A stretch of DNA of 64,000 nt from an uncultured Methanoregulaceae archaeon (GCA_963701095.1 OY969564.1:672001-736000), one strand, 5' to 3'; numbered from the stretch's first letter, positions 1-64,000 are shown. Program-made: numbers and translations. Notes: a model not told the origin generated them from the sequence alone.

Positions 1-114
1 ATCGGACACGTTTTTTCCATCAACCGAGACCGGCATACAGATAACGATTAAAAAAACAACAATGGGCAGGATGAATATCATCCTGTTCGTGAAATGCCCG
101 TTTTGTTTACCCAT
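1..114 (-). CDS. 5' part of a probable secreted/membrane protein, running off the left edge
   Basis: Manual translation from ATG 114: MGKQNGHFTNRMIFILPIVVFLIVICMPVSVDGKNVSD...; signal-peptide-like hydrophobic stretch; open to position 1. Confidence 0.55.
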   Translation of the reverse strand, partial: MGKQNGHFTNRMIFILPIVVFLIVICMPVSVDGKNVSD

Positions 115-636
115 GATTTCTCACACCAGAAATTCTATGAGGATTCGAGTAGAGTCTCTCAAATGCTTTCATCCCAAGAACAGAAAATATGAAATCCTAA
201 TGAGCGGTCATTGTGGTTATCCAGACAGATAACTAAGAGGCTTAGGATACGCAATAATAATGTAAATGTTATATATAATAACTCGGAAATAGCTCATTTT
301 TCACGGATGACAAACGATCCGGGGGTTGCTGTTGATACCGGGCTTGCTGCTATACTCGGCGCTGGCACCTACTGTTCAGTTTATGCAAATAAAAGGAAAA
401 CAATGCTGTTTCATCTACTTTGGTAAATTTTCCACATCTGAAGAGTGAACAAATTAACTGTAAACACAATAAATCTCCTTGAGCCGAATAGTACCACTGT
501 TCATCTCAAATTTTGTTTTTTGCGTCAACGTCGAAAGGAGATATCAAAGTATTCTTTTTTTTTAATAAAGTTGCAGTAAAAAGGGTTCATCGAACCTTCC
601 TCCTCGTGTAAATAGCATTTTTTGCTGGTAATTCTA

Positions 637-795
637 TCATACTAAGCGCCTTTCAACTAACGTGAGGATCCCCTCAATGGCTCTGGTACTATCCAGGCAT
701 GGTTGGGATCCCTCCTTCTCAAGAATTCGGAGAGACCTGCGTATTTCGTCAATTTCCTCCGAAGTGATAAGAACCCACGGGTTTTTATGTGGCAT
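637..795 (-). CDS. small hypothetical protein (52 aa), not in ORF track
   Basis: Manual translation MPHKNPWVLITSEEIDEIRRSLRILEKEGSQPCLDSTRAIEGILTLVERRLV*; amphipathic helical pattern; co-oriented downstream of the ABC operon. Confidence 0.5.
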   Translation of the reverse strand: MPHKNPWVLITSEEIDEIRRSLRILEKEGSQPCLDSTRAIEGILTLVERRLV

Positions 796-901
796 TATTA
801 TCATCTCTTCCCGGATCTGTTCTCCTACAAACTGGTGCCAGAGATCTACATAGGTAAAACATATCGTTGGTCCTTTGATTTCCTGCAGTTATCATCACGG
901 A

Positions 902-2113
902 TCACTCGTGCCTCAGCGCATCAATCGGGTTAAGGTTAGCCGCCTGCACGGACGGATATACCCCGCAGAGAAGGCAGACGATAATACCAAATCCTACTCC
1001 TTCGACAACTGATGTCATGCTTGCCACCGTGAAGAGATACTTCGTAGTGCCAAGAAACAGAGCACTTACCAAATATCCGGCAAGGATACAGAGAATCCCC
1101 CCGATCAAGCTCCCCATCACACCGATGATAGCAGCTTCGTAGACAAACATGCTCATAACTTCCCTTTTTTGTGTGCCAATACTACGCATGATTCCGATCT
1201 CTTTGATCCTTTCGTTGACCGACATGATCATGATGTTAAAGATGGAAACACCCGCGACGATCATTGAGATACCCCCTATGGCCTCGACAAATGTCGTGAC
1301 CGAACTAAAGGTCGAATAGACGGTGGCAAGTGTTGCCTTGCTGTCCGTCACAGAAACAGTCTTATCCCTGGTGTTCCGGTTGAGCTGATTCTCAATGGTC
1401 GTTGTTACAGCCGCCGTAGTGCCGCTGGTGACCTTGACGACCACTTCATTATATTCACCCTGCTCATTGTAGGTACTCTCAAACCAATCTTGCGTCACGA
1501 CAATTGCACTATCGGTGCTGATATCAAAGCTCATTCCCCGTTCCACGATAATACCGGTCACTCTGAGCGTGCCGTATTGCCCATCGGTTCCGATAGAAAT
1601 GCGCGAACCGACCTTGATATTATGATCCGATGCAAATGTCGAACCTACCAGACAGCCGGAGTTTGCATTGTTGTAACCCCCTGCTTGGAGATTGGGTAAG
1701 AGAACGGATTCATCATCTGTCGGGATGCCGTAAATGGTCGCCACGATATCGTTGCTTCCGACACCCACTTGCATATGTTCGGATGTTGAAAGAACAGGAA
1801 TCGCCACGTTCGGGGCAACTACCCGTTTGATCAGCTGGAAATTTTGATCGGTAAGCATCAGGTTTGCAGAGCTTGAACCTCCACCGCCTCCGCTTGGGCC
1901 CATGCCTCCCCCTCCTCCGCTATATGGAGTGACAATTACCGAGTCCCCCACAGACGAGAGACTCGAGCTGATCTCCTGTGTAATACTATTTCCAAGGACA
2001 CCCATAGCACCGATGGCGACGACACCGATAATTATACCGAGCATTGCCAAAGTCGAACGGAGCATGTGGATCCGAATATTTCGTTTGGAGATCTCCCAGA
2101 ATATCGTATTCAT
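902..2113 (-). CDS. ABC transporter permease, MacB/FtsX family
   Basis: RSTLAMLGIIIGV N-terminal TM, large extracellular domain, C-terminal NIMIMSVNERIKEIGIMRSIG and NPIDALRHE motifs. Confidence 0.95.
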   Translation of the reverse strand: MNTIFWEISKRNIRIHMLRSTLAMLGIIIGVVAIGAMGVLGNSITQEISSSLSSVGDSVIVTPYSGGGGGMGPSGGGGGSSSANLMLTDQNFQLIKRVVAPNVAIPVLSTSEHMQVGVGSNDIVATIYGIPTDDESVLLPNLQAGGYNNANSGCLVGSTFASDHNIKVGSRISIGTDGQYGTLRVTGIIVERGMSFDISTDSAIVVTQDWFESTYNEQGEYNEVVVKVTSGTTAAVTTTIENQLNRNTRDKTVSVTDSKATLATVYSTFSSVTTFVEAIGGISMIVAGVSIFNIMIMSVNERIKEIGIMRSIGTQKREVMSMFVYEAAIIGVMGSLIGGILCILAGYLVSALFLGTTKYLFTVASMTSVVEGVGFGIIVCLLCGVYPSVQAANLNPIDALRHE

Positions 2114-2781
2114 GCTGCAATTCTCCCGTCAACGATCCTGATGATCCGATTGGTATATTCAGCAACGAGGGGATCGTGAGTAACAACGATGACGGTTGAG
2201 CCCTTCCTGTTCAGTTCCGTCAGGAGTTCCATGATACTCGCGCCGGTCTTTGAATCGAGATTTCCCGTCGGTTCATCGCACAGCAGGATATCGGGATCAT
2301 TGATAAGCGCCCGTGCAACCGCAACACGCTGTTGCTGTCCCCCCGAAAGTTCGAGGGGAGTGTGTGAGAAGAGATTTTCATCGAGCTGGACTGCACGAAG
2401 CACTTCCCGCGCCTTGTCCTCATTAACTCCTTTACCGGATTTGAGCATCTGGGGAAAGCTGACATTCTCGATGATGTTGAGCAGGGGAAAGAGGTTGAAG
2501 TACTGGAAAATGAACCCGATACGATCCCGTCTCAGGTTCGTGAGTTCGATATCGCTCATATCGCCGACTCCTATCCCACTTATGAAGATATCACCGGTGG
2601 TTGGTGTATCAAGGCATCCCATCAGGTTCAGCAGTGTTGACTTGCCGGATCCCGATGGCCCCATGATCGATATGAACTCCCCCCGTTCCACTTCAAATGA
2701 GACGTGGTTAAGGGCAGTCACATCTCCGGCCTTGAGCGGATAGATTTTAACCACGTCGGAAAACTGGATGACCGGTTGCAT
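2110..2781 (-). CDS. ABC transporter ATP-binding protein (LolD/MacB-like)
   Basis: Walker A GPSGSGKS, signature [15 protein letters not shown], Walker [14 protein letters not shown]-loop VTHD; 4-bp overlap with the permease. Confidence 0.97.
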
Positions 2782-2797
2782 GATGCACCGTCCTCCT

Positions 2798-4066
2798 TTA
2801 CTGTTTCTTTCGCTTCTTCATGTAGAGATACCCGCCTGTACCAAGCACAATTATAATGACAATAATCAGTAACGGAAGCATGCTTGGTTGTGAACCAGTC
2901 TGAGTTGTAGCCTTTGTTAGGTCGATATTCTGGACGGAGGTGATAATATTGCCATTACTGTCTCTGAAAGATTGCTGGAGGGGTACGCTTGTCGTGCCTT
3001 CAGGCACCGTAAAGGTGAGCTCGAAACTGCCGAAGTCATCCGGTTTGAGTGCACCGATAACATAATTCACGTCAGGTTCCTGCGGCACTGCGGGAGAAAG
3101 TGATGTGACCGTGACACCATTTGCGTTCGAGAGACCGGCATTGGTTAAATCTCCGGTGAGGTCGTAAGTCCCGTTGTTGAATGCGATAACAATATTGCTC
3201 ATCACCGGATCGGCCTGCACTTTGTCGGTTGTAAACAGGATCGGCAGAGTGGTATTGATCGTATGGTCGTTGTCCCCGTTCCCGTAATCGACCTGCATGG
3301 AAAGTGAAGTGGGGGAATCCGGTGTAACAGTAAAATTGACCAACGTACTGGTCCCGGCAGGCAGATACCCGATATATGTCTTCGAAGGCGTAAGGGTGGC
3401 ATCGTTCCCGGTAACATCAAAGATGACATTTTTCACATCGTTATCACGGGGATTTGAGATTTGAACACTGATAGTCGCTTTAACTCCTTGGTTGAATGAA
3501 TCCGGCTGGTTAGCAATGGTCATTACAAGGGGTGTATTGTCCACCTTGACCGGTGTTTTTGAATACATTCCATTCCCGGCGACAAAGTTCAAAGAGAATG
3601 AAGGATAGTAGGTACTCGCAGATTTATCCGTTTTAATAGAGAATACAAACGACTGGGTCTGGAGAGGCCCAATGTTGACATTGGTGTCATACGTGCCGCT
3701 GATAAGGTGGATATCGTCATCACCGAAGGTAGCATGGTTGACCATGACGCTTTGGTTTGCATTCCCGTTGGTGACGTAAAACGTTGCAGTTGCAGTATCC
3801 CCGGTAAAGAGGACTGCCGGATCGAGCGTATAGTTTGATAAATATACGTTGTTTGCAGCCTGAACAGCATCAGTTATGGCGTCAGCATTTGCCGGAAGAA
3901 TCAAAAATCCCATGGCCAGGAAAAGAAACACGAGCACCACGTATGCGGAACGCGGCATCCGAGCGAAAATGCTTTTCCTTGCTCCTGAATGAGCCGGCCT
4001 GTGGTCTGCTAAAAAATTCCGATTATCCGGATATGATGGTAGATATTTCATTCTGAACATTCGCAA
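2798..4066 (-). CDS. COG1361-like S-layer/Ig-domain membrane-anchored protein
   Basis: Signal-like hydrophobic segment, Thr/Asn-rich beta domains, YVIGALKPDDFGSFEL motif, C-terminal TM plus basic tail; first gene of the ABC operon. Start uncertain. Confidence 0.8.
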   Translation of the reverse strand: MRMFRMKYLPSYPDNRNFLADHRPAHSGARKSIFARMPRSAYVVLVFLFLAMGFLILPANADAITDAVQAANNVYLSNYTLDPAVLFTGDTATATFYVTNGNANQSVMVNHATFGDDDIHLISGTYDTNVNIGPLQTQSFVFSIKTDKSASTYYPSFSLNFVAGNGMYSKTPVKVDNTPLVMTIANQPDSFNQGVKATISVQISNPRDNDVKNVIFDVTGNDATLTPSKTYIGYLPAGTSTLVNFTVTPDSPTSLSMQVDYGNGDNDHTINTTLPILFTTDKVQADPVMSNIVIAFNNGTYDLTGDLTNAGLSNANGVTVTSLSPAVPQEPDVNYVIGALKPDDFGSFELTFTVPEGTTSVPLQQSFRDSNGNIITSVQNIDLTKATTQTGSQPSMLPLLIIVIIIVLGTGGYLYMKKRKKQ

Positions 4067-4078
4067 TTCCCCAAATGA

Positions 4079-4098
4079 GTAGTAAAATATTTTACTAC
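4079..4098. promoter_or_regulatory. perfect 20-bp palindrome, candidate TrmB operator
   Basis: GTAGTAAAATATTTTACTAC is self-complementary; a degenerate copy GTAGTTAAATTATTAACAAC lies at 4148-4167 in the same divergent intergenic region. Confidence 0.65.
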
Positions 4099-4187
4099 AA
4101 TTTTTACATGAGTTTGACCCAGGACTTATAAAAAAGTATTCATCGTAGTAGTTAAATTATTAACAACTCCGTGAACACTATATTCAT

Positions 4188-5018
4188 ATGGAAAGCATCC
4201 CCGCATCTCTCGTAAAATCGCTCAATAATCTCGGGTTGTCCAATAATGAAGCGAATGTTTATGCCGCGCTGGTCATGTTCGATAATGCAGATGCAAAAGA
4301 TCTTATTGAATATCTCTCTATCTCAAAGCCAAGCGTATACGAGGCTCTGGATCACCTGGCGGAAATGGGACTTGCGGTAAAAAGAATCACCAAACCGGCA
4401 CGATATAGCGCGGTTTCACCTCACATGGCCATTGACCTGCTCATGGGCAACCATAAAAAGTCAGCCAAACTGGCACTGGAAAAACTGGAAAAACTGGAAC
4501 TGGAAAAGGTGCGCACCGATAAGGAGGAGGCTCTCTGGACCATATATGGAGATAAGAGCGTCGAATATAAGTTTCGTGACCTTTTCGGTAAGGCAAAAAA
4601 TCATATCCGGTGCATGATCGGTGAGCGATACCTTCCGTTGGTTGAAAATATACAAATTAAGGATATTTCCCTGTCGCTTATCGTAATATCTGATGCTCCG
4701 GGTCTTGAGAAAAAATTGCGGGCTCAGTTCCCGGGAAAGAACGCGGATATCCATGTGATCACTTCGAAAAAGTTTGCTACTCCCCCACCCTTTGCTCCTC
4801 CGGAATTTGAAGAGCTCCATAAACTGATGAGAGTCGAAAACACGCTGGAACTGATTGTTGATGATGAGGAACTTCTCATGATCCCGCCGTTTTACTCTGA
4901 CACGGTTTCAGTCCTCAATACCCGGAACAAGGGGGCCGTTCTCCAGTTGAAACTCTTCAGCCAGTTTAATTTGAAGCGATTTACTGATGGAATGGATTTT
5001 TCACCGACTGCTCAGTAG
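4188..5018 (+). CDS. TrmB-family transcriptional regulator
   Basis: LGLSNNEANVYAAL...ISKPSVYEALDHLAEMGL winged HTH, ARYSAVSP, effector domain ELIVDDEELL. Confidence 0.9.
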   Translation: MESIPASLVKSLNNLGLSNNEANVYAALVMFDNADAKDLIEYLSISKPSVYEALDHLAEMGLAVKRITKPARYSAVSPHMAIDLLMGNHKKSAKLALEKLEKLELEKVRTDKEEALWTIYGDKSVEYKFRDLFGKAKNHIRCMIGERYLPLVENIQIKDISLSLIVISDAPGLEKKLRAQFPGKNADIHVITSKKFATPPPFAPPEFEELHKLMRVENTLELIVDDEELLMIPPFYSDTVSVLNTRNKGAVLQLKLFSQFNLKRFTDGMDFSPTAQ

Positions 5019-5803
5019 GTGCAGGTGGCGGTGCCATCTCCGTCCCTTCCGGCTCGGCAACTATAACCTCTTCTATATTCACCAATTGCTCGGCAGGTGG
5101 GGGCGGCGCTATCTTTTCAAACAACGCGATAACCATAACCTCTTCGACATTCACCGACTGCTCGGCATACTTCGGCGGCGCCATCGCTACCGGCCCGGCA
5201 ACCATGACCTCCTCGACATTTACCGGGTGCTCAGCAATAGAAGGCGGCGCCATCTTTAATGACGGCGGCACTATGCATTTTTGTCGGATTTATAACGATA
5301 CCGGAATAGCGGTATATAATAACGGTGTCTATTCATTCGATGCATCAGACAACTGGTGGGGCAGCAACAGCGATCCCTCTAGATACACGAGCGGAAACGT
5401 CATCAGCAGTCCATGGTTGGTGCTCGGTGTGATGGCGTCCCCATCCACCATCAACCCTACACAGACCTCTACAATCTCGGCAAACCTGACGGACAATTCC
5501 GCCAGAAACACGCTTTTTGGGACCTATGTTCCCGACAATATCCCGGTCTCTTTTTCAAGTACCGGCGGTACTGTTAATCCCTCAAAGGGTTCGACCCAAA
5601 ACGGTGTGTCCAAGACGACCTTCACACCCTCATCAACCGGTACCGCCTCTGTCACCGCGTCCGTTGACGGTCAGAGCATGACAGCGCCGGTCACGGTGAT
5701 TTCGGGGGGTCTGCCCGAATTTCCCTCTCCTGTGATACCAGCGATTCTAATCATCGGATTGCTGGGAACGGTTCTGTTCATCCGGCGAATCCGAGAATAC
5801 TAA
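5000..5803 (+). pseudogene. 5'-truncated PEF-CTERM surface protein (GGAI beta-helix repeats, Ig-like domain)
   Basis: Frame open from 4988 (in-frame TGA at 4985), no signal peptide; four FTxCSxx(xx)GGAI repeats, DNWWGSN, C-terminal LPEFPSP-TM-RRIREY. Confidence 0.75.
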
Positions 5804-5878
5804 CTTTTTTTTAATCAATCTTTCTCCGTATGACCGCGTTTTAGATTATGAAAAAAGTGAATTAAGATCAAATTATCA

Positions 5879-6068
5879 TTTTCCCGCTTGGCCTTCCCGG
5901 GCGGTACCCTCTCTGCCTCTGGTAACAGACTCTCCCCACCCGGAACCACAACCGCCATTCACCCCATAATATACTCGCTGGCATAAGGCTCGTCTGCCTC
6001 AAAAAGAGCATGGACTTTAACCACGCTTCCATCAGCGAGGACAAGTGTATTCTTAAAGTCCTGAGAAC
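5879..6068 (-). repeat. repeat family 1, copy A
   Basis: Core TTTTCCCGCTTGGCCTTCCCGGGCG (5879-5903) through TTTAACCACGCTTCCATCAGCGAGGAC; minus strand reads DFKNTLVLADGSVVKVHALFEADEPYASEYIMG*MAVVVPGGESLLPEAERVPPGKAKREN. Confidence 0.85.
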
Positions 6069-6134
6069 GGGATAGAACTTTTTTATCGAAAAACTCATAA
6101 TCTAAGAATCTTATATTCTAAGTTGTGAGTGCAT

Positions 6135-6350
6135 ATGTCTGATACGACACTTATCAAGGTCTCGTCAAAGGGACTCGTCACCCTCCCGAAAAAGATCCGG
6201 TCAAAACTCGGCATCAATGACGGCGATTATCTGGCGATATCTTCGAATAAAGACCAGATTATCTTCCGGAAAGCGAAGATCGAAATCGATTATGAAAACC
6301 CGGATGATGCATGGAAGGAGTACTCAAAGAAAAGGTTAGCACATGACTGA
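6135..6350 (+). CDS. AbrB/MazE/SpoVT-family antitoxin (copy 1)
   Basis: KVSSKGLVTLPKKIRSKLGINDGD AbrB signature; overlaps the toxin start. Confidence 0.9.
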   Translation: MSDTTLIKVSSKGLVTLPKKIRSKLGINDGDYLAISSNKDQIIFRKAKIEIDYENPDDAWKEYSKKRLAHD

Positions 6351-6694
6351 ACCGGCACAGGGATCCATTGTCCTTGTGGATTTTTCCTATTCCGACCAGG
6401 TCCAGTCCAAAATGCGTCCGGGCGCTTGTCGTGAGTAACTCCCGGTATAACAGGATCTCCCGTGATGTAATTGTCATGAAAATCACCTCCAGAAAGCCAA
6501 AACTCATGGAGGTCAGTTTGAAAAACGATGATCTTCTGGCCGGATCGTTGGATCATCCCAGCTACGTTCAGGCTGATGGGATCTATGCTCTGGAAAAAGA
6601 ACTCATCTGCAAATCCATCGGTGTTGTTCGGCCAGAGAAGATGCAGGAAATCAGGGGCCTGGTTTTGGATCTCTTCTCTCCTGACAGGGAGTAA
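6343..6694 (+). CDS. PemK/MazF-family toxin (copy 1), +1 frameshift near 6420
   Basis: MTEPAQGSIVLVDFSYSDQVQSKMRP then an extra G (ccgggcg); continues ALVVSNSRYN in the shifted frame; near-identical to intact copy 14048-14398. Confidence 0.85.
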
Positions 6695-6722
6695 TTTTCC
6701 CGGAGAAAAAGCGGTAATGTGT

Positions 6723-6857
6723 CCTCTATTCATCCGGTAACACATTATCCTCACCCGGTACCGCAACCGCAATCCTTCCCTTGATATACTCACTCGCGTA
6801 AGGCCCATCCGCTTCAAAAAGAGCGTGGGATTTAACCACGCTGCCATCAGCGAGGAC
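6723..6857 (-). repeat. repeat family 1, copy B
   Basis: Minus strand reads VLADGSVVKSHALFEADGPYASEYIKGRIAVAVPGEDNVLPDE*; aligns by eye with copies A, D, E and F. Confidence 0.85.
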
Positions 6858-6936
6858 GGAAGTCACCAACACAACAGCACGTAAGTTGCAAAGGTTAATA
6901 ATTCGCTCCGACAAGTGAGTCTTCCGGGACGGTATT

Positions 6937-7548
6937 ATGAGGAAGATAATTGTTCTTTCGTTTGTAACGCTTGATGGCGTTATGCAAGCTCCGGGAGGAC
7001 CGGAGGAAGATCCATCCGGAGGCTTTCGGTACGGGGGCTGGATGGTACCCTATGGCGATGAATTCATGGGAAAAGAGATGATCCGTCAGGTGAGCAGGCC
7101 GTTCGATTTACTCCTCGGGAGAAAGACCTATGAGATTTTTGCAGCGTACTGGCCGAACGCGACAAACCCCAGTGATCCCATAGCCGTGGGATTTAACCAT
7201 GCAACGAAGTACGTTGTCTCAAAAACCCTGACAGCACCCGGATGGAACAAGTCTGTTGTTATCAGCGGGGATGTGGTCGAGGAGATCAAACGGCTCAAGG
7301 AACGCGACGGACCTCAGTTGCAGGTTCACGGAAGCGGAAACCTCATCCAGACACTCATGAAACATGACTTAGTCGATGAATTGTGGCTGAAAATATTTCC
7401 CATCACGCTTGGCCCGGGAAAGCGCCTGTTTGCTGACGGCACTATCCCCGCAGCATTCAAACTGCAGGAATGCAAGACCTCTCCGAGCGGGGTTATCATC
7501 GCTTCGTACCAACGTGCGGGAGAGGTAACCACGGGATCTTTTGTCTAG
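6937..7548 (+). CDS. dihydrofolate reductase / RibD C-terminal family protein
   Basis: SFVTLDGVMQAPGGPEED, LLLGRKTYE, VHGSGNL, DLVDELWLKIFPITLGPGKRLF. Confidence 0.92.
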   Translation: MRKIIVLSFVTLDGVMQAPGGPEEDPSGGFRYGGWMVPYGDEFMGKEMIRQVSRPFDLLLGRKTYEIFAAYWPNATNPSDPIAVGFNHATKYVVSKTLTAPGWNKSVVISGDVVEEIKRLKERDGPQLQVHGSGNLIQTLMKHDLVDELWLKIFPITLGPGKRLFADGTIPAAFKLQECKTSPSGVIIASYQRAGEVTTGSFV

Positions 7549-7613
7549 AGGTGTGAAGAGCGTTCGTCTCCCGATCCATTTCCTTCAACTATAATTTTTC
7601 AGTTACTGTCACC

Positions 7614-7638
7614 TTTTCCCGCTTGGCCTTCCCGGGCG
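7614..7638 (-). repeat. repeat family 1, copy C (core only)
   Basis: Exact 25-mer TTTTCCCGCTTGGCCTTCCCGGGCG, identical to 5879-5903. Confidence 0.8.
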
Positions 7639-7839
7639 TGCCGGTTCTGATAGGTTGACAGGACTTCGTGAGAAAATTCAATTAAAAATGAATTATTTCA
7701 ACGTATTGAATTGGAAAAATTATCAGAGGTCCCGGGAAGTTATCAGCTCCTTTGATTGAATAGTTTCAACGAGGTGAAATATTCGTTCATCAACCTCAGG
7801 CGCTAAACAGATCCAATAATCATCGTCTTTGCTGTTGCT

Positions 7840-8451
7840 TTAGGGAATTTTAAAGAAAACCTTCTTTTCCCGGACATCATGGCAATAGCGACATTCGGTA
7901 GAGCATTTTTCAGCCTGGTAAACAGCATCTCCGTCGCGAACTTTTCCTGCTTGCTTTTCGAATAGAGCGAAATCTCTTCCACAATGCTCACACCGTGACA
8001 TACAATAGTAAATGAGTGAATCCAAAACCACGATGAAAATTGCCAATGCAATAAGCCCGAGGATTAAAATTTCTATGCCATATTTGGGAAATCTCGGTAG
8101 TAATCCAATAAAGGTCGATCGCGTAAATTGATTCGGGGGTATGTTAATGATAGATGCAATACCTATGGGAATTACCAAAAAGAACGAAATGAATGCTATC
8201 AAATCAATGATAATACTCCCTTTAAAACCGACTACACTCATTAAAACTTTTGCAATAACTTCAATATTTGAGGGATCCGCAGGTGCAGTTTCAAATTCCC
8301 GTGATGTATCCTGGATGGAACAGGTATTCTGCTCGATTTTTGATCCATGACCAATTACCGCCTCGTTCTTAAATGTAGTGCCATTGCCGGTTTTTATGGA
8401 ATGATCGTCAATGATATTATTTTGAGGATCCTTATTTTTCAAGATTTGCAC
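7840..8451 (-). CDS. hypothetical membrane protein with C-terminal zinc ribbon
   Basis: Two hydrophobic segments followed by CEHC and CRYC; visibly AT-rich. Confidence 0.65.
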   Translation of the reverse strand: MQILKNKDPQNNIIDDHSIKTGNGTTFKNEAVIGHGSKIEQNTCSIQDTSREFETAPADPSNIEVIAKVLMSVVGFKGSIIIDLIAFISFFLVIPIGIASIINIPPNQFTRSTFIGLLPRFPKYGIEILILGLIALAIFIVVLDSLIYYCMSRCEHCGRDFALFEKQAGKVRDGDAVYQAEKCSTECRYCHDVREKKVFFKIP

Positions 8452-8664
8452 CCCCTCCTATGACACCATCTATCCCGAATATATTTTCGTTTGCAAAAGT
8501 AATACTATCGTCCTGAACACAGAAAAACAGGGTTCTGTCACGTCTTCAGGTAGTTGCATCAAGCCTTCGTCGAGGAAAATATGTCGCCAGTCACGGACTT
8601 AACCGAGCCCCGCCCTGCATTCCGGAAGCATTCAGGTTAACCTGACGGTGTTAGCGCCTGCTTC

Positions 8665-8750
8665 CATTGAATATATTGGTGTTTTACGGGATTATAGCCG
8701 AGTATGAATTCGGCAAAATCGCGCAGATAATGAAAGGATTGGGAAAAAAG
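8665..8750 (+). repeat. repeat family 2, copy 1
   Basis: CATTGAATATATTGGTGTTTTACGGGATTATAGCCGAGTATGAATTCGGCAAAATCGCG... aligns with 31281-31376 and 39749-39846. Confidence 0.7.
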
Positions 8751-8775
8751 TGGCGAGCAGCGCCAGAAAATTTCA

Positions 8776-9452
8776 TTACCAGATAAAGGGAATAAGCCGA
8801 TAGTGGACATTCTGTGTATACTCGCGGTAGCCTTCCACTCCTTGGCTAGCATCTTTTCTTCCCCAATTATCCTTGCCATCAAAAGAACCATAAGAACAAG
8901 ACCTACAAGCACACCAAAGGATGAACTTAAAAGCAGCGGTGCCCCGATCATCATCAGGATTGCGCCAAGGTACATTGGATGCCTGACAAACCTATAAACA
9001 CCGGTCGATATAACCTGCTGCTTCCGGTCGTTCTGGATTCTTACCAGGGGTGAGAGGAATGAATTATCGGCAAATGACCGGAAGAACAGTATGAAGGATC
9101 CGACCAACCCGGCTCCTCCAAGGAGATTCAGCCAGACAGGGAATGCGGGAGACCAGCCAAACCGTTTTGCATCAAGTGGCATAATGACAATCCAGAGCGT
9201 AAACCCGGTTATGAGTCCGTAGACAACGTACCGGTCCCAACCTTCCTGATTGCCGGTACCAGGTTTCTTATATCTTTCTTCCAACAGCGCCGGGTTTTTC
9301 CGGTACAAGGAGAGGATCGTCGAAAAACAGAGAACAATAAACCAGATGCAAAAAACCCAACCTGCAATCCAGAGAAGATCTCCAGAAAGTACGAGGATGA
9401 GAGCAGGAAACAGAAGAATATACAGAAATGTGAAGACGGTCTTCTTCTCCAT
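8776..9452 (-). CDS. isoprenylcysteine carboxyl methyltransferase (ICMT/PEMT) family, -1 frameshift near 8838
   Basis: VISTGVYRFVRHPMYLG, RIIGEEKML; restoring one base gives the canonical ending ELEGYREYTQNVHYRLIPFIW* (stop 8776-8778). Confidence 0.88.
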
Positions 9453-9733
9453 GAAAACTATTATGTGCAGTCGAAGTATTAATCAGTCGCCTCGTTTGTA
9501 GTTCGATCCGTTTTACAGTACTGGTGCGTTAACGGGACTCGAATGAAAATGGCATCGTCGAAATCCATAGAAGTTGATTTTTTAATAGTCCCGCCATCTC
9601 AGAACCTGAATAAATCATCCGCTTTCACGACTAAAGGCGCGACCGTGCAGATAACGCCGTCACGTCCGGGATCCACGTATTGAAATAATCCTGGAGTTTC
9701 TCAGCTATCCCCGTTACAATCTTCGGCGGAATA

Positions 9734-9805
9734 GCCATCCTCCCCTTGATATATTCACTAGCGAAAGGCGCGTCTGCCTCAAAAATATCATGGGATTTAA
9801 CCACG
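9734..9805 (-). repeat. repeat family 1, copy D (central part)
   Basis: Minus strand VVKSHDIFEADAPFASEYIKGRMA. Confidence 0.8.
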
Positions 9806-9963
9806 ATGCGAAGCAAAGTTGCATTGCATCGTTTTATAATTTGCAGGAAATTAATAAATTCAATTAAGGGGCCCGGGACAAGCTCCAGCTGACTATCTTT
9901 TTGCATTCACTCTTCGAGAAAGCCATTCAGTCTTGATCCTAAGGCAAAAGAATGGTGAGTTAG

Positions 9964-11379
9964 ATGAAATCAATTCGAATAATACTCGTAGTGGCCATAC
10001 TTCTTTTCCTTCTGATTTTTATTCAGGGCGTGATGGCTGCGGAAACGTATGGGTATGTGACACAATGGGGTTCCGTTGACTCGGGCAATGGAACGTTTAA
10101 CAATCCCAATGGAGTAGCAGTCGATACATCCGGCTATGTCTATGTTGCTGATATCGGGAATGACAGGATCGAGAAATTTGATTCCAATGGGATTTATCAA
10201 ACTCAATTTGGCACACCTGGCTCGGGTAATGGGCAATTTGAGGGACCCAGAAGTGTAGCAGTCGATAGTTCTGGCAACGTTTATGTAGGTGATGATACTA
10301 GAATTCAGGAATTTGATTCGAATGGGAATTATTTGATGAATATAACTCTCACCGGATATGGCAGCCAAAACACAGATTTTATTCCATGGGGTTTGGCTGT
10401 CGATACATCAGGGAATATCTACGCTGTCGATGGAAACTCGGTTCTGTTAAAATTTGATTCGAATGGAAACTATATCGCGAACTGGAGTATTAGTCTTCCA
10501 ACCGGAGTTGCCGTTGACACTTCAGGAAATGTGTACGTCTCGCAGATGTGGGGGAACATCCAAAAAAATGGAAACTTCTTAGTACTCTTTGGGGAGAATG
10601 GAGATACTAGTAGGTACCCTATGGGTCTTGCTGTTGATGGAACCGGTAACATTTATGTGACGGAAGGAGTCGATAACCGGATTAATGAATTCGATTCAAA
10701 AGGGAATTTTGTAACCCAATGGGGCACCAGGGGTTCTGGAAAAGGTCAGTTCTTTGAACCCAATGGTATTGCCGTGGATGCATCCGGCAATGTATACGTT
10801 GCGGATTCAGGGAACAACAGGATCCAGAAGTTTGCTCCATCTCAGCCCGGCGCTATTACTGTGACTTCTGAGCCGGCTGGTGCCGAGATTTATCTCGATA
10901 GTGAAAACACAACACAGGTAACACCGTACACGTTCGAAAATCTCAACCCGGCTGACTACGATGTTTATGTCGTCCTTAACGGGTATTCTGTACCAGACGT
11001 TCAGACCGTCGATGTGACAGAAGGTTCAACTGCAACCGCCGATTTCCCGCTCCACACACTGGTGAACGGATCTATCTCAGTGATTGCTGCAATAAATGGT
11101 GCTGAAATCTGGATCAACAATGTTGACACCGGACATGTGGCCCCGTTTACCTTTGAGAACATGCCTTGGGGATCCTATCTGATCGAAATAAAATCTTATG
11201 CGTGCTATCAAATGCCGCTGGATGTAACCATTTCGCCAGCTGATCCTGTCGCAACGGCTGACTTCTCCTCTTGCATGCCTCCTATGTTACCCGAATTTCC
11301 CTCGCCGGTCATACCGGCGATTATGATCATCGGATTCCTTGGAGCCGTATTGTTCATCCAACGAACCAGAGAACACTAA
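9964..11379 (+). CDS. secreted NHL-repeat beta-propeller protein with PEGA domains and PEF-CTERM
   Basis: Signal peptide, repeated PxGxAVDxSGNVYVAD, VTSEPAGAEIYLD (PEGA), LPEFPSP-TM-QRTREH. Confidence 0.92.
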   Translation: MKSIRIILVVAILLFLLIFIQGVMAAETYGYVTQWGSVDSGNGTFNNPNGVAVDTSGYVYVADIGNDRIEKFDSNGIYQTQFGTPGSGNGQFEGPRSVAVDSSGNVYVGDDTRIQEFDSNGNYLMNITLTGYGSQNTDFIPWGLAVDTSGNIYAVDGNSVLLKFDSNGNYIANWSISLPTGVAVDTSGNVYVSQMWGNIQKNGNFLVLFGENGDTSRYPMGLAVDGTGNIYVTEGVDNRINEFDSKGNFVTQWGTRGSGKGQFFEPNGIAVDASGNVYVADSGNNRIQKFAPSQPGAITVTSEPAGAEIYLDSENTTQVTPYTFENLNPADYDVYVVLNGYSVPDVQTVDVTEGSTATADFPLHTLVNGSISVIAAINGAEIWINNVDTGHVAPFTFENMPWGSYLIEIKSYACYQMPLDVTISPADPVATADFSSCMPPMLPEFPSPVIPAIMIIGFLGAVLFIQRTREH

Positions 11380-11891
11380 TTTTTTCAATCTTTAAAAATC
11401 CGGCTCCGGAATTTGAGAGGTTTTAGTCCCCTTTTTTGATGCCCCTGCTCGCTTCAGGCGATTATGGTTCATCCGTACAACCATTCCAGTGGAAGTATCC
11501 CCGGCGGGCATTCCCGTTTTTATCATCAGTTTCAGAAGGCCGGTTATCCGTCGTTTTACTAAAGTGGCAGCGCAAAGAATCTTCCTGCCGGGTGCGACCT
11601 ACACAACCGCAGGTGTCCTCCAGTCAGGAACTGACATAGTACCAGTTGAATTTACGGCTAACTTTTACTATTCAGGAGTTACAGGCAATTATGATCTCAC
11701 GGTTCGCGAGATTGGGCCGTAATAATTTTCTCTTCAACCGGGACTGGTTTTTTGACCAAAAGGAGAGTTTCATTATGCACGGCTATTGCTTCTTCAGACG
11801 ACATTCTTTTTCGTTATGTGCCGATACCGCATCAGCATTGCAGAGAGATACTTTTATATACAATCATCGTAACTTCTGGTCAGTGAGATTT

Positions 11892-12533
11892 ATGAAAAAC
11901 CATATCCTTGTTGTTCCGGTTCTGTTTCTGGTTCTTATGTGTGTAATTATGATTTCCGGATGTACGTCAAACACCGGTAATAGTGCAGTTACGACGGTAC
12001 CTACAACGCTGCCTGTGGCTACCGCTGCAGGACCACAGTACCTGACCTATACCAATCCAACATATCAACTGACGATGTCGTATCCTTCTGACTGGCGGGA
12101 ACAGGATGTTGCTCCAGCGACCTGTTTGGCAGCACGTCCCTATGGCAAAACTACCTGTAATATTGTTAATTTCTTTTCCCCGACGGTTAATGGAAAATAT
12201 ACTACCTTCAGTATTGACGTAGATAATCCGACAACATCGACTCTTGGAACGTATTTTAACAATGTTACCGGTGCAATAGAGAACTATTACCCGGGCGTGC
12301 AGGTCGTTCAAACCTCTCTCCAGGAGGAAATTTCCGGCAATCCTTCATATGAGCTTGTCTATACTACAGGTCAGGAGGGGAAAACAAATCCAGTACCGGC
12401 GATTGTGGAAGTCACTTTTGGAAATACTAACGTCCCGTATATTATTTCCTATTCTGCATTAGATGATCAGACATTCGATTATATGGTCAAATCTATCCAG
12501 ATAGCGACGGTACCCCCCACACAAGGCCGGTGA
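11892..12533 (+). CDS. PsbP-like lipoprotein
   Basis: Lipobox-like MISGC after a hydrophobic signal, Thr-rich linker, TYTNPTYQLTMSYPSDW, FDYMVKSIQI. ATG 11892 preferred over the track start. Confidence 0.7.
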   Translation: MKNHILVVPVLFLVLMCVIMISGCTSNTGNSAVTTVPTTLPVATAAGPQYLTYTNPTYQLTMSYPSDWREQDVAPATCLAARPYGKTTCNIVNFFSPTVNGKYTTFSIDVDNPTTSTLGTYFNNVTGAIENYYPGVQVVQTSLQEEISGNPSYELVYTTGQEGKTNPVPAIVEVTFGNTNVPYIISYSALDDQTFDYMVKSIQIATVPPTQGR

Positions 12534-12617
12534 ACTTTTTTTTATTTTTTTGCAGGACTACAAGAAACGTGACCTGCACCGGGAAACCTATTATTCCGGA
12601 TTGAATATTCTCTCATC

Positions 12618-12722
12618 ATAAAGACCAGCACGATTGCCGTTGAGGATACTCCCGAGAACCGACAGATCTGTATGAAGTACTGCGATGCATGCTCGAGCTA
12701 CCAGGAGAACAATCCTGGACAA
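12618..12722 (+). pseudogene. 5' fragment of a DUF2769-like Cys-rich gene
   Basis: IKTSTIAVEDTPENRQICMKYCDACSSYQENNPGQ matches the N-terminus of 51822-52064; start codon ATG changed to ATA; truncated next to repeat copy E. Confidence 0.85.
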
Positions 12723-12738
12723 AACCGCCATCCTCATC

Positions 12739-12918
12739 TTTTCCCGCTTGGCCTTCCCAGGCGCCCTCTCTTCATCCATTAATACAGTCTCCCCTCCTGG
12801 AACCGCGACCGCCATTTTTCCCCGGATATACTCACTCGCGTAAGGCTCGTCGCCTCGAAAATATCGTGGGATTTAGCACAAATAACATCAGCGAGGACGA
12901 TCCTTCTTAATAGTCCAG
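12739..12918 (-). repeat. repeat family 1, copy E
   Basis: TTTTCCCGCTTGGCCTTCCCAGGCG ... GGGATTTAGCAC...CATCAGCGAGGAC; minus strand MAVAVPGGETVLMDEERAPGKAKREK. Confidence 0.85.
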
Positions 12919-12971
12919 GTAATCGAAATTCACAAAAATAAGAATAAAAATTATATCGTAACCAAGTATCT

Positions 12972-13238
12972 TCAATACTCGAAATTCTTCTTTTTTCCGA
13001 TAGTGATTATTTCAATGAGCAGCATATCATGATGGATAAAAAACGTCACCCGGTAATCTCCAACGCGAAGGCGGTACCGGGGCATTATCCTCGGACTGTC
13101 CCGGACTTTTACAACGTCATGACGCAGATCCGGGTTTTCAGCAAATCGCTCTAAGGCAAGTTCGATGTGGATACGAAAATCCCGGGGAATTGACCTCAGG
13201 TCTTTTTCTGCCCGCCGTGAAAGTTTTATCTGGTACAC
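12972..13238 (-). CDS. RelE/ParE-family toxin
   Basis: YQIKLSRRAEKDL, YRLRVGDYRV. Confidence 0.92.
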   Translation of the reverse strand: MYQIKLSRRAEKDLRSIPRDFRIHIELALERFAENPDLRHDVVKVRDSPRIMPRYRLRVGDYRVTFFIHHDMLLIEIITIGKKKNFEY

Positions 13239-13242
13239 GCCA

Positions 13243-13503
13243 TCACAGGTTCCGGGCTTTGATTACTTCGTCGTCACCCAGATCCTTCATGACATCCCGA
13301 AGCGAGCGTACCCTTCCCGCCTTAATGTCGGCTATTCCTTCCTCCATTGCATCAATCTCATCTTTGGTAAGGGGCTCATCATCATACGCTAATTTAGCCA
13401 GGCGGCGAACAACATCATCATAGGTCTCCCGGGGGTTGATCTTCAGATCGTCCAGAAGCGCCTTCGTATCTGTCCGCATTCGTACGGTTGTAACTTCTGA
13501 CAT
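13243..13503 (-). CDS. cognate antitoxin (RHH-like N-terminus)
   Basis: TTVRMRTDTKALLDDLK..PRETYDDVVRRL, acidic PLTKDEIDAMEEGIADIKAGR; directly upstream of RelE. Confidence 0.85.
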   Translation of the reverse strand: MSEVTTVRMRTDTKALLDDLKINPRETYDDVVRRLAKLAYDDEPLTKDEIDAMEEGIADIKAGRVRSLRDVMKDLGDDEVIKARNL

Positions 13504-13512
13504 ATACATGAG

Positions 13513-13524
13513 TATATGCATATA
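13513..13524. promoter_or_regulatory. 12-bp palindrome upstream of the antitoxin, candidate autorepression site
   Basis: TATATGCATATA is self-complementary and lies about 10 bp upstream of the antitoxin ATG; it overlaps TATA-like sequence. Confidence 0.4.
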
Positions 13525-13587
13525 TACTGTAATAAATGGATCACTTTGGGGTAAAAAAATTTCTCTGTTTTATCGTTATCCTTATTG

Positions 13588-13771
13588 TTTCCCGCTTGGT
13601 CTTCCCGGTCGCACCCTCTTGTCATCCGGTAACACATTCTCCCCTCCCGGAACCACAATAGCATCTTCCCTTGATATACTCGCTGGCATACGGCTTGCCA
13701 GCCTCAAAAATGTCATGGGATTTATCCACGCTTCCATCCGCGAGGACACGCGTATTCTTAAAGTCCTGAGA
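13588..13771 (-). repeat. repeat family 1, copy F
   Basis: TTTCCCGCTTGGTCTTCCCGGTCG ... GGGATTTATCCACGCTTCCATCCGCGAGGAC ... GTATTCTTAAAGTCCTGAGAA, colinear with copy A. Confidence 0.85.
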
Positions 13772-13839
13772 AATTAACAAAACCTTTGCACCGAAAAAAT
13801 CATAATCTAATAATCTTATATTCTAAGTTGTGAGTGCAT

Positions 13840-14055
13840 ATGTCTGATACGACACTTGTCAAGGTCTCGTCAAAAGGGCTTGTCACCCTCCCGAAAAAGA
13901 TCCGGTCAAAACTCGGCATAAATGACGGGGATTATCTGGCAATATCATCGAATAAAGACCAGATTATCTTCCGGAAAGCGAAGATCGAAATCGATTATGA
14001 AAACCCGGATGATGCATGGAAAGAGTACTCAAAGAAAAAGTTAGCACATGACTGA
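13840..14055 (+). CDS. AbrB/MazE-family antitoxin (copy 2)
   Basis: Two amino-acid differences from copy 1. Confidence 0.9.
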   Translation: MSDTTLVKVSSKGLVTLPKKIRSKLGINDGDYLAISSNKDQIIFRKAKIEIDYENPDDAWKEYSKKKLAHD

Positions 14056-14398
14056 TCCGGCACAGGGATCCATCGTCCTTGTGGATTTTTCCTATTCCGA
14101 CCAGATCCAGTCCAAAATGCGTCCCGCACTTGTAGTGAGTAATACCCGGTATAACAGGATCTCCCGTGATTTTATCGTCATTAAAATCACCTCCAGAAAA
14201 CCAAAACTGATGGAGGTCAGTCTGAAAAACGATGACCTTCTCGCCGGATCGCTTGACCATCCCAGCTATATTCAGGCTGATGGGATCTACGCTCTGGAAA
14301 AAGAGTTAATTTGCAAATCCATTGGTGATGTTCGACCAGAGAAGATGCAGGAGATCAGGAACCGGGTTTTGGATCTCTTCTCTCCAGATGAGGAGTAA
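14048..14398 (+). CDS. PemK/MazF-family toxin (copy 2, intact)
   Basis: QGSIVLVDFSYSD..QSKMRPALVVSN..YN, IKITS, SYIQAD. Confidence 0.92.
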   Translation: MTDPAQGSIVLVDFSYSDQIQSKMRPALVVSNTRYNRISRDFIVIKITSRKPKLMEVSLKNDDLLAGSLDHPSYIQADGIYALEKELICKSIGDVRPEKMQEIRNRVLDLFSPDEE

Positions 14399-14435
14399 TT
14401 TTCCCGGAATCCAATATTTTACTGTTAATCTCATT

Positions 14436-14452
14436 TTTTCCCGCTTGCCTTC
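14436..14452 (-). repeat. repeat family 1, copy G (degenerate core)
   Basis: TTTTCCCGCTTG-CCTTC, about 40 bp after the MazF stop. Confidence 0.55.
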
Positions 14453-14528
14453 AATTTATGAACGGTATATTGCCTCGATCCCGTAACGGTCCTGCCTGGA
14501 ATGCAGATTATGTTACAGGATTGAACGT

Positions 14529-14681
14529 TTATTTTTTTGCGGCTGGAATATCCCCCTTCAAAAATTTTTGCAAGTCGTTTAACAATTTCTTTTGTTCTTT
14601 CGATCCGTTTTGGGTTTTCTTCAAGAGTTTTGATATCCGTGCAATAGCCGCCTCCTTACTGTCGCGTTCATCTTTCTGCAT
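14529..14681 (-). CDS. small basic helical protein (50 aa), not in ORF track
   Basis: MQKDERDSKEAAIARISKLLKKTQNGSKEQKKLLNDLQKFLKGDIPAAKK* with GGGTGAT ribosome-binding-like site upstream. Confidence 0.5.
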   Translation of the reverse strand: MQKDERDSKEAAIARISKLLKKTQNGSKEQKKLLNDLQKFLKGDIPAAKK

Positions 14682-14856
14682 GTGTATCACCCGATCCTGT
14701 TAGTCAAGGTGGGCTGTTTATCGCATACCCTCTTAATGGCTGGTATTTTCCCGTGTTGGAATGATGACACCATACAAGAAGCAATTTCATCATCAACCGT
14801 TTCCGGACCCAAAACTCCATCAGGTTAATGAACTTCCGGAACATTCCGTAAATTAC

Positions 14857-15984
14857 ATGCAGATCCAGAGATTCGTTGTCCAGACAACTGACGAACTCGA
14901 TGAGAAGATCAGGAAATACCAGAAGGATTTTCGGCCCACTCTCGCATTTCTCTTCACCACACCTTTTCTCGGAATTGAGGACTGCGTCGGGGTATTCGGG
15001 AGCACCGGTGTTGAAGTTTTTGGTTGTACAACTGCCGGAGAGATCATGACGGACACAGGAAGTTCTCCGGTCCACGAACTTTCAGCAGTATGTTGCCTCC
15101 TTGATCCCCCCCCTTCTGCCATCTCAGTACGCCTTTTCGAACGTGGGGAGGGGGGTTCTGCCGCACTCGGGCACCAGATCGGCATCTGGGGTTCCTCGCT
15201 CTTTTCACGCCCCGCGTTCCTTATAGCAATCTCCGGTCTTACCAATGATGGCGAGGCGATCATCCGGGGCATACAGGAAGCCATTCCGGAAGGGACCACC
15301 ATTGTTGGAGGCATCGCCGGCGATGATAATGCGTTTGAGGAGACAACGGCATTTTCCAAAAACGGCCTGTCCCATGACGGCGCAGTGGTTCTTGCCCTTG
15401 ATACCGATCAGATTGAACTCTCCAGTTTTACCACAAGCGGCTGGCAGGGTGTGGGAACCGAGATGGTCGTGACGTCATCGGAAGGAAATGTGGTGAAGTC
15501 CATAGACGGGAGGCTGCCAATCGATCTGGTTACGGAGTACCTCAATATCCCCAAAGAGGAAATCATTGCCACTGCACTCAGTTTTCCCATGCTGGTCACG
15601 CGGCCCGACGGAACCAAAACCCTCCGGACCGCACTCTCCGCGGATTTCGAAACCGGATATCTCACGTATGCAGGAACTATACCGGAAGGTTCGATCCTCA
15701 GGTTCTCCAGCTCGTTCGGATTTGAAACGATAGCGGCTACCACGCGTGAACTGAAAGAATACCATCAGAAGAAACCAGATGCTGATCTCATAATCATTTT
15801 TGACTGTTGTGCCCGCCATCAGGCTGCAGGCAAAAAGGTGAACGAAGAGATCCAGGCTATAGCAGACAACTGGAATGTCCCGGTTGTAGGATTCTTCACT
15901 TACGGGGAGATCGGGCATACGGAAGCCGGGTCATGTGACGTGTTCAACGAAACCCTCTCGTTAGCGCTCCTGAAATTCCGGTGA
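14857..15984 (+). CDS. FIST (FIST-N/FIST-C) signal transduction protein
   Basis: GCTTAGEI, VGGIAGDD, SGWQGVG, IFDCCARH, VGFFTYGEIG, NETL; ATG 14857 likely start. Confidence 0.92.
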   Translation: MQIQRFVVQTTDELDEKIRKYQKDFRPTLAFLFTTPFLGIEDCVGVFGSTGVEVFGCTTAGEIMTDTGSSPVHELSAVCCLLDPPPSAISVRLFERGEGGSAALGHQIGIWGSSLFSRPAFLIAISGLTNDGEAIIRGIQEAIPEGTTIVGGIAGDDNAFEETTAFSKNGLSHDGAVVLALDTDQIELSSFTTSGWQGVGTEMVVTSSEGNVVKSIDGRLPIDLVTEYLNIPKEEIIATALSFPMLVTRPDGTKTLRTALSADFETGYLTYAGTIPEGSILRFSSSFGFETIAATTRELKEYHQKKPDADLIIIFDCCARHQAAGKKVNEEIQAIADNWNVPVVGFFTYGEIGHTEAGSCDVFNETLSLALLKFR

Positions 15985-15990
15985 ACCCTG

Positions 15991-18338
15991 ATGAGTGAAA
16001 TCAATGAGCTCAGGGATCTGCTCAAATCGTCCCTCAACCAGATTGAGAAACACGACGCAGACAGGGTAGAACGACTCCTCCGGCGCCTCGAAACCAGGAC
16101 CGAGATGCTTGAGAAGAAATACAACCGTGCCACCCAGGACCGGCAGGCCGGCCATTCGCTCCTGAAAAAGACATCGGATGACCTTATCCAGCGATACCTG
16201 GCCATCTTCGAACATTCCGGTAATCCTATGGTAGTCATTGAGAACGATGGCACCATTGTTCTTGTAAACAATCTTTTCTGCACATTAACGGGCCAGAATG
16301 CTGAGGATATCCAGAACAGGAGCAATATTACCGATTACCTTACCGGAGAAATGGGAGGGCTTATGCCCGCTGACACGACCCAGACAGGCCAGGCTCCCGT
16401 TACCACGGAAACCACCACCGGCAGAATGCATCTTCCTGATGGAAGGATAGTCGATGTAATAATCAGCATGGGATCGTTCTCCGGCAGCTCGCAGCGGAGC
16501 GTCACCTTTCTCGATATAACTGAACGCAACCGGCTGGAACGGGAACTGATGGAGACAACCGAGCTCCTCACCGGTATCCTCAAAGCTTCGCCTGTCGGGT
16601 TCCATAAAACTGACACCGAGGGAAAGATCGTCTATATTAACGATACGTGGACGCGTATTACCGGGTTCTCCCGCGAGGAAATGCTGGGTAAATTCTACGC
16701 AATTATAGTTCACCCGGAGGATCGCGAGAACGTCATTCAGGGAGTACGGGAGAGTGCAGAAAGGAAAGAGAGTATGGTAATCGATACACGCATCGTCCGG
16801 CAGGATGGCGTGATACGCTGGATCTCGGCCCAGGCAGTACCTGTTGTGGATCCGGGCAACAACATAACCGGGTGGGTAGGTGCGATACGGGACATCACAC
16901 AAAGGCGTGAAGCAGAAGAGGCACTCCATAAAAGCGAGCTCAGGTTCCGGGAGCTTACTGATCTTCTCCCTCAAACTATCTTTGAACTGGATTTGCGAGG
17001 GAGTATCACCTATGTTAACCGTGCCGGTCTTGAAATATTCGGTATTAACGAGGAGAAAATCCAGAACGGCGTAAACGTCCGCGAATATATCAGCCCCGGA
17101 GATCTCGAACGTATGAATACGGGACTGGCAAGAGTGGGTGCTGGTGCAAAATCCCAGGGAGAGGTCGTTCATCTCACGAGGCTTGACGGAACACTGATGA
17201 ACGCTATTGTTTATACCGGTCCCATCATTCGGAACGATGCGGTGATCGGGTTCCGCGGTATTGTGATCGATGTCACTGAACGGTTGAAACTCGAAGATGC
17301 ACTCAAAGAGAGCGAGGAAAAATACCGGGCTCTTACGGAAAATACCCCGGATATACTCTTTTCTACGGATATGAACGGGATTATTACCTATGCCTCACCA
17401 CAAATCGCAAAATATGGATTTCTTGAAGATGATGTAATGGGAAAACCATTTCATATTTTCGTCCACCCCTCAGATGTTCATGACGTGGAAAGTAATCTTT
17501 CCCGGGAATTGAAAGAGAATGCGCAATTTGTTTCCCGGTTCAGGATCCTGGACAAATGGGGTATTACGAACTGGTTTGAGGAGAAAAGTTCCCTGCGGCT
17601 TGACATATCAGGAAAACCGATCGGGATCTATGGCATCCTTCGGGATATCACAGAACGAAAAAAGGTTGAAGATGCAATCGAAATTGCCAATAAAAAACTA
17701 AACCTGATGAACCAGATCACCCGTCACGATATTATCAACACCATTACCGGGGTATCGGATGCTTAGACATGGCAAAATCTACAACTGAACCTGAAATGAA
17801 GGAGCAGCTTCTTGATGATATCAGGGAACTTACCCGGGTTATCCAGCGCCATATTACGTTTACCCGGGAGTACCAGGAAGTCGGTGTCCATCTGCCGCAA
17901 TGGCAGAATGTCAATGATCTTATCGATAAAACAATTAAGAATTTCACAAAATCGGGTATCATATTTCAATCAGATTTCGAAAATATTGAGGTCTACGCGG
18001 ATCCTTTACTGGAAAAAGTGTTTTACAATCTGGTAGATAATGCCATAAGGTACGGGAAAAAACTTACAACTATTGCGATATATCCAAAGATTTCCGATAC
18101 GGATTTCTCGCTCATTTTTGAGGACAATGGTGTTGGTGTCGAACCTGACATGAAACGCGAGATCTTCAAACGCGGAGTTGGAAAGAATACCGGGATGGGA
18201 TTGTTCCTGACCGCTGAGATCCTGGCAATTACCGGAATATCAATAGAAGAAGCCGGAACGTATGGGAAGGGTGCCTGTTTCGAGATCCGAATCCCGGCAG
18301 GATACTGGCGTTTTGTGACGGAAGAACACGCACGGTAA
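15991..18338 (+). CDS. multi-PAS histidine kinase, -1 frameshift near 17755
   Basis: Four PAS modules and ITRHDIIN H-box in the first ORF; second ORF has the HATPase (NLVDNAIRYG, DNGVG, GMGLF); paralog at 58550 reads GLFGCVDM across the junction. Confidence 0.9.
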
Positions 18339-18452
18339 CTATTTCAGCGAACCGGTACGTTGTATAGACATTTCGTTACCTTCTGCAACTGTTCTGTGGT
18401 TAGTTGTGCCCTGATTGTAAAATAATGCTGCAGGATTGATTCAAAAAAAAAG

Positions 18453-19472
18453 TTAATGTTGTCTGGTTTGCCGGAGGTAAAACATGACTCCAAGGAATCC
18501 GATAATCATAACAGTTGGTAAGACCGGTGAGGGGAATTCAGGAATCTCTGATACCCACATAATTGTTGAAAAACCTGACGAGATCGTAGATCCTGCTGGA
18601 TCAATATAACTGGCAACCACTGAATCAGTGCCAACTGCATTATTGGTATAGGTGAACGTTGCCTGGCCGGAGGCATCAGATCGTGAAGTGCCATCCTTGC
18701 CGGCATCAGGCCCCGAAATGATTCTGAACGTAACAAGTGTACCAACTACCGGCTTCTCTGAATCATCCAATACCAACGCAGTCAACTTATTAGATTCATA
18801 AACCCGGGCTATTTCTTCAGGAGGCGTTAAAACAAGTATGGGGCCTCCAGGTCCTACAGTGACTGTGCTGGTTACGGGAGCCGTCTCAAAGACAACCTGC
18901 CCGCAGGGAGGCGGAGGAGAGAAGTACCGGAAAGTCCCGGAACTTGTAATAAGGGTCCCCGGGGGTGTTTCCGGAGAAATTATGCCAGAAATCTGGAGAG
19001 GATTTTCATTACCATTCGGTACCCATCCGCTATCAAACCACCATCCGGTACCAAACATCCCCGTGGGTTTACAAATTACTGAATTGCCGGTGATCCTGCA
19101 CACTACATTGAAAAGGGGAGTATTATCGGTGACATATTGGATATTTGAATCGAGGGTAAATGTTGCGCAGGAGATTGCGATAGATCCCGGATAATGGGGC
19201 GGATAATGTTGTGGTGGAAAAATCCCCCCAAATTGGTACGTAATTCTATCTCCAGGAGCATAGACTGTTTTATCGGGAGTCATATTGAACGAGAAAGATC
19301 CCAAGGGACTCAAAGGGCTGAACTGTACATATCCTCCGCAATTCGCACCAAACGCCAGGACAGATCCGGTACAAAGTACCAGAACAATGAGTGCTATGAC
19401 TCCGATTTTAACGAGAAATATGTTTCTACCCATCATATTAATCACGTTTTTTATCTTGGTTTCCTTACACAC
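18453..19472 (-). CDS. secreted PEF-CTERM protein with Ig-like (Big_1-type) domain
   Basis: Signal peptide, VTFRIISGPDAG..SDASGQATFTY, IPEFPSP-TM-RQTRQH. Start may be about 11 codons downstream. Confidence 0.85.
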   Translation of the reverse strand: MCKETKIKNVINMMGRNIFLVKIGVIALIVLVLCTGSVLAFGANCGGYVQFSPLSPLGSFSFNMTPDKTVYAPGDRITYQFGGIFPPQHYPPHYPGSIAISCATFTLDSNIQYVTDNTPLFNVVCRITGNSVICKPTGMFGTGWWFDSGWVPNGNENPLQISGIISPETPPGTLITSSGTFRYFSPPPPCGQVVFETAPVTSTVTVGPGGPILVLTPPEEIARVYESNKLTALVLDDSEKPVVGTLVTFRIISGPDAGKDGTSRSDASGQATFTYTNNAVGTDSVVASYIDPAGSTISSGFSTIMWVSEIPEFPSPVLPTVMIIGFLGVMFYLRQTRQH

Positions 19473-19499
19473 CGACCTGAAAGAAATTAATCTAAAAGT

Positions 19500-20084
19500 T
19501 TAGTTTTCTCTGGTTCGCCGGATGAAGAGCACGGCACCCAGGAATCCGATAACGAGGACTACTGGGAATATTGCTGAAGGGAACTCTGGAATTGGCATTC
19601 CAATGACCTTCGCAGTATTCGAAGCACTGGCAGGATCCATAGGGTTTCCATCCTCATCATATCCGGCAAATGTACAGGAGCTCACCAGTTTTGTGCCTCC
19701 CGCAATTGTCCCCGAGATTTTGAGACCGGGGTACCCGCCAAATCCCCAACCCGGTCCACCCACCTCATTGCAAGTTACGGTATTCCCGCTAACACTACAA
19801 GTGACCAAATCATCCCACCCATAATCCTCCCAAGTGATATGCTTGATGTCTGGAGACAACAAAACCTCACCCCAAACGATGTGATCAACAGGACCACCTC
19901 CTCCGATGGTGTAGGTTATTGTATCCCCTACATGATACACAGATTTATCAGAAGACATTTGCACCTGCCACTCTTGAGCGAATGCCGGTGCACCAATACC
20001 AGACGCTAATGCTACAATACAAACAACACACAGGATGAATACAATCCTGCATCCAATCCTGACTTTATTTGTTGAAGTAACCAT
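19500..20084 (-). CDS. secreted PEF-CTERM protein
   Basis: Signal peptide, SDKSVYHVGDTITY (similar to the upstream domain of 18453-19472), IPEFPS-TM-RRTREN. Confidence 0.85.
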   Translation of the reverse strand: MVTSTNKVRIGCRIVFILCVVCIVALASGIGAPAFAQEWQVQMSSDKSVYHVGDTITYTIGGGGPVDHIVWGEVLLSPDIKHITWEDYGWDDLVTCSVSGNTVTCNEVGGPGWGFGGYPGLKISGTIAGGTKLVSSCTFAGYDEDGNPMDPASASNTAKVIGMPIPEFPSAIFPVVLVIGFLGAVLFIRRTREN

Positions 20085-20388
20085 GGTCTCTACCGTCCTC
20101 GATTCACCTCTCTGGCACTGGAGAAGGCAGAGGGGGTTAAAAACGCAGATTCTGGAACGGTGTCAGCAGGATGAATCTGAAAATATATCTTCTAAAATAA
20201 TACACTTATTAATATGCAATGCGCAGATGCATGGCGTTCTTATATAAAATGAAAAAGATTTTCTAAAATTTCATCCCGATTGAAACATGCTCATTCCTCA
20301 CTATTTGTTATTTACCAAAAATCAATCTATGAAAAAGTACATTTAATTGGGGTTAGAACTGCTATCCTCTAAAGTTAAGCTGGATGAA

Positions 20389-21075
20389 ATGTCGGCTAAA
20401 GACTATTATGCAATACTCGACGTTAAAAGAGATGCATCAGCCGATGAGATAAAAAAGGCGTATCGTACCCTTGCAGTAAAGTACCATCCTGATTTATGTA
20501 AAGATCCCGGCGCGGAGGAAAAATTTAAAGAAATTAATGAAGCGTACGCGATACTTAAAGATCCAACGAAAAAAAGATCCTATGATGAATTAGATAAAAT
20601 TGGAGGTACACCACCCAAGGAACCTCCTTGTTATACGGCCCAAAAGGAATATCCCCGTTATGCAAGTACCGAGGAAGTTCCTCTGTATAAACCGCCACGG
20701 GAAGACAAAAAACACCACGACTTCTCTCTAGAAGCTCCACTACTTTTTTCTTTCTTTGGAATTGGATTAAAAATGTTCGGCTTTACGCGGTACGTTACCT
20801 TTTTCTTTATCCCGATATTACCGATAGACCGGTACATATATTTCGTCGAAGATGATGGAAGGACCTTAACATTTTATGCGAAATTAAGCGTTCGTATCTC
20901 GCAAAGGATATGGCAGATAGCTGTTGGAATTTTCATAATATGGGTTATATTATGGATCTTTTTTTTCCATCTGGACCTGACAGCCATATACTCCTCTCTG
21001 CAAGCAATGATGAAATTTTTCCAACCGCACCGGGCTTTGCCACCGGGACGAAGATATGAGGCTCCCGGAATGTAA
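20389..21075 (+). CDS. J-domain protein with C-terminal membrane segments
   Basis: [42 protein letters not shown]; no G/F or Cys-rich DnaJ regions. Confidence 0.88.
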
Positions 21076-21141
21076 GATAACGCTGCCGGATTAGTTTCAC
21101 GGCGCCCGGCTGCTTTTCATCTCCTCTTTCAACACACACTG

Positions 21142-21313
21142 ATGGATGAATTACCCCTATTCATCGTGCCTTGTGTCCTGCCGTCACTGTAAGCACGAAT
21201 GGACGTATATGGGTTCACGTCTCGCCAGTCTGAGACGATCCAGAAAACCGGTCAAGGTTCAATGTCCGAGATGTCATACGCGGATAATACTTGATGTGAA
21301 AAACGCTGTATGA
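21142..21313 (+). CDS. small zinc-ribbon protein (~56 aa), +1 frameshift near 21178
   Basis: Removing one C gives MDELPLFIVPCVCRHCKHEWTYMGSRLASLRRSRKPVKVQCPRCHTRIILDVKNAV*, with two CxxC knuckles. Confidence 0.6.
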
Positions 21314-21552
21314 TTAAACAAATCTCATCATAAGGCAGTCAATACCATCCTTTCCCATCTTACGCTGTCTTTTCCCACACACGGAACCAAGCCCGCGGTA
21401 TGATTGGATTCTTTCAATAACGCCAGTTTGGTATGTCGGCAACACATTCGTTTTTCCCATACTTCCGGGTTGGGAATCCAGATTGATAAAAAGAGAGTTG
21501 ATGATGTGAAAATGTCCTGTTTATAGACAGATGCAGAGGAATTAAAAAAAGA

Positions 21553-22271
21553 TTAGTTTTCCCTGGTTCTCTGGATATAGAACACGGCTCCAAATAATCC
21601 GATAATCATGGTCACAGGCAAGGCTGGTGACGGGAACTGGGGGCAGGTGTTTGGGACGACGTATATTGAATTGTTGCCGTATAGAGCAACGCACTGGGAT
21701 TAAACCCATTGACATCACCTAATGCAAAATTACGCACGACAAAGGACAGGGTGTTAGATCCGGCGTGAGGAGTAAAACTCGTGGAAAATGCTCTTGAATA
21801 ATCAGAATAATCGTTCGGGTTCACACCGTATACTTCTTCGGGTGAGGTGGTCGCGATTTGTACGCCATTCAGGTAGACATCTGCTGCATTGTCAGCAGTA
21901 AATGCAAGTTGAGCGGAGTTAATCGTGGCTCCTGACGGAATAGTGAAATTATCGTTGAATAACCTCCATTGGTTATCGGTACTCAATCCTTCCCGTGTCG
22001 CTGCGCTGGATATCCACACAGCACCAGACCCGAAGGGAGCCTGGGTAGGTAAATACCATGTTGATGCAATATCCGTTGAAGGAACCGCGGGATTCCAGGA
22101 GCCACCGTAATCTGCAGGATTCAGGGGACTTGATGGTTGTATCGTTGTATATCCAGCTGAAAGGGTACCTGTGCCACTCACGAGCACCAAGGTCTGCGCT
22201 GATGCCAAGGCCGGGAGAAGAGCAACAATTAATACACACAGAATAATACAGATTCTCGCATTGAATTTCAT
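21553..22271 (-). CDS. secreted PEF-CTERM protein with jelly-roll/lectin-like domain, -1 frameshift near 21638
   Basis: Signal MKFNARIC..ASA, GAVWIS, FTADNAADVYLNG, GSNTLSFVVRN; restoring one G gives PAPEFPSPALPVTMIIGLFGAVFYIQRTREN*. Confidence 0.85.
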
Positions 22272-22718
22272 AACACAAACACTCCAATATGTCGGTTTTC
22301 CCATCTTTTCAAGGAGGATATTTATAAGGATGCAATGCACCGGTGCATGGCATACCAGAGCAGGTTCTTATATCGCAAAAAGAAGCCCGGTTGAATTGAA
22401 GAGGGGTATACTTACCTGACTGAAACTGGTTTTGAAGGTGATGGCAATTAACTTATATTCTTTTTGAGCATTGGGTGATAGGTTTAGGCAAGAATTATTG
22501 AGTAGCAATCCGCACCCATTGCAAACCTTAACTCGTTTAAAGTTTAATGCATCTTTGTATGCCTGATATTAAACACCAAACGCATAAACTCCCGGATCGA
22601 TAGATGCATAAAATGCAAAGGGTATACATACGGCAGGGAAAACGGTATGTCCCGGTCGGCCGGTCGTGCAGGGATTGTGAATACCTGCAACGAGACTGAA
22701 AAACTTCAGGTGACAACT

Positions 22719-22934
22719 ATGGCAAACGATTTTTATAATACAAATTTTACAGGACGAAGAATCAACATAGATTTTGTGAAATGCTTCGGTTCTATACCAA
22801 TGTTTGAACGAATCGGGGAATTACAAAGAAACTGGCGTAAATACGGGAATATTCATTTTATGCTTTCTGGAAGAACTCATGCGTTTGTTGTGGGAAAGTG
22901 GTTTTTTATGTATATCATTGAAAGTTATCGGTAA
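22719..22934 (+). CDS. hypothetical protein (71 aa)
   Basis: ATG preceded by CAGGTGA; no recognisable motif. Confidence 0.35.
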   Translation: MANDFYNTNFTGRRINIDFVKCFGSIPMFERIGELQRNWRKYGNIHFMLSGRTHAFVVGKWFFMYIIESYR

Positions 22935-22985
22935 CATTCTGTTTTTTCGAAATATGATATCTTTTTGATTCGGATCACCTGTCGG

Positions 22986-23060
22986 GTTGTGCCCTGATTG
23001 TGGATAGAGGGTGAGGGATTAAAAAAAAGTTTAGTGTTCTCTGGATAGTGAACACCGCTC
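22986..23060 (-). pseudogene. orphan 3' relic of a PEF-CTERM gene (last codons, T-tract and downstream box)
   Basis: Minus strand GAGCGGTGTTCACTATCCAGAGAACACTAA (AVFTIQR..EH*), then a T-tract, then GTTGTGCCCTGATTGT, identical to 18403-18418. Confidence 0.65.
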
Positions 23061-23156
23061 GGTTCTGTCAAGTCTTCGACAGGTTATCATGTATGTCCGG
23101 TGTGAAATAATTCGAAACTGCTCACAACCTGTAAGAGCCCTCAAAAAAGATGTTTT

Positions 23157-23372
23157 TTATTTTTTCATAAAAAACTTTTTCGCCTTTGTCCCTTCAAAGG
23201 CAAAAACAATTATGCAGGACATCAAATACCAGAAGATAATACCAATTACCCAACTCCCAGCCGAATACGTGCTGAAAACGGTCTGGTAAAAGAAGAAGCT
23301 CAAGATTGCCACTATCACAATCGTAACAACTATCTTTCCTATCGTAGGTTTCAGGAAGTCCGTCCAAGTCAT
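23157..23372 (-). CDS. small two-TM membrane protein
   Basis: FLKPTIGKIV, two hydrophobic helices, basic tail. Confidence 0.65.
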   Translation of the reverse strand: MTWTDFLKPTIGKIVVTIVIVAILSFFFYQTVFSTYSAGSWVIGIIFWYLMSCIIVFAFEGTKAKKFFMKK

Positions 23373-23533
23373 AAAATAATCGTGTGTATCAAGGATTTAA
23401 AGTATATAAAATCCACCACTTTTTACATTTTTTATAACTACATTTTTACGAACCAGACATGAGAAAATCCACATAGTCCGGATTGATCGGTTTCGGCAGG
23501 CCTGGCAGTCAAATGAAAAGAGGGGCTGGTTTT

Positions 23534-23563
23534 GGGTCTCCCGCATGACCGCCCGGGAGACCC
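23534..23563. terminator. GC-rich hairpin downstream of the beta-propeller gene
   Basis: GGGTCTCCCG-N10-CGGGAGACCC, a perfect 10-bp stem; no adjacent U-tract on the minus strand. Confidence 0.35.
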
Positions 23564-23594
23564 TCAATTACCACGGGTCTATGAAGGGTCCCGC

Positions 23595-25790
23595 CTAAAT
23601 CCCTTGTGGTGCCGGATACATTACCTCGCTGGTGCCGGGAAGGGGAATCGTTGTGATTGTCGTGTTAATATCGTCAAACGAGTTTGCCTTGATCTGTTTT
23701 GCTGACATCGTATAGAGAACATTGCCAATATAGAGAGAACGTGTGACATCGGCGGGTGAGGACCCGTAATAATAGTAGCCGTATTCACCGGTCCCGTGCT
23801 GGACTGTTCCCCTGAGGGTAAAGCCGGTACCCGGGGTGACGCCGAATACATATGCCCCATACCAGACCTGCTGCTGATTGTTGTAATAATTCCCTTTTAT
23901 TACCTGGGATGAAGATACCGCCGCGACCGGGATCACAAGGAGGTTCTTTGCCTGGTCAAAGAGGAACGCATGGGGGTCCGTGAGTGCTGCCGAATCGGAG
24001 CCTGCGTCACCGATCTGCACTTTGGCAAGTTGTTGGGGGTTTGAGACATCAGACACATCGTAGAGAGCCAGCTGGATCCCGCTTGTCGAGACACTGCCCC
24101 AGTCATCGGTCGCCGTCTGTTTACCAATGCCGATGAGATGTGTCGTGTCATATGGGTACAGGTAATCGGAATACCCGGTGACATTGAGTTCCCCGAGAAT
24201 CTTCGGCGTCTCCGGTGTCGAGACGTCGATAACAAACAGAGGGTCTATCCGGTTAAAGGTCACCATGTACAGCCGGTCGCCAATGAACCGGGTCGCATAG
24301 ATCGATTCCTGTTCTGCAACATGGGTTAAAGAACCGGTGGTGTTCATGTTCCCGTCAAGTACATACACATTGTTGTAGGTGTACTCGCCTGCCGATGTTG
24401 AGATGCTCGACGTAGTCGCAAGGCGGAGGTTGTTGTTGTATTCATCCATTGAGTACTGGTTGTCGAGCGTTCCCTGCACTTCACCTTCTGCGACATAGGT
24501 AATTGTGCCATCCCGGAGGGCGATCTTATGGATAACGGTGGTAGTCTGGTCGGCTTCCTTCAGCTGGATCACCTCCTGCTCAGCGTTCCGGAGACTATTG
24601 AGGATCGCCTGCCTCTGTGCATCGGTCATGGTATTGAAGTCGGAGGGGACTGGAGCGAGGGGGACTGCCGTGTTTACGGAGTATGACACTCCTGACGATG
24701 ATGATCCGGGCGCGTTCACCGGAGCCGAAACTCCGGCCGATCCGCTCGATCCCATACCCCCGCTGGCGACACCCGGCTGAGGCGGAATACCGTTACTGCT
24801 TACACCCTGCTCCGGGTAGATCACCGGGTGATATTTCTGGTAACTCACGTACATCGCATCGGGCGATACATAGAGAATATTCCCGGTTCCAAGGAGGTAC
24901 GTCTGGGCGTCTATCTCGTTCCCGCTTACTGCGTCAAAGGAGGTGATGGTGGTAAACGTATACTGGGATTCAGGGTAGTCGAAATACCAGACATCGGGCT
25001 GGACAACGGTCGTGGTCCCTTCGCGGAGAGCAGGGACGACTACCTGGTCACTGGCGTAGGGATAGATCTGTTCCTGGGTGACCATGTACACGGTTGAGCC
25101 AATCATCCGGGCGTCAATATAATCTCCGTCCATTGTGTAGTCCTTTATTACTTTGGGGTTTTTCCGGTCACTGATATCGTACATACGTGCGTGCGTGGAC
25201 GGTGAACTATAACCCACGGGCTGTGCCACTATCATCGGCCCGGAGGCTGGCTGGGCACTCCCCGGGGGTATTGCATTACCCGTTGTTTCCGTTGCCGTGG
25301 TGAAGAGCACAAGGCGGTCACCGGTAACAAAGATATCTTTTGGCGTGTCGGTAAGAGCGGTTGTTGAAACAACCGATGCACCCGCTGCCGGGTAGGCATC
25401 AATAATGACGAGGGATGACCCGGATATCGTGTAAATATACGTACCATCATTTTTTATGATATCCGGTTCATCGACTCCGGCAACCTGAACATTCGTCTGT
25501 GAGTACCCGACAGTACCAGACAGGGCCGGATTCCCCTGCGTCGCCGGTTGCGCGACATTCACGCCGGTGCTCGTCCCGGTTGAGGAGGACTGGCCAGACG
25601 GGTTTCCGTTCTGCTGCGCTACGGCCATCGAAGTCCGGAGATACTGCTCTATATCGGCTGTCGAGTTGAACTTTTTCAGATCGGACGTAACAGGGTGAGT
25701 GGTCACCGGGGTGCTTACGCAACCTGTCGCAAAGACTGCGATAAGAATAAGCGAAACACAGAATACAGGGATGTATATTCTAGATGACAT
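23595..25790 (-). CDS. secreted beta-propeller domain protein (Beta_propel family), probable lipoprotein
   Basis: FATGC lipobox, YSQTNVQVAGVDEPDIIKNDG, NQYSMDEY..LRLATT, ESIYATRF.GDR.YMVTF..IDPLFVID, GYSDYLYP. Confidence 0.9.
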   Translation of the reverse strand: MSSRIYIPVFCVSLILIAVFATGCVSTPVTTHPVTSDLKKFNSTADIEQYLRTSMAVAQQNGNPSGQSSSTGTSTGVNVAQPATQGNPALSGTVGYSQTNVQVAGVDEPDIIKNDGTYIYTISGSSLVIIDAYPAAGASVVSTTALTDTPKDIFVTGDRLVLFTTATETTGNAIPPGSAQPASGPMIVAQPVGYSSPSTHARMYDISDRKNPKVIKDYTMDGDYIDARMIGSTVYMVTQEQIYPYASDQVVVPALREGTTTVVQPDVWYFDYPESQYTFTTITSFDAVSGNEIDAQTYLLGTGNILYVSPDAMYVSYQKYHPVIYPEQGVSSNGIPPQPGVASGGMGSSGSAGVSAPVNAPGSSSSGVSYSVNTAVPLAPVPSDFNTMTDAQRQAILNSLRNAEQEVIQLKEADQTTTVIHKIALRDGTITYVAEGEVQGTLDNQYSMDEYNNNLRLATTSSISTSAGEYTYNNVYVLDGNMNTTGSLTHVAEQESIYATRFIGDRLYMVTFNRIDPLFVIDVSTPETPKILGELNVTGYSDYLYPYDTTHLIGIGKQTATDDWGSVSTSGIQLALYDVSDVSNPQQLAKVQIGDAGSDSAALTDPHAFLFDQAKNLLVIPVAAVSSSQVIKGNYYNNQQQVWYGAYVFGVTPGTGFTLRGTVQHGTGEYGYYYYGSSPADVTRSLYIGNVLYTMSAKQIKANSFDDINTTITTIPLPGTSEVMYPAPQGI

Positions 25791-25966
25791 AGACTTGGAT
25801 GGATATTGGCAGAGGGTATCATCAACTTACTGTTAACTACGAATATTTTCTTAGTCATCGGGCAGTAAGGTTCTGTTCCATCGTTGTGGGGTGATACATG
25901 TCGGTTGTTCGATCTTCAAACAAAAGTCCGATAATAATATCTCCTTGCATAACAAAAAGGCGCTTT

Positions 25967-26458
25967 ATGAACCGCAATCAATGGATTATTGGTTGTATAT
26001 TAATAGCCCTCCTCATTGGTTATATGATTTTTGAGAAGGGGGTCACAAATCAGGGAATCAGGGGAATACTTCCCAATTATATTTTAATTTCAACGGCAAT
26101 TTTTACGGTCACATTTGTTGTATATATCCTGGGACGGCAAATTTTCGAAGAGCTTGAACACGAATTAGGGGAGGCTTACGCAGAGATTAATCACAGAAAT
26201 TTGGTTCATTCTGTATTAAACAAGGTAGATCGTAATAGAAAGATGTCAAAATCGAATAATTTGGTTTTCATTTTTTCAATGCTTTGTATTATTTCAAGTA
26301 TTTTGGCGCTTATTTTTAGTAATTTAACTGAAGATTCCAGTAATGCCGCAATTATTCTGTTTTATTTGGCAACAATTTTTGTTATCTGTTCAATATTTGA
26401 AATGCTTGCTTTAGCATGGAAACTTTCTTCAGTGGGGATCAAAAAACCTGATATTTGA
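25967..26458 (+). CDS. hypothetical four-TM membrane protein
   Basis: Four hydrophobic helices; visibly AT-rich. Confidence 0.6.
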   Translation: MNRNQWIIGCILIALLIGYMIFEKGVTNQGIRGILPNYILISTAIFTVTFVVYILGRQIFEELEHELGEAYAEINHRNLVHSVLNKVDRNRKMSKSNNLVFIFSMLCIISSILALIFSNLTEDSSNAAIILFYLATIFVICSIFEMLALAWKLSSVGIKKPDI

Positions 26459-26598
26459 GATGTGGAGGTATGTGCCCGGTTTACCGGTTCCTGTCCGTGA
26501 CATCCCTTATCGATGCACTTCTGGTTGTCTTCATCGCCATACTTATTGCTTAATAAAGACATATAAAAACGAAACGGATTCTCTTGAGTTGAAAATTT

Positions 26599-29500
26599 AC
26601 GATACCTGTTCTTTACGTCGACGACGAGCCTGCACTTCTGGATGTTGGCAAATTTTTCCTTGAGGAGACCGGCGAATTTACCGTAGTTACTGCATCATCC
26701 GCGTCTGTTGCTCTCGACCGATTAAAATCCAATGATATCAAAGCCATCGTTTCCGATTACCAGATGCCAGACATCGATGGTATCGAGTTCTTAAAACGGG
26801 TACGGGCAAAGGATAAGGCCATCCCGTTCATTTTGTTTACCGGCAGGGGCAGGGAAGAGATCGCTATCCAGGCATTTGAAAACGGTGCCGATTATTATCT
26901 CCAGAAAGGCGGGGATCCAACATCGCAGTTTGCCGAGCTTACCCATAAGATCAAGAGAGTCTGTCGATCACATCCGGGATGAAACACAGGTTGCCACTCT
27001 TAACCGTCTCTATTCAGTGCTTTCCGCATCAAACAAGGCTATCGTTCATATTCATGATAAAAAAGAACTGCTGACCGAGCTTTGCCGGATTGTTGTTGAT
27101 ATCGGTGGTTTTGCCATGGCATGGGCAGGTATCGTTAATGAAAAAACCCATATCATAGAACCCGTTTCCGCATGTGGTCATGTTGATCACTACCTCGATA
27201 ATATCTCAATATCGACTGATGATATACCCCGCGGACAGGGTCCGACCGGAACTGCATTCCGTACGGGAAAATTCAGTGTCTCTAATGATATCGAACACGA
27301 TCCTAAGATGGCACCGTGGCGCAAAGGTGCACTTGACCGGGGCTATCGTTCACTTGCCGCATTCCCCTTCGCACTTGATTCCAAAAATGCCGGGGTTATT
27401 ACCTTCTATGCCTCCGAACCGGGGTTTTTTAACGACCAGATCATCCGGCTTCTTGAAGAACAGTCCGGGGATATCTCGTTTGCCCTCATTACACTTGATC
27501 ATGAAGAGAAACGAAGAGCTGCCGAAAATGATCTGAAAAAGTCCGAACTTCAGTACCGTCGGTTGTTCGAGACAGCACAGGATGCGATTCTGATTCTTAA
27601 CGGAGTTTCCGGTGAAATAATCGATGCGAATAAGTTCATCATCGATATGCTGGGATATCCGCTGGAGTACTTTAAAGGAAAACATCTCTGGGAGCTTGGC
27701 TTTCTTAAAGACAAAACCCTTGCACAGGACGCGTTTCTGAAGCTGAAAACGGACGGGTATATCCGGTATGAAGATATCCCTCTTGAAACAAAACAGGGCA
27801 GGGAGATGCGCGTGGAATTTGTCAGCAATGTCTACCTCGTAGACGATAAGCCGATTATCCAGTGCAATATCAGGGATATCACCGAACGAAAACAGACAGA
27901 GGATGCACTGCGCGAGAGCGAGAACCGATATCGCGACACGTTTGATCTCAACAACGCGGTCATGCTCATTATCAACCCGGAGACCGGCAGCATCGTTGAC
28001 GCAAATTCTGCAGCAAGCCGTTACTACGGTTATAGCCATGAGGAATTTTCCCGGCTAAAGATCATGGATATTAACATTGCTAAACCGTCGACCATAAAAA
28101 GTGATATGTCTGCAGCTCTGGGAAATCATGGTGAACTTTTCACGTTCCGGCACAGGAAAAAGAGCGGGGAGATCCGCACGGTCGAAGTGTTCAGCGGACC
28201 AATCATGTTCGATGGCAAACAATTTCTCCATTCGATCATCCATGATGTGACCGAGCGCAATCGGGCAGAAGTTGCACTCAAGGAAAGCGAGAAGAAATAC
28301 CGTTCCCTGTTTGAACAGATGCTTGAGGGATTTGCCTACTGCCAGATGATCTATGATGAGAAGGGCCAACCCGCTGACTGGGTATACCTGAATGTGAATA
28401 CCGCCTTTGAGAGGATCACCGGCCTCGAAAATATTACCGGAAAAAGGGTTTCGGATGTAATACCGGATATCCGTAAACAGACACCTGAGCTCTTTGATAT
28501 TTATGGCCGGGTGGCATCCACAGGGATACCAGAGACGTTTGAGATCAATTTTAAACCCCTGACCTTGTGGCTAAGAATCTCCGTCTTCAGCCCGGAGAAA
28601 GGCTATTTCGGTGCGATCTTTGAGGATATCACGGTGCGCAAACGGACTGATGAAAGACTCAACCATCTTGCGGCCATAGTCACTTCATCAGAGAATGCTA
28701 TAATCGGGAAGACTCTGGAGGGTATCATCACTTCATGGAATGCCAGTGCCGAGAGGATCTATGGCTATACGGCAAGTGAAACCATAGGCAAACCGATCTC
28801 AATGCTGGTACCACCGGGTGAACGGGATGAAATCCCGATGATCCTGGAAAAGATCCGGGCCGGGGAGACGATCCGCTCCTTTGAAACAAAGCGCATGGCA
28901 AAAGACGGGAGGATTATTAACGTATCCCTGATAGTCTCGCCGATAAAGAACGATAAGGGGATCATCACGGGGGCATCGACTATTGGCCAGGACATCACCG
29001 AACGTAAACATGCAGAGAATGCCTTGGCGCTTGCAAACAGGAAACTGAATCTTTTATCGGGCATTACACGGCATGATATCCTTAACCAGCTTACGGCACT
29101 TAAAACATATATCGAGCTTTCCAAAGATATGCAGGATAAAGAAACGCTTGCAAAATATATCAGCACCGAAGAAAAAATTGCAGATACTCTTGAAAGACAG
29201 ATTAATTTCACCCGTGAGTACCAGGATCTTGGGGTGACCGTCCCGGTCTGGCAGAACGTACGGGTGTGTATCGAGAAAGCGGTAGCTTCGTTACCTATGA
29301 GGAATGTTACCGTGAAAATGGACTTTGTTGATTGCGAAATATTTGCCGATCTCCTCTTTGACAAGGTGTTTTACAACCTTATCGACAATGCCCTTAAATA
29401 TGGCGGTAATACGATGACGTTCATACGTATTTCGTCCTTTGTATCAGGGAAGGGCATAACGCTTGTGTGCGAGGATAATGGTGCGGGGATATCAGAAGAT

Positions 29501-29689
29501 GATAAAAAACACCTGTTCACCCGTGGTTTTGGCAAACATACTGGTCTTGGCCTCTTTCTTTCAAGAGAAATTCTTTCGATTACCGGCATAACCATTACAG
29601 AGAATGGGGAAGCCGGTAAAGGTGCACGGTTCGAAATCACGGTGCCAAAAGAGAATTATCGGGTTGTTGATCTTACGGTAAATACATAA
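26599..29689 (+). CDS. hybrid REC-GAF-PAS(x4) histidine kinase, +1 frameshift near 26957, start codon reads ACG
   Basis: (T)IPVLYVDDEP...SDYQMPDIDG REC domain, GAF (GQGPTGTAFRTG), PAS modules, ITRHDILNQ, HATPase. Confidence 0.88.
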
Positions 29690-30113
29690 TAGATTCAGGA
29701 CCATCTGCTCCAAATTCCAATATTAAGCCATTCTTTTAATTCACGGTCGGTTTTGAAATAATTCTCGTGTTTGTCACCTGGACGAGTGCTGAAAATTACT
29801 TCCGTGCATGTGCCTGCACTCGGGCAGCCAGCACATTCATGTGAGCATGTCTCTTTTATGGGTTTTTCGGGGAAATACCGTTCGTTTCCGTTGCCATGTA
29901 TTTTAACCGTGAATTTGAACGGTGATGTATTGTGAGTGCGATTAAAAAATCGTGGCTGTTTTCTATATTTTGGAACGTACGGTTCTGGTTAGGGTGTGGT
30001 ACTTTATCAGAGAATTATCAGATTTCCAACACGGGAAAACAGACGATCCCTCATCATCATATTAGAACAGCTAATACAAATATTAAAATAATATATGATT
30101 TATTTCTACTATT

Positions 30114-31163
30114 ATGTCTGGAAAAAAACCCACAATCCATGACATCTCACCTAAAACCGGATCCCCGGACGGTGGAACAAAAATCACGATCACAGGGACC
30201 GATCTTGAGGGAACTACGGATGTCCATTTTGGCGACACGAAGGGCACTGATTTGAATCTTGTGGATGACACCACAATCACGGTCAAGTCACCCCCCGGTA
30301 AGGCAGGCGGCGTTGATATCATAGTCACGAATTCACAAGGCACGAGCTCTTGCTCGGACAAGGATAAATTCACGTACACAACAACGAAGGATAACGATAC
30401 GGACTCCGATACCGGCTGTATCTGGGTGACTACGGATCCCCCGAAAGCCAGCATCCAGATGGATTGTTTGAATACTGATAAAACGACACCTGCAAAAATT
30501 GACGGCGTTAAGGCAGGATCCCGGACGGTTGGTGTTTCCCTTGCGCTGGATTCAGGTACTTACTACGCCACCAAAACCGTAAATGTTACGGCAAAATCGA
30601 TGACCTCAGTATCCTTTACGCTGCTAACCCCGACTAACAACAACAAGATCCTGCAGATCATTAGCTGGACGATCTTATCCCTAGCCGCATTTATCCTGAT
30701 AGCATTGTATGTAAAAATCTCTGGCATTCCCGGTTCTTCTCTTCCGGGAAACGGGTTACCCGATCTGATCAGAGTAATTGCATACCTTGCCTGTGCCGGT
30801 GGTATCGGCGGGGCTGCATTCAGTATCTATGAGCTCATCGCTCATCTCGGAGATGGGGATTTCTGCCTGAACTTCTTCTGGTGGTACATAGCCCGCCCTA
30901 TCACCGGAGCAGTGTACGGTACTTTTGCCTTTTTCCTCGTTGCCGGTGGATTTATCACATTATCCGGCGTGACCAATCCTGACATTTCGACTATGTTCAC
31001 GACAAAGACAGATATGTTCTACCTTGCCCTTGCGTTCCTTGCCGGGTATTCCGAGGAAGCTCTTTCCCTGAAACTCAAGGATATTGCAGAGGCATTGTTC
31101 AAGAAACCCAGCGACAAGGACGAAACAGTCCAGGGAAGTAAACAAACCAACAAACAACAATGA
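30114..31163 (+). CDS. IPT/TIG plus PEGA-like domain protein with C-terminal multi-pass membrane domain
   Basis: PTIHDISPKTG..DGGTKITITG (IPT/TIG), VTTDPPKASI (PEGA-like), AGGIGG...WWYIARPITGAVYG...LAFLAGYSE. Confidence 0.8.
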   Translation: MSGKKPTIHDISPKTGSPDGGTKITITGTDLEGTTDVHFGDTKGTDLNLVDDTTITVKSPPGKAGGVDIIVTNSQGTSSCSDKDKFTYTTTKDNDTDSDTGCIWVTTDPPKASIQMDCLNTDKTTPAKIDGVKAGSRTVGVSLALDSGTYYATKTVNVTAKSMTSVSFTLLTPTNNNKILQIISWTILSLAAFILIALYVKISGIPGSSLPGNGLPDLIRVIAYLACAGGIGGAAFSIYELIAHLGDGDFCLNFFWWYIARPITGAVYGTFAFFLVAGGFITLSGVTNPDISTMFTTKTDMFYLALAFLAGYSEEALSLKLKDIAEALFKKPSDKDETVQGSKQTNKQQ

Positions 31164-31280
31164 CTTTTTTACGGGAAACAAGTGTTATCCCACGAATCCA
31201 GAAATTTTTCCTGATTTTGTAACCTGGTTGGAGACAATCAATTTTTTCAGGCTTGAAAAATATACACGTTACCAGAATGC

Positions 31281-31376
31281 GAAAATCGGGCATTGAATCT
31301 GGTGGAGTATTACAGGAGTATATCAGATTCCAAATTCGGCACAATCGCGAGGAGAATAGAGGAATTTAAGAAAAAT
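31281..31376 (+). repeat. repeat family 2, copy 2
   Basis: GAAAATCGGGCATTGAATCTGGTGGAGTATTACAGG...AATTCGGCACAATCGCGAGG. Confidence 0.7.
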
Positions 31377-31395
31377 AGCGTTCCAAAAAATGGCA

Positions 31396-32171
31396 TTATT
31401 TTATTTTCCACGTCTCCTGTGGTTTTGTTGAAGGTTGCGCTACTGCAGCTAAATCCGCTTTCAACTGTGCAAAGTCAAAACCGGGTGCAAAACCAGGTTT
31501 CTGCGCTTCTGGCGGCAGAAGGGCGTAGGCTTCATCGACGCATTCATCCCACCAACCCCAGGTACCGTTTTGCGTATTTCCCCAAGTCAGAACGGTAACA
31601 CCATTCTGATCGTATGCAACGGCAAATACTGCGTGCCCGTCATTGGTGAGTGGACCCGGGTCCAGGGCTTATGCGACTGGAACTCTTGTTGGCAGTTTTG
31701 CTGGACCTGGAAACCCAGATAAACACCGCCAAAGAGATGAAGGGCCTGCTGTACTTCCGTGTGATTCTTTGGATCAATTTTTGCATACGCGATGAGTTCA
31801 TCACCGGAAACCCGGTTGCTCTGCCAATAATTCAGGACATCAAGTTCGTTCATGCCGCTGTCCACACCGTTGGTCAGCTGTAAATATAACTTTACTACTG
31901 CCGGTGAAGGCATAATCAACTCATTACCGACGAGCCCACGGAAAACTGTCTCTGCGTGCGCCAGAGCGGCAATGGTGCAATCCCCGTAGGTGTCGTTCCC
32001 GTCCATCGGGAACAACGTGGCGGGATCACTGACCTTTAGTTTTTTGTACACTTGGCTCAACTTATTTTCCGCCTTCGGCGGCGGGGCGATACTTGACTTC
32101 AGGTATTTTTTAAAGCGTAACGTACGAAAGTCATTTTTCGGCGGATGCTTTCCAAATCTGAATTGCGTCAT
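31396..32171 (-). CDS. papain-like cysteine peptidase, -1 frameshift near 31660
   Basis: GGAGG RBS; GNDTYGDCTIAA (Cys); restored frame gives TNDGHAVFAVAYD...LTWG (His) and WWDECVDEAYA. Confidence 0.75.
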
Positions 32172-32484
32172 AACTCCTCCACATATCCAAAAGGTTTGAC
32201 CATATGACATCTGATTTGCTCATGGCCGCTTTTGGATAGCAGATCCATTTAATTTTCTATATATTATAATTTTGTATAATGCCATTTTAATTATCTTGAA
32301 CACAGTCCTGGAGTTCCTCATTTTTCCGGGGACAATAAATAGTGTATTTTTTCCTTACTTCAGGGTAAGAGTGTACTTTTGATTGACATATTTCACGATT
32401 TAGATTGCTCTGTTTTTCCTGTGTGTCGTCTGATAAAAAGAGATATTATTTATAAAATTATGCTGAAACTAAAAGTTATATTAA

Positions 32485-35400
32485 ATGTTTAACATCCTCT
32501 ATGTCGATGATGACCCTGCTTTGCTTGAGATGGGAAAACAATATCTTGAACGAAGTGGGCAATTCAGGATTGATACTATTGAATCAGCACTACGTGCACT
32601 AACACTCCTGAAATCAAAAACGTATGATTCCATCGTCGCCGATTACCAGATGCCCGGGATGGATGGTATTGAATTTTTAAAGAAAATCAGGACTTCAGGA
32701 AATACTATTCCCTTCATCCTGTTCACCGGCAGGGGGCGTGAAGAGATTGTTATCCAGGCTTTAAATGAAGGAGCGAATTTTTATCTCCAGAAAGGTGGCG
32801 ACCCCAAAGCGCTATTTGCAGAACTGACCCATAAGATCCAAATTGCAGTAGACCATCATCGGGATTCAGAAAAGCTTCAGGCACTCCACAGGTTGTACTC
32901 GGTAATTTCTGCTACCAACAAGGCGATTGTTCATCTTCGGACAAGAGATGAGTTTTTTTCCGAGATCTTCCGGATTCTCGTAGAAACCGGGGGATTTCGC
33001 ATGGTATGGATCGGTCTTGTTGATGAGGAACACAAGATCATCCGGCCTGTTGCTTCCGCCGGCTATGTCGACGGGTATCTTGATACAGTAAATATTTCTA
33101 CCGAAAATATTCTCCGTGGGCGCGGGGCAATTGGCACTGCATACCGGGAAGGGAGAAATTATGTTTGTAATGATATCTCCCGCGATCCTCGCATGGAGCT
33201 GTGGCATGAAGATGCTTTGAAACGTGGCTATCAGGGAATTGCCGCATTCCCCTTTGCTCTTGGTACCAAAAACGTCGGGGTTCTTGCATTATATGCCCCG
33301 GTTACCGGATTTTTTGATGAACAGATTGTAAATCTTCTGGATGAGTTAGCGTGTGATATTTCGTTTGCCCTCAGGACAATTGATGATCAAAATGAACGGG
33401 CTGCCGCTGAATCTGCATTACAGGAAAGCGAAGAGAAGTTCCGGGGCATCTTTGATTTCATAAATGATGGTATCGAGATTCATGAGTTTCTTTCCGACGG
33501 AACTCTGGGTAAATACATTGAAGTCAACGATGTTGCATGCAAGATGGTGCAGTACACCCGAAAAGAACTGTTGCAACGGGCACCTTCCGATATAACCACC
33601 GCATACCACAGCCGGCCGATTGGCGAGATTTTGAATGAATTATCCAGGACCGGCCACGCGATATTCGAGACAGAGCACCGAAAAAAAGATGGGACCATCT
33701 TTCCGGTTGAGATCAACGCTCACGTCAGCTATCTCCAGGGGAAACGAGTGGCGATATCTGTGGTCAGGGATATCTCTGAAAGGATCCGGACTGCGCATGA
33801 ATTGAGCCAGAAAAACCTGAACCTTTCCATCATCAACGAACTCGAGCGGGAATTTTCCGCGCTGCCTTATGGAAAACAGGTCGAAGAGCTGGCAATAAAA
33901 AGGCTTTTATCATTGACCGGGGCTGTCGTAACCGTATTTTCGAAGTATTATCCGGGTGAACAGGTACTCAGGACCACCGCGATCGAGTTCGGCCCGGGAA
34001 TACTGGAAAGTCTGCCGGGAGCATGGGAGAAATGTACTGCATTACTGGGTTCGAAACCCGGAGAGTTCCAGATTCCGCTCAGCAGGGAGGCGTACCAGGA
34101 TGTGAACAGGAGCATCGTTGGAAAGAAAAATACCCTGACTGATATCAGTTACGGAAAGATCACGCCATTGGTCAGTGCGACTATCCAGAAATTATCAGGT
34201 ATCGATCGTTTTTTCCATATCGCGCATGTCATTGATGGTAAAGTATATGGGACATCGGTTATCGGACTAAGGCCTGACCGCCCCGATCCGCCTCAGGATC
34301 TTATGGAGTCGTATGCACACCTGGTCGCGGTATCGTTGCGACGGCAGCAGGCAGAAGCAGCGCTCCGGGAGAGTGAAAAATTTAACAGAAATCTCGTTGA
34401 ACATCTGCCCGATTTTGTCCTTATTTATGGTAAGGATGGAAAGATCCTGTATGCAAATCCGGCCTCAGCCGGAGCCTTGGGATATGATGCACAGAAACTC
34501 ATTGGTACTCCTGTAATTTCGTATGTTGTTGAAAGTTATCGCGATAAGACGATGGAGAACCTATCATTACGACAGAATTATGGTACTGCTCCCAATTACG
34601 AGATCGAAATTGTCAATCACAACGGGCTCAAAAAACGGGTAATCGTGAGAGGCACCCCTATCCAGTATAATGATGTCGCAGCCACGCTTCTTGTTCTTGT
34701 TGACGTCACTGAACGCAGCGTAGCTGAGAAAGCCCTCAAAGAAAGCGAGCAGCGAATGAGTGCAATCTTCAATTCAGCACGGGTCGGTATCATCCTTATA
34801 GATGCAGTATCGCACAAGATACTCCAGGTAAATTCTGAAGCCCTGAACCTTATAGGAGCATCAGAAAAGGATGTAATCGGGGTTGTCTGCCATACCTTCA
34901 TATGCCCGGCAGAGCAGGGAACGTGCCCGGCCGCCGATTTCGGCCAAAGCGGTACCTCTTCTGAGGGCACACTCACGCGGAAGGACGGGTCTGTTTTACC
35001 CATTATCAAAACAGTGGTTCCCGTGGAGATTGGGGATAAAAAAGTCTTTATAGAGTCATTCGTTGACATTAGCAAGCGCAAACATGCTGAGGATTCACTC
35101 CGGCTGGCAAATAAGAAACTCTCACTCCTTACCAATATCACCCGTCATGACATTAACAACCAGCTTACCGGTTTGAATGGTTTTGTTGAGTTGCTTCACG
35201 AGAGGATCAATGATCCGGCTCTTGAAAATTATTTTACCTGGATCACGCAGGCGAGTAATCGTATTTCCTCGACAATCCAATTTACAAAAGAATATAGTGG
35301 CGTTGGAGAATCTGCTCCTGCATGGCAGGATATACGTTCTCTTGTGGATATCGTATCAACGCAGGTCCAGCTTAAGGGAGTCACCGTTATAAATGACATT

Positions 35401-35745
35401 CCCGCGGGGATTAAGGTTTTTTCCGATCCGCTGATTATCAAAGTCTTTTACAACCTTATAGAAAATGCCGTCCGGTATGGTGGCAAAAAGATAACAACGA
35501 TCCGGATTTATCCACGGAAATCTGAAGGCGTGTTGGTCATCTTCGTTGAGGATGACGGCGATGGTGTACCTTCCGGGGAAAAGGAGAAGATCTTCGATTG
35601 GGGCTTTGGGAAAAACACCGGTCTTGGGTTGGCCCTTTCGCGGGAAATTCTTGATATTACCGGAATCACGATACAAGAGAATGGTGAACGCCATGCGGGT
35701 GCCCGTTTCGAGATCCGGATCCCGACGGGATACTGGGCGGTTTGA
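32485..35745 (+). CDS. hybrid REC-GAF-PAS histidine kinase
   Basis: ILYVDDD REC, GAF, PAS, GAF-like insert, two more PAS, ITRHDINNQ, HATPase. Confidence 0.93.
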   Translation: MFNILYVDDDPALLEMGKQYLERSGQFRIDTIESALRALTLLKSKTYDSIVADYQMPGMDGIEFLKKIRTSGNTIPFILFTGRGREEIVIQALNEGANFYLQKGGDPKALFAELTHKIQIAVDHHRDSEKLQALHRLYSVISATNKAIVHLRTRDEFFSEIFRILVETGGFRMVWIGLVDEEHKIIRPVASAGYVDGYLDTVNISTENILRGRGAIGTAYREGRNYVCNDISRDPRMELWHEDALKRGYQGIAAFPFALGTKNVGVLALYAPVTGFFDEQIVNLLDELACDISFALRTIDDQNERAAAESALQESEEKFRGIFDFINDGIEIHEFLSDGTLGKYIEVNDVACKMVQYTRKELLQRAPSDITTAYHSRPIGEILNELSRTGHAIFETEHRKKDGTIFPVEINAHVSYLQGKRVAISVVRDISERIRTAHELSQKNLNLSIINELEREFSALPYGKQVEELAIKRLLSLTGAVVTVFSKYYPGEQVLRTTAIEFGPGILESLPGAWEKCTALLGSKPGEFQIPLSREAYQDVNRSIVGKKNTLTDISYGKITPLVSATIQKLSGIDRFFHIAHVIDGKVYGTSVIGLRPDRPDPPQDLMESYAHLVAVSLRRQQAEAALRESEKFNRNLVEHLPDFVLIYGKDGKILYANPASAGALGYDAQKLIGTPVISYVVESYRDKTMENLSLRQNYGTAPNYEIEIVNHNGLKKRVIVRGTPIQYNDVAATLLVLVDVTERSVAEKALKESEQRMSAIFNSARVGIILIDAVSHKILQVNSEALNLIGASEKDVIGVVCHTFICPAEQGTCPAADFGQSGTSSEGTLTRKDGSVLPIIKTVVPVEIGDKKVFIESFVDISKRKHAEDSLRLANKKLSLLTNITRHDINNQLTGLNGFVELLHERINDPALENYFTWITQASNRISSTIQFTKEYSGVGESAPAWQDIRSLVDIVSTQVQLKGVTVINDIPAGIKVFSDPLIIKVFYNLIENAVRYGGKKITTIRIYPRKSEGVLVIFVEDDGDGVPSGEKEKIFDWGFGKNTGLGLALSREILDITGITIQENGERHAGARFEIRIPTGYWAV

Positions 35746-35961
35746 CGACCGGGGCAGGAAGGAACACGTTCAGACAAAAATATCGCCTGCGTCCATTATC
35801 GTTTTCTCATCGAAATTGCCATACGTTCCCGTTTCCGTTGGATTGTTACCGGACTATTCGTCCATGGCGTGGGAAGAAAGCGCCTTCATTGTATACCCCG
35901 GCGAAAAAGGCAAGATATAATATGAATCTCGATCAATACCATCAAACTTAACTTTGTCTCG

Positions 35962-38900
35962 ATGTATCGCATTCTCTACGTTGATGATGAGCCAAGCCTT
36001 CTGGAGATTGGCAAAATTTTCCTAGAGCGGAGCGGAGAATTAAGCGTTGATACTGTTTTCTCCACACCGGATGCATTTACGCTACTGAATTCGAAAAATT
36101 TCGATGCCATTGTCTCTGATTACCAGATGCCAGATATGGATGGCATCGAATTTTTGAAGAAGGTGCGATCTTCAGGAAATAGTATACCGTTTATCCTTTT
36201 TACCGGAAGAGGGCGTGAAGAAGTTGTTATACAGGCATTAAATGAAGGCGCAGACTCCTACATCCAGAAAGGAGGAGATCCAACATCGCAGTTTGCCGAG
36301 CTTGAACACAAGATCCGCCAAGCGATCAAAAAGCAAAGAGCAGAGATCGCCCTTTCGGATTCGGAGCAACGTCTGGCAGATATCATCAATTTCCTCCCTG
36401 ATGCAACCTTAGCTATTGATACCAAGGGTAAGGTGATTGCGTGGAACAGTGCAATCGAAGAGATGACAGGAGTTGCATCAACAGTGATGCTCGGTAAAGG
36501 GAACTTCGAGTACGCATTGCCATTCTACGGGAAACGGCGTCCCTTATTGCTCGACCTGATCTTCGAACCGGACCCAAAGATTGCAGAATATTACACAAAT
36601 ATACTGCGGAACGGTAATACGCTCTCGGCAGAGACCAATCTCCCACACCCGAAAGGGCATCAGATCTGGGTTCTCACTAAAGTGAGCCCTCTTTACAATC
36701 GACAGGGTGATATAATCGGGGCAATCGAGGCGATACGGGACGTTACCGACAGGAAAAAGGCCAACGACGAACTCAGAGCTGCAAATGAGCGGCTTTGTGC
36801 CTCTGAAGAGGAGCTCAGGTCACAATATGACGAGCTTGCACAGAGCGAACGTCAAATCCGGGAGAGCGAGGAACGGTACAGGAACGTAGTCGAGGACCAG
36901 ACCGAATTTATCTCCCGGTTTTTACCGGACGGTACCCATGTCTTTGTCAATGAAGCATACTGTCGGTATTTTGGACTGGAACGAGATAAGATTCTCGGGC
37001 ACAAATTCCGGCCAAAAATCCCTGTTGAAGATAAGGAGCGTGTGAGGCAGTTCTTTACATCTTTGACACCGAACCATCCTGTTAGCGAGATCAGGCACCG
37101 TATTATCATGTCGGATGGGAAAGTCAGATGGCAGCGATGGAGTGATCGGGCTATTTTCGATCCTGCCGGAACCGTTCTTGAATATCAATCTGTTGGCAGG
37201 GATATCGACGACATAAAAAAAGCGGAAGAATCACTTTCAGAGAGTGAAGAGAAATTCCGGTGTATCTTCGATACGATAAATGATGGAATCCAGATTCACG
37301 AGTTTCTTTCTGATGGAACACTGGGAAAATTCATCGAAATCAACGAAGTTGCCTGCAAGATGGTGCAATACACCCGAGAAGAACTGTTACAACGCGCACC
37401 CCCCGATATAACCACCGCATATCACAGCCGACCGCTGATACAGATTTTGAATGAATTATCTACATCTGGCCATGCAATATTCGAAACAGAGCACCGAAGA
37501 AAGGATGGGACAATAGTCCCGGTCGAGATTAATGTTCACGTCAGCTATCTCCAGGGGAAACGAGTGGCAATATCCGTGGTCAGGGATATCACTGAACGGA
37601 AACGGACAGACGATGAATTGCACCAAAAAAATCTGAATCTTTCCGTCATTAATGAACTGGAGCGAGAATTTGCCGAACTGCCTTCCGGGAAACGAGTCGA
37701 GGAGCTGGCAGAAAAAAAGCTTCTGGAACTCTCCGGTGCTGTGGTTGCGGTATTCTTACTCTATGATCCGGTTGAGCGGATGCTTAAGCCAACGGTTTTT
37801 GACTATGCGCCGGGGATACGGGAACGGTTACCAGGTGCCCTGAAGAAATTGATCCAGATACTGGGGAAGGACCCGAAAGATATCAAGATCCCGGTCAGCG
37901 AGAAAATGTTCCTTGATATGAATTCAAGCATCATCGGGATAAAGAAGACGATTACCGAGTTAACATACGGACAGGTCCGGCCCTTTGTCAGCATGAGTCT
38001 TCACAAGTTGTCTGGTATCGACCGATTCATCCACGTCGCGCATATTCTTGATGGTGAGTTGTATGGCGTATCAGTGATCGGGCTGAGAATTGACCGGCCG
38101 GATACATCACATGACCTTCTTGAATCGTTTGCACACATAGTCGCAGTATCATTGCGCAGGCAGCAGGCAGAGGAAACTCTGAAGGAAAGTGAAAGGAAGT
38201 TCAGGGCTCTCGTGGATCAATCCCTTGACGGCATTATAATTGTGGATTTCAAAGGAAGAATCTTGTTCTCAAATAAATCCGCAAAAAAATTTTACGGATA
38301 TGACAAGGACATTCTAGGAGGGGTAAACGTCCTTGATATTGTAGCTCCGGAATGCCGGATACCTGCGGTGAAGGATTTTGAACGTGTTGCAGCCGGTGAG
38401 GATGGTTATCTCGTAAGTTACAGAATCCTAAATAAGGAAAACAAGGAGATGTGGATCGAATGCATTGGGAAAAAAATTTCCTTTGAAGGCAAACCCGCCC
38501 TGTTATTAGCCATTCGTGATATCACTGACCGCAAAAAAACAGACGAAGAGCTTTTTAAGTCCCGGCAGATGCTCCAATTGGTCTTGGACACTATTCCGCA
38601 GAGAGTTTTCTGGAAAGGCCTGAACTCCGTCTATCTCGGTTGCAACAAACCTCTCGCCATTGATTGCGGGTACTCCGATCCCGGTGAGCTGGTAGGCAAG
38701 ACCGATTATGAGACCGCCTCCGCAGAAACCGCAGATCTCTACCGTGCCGATGACCAGCAGGTTATGAAAACAGGTCAGCCAAAACTCAATTATGAAGAAA
38801 TGCAGATTAAACCGGACGGAACCCATGCGTGGCTAAGGACAGTCAAGGTCCCCCTGCGAGACAAAGAAGACCAGATTATTGGAGTGCTGGGAACGTACGA

Positions 38901-39603
38901 AGATATCACCGAGCGTAAGTATGCAGAAGAGGCACTACGGCAGGCAAACAGGAAGCTGAATCTTCTCTCCGGTGTCACCCGGCATGATATCAAGAACCAG
39001 CTCATGGCACTCCAGGGATATCTTGAAATTTCCAAGGAGACCCTAGGGGACGCGGTCAGGACAGCAGAGTTCATTGAGAAAGAGAATACTATCGCAAGGA
39101 CAATCTCCCGCCAGATCAGTTTCACGAAGGATTACGAGGATCTGGGTGTGAAGGCTCCTGTATGGCAGAAAGTCTCAGTGCTGGTACCAAGAATCATCAC
39201 CGGACTCCCTATGAGGGGTATCCGGATGGATATTATTGATTCGACCTTTGAGATCTTTGCAGATCCGCTCCTCGAAAAAGTATTCTATAACCTAATTGAG
39301 AACGCTCTCCGGTACGGAGGAGAAAAAATGACCGCGATTCGAATCCTCAGCCGAGAGACCCGTGAGAATTTAGTTATCGTTGTTGAGGACAATGGCGTAG
39401 GTATAAAGGCGGACGGCAAGGAGCGCCTATTCGAAAAAGGATTTGGGAAAAATACCGGTCTTGGTCTCTTCTTTTCCAAGGAGATCCTATCAATTACCGG
39501 CATTACTATTACTGAAACTGGCGAGCCGGGCAACGGAGCCCGGTTTGAGATTACCGTACCGAAAGGGGCGTACCGCTTTGCCGATCCAAAAATGAATAAA
39601 TAA
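35962..39603 (+). CDS. hybrid REC-multi-PAS histidine kinase
   Basis: ILYVDDEP REC, five PAS modules plus GAF-like insert, VTRHDIKNQ, HATPase. Confidence 0.93.
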   Translation: MYRILYVDDEPSLLEIGKIFLERSGELSVDTVFSTPDAFTLLNSKNFDAIVSDYQMPDMDGIEFLKKVRSSGNSIPFILFTGRGREEVVIQALNEGADSYIQKGGDPTSQFAELEHKIRQAIKKQRAEIALSDSEQRLADIINFLPDATLAIDTKGKVIAWNSAIEEMTGVASTVMLGKGNFEYALPFYGKRRPLLLDLIFEPDPKIAEYYTNILRNGNTLSAETNLPHPKGHQIWVLTKVSPLYNRQGDIIGAIEAIRDVTDRKKANDELRAANERLCASEEELRSQYDELAQSERQIRESEERYRNVVEDQTEFISRFLPDGTHVFVNEAYCRYFGLERDKILGHKFRPKIPVEDKERVRQFFTSLTPNHPVSEIRHRIIMSDGKVRWQRWSDRAIFDPAGTVLEYQSVGRDIDDIKKAEESLSESEEKFRCIFDTINDGIQIHEFLSDGTLGKFIEINEVACKMVQYTREELLQRAPPDITTAYHSRPLIQILNELSTSGHAIFETEHRRKDGTIVPVEINVHVSYLQGKRVAISVVRDITERKRTDDELHQKNLNLSVINELEREFAELPSGKRVEELAEKKLLELSGAVVAVFLLYDPVERMLKPTVFDYAPGIRERLPGALKKLIQILGKDPKDIKIPVSEKMFLDMNSSIIGIKKTITELTYGQVRPFVSMSLHKLSGIDRFIHVAHILDGELYGVSVIGLRIDRPDTSHDLLESFAHIVAVSLRRQQAEETLKESERKFRALVDQSLDGIIIVDFKGRILFSNKSAKKFYGYDKDILGGVNVLDIVAPECRIPAVKDFERVAAGEDGYLVSYRILNKENKEMWIECIGKKISFEGKPALLLAIRDITDRKKTDEELFKSRQMLQLVLDTIPQRVFWKGLNSVYLGCNKPLAIDCGYSDPGELVGKTDYETASAETADLYRADDQQVMKTGQPKLNYEEMQIKPDGTHAWLRTVKVPLRDKEDQIIGVLGTYEDITERKYAEEALRQANRKLNLLSGVTRHDIKNQLMALQGYLEISKETLGDAVRTAEFIEKENTIARTISRQISFTKDYEDLGVKAPVWQKVSVLVPRIITGLPMRGIRMDIIDSTFEIFADPLLEKVFYNLIENALRYGGEKMTAIRILSRETRENLVIVVEDNGVGIKADGKERLFEKGFGKNTGLGLFFSKEILSITGITITETGEPGNGARFEITVPKGAYRFADPKMNK

Positions 39604-39748
39604 TCGGGCTCATTTGCTGATCAACAATGGAATGAGCTATAAAAATTGCCATAATCGCAACTTCACACGTAATTAGTGTCTTTAAAATTGTTCGCGTATT
39701 CTCAAAGTCTAGATTAGGAAATACCATTGAATAGGGAGGAACGTTTCT

Positions 39749-39846
39749 GAAAATCGGGCATTGTATACAGGGGAGTTTTACGGGGTCTTATCTGAATATG
39801 AATTCGACAAAATCGCAAGGAAACAAGAGGGATTTGAAAAAGCATG
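39749..39846 (+). repeat. repeat family 2, copy 3
   Basis: GAAAATCGGGCATTGTATACAGGGGAGTTTTACGGGGTCTTATCTGAATATGAATTCGACAAAATCGC. Confidence 0.7.
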
Positions 39847-39946
39847 ACGGATCAAAGCCCAGAACAAAAAATCAGTGCATGAAAACCCTGTTTACAAATC
39901 TTTAATGGGAGAAGACAGGTATAGTATTGATCAAGGAAGACGGCAT

Positions 39947-42900
39947 TTGTTCACTATCCTTTATGTCGATGATGAAGCCACGTTGCTCGAAATCGGCAAA
40001 CTCTTTTTAGAGAGCGGCGGGCAGTTTTCTGTCGACACTATTACCTCAGCATCAGCAGCACTTGCAGTGATGGATACAAAATCCTACGATGCCATCATTG
40101 CAGACTACCAAATGCCGGAAATGGATGGCATTGAATTCTTAAAGAAGGTAAGAACTTCGGGAAATACTATCCCGTTTATCCTTTTTACCGGACGCGGACG
40201 TGAAGAAATAGTTATCCAGGCTTTAAATGAAGGGGCCGATTTTTACCTCCAGAAAGGAGGGGAACCAAAAAGCCAGTTCGTCGAACTGAGTCATAAAATA
40301 ATAACGGCGATTGAGCGAAAACGTGCACTTGCTGCCTTGAATAAGGAAGATTACGGACTCAAGACGCTGGTATCTTTTTACGAGATGACATCCGGCCCAT
40401 TAAAAGATTTGATGATCTTTGCCGTAGAACAGGCAGTTAAAATCACGGCAAGCACCATTGGGTATCTTGCATTTGTTTCAGATGACGAGTCCGTCCTTAC
40501 TATGTACGCGTGGTCTTCGGAGGCAATGAAAGAATGCCATATCCACCGAAAACCCATCGAATATCCGATTACCACAACAGGGTTATGGGGGGAAGCAGTC
40601 CGCCAACGTCGTCCCGTCATTACCAATGATTATGCCGCCAAAAATCCCCTGAAAAAAGGGTACCCGAAAGGGCATGTCCCCATCAAACGGCATATGAATA
40701 TCCCGGTTTTTGACGGTTCCCATATCGTAATGGTTGCCGGCGTAGGAAACAAACCTTCTGATTATGATGAAACAGATGTCCACGAACTTTCCGTTCTGAT
40801 GAGCGGGTTATGGAATGTCATTAAACAAAGAAGAGGAGAAGAGGAACTCTTAAAGAAAAACGAGGACCTCAATGCTTCCAATGAACAGCTTGTGGCGGCC
40901 GAAGAAGAACTTCGTTCGCAGTATGATGCGCTTGCAAAAAATGAAACCTTACTCCGCACAAGCGAAGAAAAGATCCGGGAATCTGAAGAGTTCCTTCGCA
41001 GGGTAATCACCGGGGCAAAAGAAGGCATCATCGTCTATGACCAGGAGTTACGGATCAAGCTCTGGAACCGGTTTATGGAAGATTTAACCGGCATAGATGC
41101 GGCGGATGTAGTGGGTAAAAACGCGCTCGATTTGTTTCCTTTTCACAAGACGCTTGGGAACGATATCCTGATGATGAAGGCTCTGGAGGGCCTCACTGAG
41201 GAATCGCGTGATTTTGAGTTCGTCATCCCATCCTCCGGCAAAAGAGGTTGGGTGAAAAGTGTTTTTTCCCCTAACTACGACATCCATGGTACCATTATCG
41301 GTGTAATCGGGCTTGTCCGGGACATCACTGAACGCAAAAAAATCGAGGCAGCTCTTCAGAAGAGTTGGCAACAGTACCGGGAAGTTATCGAAGATCAGAC
41401 TGAGTTCATCTGCCGGTTCCGCCCGGATAGCACGATTGTTTTTGTCAATGATGCCTACTGCCGGTATTTCGGTATGAACCGTCACGAGATCCTTGGCCAC
41501 CGGTTCCGGGCAAAAATCCCACCTGAAGACCGGGAGCGCGTAAACCGGTTCTTCGCTTCATTAACTCCGGACCATCCTGTTGATACTATAGAGCAACGGA
41601 TCATAATGCCGGATGGAAGCATACGGTGGCAACAGTGGAGCGACCGGGCGATCTTCGATTCTTCAGGAACGGTCACTGAATACCAGTCGGTGGGCCGGGA
41701 CATCACGGAGAAAAAAGAGGCCGATGAGGCGGTGCAGACATCACTCCGGCAGTTAAATACCCTTGTCTCCGGACTGAACGCCGGCGTGATAATGATTTCA
41801 GAAAACAATAGAGTTGTTCAGGTAAATCAGGCATTGTGCGATATTTACGATCTGCCCGAGACACCTGAACAGTTGTCCGGGTTGACGGCTCAGGCATTGA
41901 TTGAAAAAATCATGGGTTCCTATGTTTCTCCTCATGAAGCACGTGCTCGCATCCAGAAAATTGCCAGGGAGGATAAAACCGTCATCGGTTATGAAGTTAC
42001 CCTGCGGAACGGGCGCACTGTCCTGATAGATTATATTCCCATAATTGATCCAAAAGGGCAAAAACGAGGTCGGATATGGCATATTCAGGATGTTACCCCA
42101 CATAAACGGGAAGAGGGAGCACGGTTTGAAAACGAACAGCGCCTGAATTCCATTTATAATACTGTCGTTGACAGCATTTTTCAACTGGCCCTTGAACCTG
42201 GGGGGCGGTACCGGTTTACTTCTGTCAACCAGGCCTTTTGTAAAATCACCGGATTATCCTATGAAAGCATTATCGGAAAGACGGTAAATGAGATCATACC
42301 CGAGCCGTCTTTAACAAAGGTTCTGGTAAAATACCGGCAGGCTATCGAAGAAAAGATCATTGTTCGTTGGGAAGAAATCTCACATTATCCTACCGGGGAG
42401 CTGATAGGCGATGTCAGTATTGCGCCTATCTTTGATAAGGAAGGTATCTGTACCCACCTGATCGGCTCCGTTCATGATATCACCAGCTTTAAGCGAACAG
42501 AGGAAGCTTTACGAGAAAGCGAGGGGAAATTCCGGGGCATTTTTGACATGATAAATGACGGAATCCACATCCATGATATGGATCCGGAGGGAAAACCCGG
42601 GAAATTTTTTGATGTCAACGAGGTTGCCTGCCAGATGCTGCAATATACCCACGAAGAAATGCTTGAACTCGGGCCCTTTGATATCGTTACTGAATATCAC
42701 AGCCGGCAACTCGATGAGATCCTCTGTGAATTATCCACAACCGGCCATGCAATCTTCGAAACCGAGCACCGGAGAAAAGATGGGACAGTTGTTCCCGTCG
42801 AGATCAATGTCCATATCGGTTATATTCAGGGAAAACGAATGGGAATATCCGTTGTCAGGGATATTACAGAGCACAAGCAGATAGAAGAAACCCTTTACCA

Positions 42901-43543
42901 GACAAACCGGAAACTCAGTCTCCTGTCTGGCATCACCCGTCATGATATCAACAACCAGTTGCTGATTCTGCAAAGCTATCTGGCGTTACTGGAAAAAAAT
43001 CGATCCGAAGTCGAATTTAAGGAGTTTTTACTTAAAGCCGTAAACAGTGCAACGCGTATTGCAGCAAATGTCAGGTTTGCCAAGGAATATGAATCGATTA
43101 TTATCGAGATTCCGGTATGGCAGGAGTGCCGCACACTTGTTGACGCGGCGGCAAAGAAAATCACTCTGGGAAAAGTCGCAGTAATCAACGATATTCCCCC
43201 CGGAACAGAAATGTTTTCCGACCCTATGGTTGAGAAGATCTTCTATAACCTGATCGATAATGCACTAAGGCATGGTGGCGGAAAGTTAACCCATATCCGG
43301 TTCTTCTCTGAAGAAACGGATGCCGGACTGCTGCTTGTTTGTGAAGACGACGGCGTGGGAATCAGCCGGGAGGATAAAAAACGTCTCTTCGAACGAGGGT
43401 TTGGAAAAAATACCGGTATGGGTCTTTTCCTTTCCCGCGAGATCCTGTCAATCACCGGTATTACGATTCAGGAATGTGGACAGCCAGGAACCGGAGCACG
43501 ATTCGAGATTACCGTACCGAAAGGTAAGTGGCGACGTTGCTGA
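39947..43543 (+). CDS. hybrid REC-GAF-multi-PAS histidine kinase
   Basis: TTG start MFTILYVDDE, GAF (TGLWGEAVRQRRPVITNDY), five PAS modules, ITRHDINNQ, HATPase. Confidence 0.93.
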   Translation: MFTILYVDDEATLLEIGKLFLESGGQFSVDTITSASAALAVMDTKSYDAIIADYQMPEMDGIEFLKKVRTSGNTIPFILFTGRGREEIVIQALNEGADFYLQKGGEPKSQFVELSHKIITAIERKRALAALNKEDYGLKTLVSFYEMTSGPLKDLMIFAVEQAVKITASTIGYLAFVSDDESVLTMYAWSSEAMKECHIHRKPIEYPITTTGLWGEAVRQRRPVITNDYAAKNPLKKGYPKGHVPIKRHMNIPVFDGSHIVMVAGVGNKPSDYDETDVHELSVLMSGLWNVIKQRRGEEELLKKNEDLNASNEQLVAAEEELRSQYDALAKNETLLRTSEEKIRESEEFLRRVITGAKEGIIVYDQELRIKLWNRFMEDLTGIDAADVVGKNALDLFPFHKTLGNDILMMKALEGLTEESRDFEFVIPSSGKRGWVKSVFSPNYDIHGTIIGVIGLVRDITERKKIEAALQKSWQQYREVIEDQTEFICRFRPDSTIVFVNDAYCRYFGMNRHEILGHRFRAKIPPEDRERVNRFFASLTPDHPVDTIEQRIIMPDGSIRWQQWSDRAIFDSSGTVTEYQSVGRDITEKKEADEAVQTSLRQLNTLVSGLNAGVIMISENNRVVQVNQALCDIYDLPETPEQLSGLTAQALIEKIMGSYVSPHEARARIQKIAREDKTVIGYEVTLRNGRTVLIDYIPIIDPKGQKRGRIWHIQDVTPHKREEGARFENEQRLNSIYNTVVDSIFQLALEPGGRYRFTSVNQAFCKITGLSYESIIGKTVNEIIPEPSLTKVLVKYRQAIEEKIIVRWEEISHYPTGELIGDVSIAPIFDKEGICTHLIGSVHDITSFKRTEEALRESEGKFRGIFDMINDGIHIHDMDPEGKPGKFFDVNEVACQMLQYTHEEMLELGPFDIVTEYHSRQLDEILCELSTTGHAIFETEHRRKDGTVVPVEINVHIGYIQGKRMGISVVRDITEHKQIEETLYQTNRKLSLLSGITRHDINNQLLILQSYLALLEKNRSEVEFKEFLLKAVNSATRIAANVRFAKEYESIIIEIPVWQECRTLVDAAAKKITLGKVAVINDIPPGTEMFSDPMVEKIFYNLIDNALRHGGGKLTHIRFFSEETDAGLLLVCEDDGVGISREDKKRLFERGFGKNTGMGLFLSREILSITGITIQECGQPGTGARFEITVPKGKWRRC

Positions 43544-43609
43544 TCGATATACAGAGAATGAACATCTGGCAGAAGAGGATCAAAAAAGTCCAGAAAATGA
43601 ATAAATCCA

Positions 43610-44131
43610 TTACGATACTTCTAGGGTCGTTTGTCCGTTGGGACGCAGGCCGCACTGTCTCATAAGGCGGGATGTTCGGATAGGATACTTGTTCTCCTCA
43701 GTTGGAACTATCTCGAGGTAGTGATCCGCCTTCCGTGCAAGTGCTGAGAAGGTGCGATCAGCAAGAGGGGTATAGAGAATCACCAGCGACTCACGGGCCA
43801 GCTCCTTGAGAGCGTTGGCGATTGGTTCGAGCATCTCAAATGCCCCATCAAAAAGCGAAGGGTCGTGCTCGATAAAGACGACGGTATAGCCAGCTTCCCG
43901 GAGTATGGTGAAGAGCTGGTGTGCAGTGAATCCCCGCCGGACGTCAAAGTTCTTTGACTGCCGGTTGATGCCTGACAGGATCCGGGAGTAGTTCCCGCTG
44001 ATGTAGAGGAACAGAAACCGCTGGAGATCTGTGTTGCTGTTGATGGCGGCGATTATCTCTTTCTCGGGTGCGATTACCGCATTGAATGTTCCCGGATAGA
44101 GTGCCAGTCCCTTTCGGATCTCGATCTGCAT
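43610..44131 (-). CDS. inactive RecA/RadA-like fold protein (type often linked to archaeal PolB2)
   Basis: FLYISGNYSRILS, VRRGFTAHQLFTIL, VVFIEHDP; no intact Walker A. Family assignment is from recollection, not a search. Confidence 0.55.
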   Translation of the reverse strand: MQIEIRKGLALYPGTFNAVIAPEKEIIAAINSNTDLQRFLFLYISGNYSRILSGINRQSKNFDVRRGFTAHQLFTILREAGYTVVFIEHDPSLFDGAFEMLEPIANALKELARESLVILYTPLADRTFSALARKADHYLEIVPTEENKYPIRTSRLMRQCGLRPNGQTTLEVS

Positions 44132-44588
44132 AGCACCGGATCCCTGCTGCACTGAGGAGGATAAGGATCCGGCCATGAGGGGGGTGAAAGTGAACATACG
44201 CCCGCATATGACGGAAAACAATTCGATTTCTACGTGCTATTGCGTTAGAGGGATTCACTGAAATGATATCATCGTAATCAATTCTTGTAACGTATGTAAA
44301 GAGTCCCGATACCGCATCAAAACCTCCAGACCATCGTAAAAATTTTGAAAACCGCTAGTTTCATTTTTTGAAACTTTTATCCCCCTTTATATTTCCTGCA
44401 GTTAAAGAAATGGTCATGAAATCGGACATGGGATCAAATGGTGCATTCAATGGTTGTTCTATAAATACATATACAAGAATAATAATTAATTCATTTATAG
44501 AAAAAACATCGATATTTACGGCTGATATGATGAATACTGCGAGGTTAATAAGTGATAAAAATTATATATTAGATAAAGAGGGTTTTTA

Positions 44589-46310
44589 ATGCTTCTACGA
44601 TATTCGCCTATCACACTGGTTTTTACTCTGTTTCTTTTATGTGCATTGGTCGTGCCAGTGTCGGGAAGCCCCCCAATTTATATCACTAACACCACAACCT
44701 CTGCACAACTCCAGACTTTGCTTAATGGAACGGCGGGTGGAAGTACAATCATCCTCGAAAATGGGACATATCTGATAAATGATATCCTTATTACCAAGGA
44801 CGTAACACTCGAATCAGATCCATTAGATGGCGGCAATGCACAGAACACAATCATTGACGGGATCGATGCACCAGCAAATTCACAGGGCGTTTTCTATAAT
44901 AACACTAACTCAGGCGTAAGTACCACAATTACCCTCATAAACCTGACTATAAGGAACGGATATTCAGTCAGCACAAATGGAGGGGGTGCAATCCACGATT
45001 ATGGCGATATCACTGCAGTCTCGTCAGATTTTATTAACGACACATCACCAGGTCATGATGGTGGAACCCTTAGCATACATGGATTTACTGCAAATATCAC
45101 GGTTTCCGGGGCAACCTTCATAAATTCTACAGGATTGGAAGGCGGTGCTATTTATGATGATTCCGGATATGTTTTTGTTAACTCATCATCATTTGTTAAT
45201 TGCCATGCAACCCTATTGGCAGGAGTTGTATATGGAGCGGATGGAGTGAATGCAACCTTCTCCCGGTTTAGTAATATCACTTCTGTAGATAATGCTTTCA
45301 TCGAAACGAATAGCGGAGATATTTACGCCCCAGATAACTGGTGGGGAACGAACAATCCAGGAATATCGACAATTTTTAAGGGGGGTGGCACCTATACAAT
45401 TAATCCTTGGCTTAACCTCACAGTTACCTCTACGCCTGTAACCGCAATGGGCCAGACCAGTAAGATCCAGACTAATCTTCTCTATTACAATGATAGCACC
45501 TCCCAGTCCGGGATTATTCCCACCGACGGAATTCCGGTTTCCTTTACTGTTTCTCCTGTCACATCCGGCACAATGATTCCTCCGTCCGGGACATTCACGA
45601 ATATGTTTTCGCCAATTTCAACGTTCACGCCATTGATTGGGGGACCGGTAACCGTTGATGTATCGGTAGACAGCGCCATCATACCGATTAATTTCGATGT
45701 GGCACCTGTTATCACCGGAATTACCCCGGCAGCAAGCCTTAACACCGCACCAATACCAGTCACTATCACGGGCTCCGGATTCTATAATACTACAACGATA
45801 TGGCCGACGGTGAACCTGACACGAAGCGGCTATAGTAATATCACACTTACCGGAGTGAGCGTCTCCTCGGTAACATCCATTAATGGTATAATACCGGCAG
45901 GGATCCCTGCAGGTGTGTGGAACATCGTCGTGACAAACCCCGACGGTCTGGAAGGCACTACTGGATCGGTCACCTTCGACGCTCAAATCTCCACACCTAA
46001 GAATAACAATAATGGCAGGCCCAGTTATGGTCAGCCTGAGAGCAATCCAGATAATGGATACACCGGCCCTCAGCCTGCTTCTCAGGGTGGTGCCCCCGTT
46101 AAACCTGCAGTTGTCCGGCAGGAGGCTCCTCCGGAAACTACGCCCATTTCCCCGGTCATAACTGCCCTTGCACCGGTCCAGAACCCAACCATCCTTGCCA
46201 TGGTCATTTTGACCCTCCAGGAATTCCAGTTCTGGCTGATTCTAGCCGTAATTATCATTATCCTGATTGCCATCCTGCGAAGATGGTGGATCAAGCGACA
46301 GGTCCTGTAA
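44589..46310 (+). CDS. membrane-anchored surface protein (right-handed beta-helix/GGAI repeats, IPT/TIG)
   Basis: Signal peptide, TIILENGTY, GGAI repeats, DNWWGTN, PVITGITP..VTITGSGF, WNIVVTNPDG, C-terminal TM plus RRWWIKR. Confidence 0.85.
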   Translation: MLLRYSPITLVFTLFLLCALVVPVSGSPPIYITNTTTSAQLQTLLNGTAGGSTIILENGTYLINDILITKDVTLESDPLDGGNAQNTIIDGIDAPANSQGVFYNNTNSGVSTTITLINLTIRNGYSVSTNGGGAIHDYGDITAVSSDFINDTSPGHDGGTLSIHGFTANITVSGATFINSTGLEGGAIYDDSGYVFVNSSSFVNCHATLLAGVVYGADGVNATFSRFSNITSVDNAFIETNSGDIYAPDNWWGTNNPGISTIFKGGGTYTINPWLNLTVTSTPVTAMGQTSKIQTNLLYYNDSTSQSGIIPTDGIPVSFTVSPVTSGTMIPPSGTFTNMFSPISTFTPLIGGPVTVDVSVDSAIIPINFDVAPVITGITPAASLNTAPIPVTITGSGFYNTTTIWPTVNLTRSGYSNITLTGVSVSSVTSINGIIPAGIPAGVWNIVVTNPDGLEGTTGSVTFDAQISTPKNNNNGRPSYGQPESNPDNGYTGPQPASQGGAPVKPAVVRQEAPPETTPISPVITALAPVQNPTILAMVILTLQEFQFWLILAVIIIILIAILRRWWIKRQVL

Positions 46311-46435
46311 CAGCTCAAAAAAAATTGAACTCATTTTTTCACGCTGAAGATTCCCTCCTTGTTTAATCACGGCAAACGGAAAATTATGACGCGGGATATA
46401 GGGCTAATCAAAAAGCAGGATCTTTTGGGAAAATA

Positions 46436-46800
46436 TTAGTCGGGGTAACCCCGTAATTTCCTGATAAGTTTGAGTTGATTATTGGCTTTGGTTTCTATCT
46501 CTTTTTCTATGGAATCCATGATATCGGTGATGGGTATAGCAAGCGCGTAGATCTTCAACGGGCGTCCCTTGGTATCTTGCTTGCTCTTGTGGGATACGAT
46601 CCAGCCACGATCCGTAAGGTATTGCATTGCTAAACTTACTGAATATAGGTTCCGTGCTCGATGTCACGGGAGGTGACTTCGGGAATATTTGTTAAAAAAA
46701 ACCAGCGCCTTTGCTCTATTTTTCTTCGTACCAATATCGATGAGAAGATTGGTAAATTCATTTTCCTTTTCCGTAAAATGGTAAACGTCTCAGTTCTGAT
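46436..46800 (-). pseudogene. decayed winged-HTH transcriptional regulator
   Basis: Fragments FTEKENEFTNLLIDIG..AKALVF / EVTSRDIEHGT / VSLAMQYLTDRGWI..KGRPLKIYAL; several indels and no start ATG. Confidence 0.7.
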
Positions 46801-46902
46801 TCTATCTTCTCCAAATTATTCCGGGTTGTTTTTTATGTAAGTATACTACAAAAAGTTCAGCCAAAATCTTGACGAAATTTAATGTAAGAATGAACATTGA
46901 TC

Positions 46903-46989
46903 ATGTGTGGCCGGTACTCGCTAATCTGCATCGATGATCTCTGCGGAAGGTTCCGTTTCCTGGACCCTACCATCGGTTTCCGATCGCAT
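46903..46989 (+). pseudogene. 5' fragment of an SRAP gene (29 codons)
   Basis: MCGRYSLICIDDLCGRFRFLDPTIGFRSH versus intact MCGRYSLICIDDLCGRFRVLDPTFGFRSH at 49946. Confidence 0.88.
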
Positions 46990-47149
46990 TCCCGCCACAG
47001 GATTGGATTACCATTGACATTTTTCTGCGCCGATGACCTGTCCTGATCAAATTTCAAACGTCACCGGGGCATCAGAACACCCTCCGATCTTTCAGGATTG
47101 TGGGAATTAATCTAAAGAGATTTATCCTTTCATTTCAATTAGTCAATTC

Positions 47150-49862
47150 ATGGTTCTGAACCCTAAGATCGCTGCGCAGATCAAAGGCATGTTACAGCAA
47201 AACCCGCAGGGTCTTAGTATCACCGAAATCGTCAAAGAGGTAAAGATCAGCCGGGGCACTGCTGGAAGATATCTCGAAAGCCTTCTCGCATCCGGGCAGG
47301 TAGATATGCGCCTCCATGGGATGGCCAAGATCTATACCCTCTCGCACCGGGTTCCAAATTCCGCAGTTCTGTCGATCTCCTCTGAATTCATCATGCAACT
47401 TGACCGCCACCTCAGAATACTATACATTAACGACCCCTTTGTCGAATTTCTTGGCACTACCCGGAAAGATCTCGTCGGAAAAAACCTTCAGTACTCCCCA
47501 CTGGTACTGATTCTTGATGAACTTTTCGAATTATTCTTAACACAGGTTAAGAACGGAGTTGATGGTGTCGAATGGAACGGAGAACTCTTACTCAGAAAAC
47601 AGAAGATCTTCATTGCCTGCCGAGTCATGCCAACTGTTTTTGAGAACGGGCAGAAGGGGGTATCTGTCACTCTTGAAGACATCACGGATCGCAAGCGATT
47701 AATGGAAGATTTGCAAGCGAGTGAGGAGATATACAACCGCGTCATCTCGACTGCAAATGAAGGTGTATGTATCCTTGACCGGAACCTACGCATCACTTTT
47801 ACGAATGAGCGTTTTGCCGATATGTTAGGATATTTGCGCGAGGAGGTGGAGGGCCATGAGGTATGGGATTATGTTTTCGAGGATGACAAGCCTACCCTTG
47901 AACATCATTTTGCGACCCGGAGTAAGGGGAACTTCGAGATAAGAGGATGGCGTAAGAATGGAAGTGTTGTCTGGTTCCTGATTTCTGCTTCACCTCTTAT
48001 CGGTAAAACCGGTTCTTTCCTGGGATTTTTCGGAATGGTCACTGATATCACCGAGCGGAAGCAGGCTGAGGAGGCACTCCGGGAGAGCGAGGAGAAATAC
48101 CAATCAATTATTGAGGGGTTACCCGATGCTGTCAGCGTTGTCGACAAAGACTTAAAAGTGACTTTTGCCAATGCCAATCTCCTCTCATGGCTGCAGAGCA
48201 TGGGGAGGCCAACCGACATTATAGGAAAAACGGTCCTTGATGCATTCCCCTTCCTCTCATCCACAGTCCTTGAAGAATATCGCACTGTTTTTTTGAAGGG
48301 AAAAATAATAATTACCCAGGAGTCTTCCCGAATCGGCGATTCGGAGATCGTTACTGAGACCCGTAAGATCCCCGTCGAAGAGAAGGGTGATATAGTTGCC
48401 GTCATTGCCGTAATCAGGAATATCACCGAACGCAAGAAGGCTGAGGACTCGCTCCGGGAAAGTGAACGGCGTTTCGCGCTTTTTATGGAGAATCTTCCTG
48501 CGGCGATGTATATCAAGGATCGCGATGGCCACGTTGTTTTCAGCAACCGTTTCCTGAACGAGTTGTTCGGCTGGTCAGATCCTATAGGAAAATCGACGAT
48601 TGATCTCCTTCCGTTGGATGTTGCACAACGGATGATCGAGGACGATCACAAGGCTTTTGATCAGGACGTAATCTCTGTCGTGGAATCTGTGACTGATATT
48701 CACGGAAAGAAGCGATATTTTAAAACCACCAAATTTTCCGTTCCGGATGCTGGTGGCGCCTCGCTCATGGGAGGTATTTCTCTTGATATCACCGAACAGA
48801 AACAAACCGAAAACGAACTCCGGCAAAGTGAGGAAAAGTATCGAAAACTCCTGTTTGGAGCAGGAATCGGTGTCGGATATTGGAATCCGGACGGTATCCT
48901 CCTGTATCTCAATGAGATCAGACTTAAAGCGCCTCAACGGGAAAGAAGAAGACTTTATTGGTAAACATATCCGCGACCTTATTAAACAACCTGGCGATGC
49001 AGAAAAATACCTTGAACGGATGCATAAGGCGGCAATCTCTCCTGAACCGTTGGTATACGAGGATTATGTTACCCTGCCCTCCGGAAAAGGCTGGTATTTA
49101 TCGATCTATGCAAGAATTACGGATTCTGATAAAGCAGTGATTGGAATCCAGGTGTGGTCCATAGATATTACTGAACGCAAAAAGGTTGAATTAGCACTTG
49201 ATGTGGCAAGAAAGAAACTGAAGGTGCTCAACACAATTGCAAGCCAGGACATTCAGGAAAGTGTGTTTGCCCTGTCGGCATACCTGAGCCTGGCAAAAAA
49301 AGAATTCACTGACAAGAAATTCCACGAATATATCGATAAAGAAACGGATCTTACCAAGAATATTATTCAATCTCTGAATGTAGCCAATGAATGCCAGGAG
49401 CTGGGCACGAAACCACCGAAGTGGCAAAAAGTGGAAGATGTTTTTATTTATGCCATCTCTCATCTGGATTTCAGTAATATCTCACGGGATATCGTACTCG
49501 ACGGTCTTGAAGTCTATGCCGATCCACTCCTGGAAAAAGCATTTTTCCACATGATGCATAATACGCTCGCGCATGGTGTCCGGGTGACAGAAGTAAGAAT
49601 CTATTATAAAGAAATCGAAGGCGGGATCCGGATAGTTATTGAGGATAATGGAGTTGGCGTACCCAGGGAAAAAAAGGAGTATATCTTCGAACGAGGATTT
49701 GGGAAAGGCAGGACGCTTGGGCTCTTTATTGTGAGGGAGATGCTCTCTATTACCGGGATGATGATCGTGGAAACCGGTGAACCGGGCAAAGGTGCACGGT
49801 TTGAAATAACGGTGCCAAAAGGATCATACCGGTTTTCCGTTCATTTTAAAGACACTCAATAA
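47150..49862 (+). CDS. winged-HTH multi-PAS histidine-kinase-like protein, +1 frameshift near 48926
   Basis: NPQGLSITEI..ISRGTAGRYLESL HTH, five PAS modules, HATPase DNGVG/LGLF; the H-box reads IASQDIQ. Confidence 0.85.
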
Positions 49863-49945
49863 AAATACACAGCAGGCGTGGATGTAATAGTTCAGAACCA
49901 TTGGTCGCAAGGTTGATGACCCCGGCAGAATAATGACCATCAATC

Positions 49946-50689
49946 ATGTGTGGCCGGTACTCACTAATCTGTATTGATGATCTCTGCGGGAGATTCCGGG
50001 TTCTTGACCCGACCTTTGGTTTCCGTTCTCATTTCAATATCGCACCGGGCAGCACAAACCCAGTGATCGTGGCGCATGAAAGGGCAGAAGCGGTGATGAT
50101 GCAGTGGGGGCTTGTTCCGCGCTGGGCAAAATCCGGATCTGTCTGGCCTATTGGCTTCCGGCTTCCTGTTATGTGGGGCCAACTCATGCCGCACTCTGGC
50201 AGGGATGTTCTGCCAGCCAACCGGCCTATCAATGCCCGGGCGGAAAGTCTGACGGAAAATACGATGTTCCGGGATTTGTTGAAGGAAAACCGGTGTCTTG
50301 TTCCGGCGAGCGGTTTTTTTGAATGGAAACACGAAGGCAAGCACAAAGTTCCCTTCTACATTCACGTAAAAGATGATCCGGTCTTTGCATTTGCCGGGCT
50401 ATGTGATAGCTGGCAGGACGCATCAGGAACAATCCTCCAGACGTATACGATCATTACAACAGCCGCTAACGAACTGGTTGCCCCACTCCATGACCGGATG
50501 CCGGTGATCCTTAGACAGGATGACGAGATGCGCTGGATATCGAGGGGTGAGCTCCCCGATGATGAAATGAAGCGGATCCTTGCGACATATCCGGCCGGGA
50601 AAATGGAATCTTACCCGGTGTCGGAGCGGGTTAACAAACCGGATGCAGATGATGAGAAGCTGATTGAACCGATAAAGGGACTTTTCTAG
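49946..50689 (+). CDS. SRAP (HMCES/YedK-family) SOS response-associated peptidase
   Basis: MCGR, FNIAP, WGLVP.W, INARAE, RCLVPASGFFEW, HDRMPVIL. Confidence 0.95.
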   Translation: MCGRYSLICIDDLCGRFRVLDPTFGFRSHFNIAPGSTNPVIVAHERAEAVMMQWGLVPRWAKSGSVWPIGFRLPVMWGQLMPHSGRDVLPANRPINARAESLTENTMFRDLLKENRCLVPASGFFEWKHEGKHKVPFYIHVKDDPVFAFAGLCDSWQDASGTILQTYTIITTAANELVAPLHDRMPVILRQDDEMRWISRGELPDDEMKRILATYPAGKMESYPVSERVNKPDADDEKLIEPIKGLF

Positions 50690-50843
50690 AGTCACCTAAT
50701 TTTTTTCGGTTCTTCTTATTCGTTAGACTTTTTAGAGATTGCATTAACAAGTTACAACGGCGTTGTAAACCATTAGTCCACGAATGTGGAAGGTACTTAC
50801 CATCAATGAATTCATATATTTAACCAGCAGAACGAAAAAAGGC

Positions 50844-51320
50844 ATATCCGTTCTCATAGTTGATGACGATTCCATACTTGCACATTGCTCAGCATTTTCT
50901 GAAAAACAATACCTTTTGCACAGATTGAGCATATTCCAATGATGAAGCATTACAAAGAATTGAGCACAACCCGTACGATGCAATTGTGTCCGGTTATCAG
51001 ATGCCGGGAAAAAATGGCTTTGAACTGTTGAAACAGGTACGTGTTCTCAACTCGTCTTTACCCTTCATCCTTTATACGACAGGAGCAGGGAAGAAATTGT
51101 TATTCCGGGATTAAATGAAGGTACGGATTTCTATATTCAGAAAGGAGGGTATCCCAAATCTCAGTTTACAGAACTTCCCCACAAAATTCATCGGGCTATT
51201 GAAAGGAGAGTCGCTGCTGATGCAATTGAAGAACGCAACGAGATACTTGACGCAATCCTTGCTGCCTCACCTTTCGGGATTACATTGGTAAAAAACCGGA
51301 CTATCCAATAGGTAAACACG
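50844..51320 (+). pseudogene. decayed REC-PAS gene remnant
   Basis: ISVLIVDDD, AIVSGYQMPGKNGFELLK, LPFILYT, REEIVIPGLNEGTDFYIQKGG.PKSQF, AILAASPFGI, with frameshifts and stops. Confidence 0.8.
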
Positions 51321-51524
51321 TCACTAGTATTGATACATTCGCGTTCGGTTGATTTGATAGACCGCAGACAATAAGCTGTTTTGCCGATGTGGCAATAACG
51401 AGCAATTTCTATATTATTACTTTCTTTTATTTTAAACATAAATGCGGTATTCACGATGTTAAAAACCCCGATAATAAACAATGATTCACAAAATACTAAA
51501 TATTAATCAAGCATTTTTCAAAAT

Positions 51525-51764
51525 ATGTTTCAAATATCCTTAAGCGATTTTTCCAAATTGAATTGTGATATCAGTAACGAGATAGAGAAAGTTTTATTAA
51601 AACTTGTTGCTGATGGCAAAATCAAAGTAATTCCCGATGATACCCCAATAAAATCCGGAACTAGCGGCGAAAAAAGAAAAAGAGGCAGGCCGCCCAAGAT
51701 AAAAAATCAGGTAAAATCTGCCGAGGGTTCTAAACGAAAACGCGGCAGACCGAAAAAAGGGTAA
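51525..51764 (+). CDS. small protein with two AT-hook motifs
   Basis: KRKRGRPPK and KRKRGRPKK. Confidence 0.65.
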   Translation: MFQISLSDFSKLNCDISNEIEKVLLKLVADGKIKVIPDDTPIKSGTSGEKRKRGRPPKIKNQVKSAEGSKRKRGRPKKG

Positions 51765-51821
51765 CTATAGACCTCTGAAAAAAAATAATGGGAGAATTAA
51801 CAGGTCTACCAATAAAGCCAC

Positions 51822-52064
51822 TTAGCCCCTGTCGCAGAAATGACCAATGTCCAGGTTGTTTTTGTCAAAGATCTCGCAGGCAGGGCAGAAGCAACGATCC
51901 TCTTTCATATTCTGGGCATCTGACACGCCACGTGCACAGAAAAGGCTGTCTGGCATATGCTGTCCAAGGTTGTTCTTCCGGTAGCTCGGGCATGCACCGC
52001 AGTACTTCATACAGGTCTGTCGGTTCTCAGGGGTATCCTCAACGGCAATCGTGCTGCTTTTCAT
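51822..52064 (-). CDS. DUF2769-like Cys-rich protein
   Basis: VEDTPEN...C...C..CPSY...LFCARG.S......C.CPAC......L...HFC..G. Confidence 0.8.
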   Translation of the reverse strand: MKSSTIAVEDTPENRQTCMKYCGACPSYRKNNLGQHMPDSLFCARGVSDAQNMKEDRCFCPACEIFDKNNLDIGHFCDRG

Positions 52065-52196
52065 GATGAGTGGATGGAGCTATCGGGAATAATAGTTTTC
52101 CTGTCAGGTCTTTTTTTTCCGGGAAGACAGGAATGGGCTTTTGCGGACGCCGCTTTCACGATATTAAACGATCCCTATAAAAAAATTAAATCGCAT

Positions 52197-52445
52197 TTAC
52201 CGCCGGACGCAGTAATACCCGCCGCGGAGATGGTGCTTTGTAAAGAGCTCGCAGGCCGGACAGAAACAACCGATCTCTTTCATATTCTGTGCACTGGACG
52301 GTCCGCGGGCGCAGAAAAGCTCTTTTGGCTCGTTCCGGTGGAGGTCATGCCTTTTGTAGTTCTGGCAAATCGGGCAGTATTTTCTGCAGATTGCCTTGTT
52401 CTCATCGGTATCCGGTACAACAGGGGCTTTCGCTGATTCAAACAT
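52197..52445 (-). CDS. DUF2769-like Cys-rich protein (tandem paralog)
   Basis: Same Cys pattern, LFCARGPS, CFCPAC, YYC. Confidence 0.8.
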   Translation of the reverse strand: MFESAKAPVVPDTDENKAICRKYCPICQNYKRHDLHRNEPKELFCARGPSSAQNMKEIGCFCPACELFTKHHLRGGYYCVRR

Positions 52446-52501
52446 GTAAAAAAAGGTACGATATGAACATTAATAGATCTTACGGGGGATAGTGAGCGTA
52501 T

Positions 52502-52903
52502 GTGCAGGTATGCGAATATGCCGGCCTGACTCCCGGGCAGGAAAGAGACGTCAAGCGTGCCGTCGAAGGCACCTGCGAACTCTGCACCGAATACTTCGCT
52601 TTCCCGCTCCTCGAAATCCACCGGATCTCCCGTAAAATATACCGGGAGATGGCACGGGATCCCTCAAAACGTATCCTCGTGATCTGCGGTTCCTGCCACC
52701 AGCATATCCACCGGCTGCCTGTGCATGTTAAAGACCAGCGTGCCATTGTCGAGCGCCGACCCTTTTATATCCGGCAGGGAATCCGTAAGGCTCTTGGGTA
52801 CAAGCCAAAACCGTACTCACCTCCCAGAGAGTCTTCGCTATCCGCGATGTATGATGAGTATTTCTACCATTTCCCGCCAGGTTCATTCAGATTGGGTGGG
52901 TGA
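52502..52903 (+). CDS. HNH-like zinc-binding protein
   Basis: CELC...LEIHRI...ILVICGSCHQHIH. Confidence 0.65.
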   Translation: MQVCEYAGLTPGQERDVKRAVEGTCELCTEYFAFPLLEIHRISRKIYREMARDPSKRILVICGSCHQHIHRLPVHVKDQRAIVERRPFYIRQGIRKALGYKPKPYSPPRESSLSAMYDEYFYHFPPGSFRLGG

Positions 52904-52925
52904 AAAAGCCCAGAAATAAGGAACA

Positions 52926-53486
52926 TTATATCCGGCAAAGGGCACAGAACTGTTCAACAACCGGGTCGTTCCGCACCTCAGGGTGGAACATAACCCCATA
53001 GAGCGGCCGGTCCGGGTGATGGACAACCTGCACGTACCGGTCAGATGCAGCCGTCACCACCCAGCCGGGCGGCGGGTCGCAGGCAAAGGAGTGTAGTTCG
53101 TAGGCTTCAAATGATTGACGGTCGCAGAGGAGTAGGTCTGATCCGTTGATCCGGACTGTGGTCATTCCGATTTCGCAAGCCAGGCGGAGGAAGCCCCCGT
53201 GGACAAGACAGAGCGCCTGCATTCCTGCGCAGATCCCAAGGACAGGAACGTGAACGTCCCGGAGCCATGCAAACTCTTCGGCTTTTTCGGCAAAGAGGTT
53301 ATCTTTTAACGCAGTCCCGCAGAGAATGATCCCGTTAGCACTCTTGATATTTTCACCGGATATCACGGAAAAATGCACTTCCCGCCATTCATGCCCGGCC
53401 CTGGAAACAATCCGTGCAACCGGACCCACAAACTCATCCCGGGAAAGCGAGCCGGCTTTCCACGAGAGATCCACGAGAAGGATCAT
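52926..53486 (-). CDS. class I glutamine amidotransferase (GMP-synthase GATase-like)
   Basis: PVLGICAGMQ (catalytic Cys), YGVMFHPEV (His-Pro-Glu). Confidence 0.9.
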   Translation of the reverse strand: MILLVDLSWKAGSLSRDEFVGPVARIVSRAGHEWREVHFSVISGENIKSANGIILCGTALKDNLFAEKAEEFAWLRDVHVPVLGICAGMQALCLVHGGFLRLACEIGMTTVRINGSDLLLCDRQSFEAYELHSFACDPPPGWVVTAASDRYVQVVHHPDRPLYGVMFHPEVRNDPVVEQFCALCRI

Positions 53487-54163
53487 TTTGCCTCCAGAAC
53501 GGCACGCCGGACACAGAAGAATCCCCGGAAATTTGCATACTCTTTTTCGGATTCCTGAATCACGATCTTTTTCGTAAAGAGGGGAGAGTCCACGACCAGC
53601 GTCTCGTACTCTCCACCTTCTCCGGTAAGGGTAATGCGGTGCGTACGCACGTACTGCTGCAGGTCGAGGAGTGCTTCCCGGTCAATCTCCCTTCCAAGCC
53701 AGTCCGCAGAAAACGGGGCAGCGAAGACACCAGTGATAAGAGCCCGGAAGCCTGATGTAACCAGTTTTTCCATGTAAGTTTCCGGATCCGTATACCAGAG
53801 CGGGTTGAAACACCAGAGGTCGAGGTCGTGACAAATGCGCTGGACCCGGGATGCCTGGTATACTGATAGGAGGGCACCGGTTACTACACCCTCGATATCA
53901 TACTCTTCCACGGCAAGGTGTATGGCACGGGAAAGATCGTCGAGCTCGGCCTCCTCGATCCCTTCCGTTTCCACAGTAACAAGCGGGAGACCGGCCGCTT
54001 CTGCCTGCAGGGGCACGAGGTGGATATTGGGGATGTGGAACATGTAGCTCTCCTCGTTCCGGGACCGGACTGATATGAGGCAGGCAACCTCCTCTTTCTG
54101 CATCGCGAGATGGCAGGCGTACCATGAGTCTTTCCCCCCGGAACAGAGAACGCCGAGTTTCAT
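53483..54163 (-). CDS. dph6: diphthine--ammonia ligase family ATP pyrophosphatase
   Basis: SGGKDS PP-loop, SYMFH.PN, GVVTGAL.S.YQ, PLW, GEGGEYETLV.DSP.F. Confidence 0.85.
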   Translation of the reverse strand: MKLGVLCSGGKDSWYACHLAMQKEEVACLISVRSRNEESYMFHIPNIHLVPLQAEAAGLPLVTVETEGIEEAELDDLSRAIHLAVEEYDIEGVVTGALLSVYQASRVQRICHDLDLWCFNPLWYTDPETYMEKLVTSGFRALITGVFAAPFSADWLGREIDREALLDLQQYVRTHRITLTGEGGEYETLVVDSPLFTKKIVIQESEKEYANFRGFFCVRRAVLEAK

Positions 54164-54209
54164 TCCCTGTGTACTCTTATTTCCGACATCTTGAATCTCT
54201 CTTTTTAGA

Positions 54210-54328
54210 GGCCTGTTGCAAAATTGTGTGAAAGAAATCGTTCACAGATCACGAACATTTTGTTCACGGAACATGAACTTAAAGGCAATTTTTCCTTTCA
54301 CTAGTATCATACTTTGATTTTGGCAACA
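54210..54328. mobile_element. possible MITE/IS-end relic (~120 bp)
   Basis: GGCCTGTTGCAAAAT ... ATTTTGGCAACA imperfect inverted termini; no ORF, no clear target duplication. Confidence 0.3.
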
Positions 54329-54473
54329 AAATAGAGATCAGGTTCGTTCTCAGGAAAACCCGAGAGCGAATGTTCCTCAGCGGCATGCAGGGAGTCTTTT
54401 GCCATTTCCTCTCTTTCTGAGGATTGTGCCATCTTTTCTCTCCGTAATGAGTACAGAAAAATTTGCGCCCACT

Positions 54474-56147
54474 TCAAATTTTCGATCCATTCCGGTCAGT
54501 GATATCGCGGACAAACGCGAAGCTGTATTCATTAATCCCCTTTCGGACATAGGATGCCATAATCTCGACATCAAGGATAGTACCATCTTTCCTCCGGTGC
54601 CGGGTTGTGAAGAAACTCCTTTTTCTTTCTCTTAATCTTTGAACGGATCGTTCCCAGATTTCCGGAGTAATATCGGGATCCAGCTTGAAAATTTTCATGC
54701 CCTGAAGTTCTTCTCTGGAGTAGCCGGTCGTTTTACAGGCTGAATCGTTCCCGTACAGGATAGTGCCCTCAAAATCCAGCCAGAAAACTTCGTCATAAGC
54801 CTGGTCGACCGAGGTTTTAAGGAGGATGAGCTGGTCTTCCATCTGTTTCCTGTCGGTGATATCGTGAGCGCAGCCTTCAAAACCGATGATAACCCCGGCT
54901 CCGTTGCAATGGGGAACACCATTCGTGCTATGCCAGGCCCAGGATCCGTCAGCACGTTGGACGCGATATTCAATATCCGTTTTTCCCTTGCCTGTCGTCA
55001 TAACATACTCAAGGCCCTCCATACAGATCGGAATGTCATCGGGATGGACGAAGATTTTAAATGATTTCCCGACTACCTGACTCAAAGGGTGTCCCAGTAA
55101 TACAGTCCATCCTGGTGAAACAAAAGTAAACACACCCTCTTTATCGAGCGTATAAATTATGTCATGGGTATTCTCAACTAACCGACGGAACTTTTCTTCA
55201 CTTTCTTTTAACAATTCTAAGGCCTGTTTCCGTTCAGTAATGTCTGTGACCATACCAAAGGATCCCTGGAACGAACCTGCCTCGCCAAAGAGAGGAGAAC
55301 CTGAGATCAGGCACCAGATAACTCTCCCGTCCCGATGCCTGAGCCTGCACTCGTAACGGCTTTTAATCCCTTTCATCCGGGCAATAATCTGGGCTTCGAA
55401 TAAGGCCTGATCCTCCTTCATGACCAAATCCAGAACATTCCGCCTGGTCATTCCCTCACGCGTATATCCCAGCATATCGGCAAAACGCTGGTTAGAAAAG
55501 AGGGTATCAAGATTCCGGTCTAAGATCCAAACGCCTTCATTGGCCGTTTCAACAATAAGACGATATTTCTCCTCGCTCGCCTGTGCCCGTCTCTTGTCTT
55601 CTTTTTGCCCGGTAATGTCTTCAAAAACGACTGATGCGCCTTTCTTTCCGTTGTCAAGTACAGTTGGGGCGATCCGGCAGGTAAAAATGGTACCTCGGGA
55701 CTCGATGAAAAGTTCTCCTTTCCACTCGACACCCTTAATGCCATTCCTTACCCGGTCCAGAAAGGAACCAAAAATGTCGTCGAGAACCGGCACAAGGACG
55801 GAGTACTGAATATTTTTTCCAATAAGTTCTTCCCGGGATGTGTTCAGAAACTCGACAAAAGGCTCATTGACATATATAATCCTGAGGTGGCTGTCGAGTT
55901 GTAGAATAAGTTCCGAGGAGATCGAGAGGACTGAGGAAGAGGGAACCCGGTGTGAAAGGGTATAGATCTTGGCCATGCCAAAGAGGCGCATATCAACATG
56001 TCCGGATGCGAGAAGGGTTTCAAGATACCTCCCTGCGGTACTCCGGCTGATGTTCACCTCTTTGACGATTCCGGTGATGCTCAGCCCCTGCGGATGCTTC
56101 TGTAAGAGATCTTTGATCTTCACCGTAATCTTCTGGCTCAAAACCAT
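54474..56147 (-). CDS. winged-HTH plus four-PAS one-component regulator
   Basis: HPQGLSITGI..ISRSTAGRYLETL; N-terminal ~300 aa paralogous to 47150; ends after RDITDR with no kinase domain. Confidence 0.88.
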   Translation of the reverse strand: MVLSQKITVKIKDLLQKHPQGLSITGIVKEVNISRSTAGRYLETLLASGHVDMRLFGMAKIYTLSHRVPSSSVLSISSELILQLDSHLRIIYVNEPFVEFLNTSREELIGKNIQYSVLVPVLDDIFGSFLDRVRNGIKGVEWKGELFIESRGTIFTCRIAPTVLDNGKKGASVVFEDITGQKEDKRRAQASEEKYRLIVETANEGVWILDRNLDTLFSNQRFADMLGYTREGMTRRNVLDLVMKEDQALFEAQIIARMKGIKSRYECRLRHRDGRVIWCLISGSPLFGEAGSFQGSFGMVTDITERKQALELLKESEEKFRRLVENTHDIIYTLDKEGVFTFVSPGWTVLLGHPLSQVVGKSFKIFVHPDDIPICMEGLEYVMTTGKGKTDIEYRVQRADGSWAWHSTNGVPHCNGAGVIIGFEGCAHDITDRKQMEDQLILLKTSVDQAYDEVFWLDFEGTILYGNDSACKTTGYSREELQGMKIFKLDPDITPEIWERSVQRLRERKRSFFTTRHRRKDGTILDVEIMASYVRKGINEYSFAFVRDITDRNGSKI

Positions 56148-56321
56148 ATGCAGACTAATATTTGCGCTAAGATATAATGAACAATGGTTCGGATGCCGAA
56201 AGGGAGTGGATTTTATTTCCCGGGTAATCGTTCTTAACTCTTCTTGAATCTCTTTTTACGAAAAAAAGGTATGTTTGTTATCGGGCATAATTGCGAACCC
56301 GCAATCAAATCCTCGTACCTA

Positions 56322-57710
56322 TCATGTGCTCGCGTTTACCTCATGTATTGCATTGGATGGAACGGGTAGAGTGGGAATGGGTGTAAGCACAGGAGTCGGG
56401 GTTGGAGTCGGGGTTACAAACGAAACCTGCAGATCAATTATCCCGTTTGGCTGGGTTGTCGAAGCCGTTTTAACCGCTTCTCCGTTATTGTAGACGGTTA
56501 CTTTCAGTTCGTCGCCCGAACCATCCATCTTCTGGACAGATACTGCAGCCGCCTGATCGGTGGTGACGACCTGATATAGATGGTCGCCGGTATCGGTTAC
56601 GTCCTGATGCGTATTCGGTGAACCAACCCAGCCGGTGTAGTTCTGGTCGTACGAGATCTCAACCCATACACCTGTTTCCGGAATAAGCAGCTGGGTTGTC
56701 TGCGGTACTGATTCCGTAGTTACTGCAGCTGTCACAACAGGGCTCAGCGTTGGTGTCGGCATCATGGTAACCACCGTGGGTTGTGGCGTCGTCACCGGTT
56801 GGACAACGGTAGGATTTTGCAGGTCTTTCATGACGATAAATCCCCCGGCTGCGATCGCAAGGATCACGATAATAATAACGCCCGCCGCAAGGATCCCCAG
56901 ACGCATTTCCCGGGGCGCAGAAGGTGCCGGCGGCGTGTGCGGGACTGCCGGTACCGGTTCTGCCATGGGGATCGGGGCAGATTCTGGTACTGCCGGTGCA
57001 GATTCCGTGAGGGACTCCGCGTCTCCTCCTATGGGTCCCATCGAGTGAATGATCTGTTCCAGGGTCCGGCCCTTATGATCATCCGGTACAGGAGAGGCAA
57101 CCGGGGCCGGGGGAATCTTCTCGGCTGCGGCTGAATCTGCCCTCTCGCCTTCCGGCACGACATCATTAGTCCTCGCCGGGCTGGAAAAAAATCCCTTAGT
57201 GAGCGACGTGATCTCGGCAGGTTTCGTAGCAGATGGCTCATGTCCATCCTGATCTTTTATGGGGCGGGCAATTTCGATCTTCTTTAGTTCACCGAGATCA
57301 CCGGTATAGTCTGGACGGGACTGTCCGGGAACCTGCATACGCATCGCCTTCTCCACCGGGGGCGACCCTGCTTCCGGAACATAATTTTTAAGTGCTGTTA
57401 CCCATTCATCAGCCTTATGCCCGGGGTCGCTCACAGTCTGCCGGTCAATGGTGAGAACCATTTGCCGGGTTTCGCCGGTAGTGGTGAGAAGCGTGAACGT
57501 GATAACTTTTTCGTGGAGGGTATTTTCACCCTGTTCGAAGTCTTTTATCGTGGTAAGCAGAATATTTTTTTTGGGATGAGTATCTTTGATCCTGTCTACC
57601 AGAATAATCCGCTTGTTGGTGAGTACCGCCTCAAATGATGCCGATTTGATATGAACCATCTGCGCCGGAGCAAGCACCTTCTCGTCACTGCCTAGTTCCA
57701 GGTCGTCCAT
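56322..57710 (-). CDS. bitopic membrane protein with N-terminal PH-like domain
   Basis: EAVLTNKRIILVD (PH-like), Pro/Ala-rich linker, single TM, IPETGVWVEISY..K.DGSGDELKV.VY.NG C-terminal domain. Confidence 0.7.
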   Translation of the reverse strand: MDDLELGSDEKVLAPAQMVHIKSASFEAVLTNKRIILVDRIKDTHPKKNILLTTIKDFEQGENTLHEKVITFTLLTTTGETRQMVLTIDRQTVSDPGHKADEWVTALKNYVPEAGSPPVEKAMRMQVPGQSRPDYTGDLGELKKIEIARPIKDQDGHEPSATKPAEITSLTKGFFSSPARTNDVVPEGERADSAAAEKIPPAPVASPVPDDHKGRTLEQIIHSMGPIGGDAESLTESAPAVPESAPIPMAEPVPAVPHTPPAPSAPREMRLGILAAGVIIIVILAIAAGGFIVMKDLQNPTVVQPVTTPQPTVVTMMPTPTLSPVVTAAVTTESVPQTTQLLIPETGVWVEISYDQNYTGWVGSPNTHQDVTDTGDHLYQVVTTDQAAAVSVQKMDGSGDELKVTVYNNGEAVKTASTTQPNGIIDLQVSFVTPTPTPTPVLTPIPTLPVPSNAIHEVNAST

Positions 57711-57803
57711 TTTGTACTGCCCTCCTGAAATATTTTCACCGTAGGATGTCTGCCGGGAAAAAGATATGGCGATTATCCGTTGTAAGACAAGATTCTCGGA
57801 GTA

Positions 57804-58438
57804 TTAAACCCTTTTCTTACCAGTCATTAAAAAAATGGTAAATGTCCTCATTTCCCCCGAAAGAGAGGGTTTTGCAATCATCGCAGCAGTCCTGTTCCGG
57901 ACCGATTCAAACCCGGCGTTCCCGAAATATTTCATCATTACAATCCGGTCAAAGCCATTGTGGAACACACCTTCATGGGTATCATGAAATTTTCCTTCGT
58001 CGGAATCGAGATCGGCCACTGCAAGCCATCCCCTGGTCGTGAGAACACCGGCAATCCTTTCAAGCAATACCTCCACATCTGGTATATGGTGAAAGGTCAT
58101 GCTGCTGACCACAAGGTTAAATGTCCCCTCAAGAGCGTCTCCCTGATCGAGGTCTACGAGCCGGGTCCTGACATTCGCAATTTTCTGTGCCCGGATCTTA
58201 TTCTTCAGCACATTGAGCATACCTTGCGAGCTATCGACGGCAGTGACGGAACGGACATGCGGCTGGAGTGCAAGAGTTAAGAGACCTGTCCCGCACCCGA
58301 AGTCCAGAACGTCCATATCCGGTCCCGGTTTCACTGTCCCGATAATTGCCCTGGCCACATCCTGAGCCAGTTTTACCGGGCGGGGTTTTCGTCCCAGGTT
58401 GCCGCCTCTGTATCAAAATTACGTTTTTCGCCGGCCAT
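57804..58438 (-). CDS. class I SAM-dependent methyltransferase, -1 frameshift near 58377
   Basis: Restored N-terminus MAGEKRNFDTEAATWDENPARVKLA; VLDFGCGTG, VDSSQGML, SSMTFHHI, HNGF. Confidence 0.9.
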
Positions 58439-58549
58439 AACAGTAACCGGACTGTGGGTAGGACAAACGGAAATAATGCACGGATCGGATTAGATATACT
58501 AGTCGTTACCTCCACCAATAAGGAAATAACTTGGTAAAGACAAAAATGG

Positions 58550-61422
58550 GTGATGCAGATTTTTGCATTTTTATCCCTTCTATCGTCGATTATCATTATG
58601 GCGCTGGGGATATTTGTTTACTCAACAAACCGGAAAAGCCAGCTCAACCGGATATTTTTATTTCTCTGTGTAATGGCTTTTTATTGGGCATTTATGGAAT
58701 CAATGCTCCGGGACGCCGATAGTTTTAGCTCCGCATTCGTCTGGATGAAGCTGACCGCATTCTGGACCTTTGTTCCCGCAGCCACCTTTCATTTTACCCT
58801 GTACTTTACCGAATCCAAACTGCTCAAGAGGAGCAGCTGGATTCCCTTCCTTATCTACGGCCCGGCAGCCTTCTTTAGTTTCCTTGAACTGGTAACAAAC
58901 CTGATAATTACGACCCCGGTAATGAGATACTGGGGTTACTCCTACCAATATGCGCCGGATATGCTGCCTTTTCTTATCGAATTGGCATGGGCCTTTGGTA
59001 TTCTCGTACTATCATTGTTCTTGTGTATCCGGTATTATTTCCAGGTACCGGATTACAACAAAAAAACCAGACAAAATATATTGTGACCGGTATCAGCGTC
59101 GCAATTATCGGTGAATTTTTCTGTGAACTTGTGCTGCCTCTCTTTCATGTAATAATCCCGGAACCCGAGGCCATTTTCTTTATCTTCTTTTCCGGGATGG
59201 TCGCGTACGCCGTCCAGAAATACGAACTCTTTGTCGTCAATCCTACTACCGCTGCAGATAACATTGTCTCGACTATGACAGATTCCCTCATACTCCTTGA
59301 TCGCCGGTACACGATCACATCAGTGAATGAGGAAACCGAAAAAATCACAGGATATCAGCGGGAGACACTCGTCGGCAGGCCATTCTCAACCATTTTTGTG
59401 AATCCCCAGGATAGCAACGAAATCCTTTCAAAAATTACAGCAGATAGTGCGATTAGAGATATCGAAACCCTGTTTCGTTCGCACGACGGGGCATCCATCC
59501 CGGTCAGCTTTTCCGGTTCAGTGATAAAAAATACCAGCGGGGAAAATAATGGTATTGTCTGTATTTCACGGGATATCACCCAGCGTAAACTGCTCGAGGA
59601 CACCCTTAAAGAAAATGAGCACCGGTTCCGCGAGCTTGCCGACCTTCTTCCCCAGACCATTTTCGAAATGGATATGGAAGGAAATCTCACGTACGTCAAC
59701 TATGCCGGGGTGGAGATATTTGGCATTGACAATACTAAGATCCGGACTGGTGTAAATGTCCGCGAATACCTGATACCCGGCGATATCGAACGCATGCGCC
59801 GGGGACTGGCCCTTGTAATGGGAGGTGCAAAGTCCAGTGGTGAAGTGTATACTTTACGAAGGCTTGATGGAACTTTGATGAAAGCAATGGTAAATACCGG
59901 GCCTGTTATCCGGAACGGTGTGGCAATCGGATTCCGTGGCATCGTGATCGATATCACTGATCGGGTGACCCTCGAAAAAACCCTGAACGAGACCACCGAA
60001 TTCCTCACCGGTATCCTACAGGCATCACCGGTGGGCGTATTCCGGCTCGATCCGTCAGGACAGATCACATACATCAACGAATCATTCAGAAAAATTACCG
60101 GCATCACGTTTGAAATTCTCCAAGGGAAATATTGGGCAGATATCCTTCCCAAGGAAGAGCGTGAGCGCATGATTATGGCGATTGCCGCATCTGTGCGAGA
60201 GCACAAAATGGTAGAAGCTGAAGCCCGGTATATCCACCCTGATGGCAAGCAGTACTGGCTGTTTGGCCAGGTCGTCCCTCTTTTCGATCCGGTAGGTCAT
60301 ATCAAAGGCTGGGTTGGTACGATCACGGATATTACCCAGAGAAAAACCATCGAAGTTGAACTTCGTGAGAGTGAAGAAAAGTTCCGGTCCCTTGCCGAGA
60401 ATACTGCCGCTCTTCTTTTTTCGCTTGATGTAAACGGTGTATTTACCTACGTTTCACCGCTCATAAACAGTTATGGATTTCTCGTCGAAGATGTTGTTTC
60501 CCATCATTTCAATGATTTCGTCTATCCGGACGACCGTAAGAAAGTTCAGGTTAATTTCCGGAACGTTATTGATGGAGAACGCGAGGTAACTTCCGTATTC
60601 AGGATGGTTGATAGATGGGGGTACATCCACTGGGTAGAGGAAATAAGCACTATCCGGGTGAATGTCTTTGGTAAGCCGGTGGGCGTGTACGGTGTATTGA
60701 GGGATGTTACAGATCGCCGGCGAACAGAGGATGCTATACAACTGGCTAACAAGAAGCTCAATCTCCTGAACAATATCACCCGACACGATATCATCAACAC
60801 GATAACGGGGCTTTTTGGGTGCGTTGATATGGCAGCATCTACGCAAAGCAAGGAAGAACGATCCGTCCTGCTTGCAGAGATTAAGGACCTGGTACGGATT
60901 ATCCAGCGCCAGATTACCTTTACCCGGGAGTACCAGGAAGTCGGGGTTCATGCCCCGGTCTGGCAGAATCTTAAAGACGTCATGGACCGTGTCATTGTCA
61001 ACTTCTCAAAACAGAATATCAGATTTGACCTGGACCTCGAAGACACGGAAATCTATGCTGATCCCCTGCTTGAGAAAGTGTTCTACAATCTCATCGATAA
61101 CGCAATCCGGTATGGGGAAACGGTCACTGCAATCAGGTTCTATTATCAGATCTCGGACAAAGGGCTGGCACTCATCTGCGAAGACGACGGCGTCGGTGTC
61201 CCGGCTGAATCAAAGGAGCAGATCTTCGAACGCGGTATTGGCAGGAATACCGGTATGGGGCTCTTTTTAACCCGGGAGATCCTGTTGATCACGGGTATAA
61301 CGATACAGGAGAATGGGACCTATGGAAAGGGGGCACGGTTCGAACTCTTGATACCTAACGGTGCCTGGCGGTTTCCGGTAACCGGGCAAAGAGGTAAAAA
61401 TATCTCCCAGCCGACCAATTGA
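58550..61422 (+). CDS. HisKA_7TM-type membrane sensor, four PAS, histidine kinase; -1 frameshift in an A-run near 59063
   Basis: N-terminal multi-TM domain across both ORFs, PAS modules, ITRHDIIN, HATPase. Confidence 0.9.
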
Positions 61423-61434
61423 TGCTATACGGGA

Positions 61435-61812
61435 ATGGTGAACATGGCAAAAGGCTCGATTCTCCTTGTTGAGGATGATGATATCATTGCAAAAGTTGCA
61501 CAATGGCGTTTAAACAACCTCGGCTACGAAGTTGTCGGGCGTGCAACATCAGGGGCAGAAGCAATGGAACTGGTCGTTAAACAAAAGCCGGATCTTGTAC
61601 TCATGGACATCAATATCAAAGGCGATATTGACGGGATCGAAACGGCGCGGATGATAAAAAAAGGGTTCAACATTCCTGTGGTCTATGTAACCTCGCACAC
61701 CGACGGGCCGACACTTGAACGCGCAAAAGGGACAAATCCTGACGGGTTCATCGTTAAACCCTTTGATGACAATGACCTCCGTGTGGCAATCGAGCTTGCA
61801 TTGAATAAGTAA
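61435..61812 (+). CDS. single-domain response regulator
   Basis: ILLVEDD, PDLVLMDI, DGIE, PVVYVT, FIVKPF. Confidence 0.95.
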   Translation: MVNMAKGSILLVEDDDIIAKVAQWRLNNLGYEVVGRATSGAEAMELVVKQKPDLVLMDINIKGDIDGIETARMIKKGFNIPVVYVTSHTDGPTLERAKGTNPDGFIVKPFDDNDLRVAIELALNK

Positions 61813-62029
61813 CGTCCCGGATTACCGGGTCAAAATAAAATACGCTTTTTTCCGACTTTTTCTCCTGGCTGTCACCGGCCTTACGTATAACTCCACAGTT
61901 ATATCTTTTACCCGGAAGGGTGGGTATCCTAACCAGACGCATCTGGTCAATACATAAAAGAGCCGGGTGAAGCATGTATCAGCGGTTTTGGATACCACGA
62001 GCACAACACGTGAAAGGAGGTAATGTCGT

Positions 62030-62176
62030 TTGAGAATATTCCGATGTGAAATCTGTAAAAAACCCTGTATGTTGACCACCCTCGATAACGAGAATATTAA
62101 ATTTTGTCCGGTCAACAGTAAACCCGTTGCCTGGAAACAGCTTAACCGGGATAAAAAGAACGTATGCACGAATTAA
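62030..62176 (+). CDS. Cys-rich microprotein (48 aa), not in ORF track
   Basis: GAAAGGAGGT RBS 8 nt before TTG; MRIFRCEICKKPCMLTTLDNENIKFCPVNSKPVAWKQLNRDKKNVCTN*. Confidence 0.6.
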   Translation: MRIFRCEICKKPCMLTTLDNENIKFCPVNSKPVAWKQLNRDKKNVCTN

Positions 62177-62202
62177 AGAAAAACTACGAGGAAATTTTTC
62201 AG

Positions 62203-62690
62203 TTACTTTCCTGCCTGGACGTTCATATCGGCATCTTTCAGTCCGGGATGACGGTAGCGGCCTCGTCCCTTCGTTCCCAGGAGCATGGCAGGATCAATAA
62301 CTCCCACCGGACAGAAATTACGGTAGGAACAGCAGAGTTCGTACCGGTGCTGCCAGACAGGCCGGCCTTTTTCAATGACTATATTGTTTACCGGACAAAC
62401 CACAGCGCAGGTGCAGCATGAGGTATAGGCACCAGAGACCGAGAATTTCCGGTCTGCGTCATGAACACTCCGGGCAAAGGGACCGTAGAGCGCTCTGTGC
62501 ATTAAGGAGGAGAGAGGCGAGAGCCCGGGCTGAACGGAAGCGCCTTTTTCAATTAAACCCGCGATCTCAGTGAGGCGTGCACCTGCAGCTGCAATGATCT
62601 AATAGTCTTCATGGTGCCGTTTTCCGCAAAGATGTGTGCTCTTACCCTGTAAAGGCGTATCCCCGGGGATAACCTCACAAAACAGATCCG
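62203..62690 (-). pseudogene. decayed EFR1-type flavodoxin/ferredoxin gene
   Basis: TSCCTCAVVCPVNNI...PVWQHRYELCCSYRNFCPV...RYRHP with several cluster Cys lost; upstream part fragmented. Confidence 0.65.
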
Positions 62691-62703
62691 GATGTTTTCC
62701 GGG

Positions 62704-63210
62704 CTAGGAAAGTTTTGCAAGCGCTTCGTGAATAAATGCCGGGATATCTGCCGGTTTCCTGCTTGATACAAGATTTCCGTCAACAACCACCTCTTTATCG
62801 ACGTATTCGGCCCCAGCATTTTTTATATCTTGTACAAGCGACATCCATGCGGCAACCCGCCGGCCCTTCAGGACATCAGCGGTGATGAGTAACTGTGCGG
62901 CGTGGCAGATAGCAAATACCGGTTTCTCTTTGGTAAAGAAATCCCGGACAAAACGGACTGCATCAGGATCGATCCGCAGCTTGTCGGGAGAGTAACCACC
63001 GGGTATAAAAAGTGCATCAAAATCCTCGGCCGTGACTGCACGGACTGCTTTATCGATATGAATCGGGGTCCCGTATTCCCCTTTCACCATTGATCCCGCA
63101 ACGAGACCCACGTGAACGATAGTGTGACCGGCTTTCCGGAACGCAACCACCGGCAGCTGGTACTCCACATCCTGGAACATATCCGTAAGAATCACGGCAA
63201 TCGTTTTCAT
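62704..63210 (-). CDS. pfpI: PfpI/DJ-1 family protein
   Basis: FQDVEY, FDALFIPGGYSPDKLR, AICHAAQLL, VVVDGNLVSSRKPADIPAF. Confidence 0.92.
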   Translation of the reverse strand: MKTIAVILTDMFQDVEYQLPVVAFRKAGHTIVHVGLVAGSMVKGEYGTPIHIDKAVRAVTAEDFDALFIPGGYSPDKLRIDPDAVRFVRDFFTKEKPVFAICHAAQLLITADVLKGRRVAAWMSLVQDIKNAGAEYVDKEVVVDGNLVSSRKPADIPAFIHEALAKLS

Positions 63211-63409
63211 GGTCTTTCCCACCCGTACCGGCCCGGCATACTACCGGATTACGGAACGATTACCCGTTGTGCACAGATAAAGACATTCATCGTACGTAGA
63301 TTTCATCGTATTTTGTCAGGGTCAATGGGTTTTTTACCTATGAGGTTTAGTATCATCCATCGGATCCGGCCTTTTTCCCCATACTACAAGGCCGGGACTA
63401 GGATGAACC

Positions 63410-63817
63410 ATGGCTGAATCGCTCATGATTGAACAGGATATCATAGAAGACCTGCTGACCCGGCTCTCAGACAAAGGTATGAAAGGAAAAGAGGCTGCCA
63501 TTGAAGCCTTGGCAATAAGCACTGAAGACGATGGCTGGAGGCCGGAGGAGCTCATCCGGCAGGGCGGAATAAAGATCGTCAGGAACATGTTACAGGCAAA
63601 AAACAAGCACATTGTCTATTCAGCTCTGAAAATTATTGTCGCTGTTGCGTCTACGGGTGAAACCGAAGCACTTATTGAAGAAGGTGTTATCGCCTGTCTG
63701 GATGCTATGGCGGATGACAAAAACCCCGCAATCCGGGAAAAAGCCAGGGAAGCTCTTGCTCTCCTCCAGCCCGATGTAGGTTATGCTGTTATGTCAAAAC
63801 CCCAGGACGAATATTAA
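63410..63817 (+). CDS. small HEAT/ARM-repeat-like protein
   Basis: LIRQGGIKIV..ML..KN, LIEEGVIACL..MADDKNPAIREKAREALALL. Confidence 0.7.
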   Translation: MAESLMIEQDIIEDLLTRLSDKGMKGKEAAIEALAISTEDDGWRPEELIRQGGIKIVRNMLQAKNKHIVYSALKIIVAVASTGETEALIEEGVIACLDAMADDKNPAIREKAREALALLQPDVGYAVMSKPQDEY

Positions 63818-64000
63818 GGCAATTTTTGGATCTGGAGAAAATCCGAAGTAAAATCGTAACCAAAAGATCTAAGGTTTATTGTCGGAAAACCAGCGAAATA
63901 AGAAGAGACCATACGACCACAGATAAAAATCACTGCGTCCCTGGCGCGTTCCATATACAGTGAGTGGTGATTTCAGGGATAGATCAAAATAATTTTTCCC

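Follow-up and report, generated by a model that had tools for sequence, protein, structure and literature searches.

Decayed copies of a small protein-coding gene delimit a toxin-antitoxin-rich array in a Methanoregulaceae archaeon

A row of small gene units separated by direct copies of one sequence raises the question of what this sequence is and how it came to lie between the units. Such a row occupies positions 5879-14452 of the window, the 64,000-nucleotide stretch of an uncultured Methanoregulaceae genome analysed here (GCA_963701095.1, OY969564.1:672001-736000). A first-pass annotation had suggested that the repeat, a degenerate element, may be a substrate of recombination. The main yield of the present analysis is a correction: what had been called a degenerate element is no structured recombination site. 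It is a gene in decay, termed ORF67, whose small-protein family is uncharacterised. The locus looks like the scars of repeated DNA insertion more than a proven new gene-capture machine.

The array, its cargo and its assembly

The repeat sequence is found on the same strand at every one of the seven positions proposed for it, between units of one or two genes. Five copies are long (c1, c2, c4, c5, c6) and two are end fragments of ~30-45 nt (c3, c7). The proposed size of ~190 bp fails for the much smaller stubs c3 and c7. A nucleotide HMM trained on the five long copies and scanned over the genome gives no further copy in the window, as had been claimed. The features are as follows (A, B and C denote parts of the repeat).

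5873..6049, minus strand, c1: long ORF67 copy with segments A and B and the 25-nt block C (HMM E 5.8e-52)
6081..6708, plus strand, AbrB-MazF module 1: AbrB 6129-6350, MazF 6368-6694
6716..6864, minus strand, c2: ORF67 copy with A and B, without block C (HMM E 3.1e-44)
6937..7548, plus strand: RibD_C (DHFR-like reductase) gene, from Pfam
7594..7642, minus strand, c3: block C and ~20 nt of 3' flank only (nhmmer E 1.3, exact 25-mer)
7840..9452, minus strand: Zn-ribbon membrane protein 7840-8451 and ICMT/PEMT methyltransferase 8637-9452
9631..9825, minus strand, c4: limited to segment A (9712-9825), which runs into the beginning of a different small ORF (HMM E 1.8e-27)
9964..12533, plus strand: NHL/PEGA/PEF-CTERM protein 9964-11379, small ORF piece 11440-11723, PsbP-like gene 11646-12533
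12734..12900, minus strand, c5: long ORF67 copy with A, B and C, frame broken within A (HMM E 1.3e-46)
12969..13537, minus strand: ParE toxin 12972-13238 and DUF7557 antitoxin 13243-13521, from Pfam
13576..13754, minus strand, c6: long ORF67 copy with A, B and C, 2-nt gap after 'YIKGR' (HMM E 1.9e-48)
13785..14412, plus strand, AbrB-MazF module 2: 92% identical to module 1
14416..14455, minus strand, c7: ~40 nt with part of block C and 3' flank (13-mer with one mismatch)

The block TTTTCCCGCTTGG is absent from c2, and c4 consists of the 5' half of the element only. The motif TTTTCCCG, eight of whose nine plus-strand matches in the window lie within the array, was dropped as independent evidence for a cassette core because five of the array matches are copies of block C and two, after MazF, are native to the toxin-antitoxin (TA) module. 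The sequence TTTTCCCGG after MazF is likewise native to this module, as seen in relatives.

The cargo assignments hold in Pfam (MazE/PemK twice, RibD_C, ICMT/PEMT, NHL with PEGA, PsbP_2, ParE with DUF7557) and, together with the copies, support the view that TA pairs and small enzymes are lined up here in a cassette-like array, set apart by direct repeats. The adjacent antitoxin and toxin domains of type II TA modules are present as MazE_antitoxin with PemK_toxin, twice, and as DUF7557 with ParE_toxin. Units measure 0.8-5 kb, cargo genes are found on either strand and a number of units comprise two genes; the format of integron cassettes, mostly single ORFs in one orientation, was rejected on these grounds. 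The composite unit of element plus AbrB-MazF is present twice, and the homology between the two begins precisely where block C has its outer edge (5880/13588). Module 1 has an additional base near 6420, by which its MazF frame is shifted relative to module 2; a contig of sequencing run X1 is identical to the window over 6366-6997.

Short-read contigs of run X1 differ from the window at 0-2 positions across c2, c3, c4, c5 and c7, with c1 and c6 lying outside the listed records. Assembly artefact as a source of the duplications was rejected since five of the seven copies are bridged in this way. Comparison with an X1 contig reveals assembly indel errors (an extra G behind 8837 and an extra A behind 9879), so that some single-base frameshifts in the copies could be errors. 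The genome is a single contig with a marker completeness of 86%.

The repeat as a decayed gene

The ~190-bp repeat is the remains of ORF67, a small protein-coding gene of 67 aa when intact. Segment A (27 codons) has a pN/pS of 0.00-0.35 in 28/28 pairs, window copies among them. Summed over pairs, pN/pS is 0.15 in the ORF67 frame versus 2.90, 1.88, 1.70 and 1.75 in four other frames; the antisense frame, which has common third positions, gives 0.27. Differences by codon position (48/54/199) are dominated by the third. This frame-specific selection identifies a decayed protein-coding gene, of a family that is capsid-adjacent in virus contexts, and speaks against the view of a dedicated non-coding recombination substrate, as do the copies found outside the array in intergenic DNA and the movement of the same TA modules between genomes without the repeat. 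The native start is absent in every window copy and most copies have a stop, a frameshift or a truncation. C1 has an in-frame TGA after 'YIMG' and is devoid of an in-frame start codon, and c2 has a frame open over 6726-6914 with a TTG start. The fusion joint of c4 reads 'GGATGGC', and in locus L019 its partner small ORF stands downstream of a full element, at a distance of 2.3 kb or three genes.

The genome scan with the HMM detects four more copies, all outside the window (contig coordinates); a six-frame profile search of the whole genome gives no hidden extra copies.

669422-669489: copy 2.5 kb left of the window, from the genome nucleotide HMM
821769-821969: intact copy 150 kb away, the sole intact one of the genome
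2239366 and 2611026: weak copies, from the genome scan

Three of these four copies (669.4 kb, 2239 kb and 2611 kb) are short and lie in ordinary intergenic DNA; the array copies sit between gene units. Such dispersed short copies would suit a non-coding, MITE-like mobile repeat inserted between resident genes. This origin is very improbable given that selection is frame-specific at the codon level, that the copy ends have no terminal inverted repeats (the two inverted pairs listed are both unrelated) and that truncations are variable.

A different possibility makes ORF67 a small gene of the host or of the island, for instance a regulator riding with TA modules, that was segmentally duplicated in situ, its neighbours being replaced by ordinary indels, with some copies functional and some of the damage due to assembly error. 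Purifying selection even among window copies (c1 versus c2, pN/pS 0.11), the open frames kept in c2 (62 aa), c4 (91 aa) and c6 (52 aa), the pairing of ORF67 with divergent AbrB-MazF twice at the same junction, the assembly indel errors and the marker completeness of only 86% for a single contig are all consistent with it. We consider it unlikely, if worth serious attention: the c1 stop is of substitution type and its start codon is absent, c3 and c7 are stubs of 30-45 nt, and the X1 contig over the c5 breaks shows one gap only, at another place. Moreover, AbrB-MazF modules 1 and 2 are 92% identical to each other and 92% and 90% identical to the copy in the related genome G086; since they are no closer mutually than to that copy, their duplication is not recent. 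The presence of the family in only 2/201 genomes of the order would also be odd for a host regulator.

The ORF67 protein has a conserved N-terminal domain of ~40 aa, with the motif F-[ED]-A-x-E-P-[YF]-A-[ST]-[ED]-Y-I (alignment A4), followed by a Pro/Glu-rich tail with a basic end. A profile search of 1.84 billion proteins gave nine matches at E<=0.001, including four remote relatives whose values are marginal (~4e-4 to 1e-3). Pfam, NCBIfam and PHROGs give no significant match to ORF67, the best being phrog_5773 'head protein' (E 0.071, P0002). In the ESM Atlas the nearest clusters consist of small Uroviricota proteins, which with scores of 0.87-0.89 are no more than a lead, and the AlphaFold2 model from an 8-sequence alignment is unusable (pLDDT 54.5, pTM 0.25).

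Directly ahead of the intact gene (L001 7770-7973) lie a gene for head decoration (phrog_766, 9e-10) and, frameshifted, a major head gene of HK97 type (phrog_264, 8e-6). Locus L015 has the same capsid-tail and ORF67 pairing, its copy following a capsid gene, and its synteny with the intact locus breaks within ~8 nt of block C. A distant relative lies directly behind the capsid gene of tailed-virus contig L035, in a module ordered terminase-portal-protease-capsid...adaptor-tail. The place of the family in virus contexts is directly after the major capsid gene. ORF67 shares this position with uncharacterised capsid-adjacent small proteins of tailed viruses, from which the array differs in that ORF67 is multiplied and broken in a host island without capsid genes. 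Among viral contigs the ORF67 alignment and alignment A4 found no match and the block C pattern 0 matches, the remote-homolog alignment alone giving a match, at one locus; tblastn against INPHARED phages with P0001 and P0013 found none.

Recombinases, site structure and block C

The statement that the window contains no recombinase stands: no integrase, resolvase or transposase was found there. PF00589 has 0 matches in the window and 12 in the genome, the nearest at 787110, 51 kb past the window end; genome recombinase matches comprise 12 of tyrosine and three of serine type. The best whole-genome match to the integron integrase TIGR02249 scores 47.9 bits against a cut-off of 265. CALINs have no IntI, and a missing IntI alone does not exclude a CALIN. 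The attC consensus has the inverted core sites R'' (RYYYAAC) and R' (GTTRRRY). A regular-expression search for RYYYAAC...GTTRRRY with 40-130 nt spacing gives 0 pairs in 5800-14800 on either strand and two over the window as a whole, neither of which overlaps a copy. Eight DNA folds (four copies, both strands) show no common attC-like hairpin of the whole element (z-scores 0.20, -0.14, -3.09, -2.21, -0.81, 0.44, -1.31 and -1.06; six of eight above -2). The Xer/dif site is a 28-bp sequence in which a 6-bp spacer separates two inverted arms of 11 bp (PMC2958812); the seven copies have no consistent dif-like dyad, arm matches being <=7/11 at inconsistent positions. A tRNA scan of the window found none, and Rfam gives 0 matches at E<=1 over window positions 1-20000.

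The 25-nt 3' block C is conserved beyond coding need. Its identity is 84-100% (c1, c5, c6, the intact copy, L015 and L016b), versus 73-90% for A and 68-83% for B, and its reading frame varies among copies. A mosaic test of c1 and c6 by segment identities shows no sharp switch. In locus L016 two genes are flanked by a pair of copies with 1.4 kb between them. Run X1 contains variant joints that skip the AbrB-MazF unit (5943->6765) and RibD_C (6859->7609); each rests on one contig whose shorter side spans 31-58 nt, at an 85% likeness threshold, and may stem from related organisms.

These features could indicate an active integron-like array, comparable to a CALIN or an Xer-dependent module, in which a recombinase encoded at another genomic location acts on block C or on the entire ORF67 3' end, and in which circles of block C-B-A plus cargo are excised and re-inserted. 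Direct sites between one- or two-gene units with TA cargo, a block C more conserved than coding segment A in spite of its differing frame, the start of the duplicated unit exactly at block C, the L015 synteny break next to it, joints that skip single units and the 12 tyrosine and three serine recombinase matches agree with such capture; archaeal integrons are mostly recombinase-less CALINs (PMC9668308). Against it stand the sub-threshold integrase score, the lack of R''/R' pairs in the array, of a common hairpin and of a dif-like dyad, the absence of block C from c2, the position of the c4 junction and of several other joints in mid-element, the mixed cargo orientation and the shuffling of the same modules in G086 without the element. 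We regard this activity as improbable. Equally doubtful is its more specific form, an attC-independent array served in trans, with the 25-nt end of a virus-derived gene as crossover site and units of an ORF67 remnant plus one or two cargo genes. If correct, capture would give Archaea a second gene-cassette system with a mechanism of its own, an analogue of integron cassettes or pdif modules made from a co-opted viral gene end.

Origin of the array and comparison with known systems

Synteny with genomes G211 and G041 extends over window positions 900-5015 and breaks after TrmB. The 5.8-14.5 kb region is a TA-rich variable island that begins where synteny with relatives stops; the relatives' regions after TrmB (L021-L023) have no comparable repeat array. 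In G086 the AbrB-MazF and ParE modules are reordered within an integrase-bearing island without the repeat, its ParE/DUF7557 module being 85% identical to the present one. Cargo order differs both from that of G086 and from that of the variant contigs. TA-module homology with nine relatives, which do not have the element, stops at 6081-6094 and 6661-6708, 15-70 nt from the element ends.

Genomic islands are known to grow by the stacking of integrative elements or proviruses in tandem at a single attachment site. We tentatively favour, at a little under an even chance, an accretion array of ORF67-bearing DNA segments in this island. Segments each carrying an ORF67 copy and one or two neighbour genes would have recombined, in Campbell fashion, into a resident chromosomal ORF67 copy, by crossover through the shared gene and possibly at block C. 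Each insertion would have left one more direct repeat, the copies later decaying by stops, frameshifts and truncations, and units are probably still being lost or rearranged in the population by recombination between copies. In line with this, direct repeats flank each insert and the clustered copies in the genome HMM scan are 8/8 on the same strand. Read on the minus strand, the short C-only sites c7 and c3 each lead a run of long sites (c7-c6-c5-c4 and c3-c2-c1), an order that would follow from the meeting of a short target in the chromosome with long sites borne by elements. The coding history and decay of the repeat, its virus link, the twice-present composite unit, the conservation of block C, the synteny break after TrmB, the paired copies of L016 and the X1 joints also speak for accretion. 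What is observed is that the repeat is coding and decayed, that its intact copy is virus-linked and that the copies run in one direction; the accretion route and any role of block C are inferred. Several findings speak against accretion: copies 73-90% identical are a poor substrate for homologous recombination, and a site-specific route needs an enzyme, none being identified in the window, where neither an integrase at one end nor a tRNA or host-gene-end target was found. C2 without block C, the c4 junction in mid-element and away from it, the end of TA-module homology 15-70 nt short of the element in relatives that have no element, and the three distant intergenic copies also count against it. 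If accretion is true, a methanogen TA and accessory island was built from virus-linked DNA with a small capsid-adjacent gene as recurring joint, and ORF67 would be a usable marker for such islands in Methanoregula.

The locus has features in common with several known systems. In integrons and CALINs, among them the archaeal integrons of Ghaly et al. 2022 (PMC9668308), small cassettes are likewise separated by direct repeats, TA genes are common as cargo and arrays without a neighbouring integrase occur. They differ in that the repeat here is a decayed protein-coding gene without R''/R' boxes or a conserved hairpin, in a genome without IntI, and in that cargo lies on both strands, some two-gene units having their own upstream regions. 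The Xer-dependent dif (pdif) modules of Acinetobacter plasmids (PMC6449649, PMC13141974) are small and shuffle, in many cases consist of TA pairs, and lie between short sites on which an unlinked host recombinase acts; pdif sites are 28-bp dyads, whereas block C has no consistent 11-6-11 dyad and the sites here are direct and each joined to a gene remnant. Tandem accretion, with which the archaeal 'dark matter islands' (PMC4158269) are grouped here, differs in that the repeat here is ~190 bp of a small virus-type gene and not a tRNA or host-gene 3' end, with no adjacent integrase and units of only 0.8-5 kb. It shares with the locus successive inserts split by direct repeats that then decay to few cargo genes, in variable, TA-rich islands adjoining conserved core genes, the equivalent island of G086 beginning with a tyrosine integrase.

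Extent of the repeat and quality of the assembly

The first-pass annotation described seven same-orientation copies of a ~190-bp repeat between the cargo units. A direct-repeat search with alignment finds it in one orientation at all seven sites, so that the observation is real yet smaller than first described: five copies (c1, c2, c4, c5, c6) are long, c2 lacking the 3'-terminal block and c4 being half-length, while c3 and c7 are stubs. A nucleotide HMM trained on the long copies recovers all five at E 1.8e-27 to 5.8e-52. In agreement with the first-pass annotation, neither this model nor a profile search finds an eighth copy within the 64-kb window; the model detects four copies elsewhere in the 2.63-Mb single-contig genome (the window is G000:C1:672001-736000).

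Copies of the repeat (c1-c7, window coordinates, minus strand; long copies delimited by the nucleotide HMM)
c1, 5873-6049, long copy
c2, 6716-6864, long copy without the 3'-terminal block
c3, 7594-7642, 3'-terminal block and short flank only
c4, 9712-9825, 5' half only
c5, 12734-12900, long copy
c6, 13576-13754, long copy
c7, 14416-14455, 3'-terminal block and short flank only
genome 669422-669489, truncated, upstream of Mre11
genome 821769-821969, intact
genome 2239366 and 2611026, weak fragments with ordinary genes on either side

Pfam agrees with the cargo identities proposed earlier. Metagenome contigs of sequencing run X1 show 0-2 differences from the window over c2, c3, c4, c5 and c7; the array is therefore not an assembly artefact, an origin that had been considered and is disfavoured. 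An extra G behind 8837 (X1 and X5 contigs), an extra A behind 9879 (X1 and X9), several sensor-kinase genes that look split or overlapping (17766/17769, 48747-48964, 58987-59086) and a marker completeness of just 86% despite the single contig suggest indel errors in the assembly. Single-base frameshifts in the repeat copies thus need polishing before these copies are labeled pseudogenes.

A decayed gene of a virus-linked family

Minus-strand translation of every copy yields pieces of one peptide, ...VLADGSVVKSHALFEA.EPYASEYIKGR.AVAVPGGE..LP.EER..., broken by stops, frameshifts or truncations and without the native start. In the genome's one intact copy the ORF spans 67 aa (P0001, hereafter ORF67). 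In its 27-codon core, pN/pS is 0.00-0.35 in 28/28 pairs, window copies among them, and differences at codon positions 1/2/3 number 48/54/199. Summed over pairs, pN/pS is 0.15 in the ORF67 frame, 0.27 in the antisense frame with common third positions and 2.90, 1.88, 1.70 and 1.75 in the four other frames. This pattern of substitutions indicates that the core evolved as a protein. Given this frame-specific value, the repeat, initially proposed as a possible recombination substrate, is a decayed gene from an uncharacterised family of small virus-linked proteins; a MITE origin is disfavoured. A functional ORF67 paralog family is considered rather unlikely.

The family is very narrow. Among 5.8 billion clusters it has 8 proteins, of which two come from the window genome itself; it is present in 2/201 genomes of the order, own genome counted, and at six loci outside that genome (L014-L019). 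Four more relatives, remote and marginal (86-111 aa, E about 4e-4 to 1e-3), emerge from a profile search against 1.84 billion representatives; like ORF67 they have the N-terminal motif together with a Pro/Glu-rich tail that is basic at its end. ORF67 has no match in Pfam or NCBIfam and no significant one in PHROG, and its AlphaFold model is too poor for use.

The intact copy lies directly 3' of two head genes, one for head decoration (phrog_766) and one for the major head protein (phrog_264), the latter frameshifted. At the metagenomic locus L015, ORF67 again comes after this same capsid C-terminus. In the viral contig L035, ordered terminase, portal, protease, capsid, small ORF, adaptor and tail, one remote relative immediately follows the major head gene. 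The nearest ESM-Atlas proteins are small Uroviricota proteins, all scoring <0.9 and serving as leads only.

Upstream in the intact-copy locus L001 (1-2908; genome 814000-816908), a reverse transcriptase (RVT_1, 1.1e-7) adjoins a carbon-nitrogen hydrolase (4.4e-6), a pair that resembles defence-type RT-nitrilase pairs. A PD-(D/E)XK/Cas4-like exonuclease and an HslV-like peptidase come next, just upstream of the capsid-gene remnant. A further provirus may lie at genome 358356-361651, where ~2 kb separates a second capsid-gene homolog (30% identity to that of L001) from a tyrosine integrase; this site yielded no ORF67 copy.

Possible recombination at the repeat and movement of the cargo

Five features remain suggestive of recombination at the repeat. 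First, eight clustered copies all lie on one strand, which would have a chance of ~0.008 if orientations were independent. Second, c1, c5, c6, the intact copy, L015 and L016b agree at 84-100% over the 25-nt block TTTTCCCGCTTGGCCTTCCCGGGCG at the 3' end, against 73-90% over coding segment A and 68-83% over segment B; c3 has the block exactly, and the reading frame across the block varies from copy to copy. Third, a composite of element and AbrB-MazF is present twice, homology beginning exactly at the outer edge of the block, and L015 and the intact locus cease to be syntenic within a few bases of the block. Fourth, c4 is fused at GGATGGC to a stretch found in L019 downstream of a full element, at a distance of three genes. 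Fifth, metagenome contigs carry joints between non-adjacent window positions.

Contig joints
X1, 5943->6765, 821 bases skipped (AbrB-MazF unit)
X1, 6859->7609, RibD_C skipped
X1, 6858->8665
X1, 11720->6081, 23 letters between, equal to the junction sequence of related genome G086
X9, 13641->6756

These joints point weakly to such recombination; since each is one contig with a shorter side of 31-58 nt at a likeness threshold of 85%, they may stem from related strains. The motif TTTTCCCG is enriched in the array (8/9 plus-strand window matches; genome rate 0.09 per kb per strand). It was dropped as an independent sign of a crossover core because five array matches are the block itself and, as relatives show, the TA module natively carries the two that follow MazF. 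Contigs of all four runs examined diverge from the window at 8588-8589 and 8665, between the Zn-ribbon and ICMT genes, which is a recurrent rearrangement or a conservation boundary.

Synteny with related genomes G211 and G041 covers 900-5015 (ABC transporter, TrmB) and stops after TrmB. The AbrB-MazF module (6081-6708) is portable: 30/108 genomes of the genus, own genome counted, have homologous DNA, and in the nine loci examined, none of which carries the ORF67 repeat, the homologous stretch runs from 6081-6094 to 6661-6708. An island in G086 starts with a tyrosine integrase and holds ParE/DUF7557 (85% identical, inverted), the 11440-11723 piece and AbrB-MazF (92%) in an order differing from the window and with no ORF67 copy; cargo modules therefore move without the repeat. 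This island (L034, G086:C12, 4970-13800) also includes DUF2283, Fic/DOC and a nucleotidyltransferase, with repeat families D1 and D2 (76-78 nt) between some modules.

Relative to module 2 and the G086 copy, the mazF gene of module 1 carries an additional base at ~6420 that shifts the MazF N-terminus. The change looks real, since an X1 contig matches the window without any difference over 6366-6997, and may inactivate this toxin. PEF-CTERM sorting-tail DNA is ~81% identical, stop codon and T-run included, in three different surface proteins (5714-5809, 11290-11385 and, in L002, 11039-11130). Three tandem units (5059-5254; 72 and 69 nt; family D8) immediately precede a PEF-CTERM ORF and extend into its 5' end.

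The best-supported reading, held tentatively, is a mosaic TA-rich variable island into which ORF67-bearing DNA segments would have accreted and recombined, their ORF67 copies decaying thereafter.

Comparison with known recombination systems

The window contains no tyrosine or serine recombinase, consistent with the first-pass annotation, and no Y1 transposase or TnpB. An active capture system would need its recombinase to act in trans and is judged improbable. The copies have no common hairpin, and block C, the 25-nt 3' end, has no dif-like dyad as the site is defined in the available text of PMC2958812. With no integron integrase (IntI) in the whole genome and no attC-type R''/R' pair in the array, the array is not of the class of the archaeal integrons, which, in the available text of PMC9668308, have canonical IntI, attC and attI and are mostly found as CALINs.
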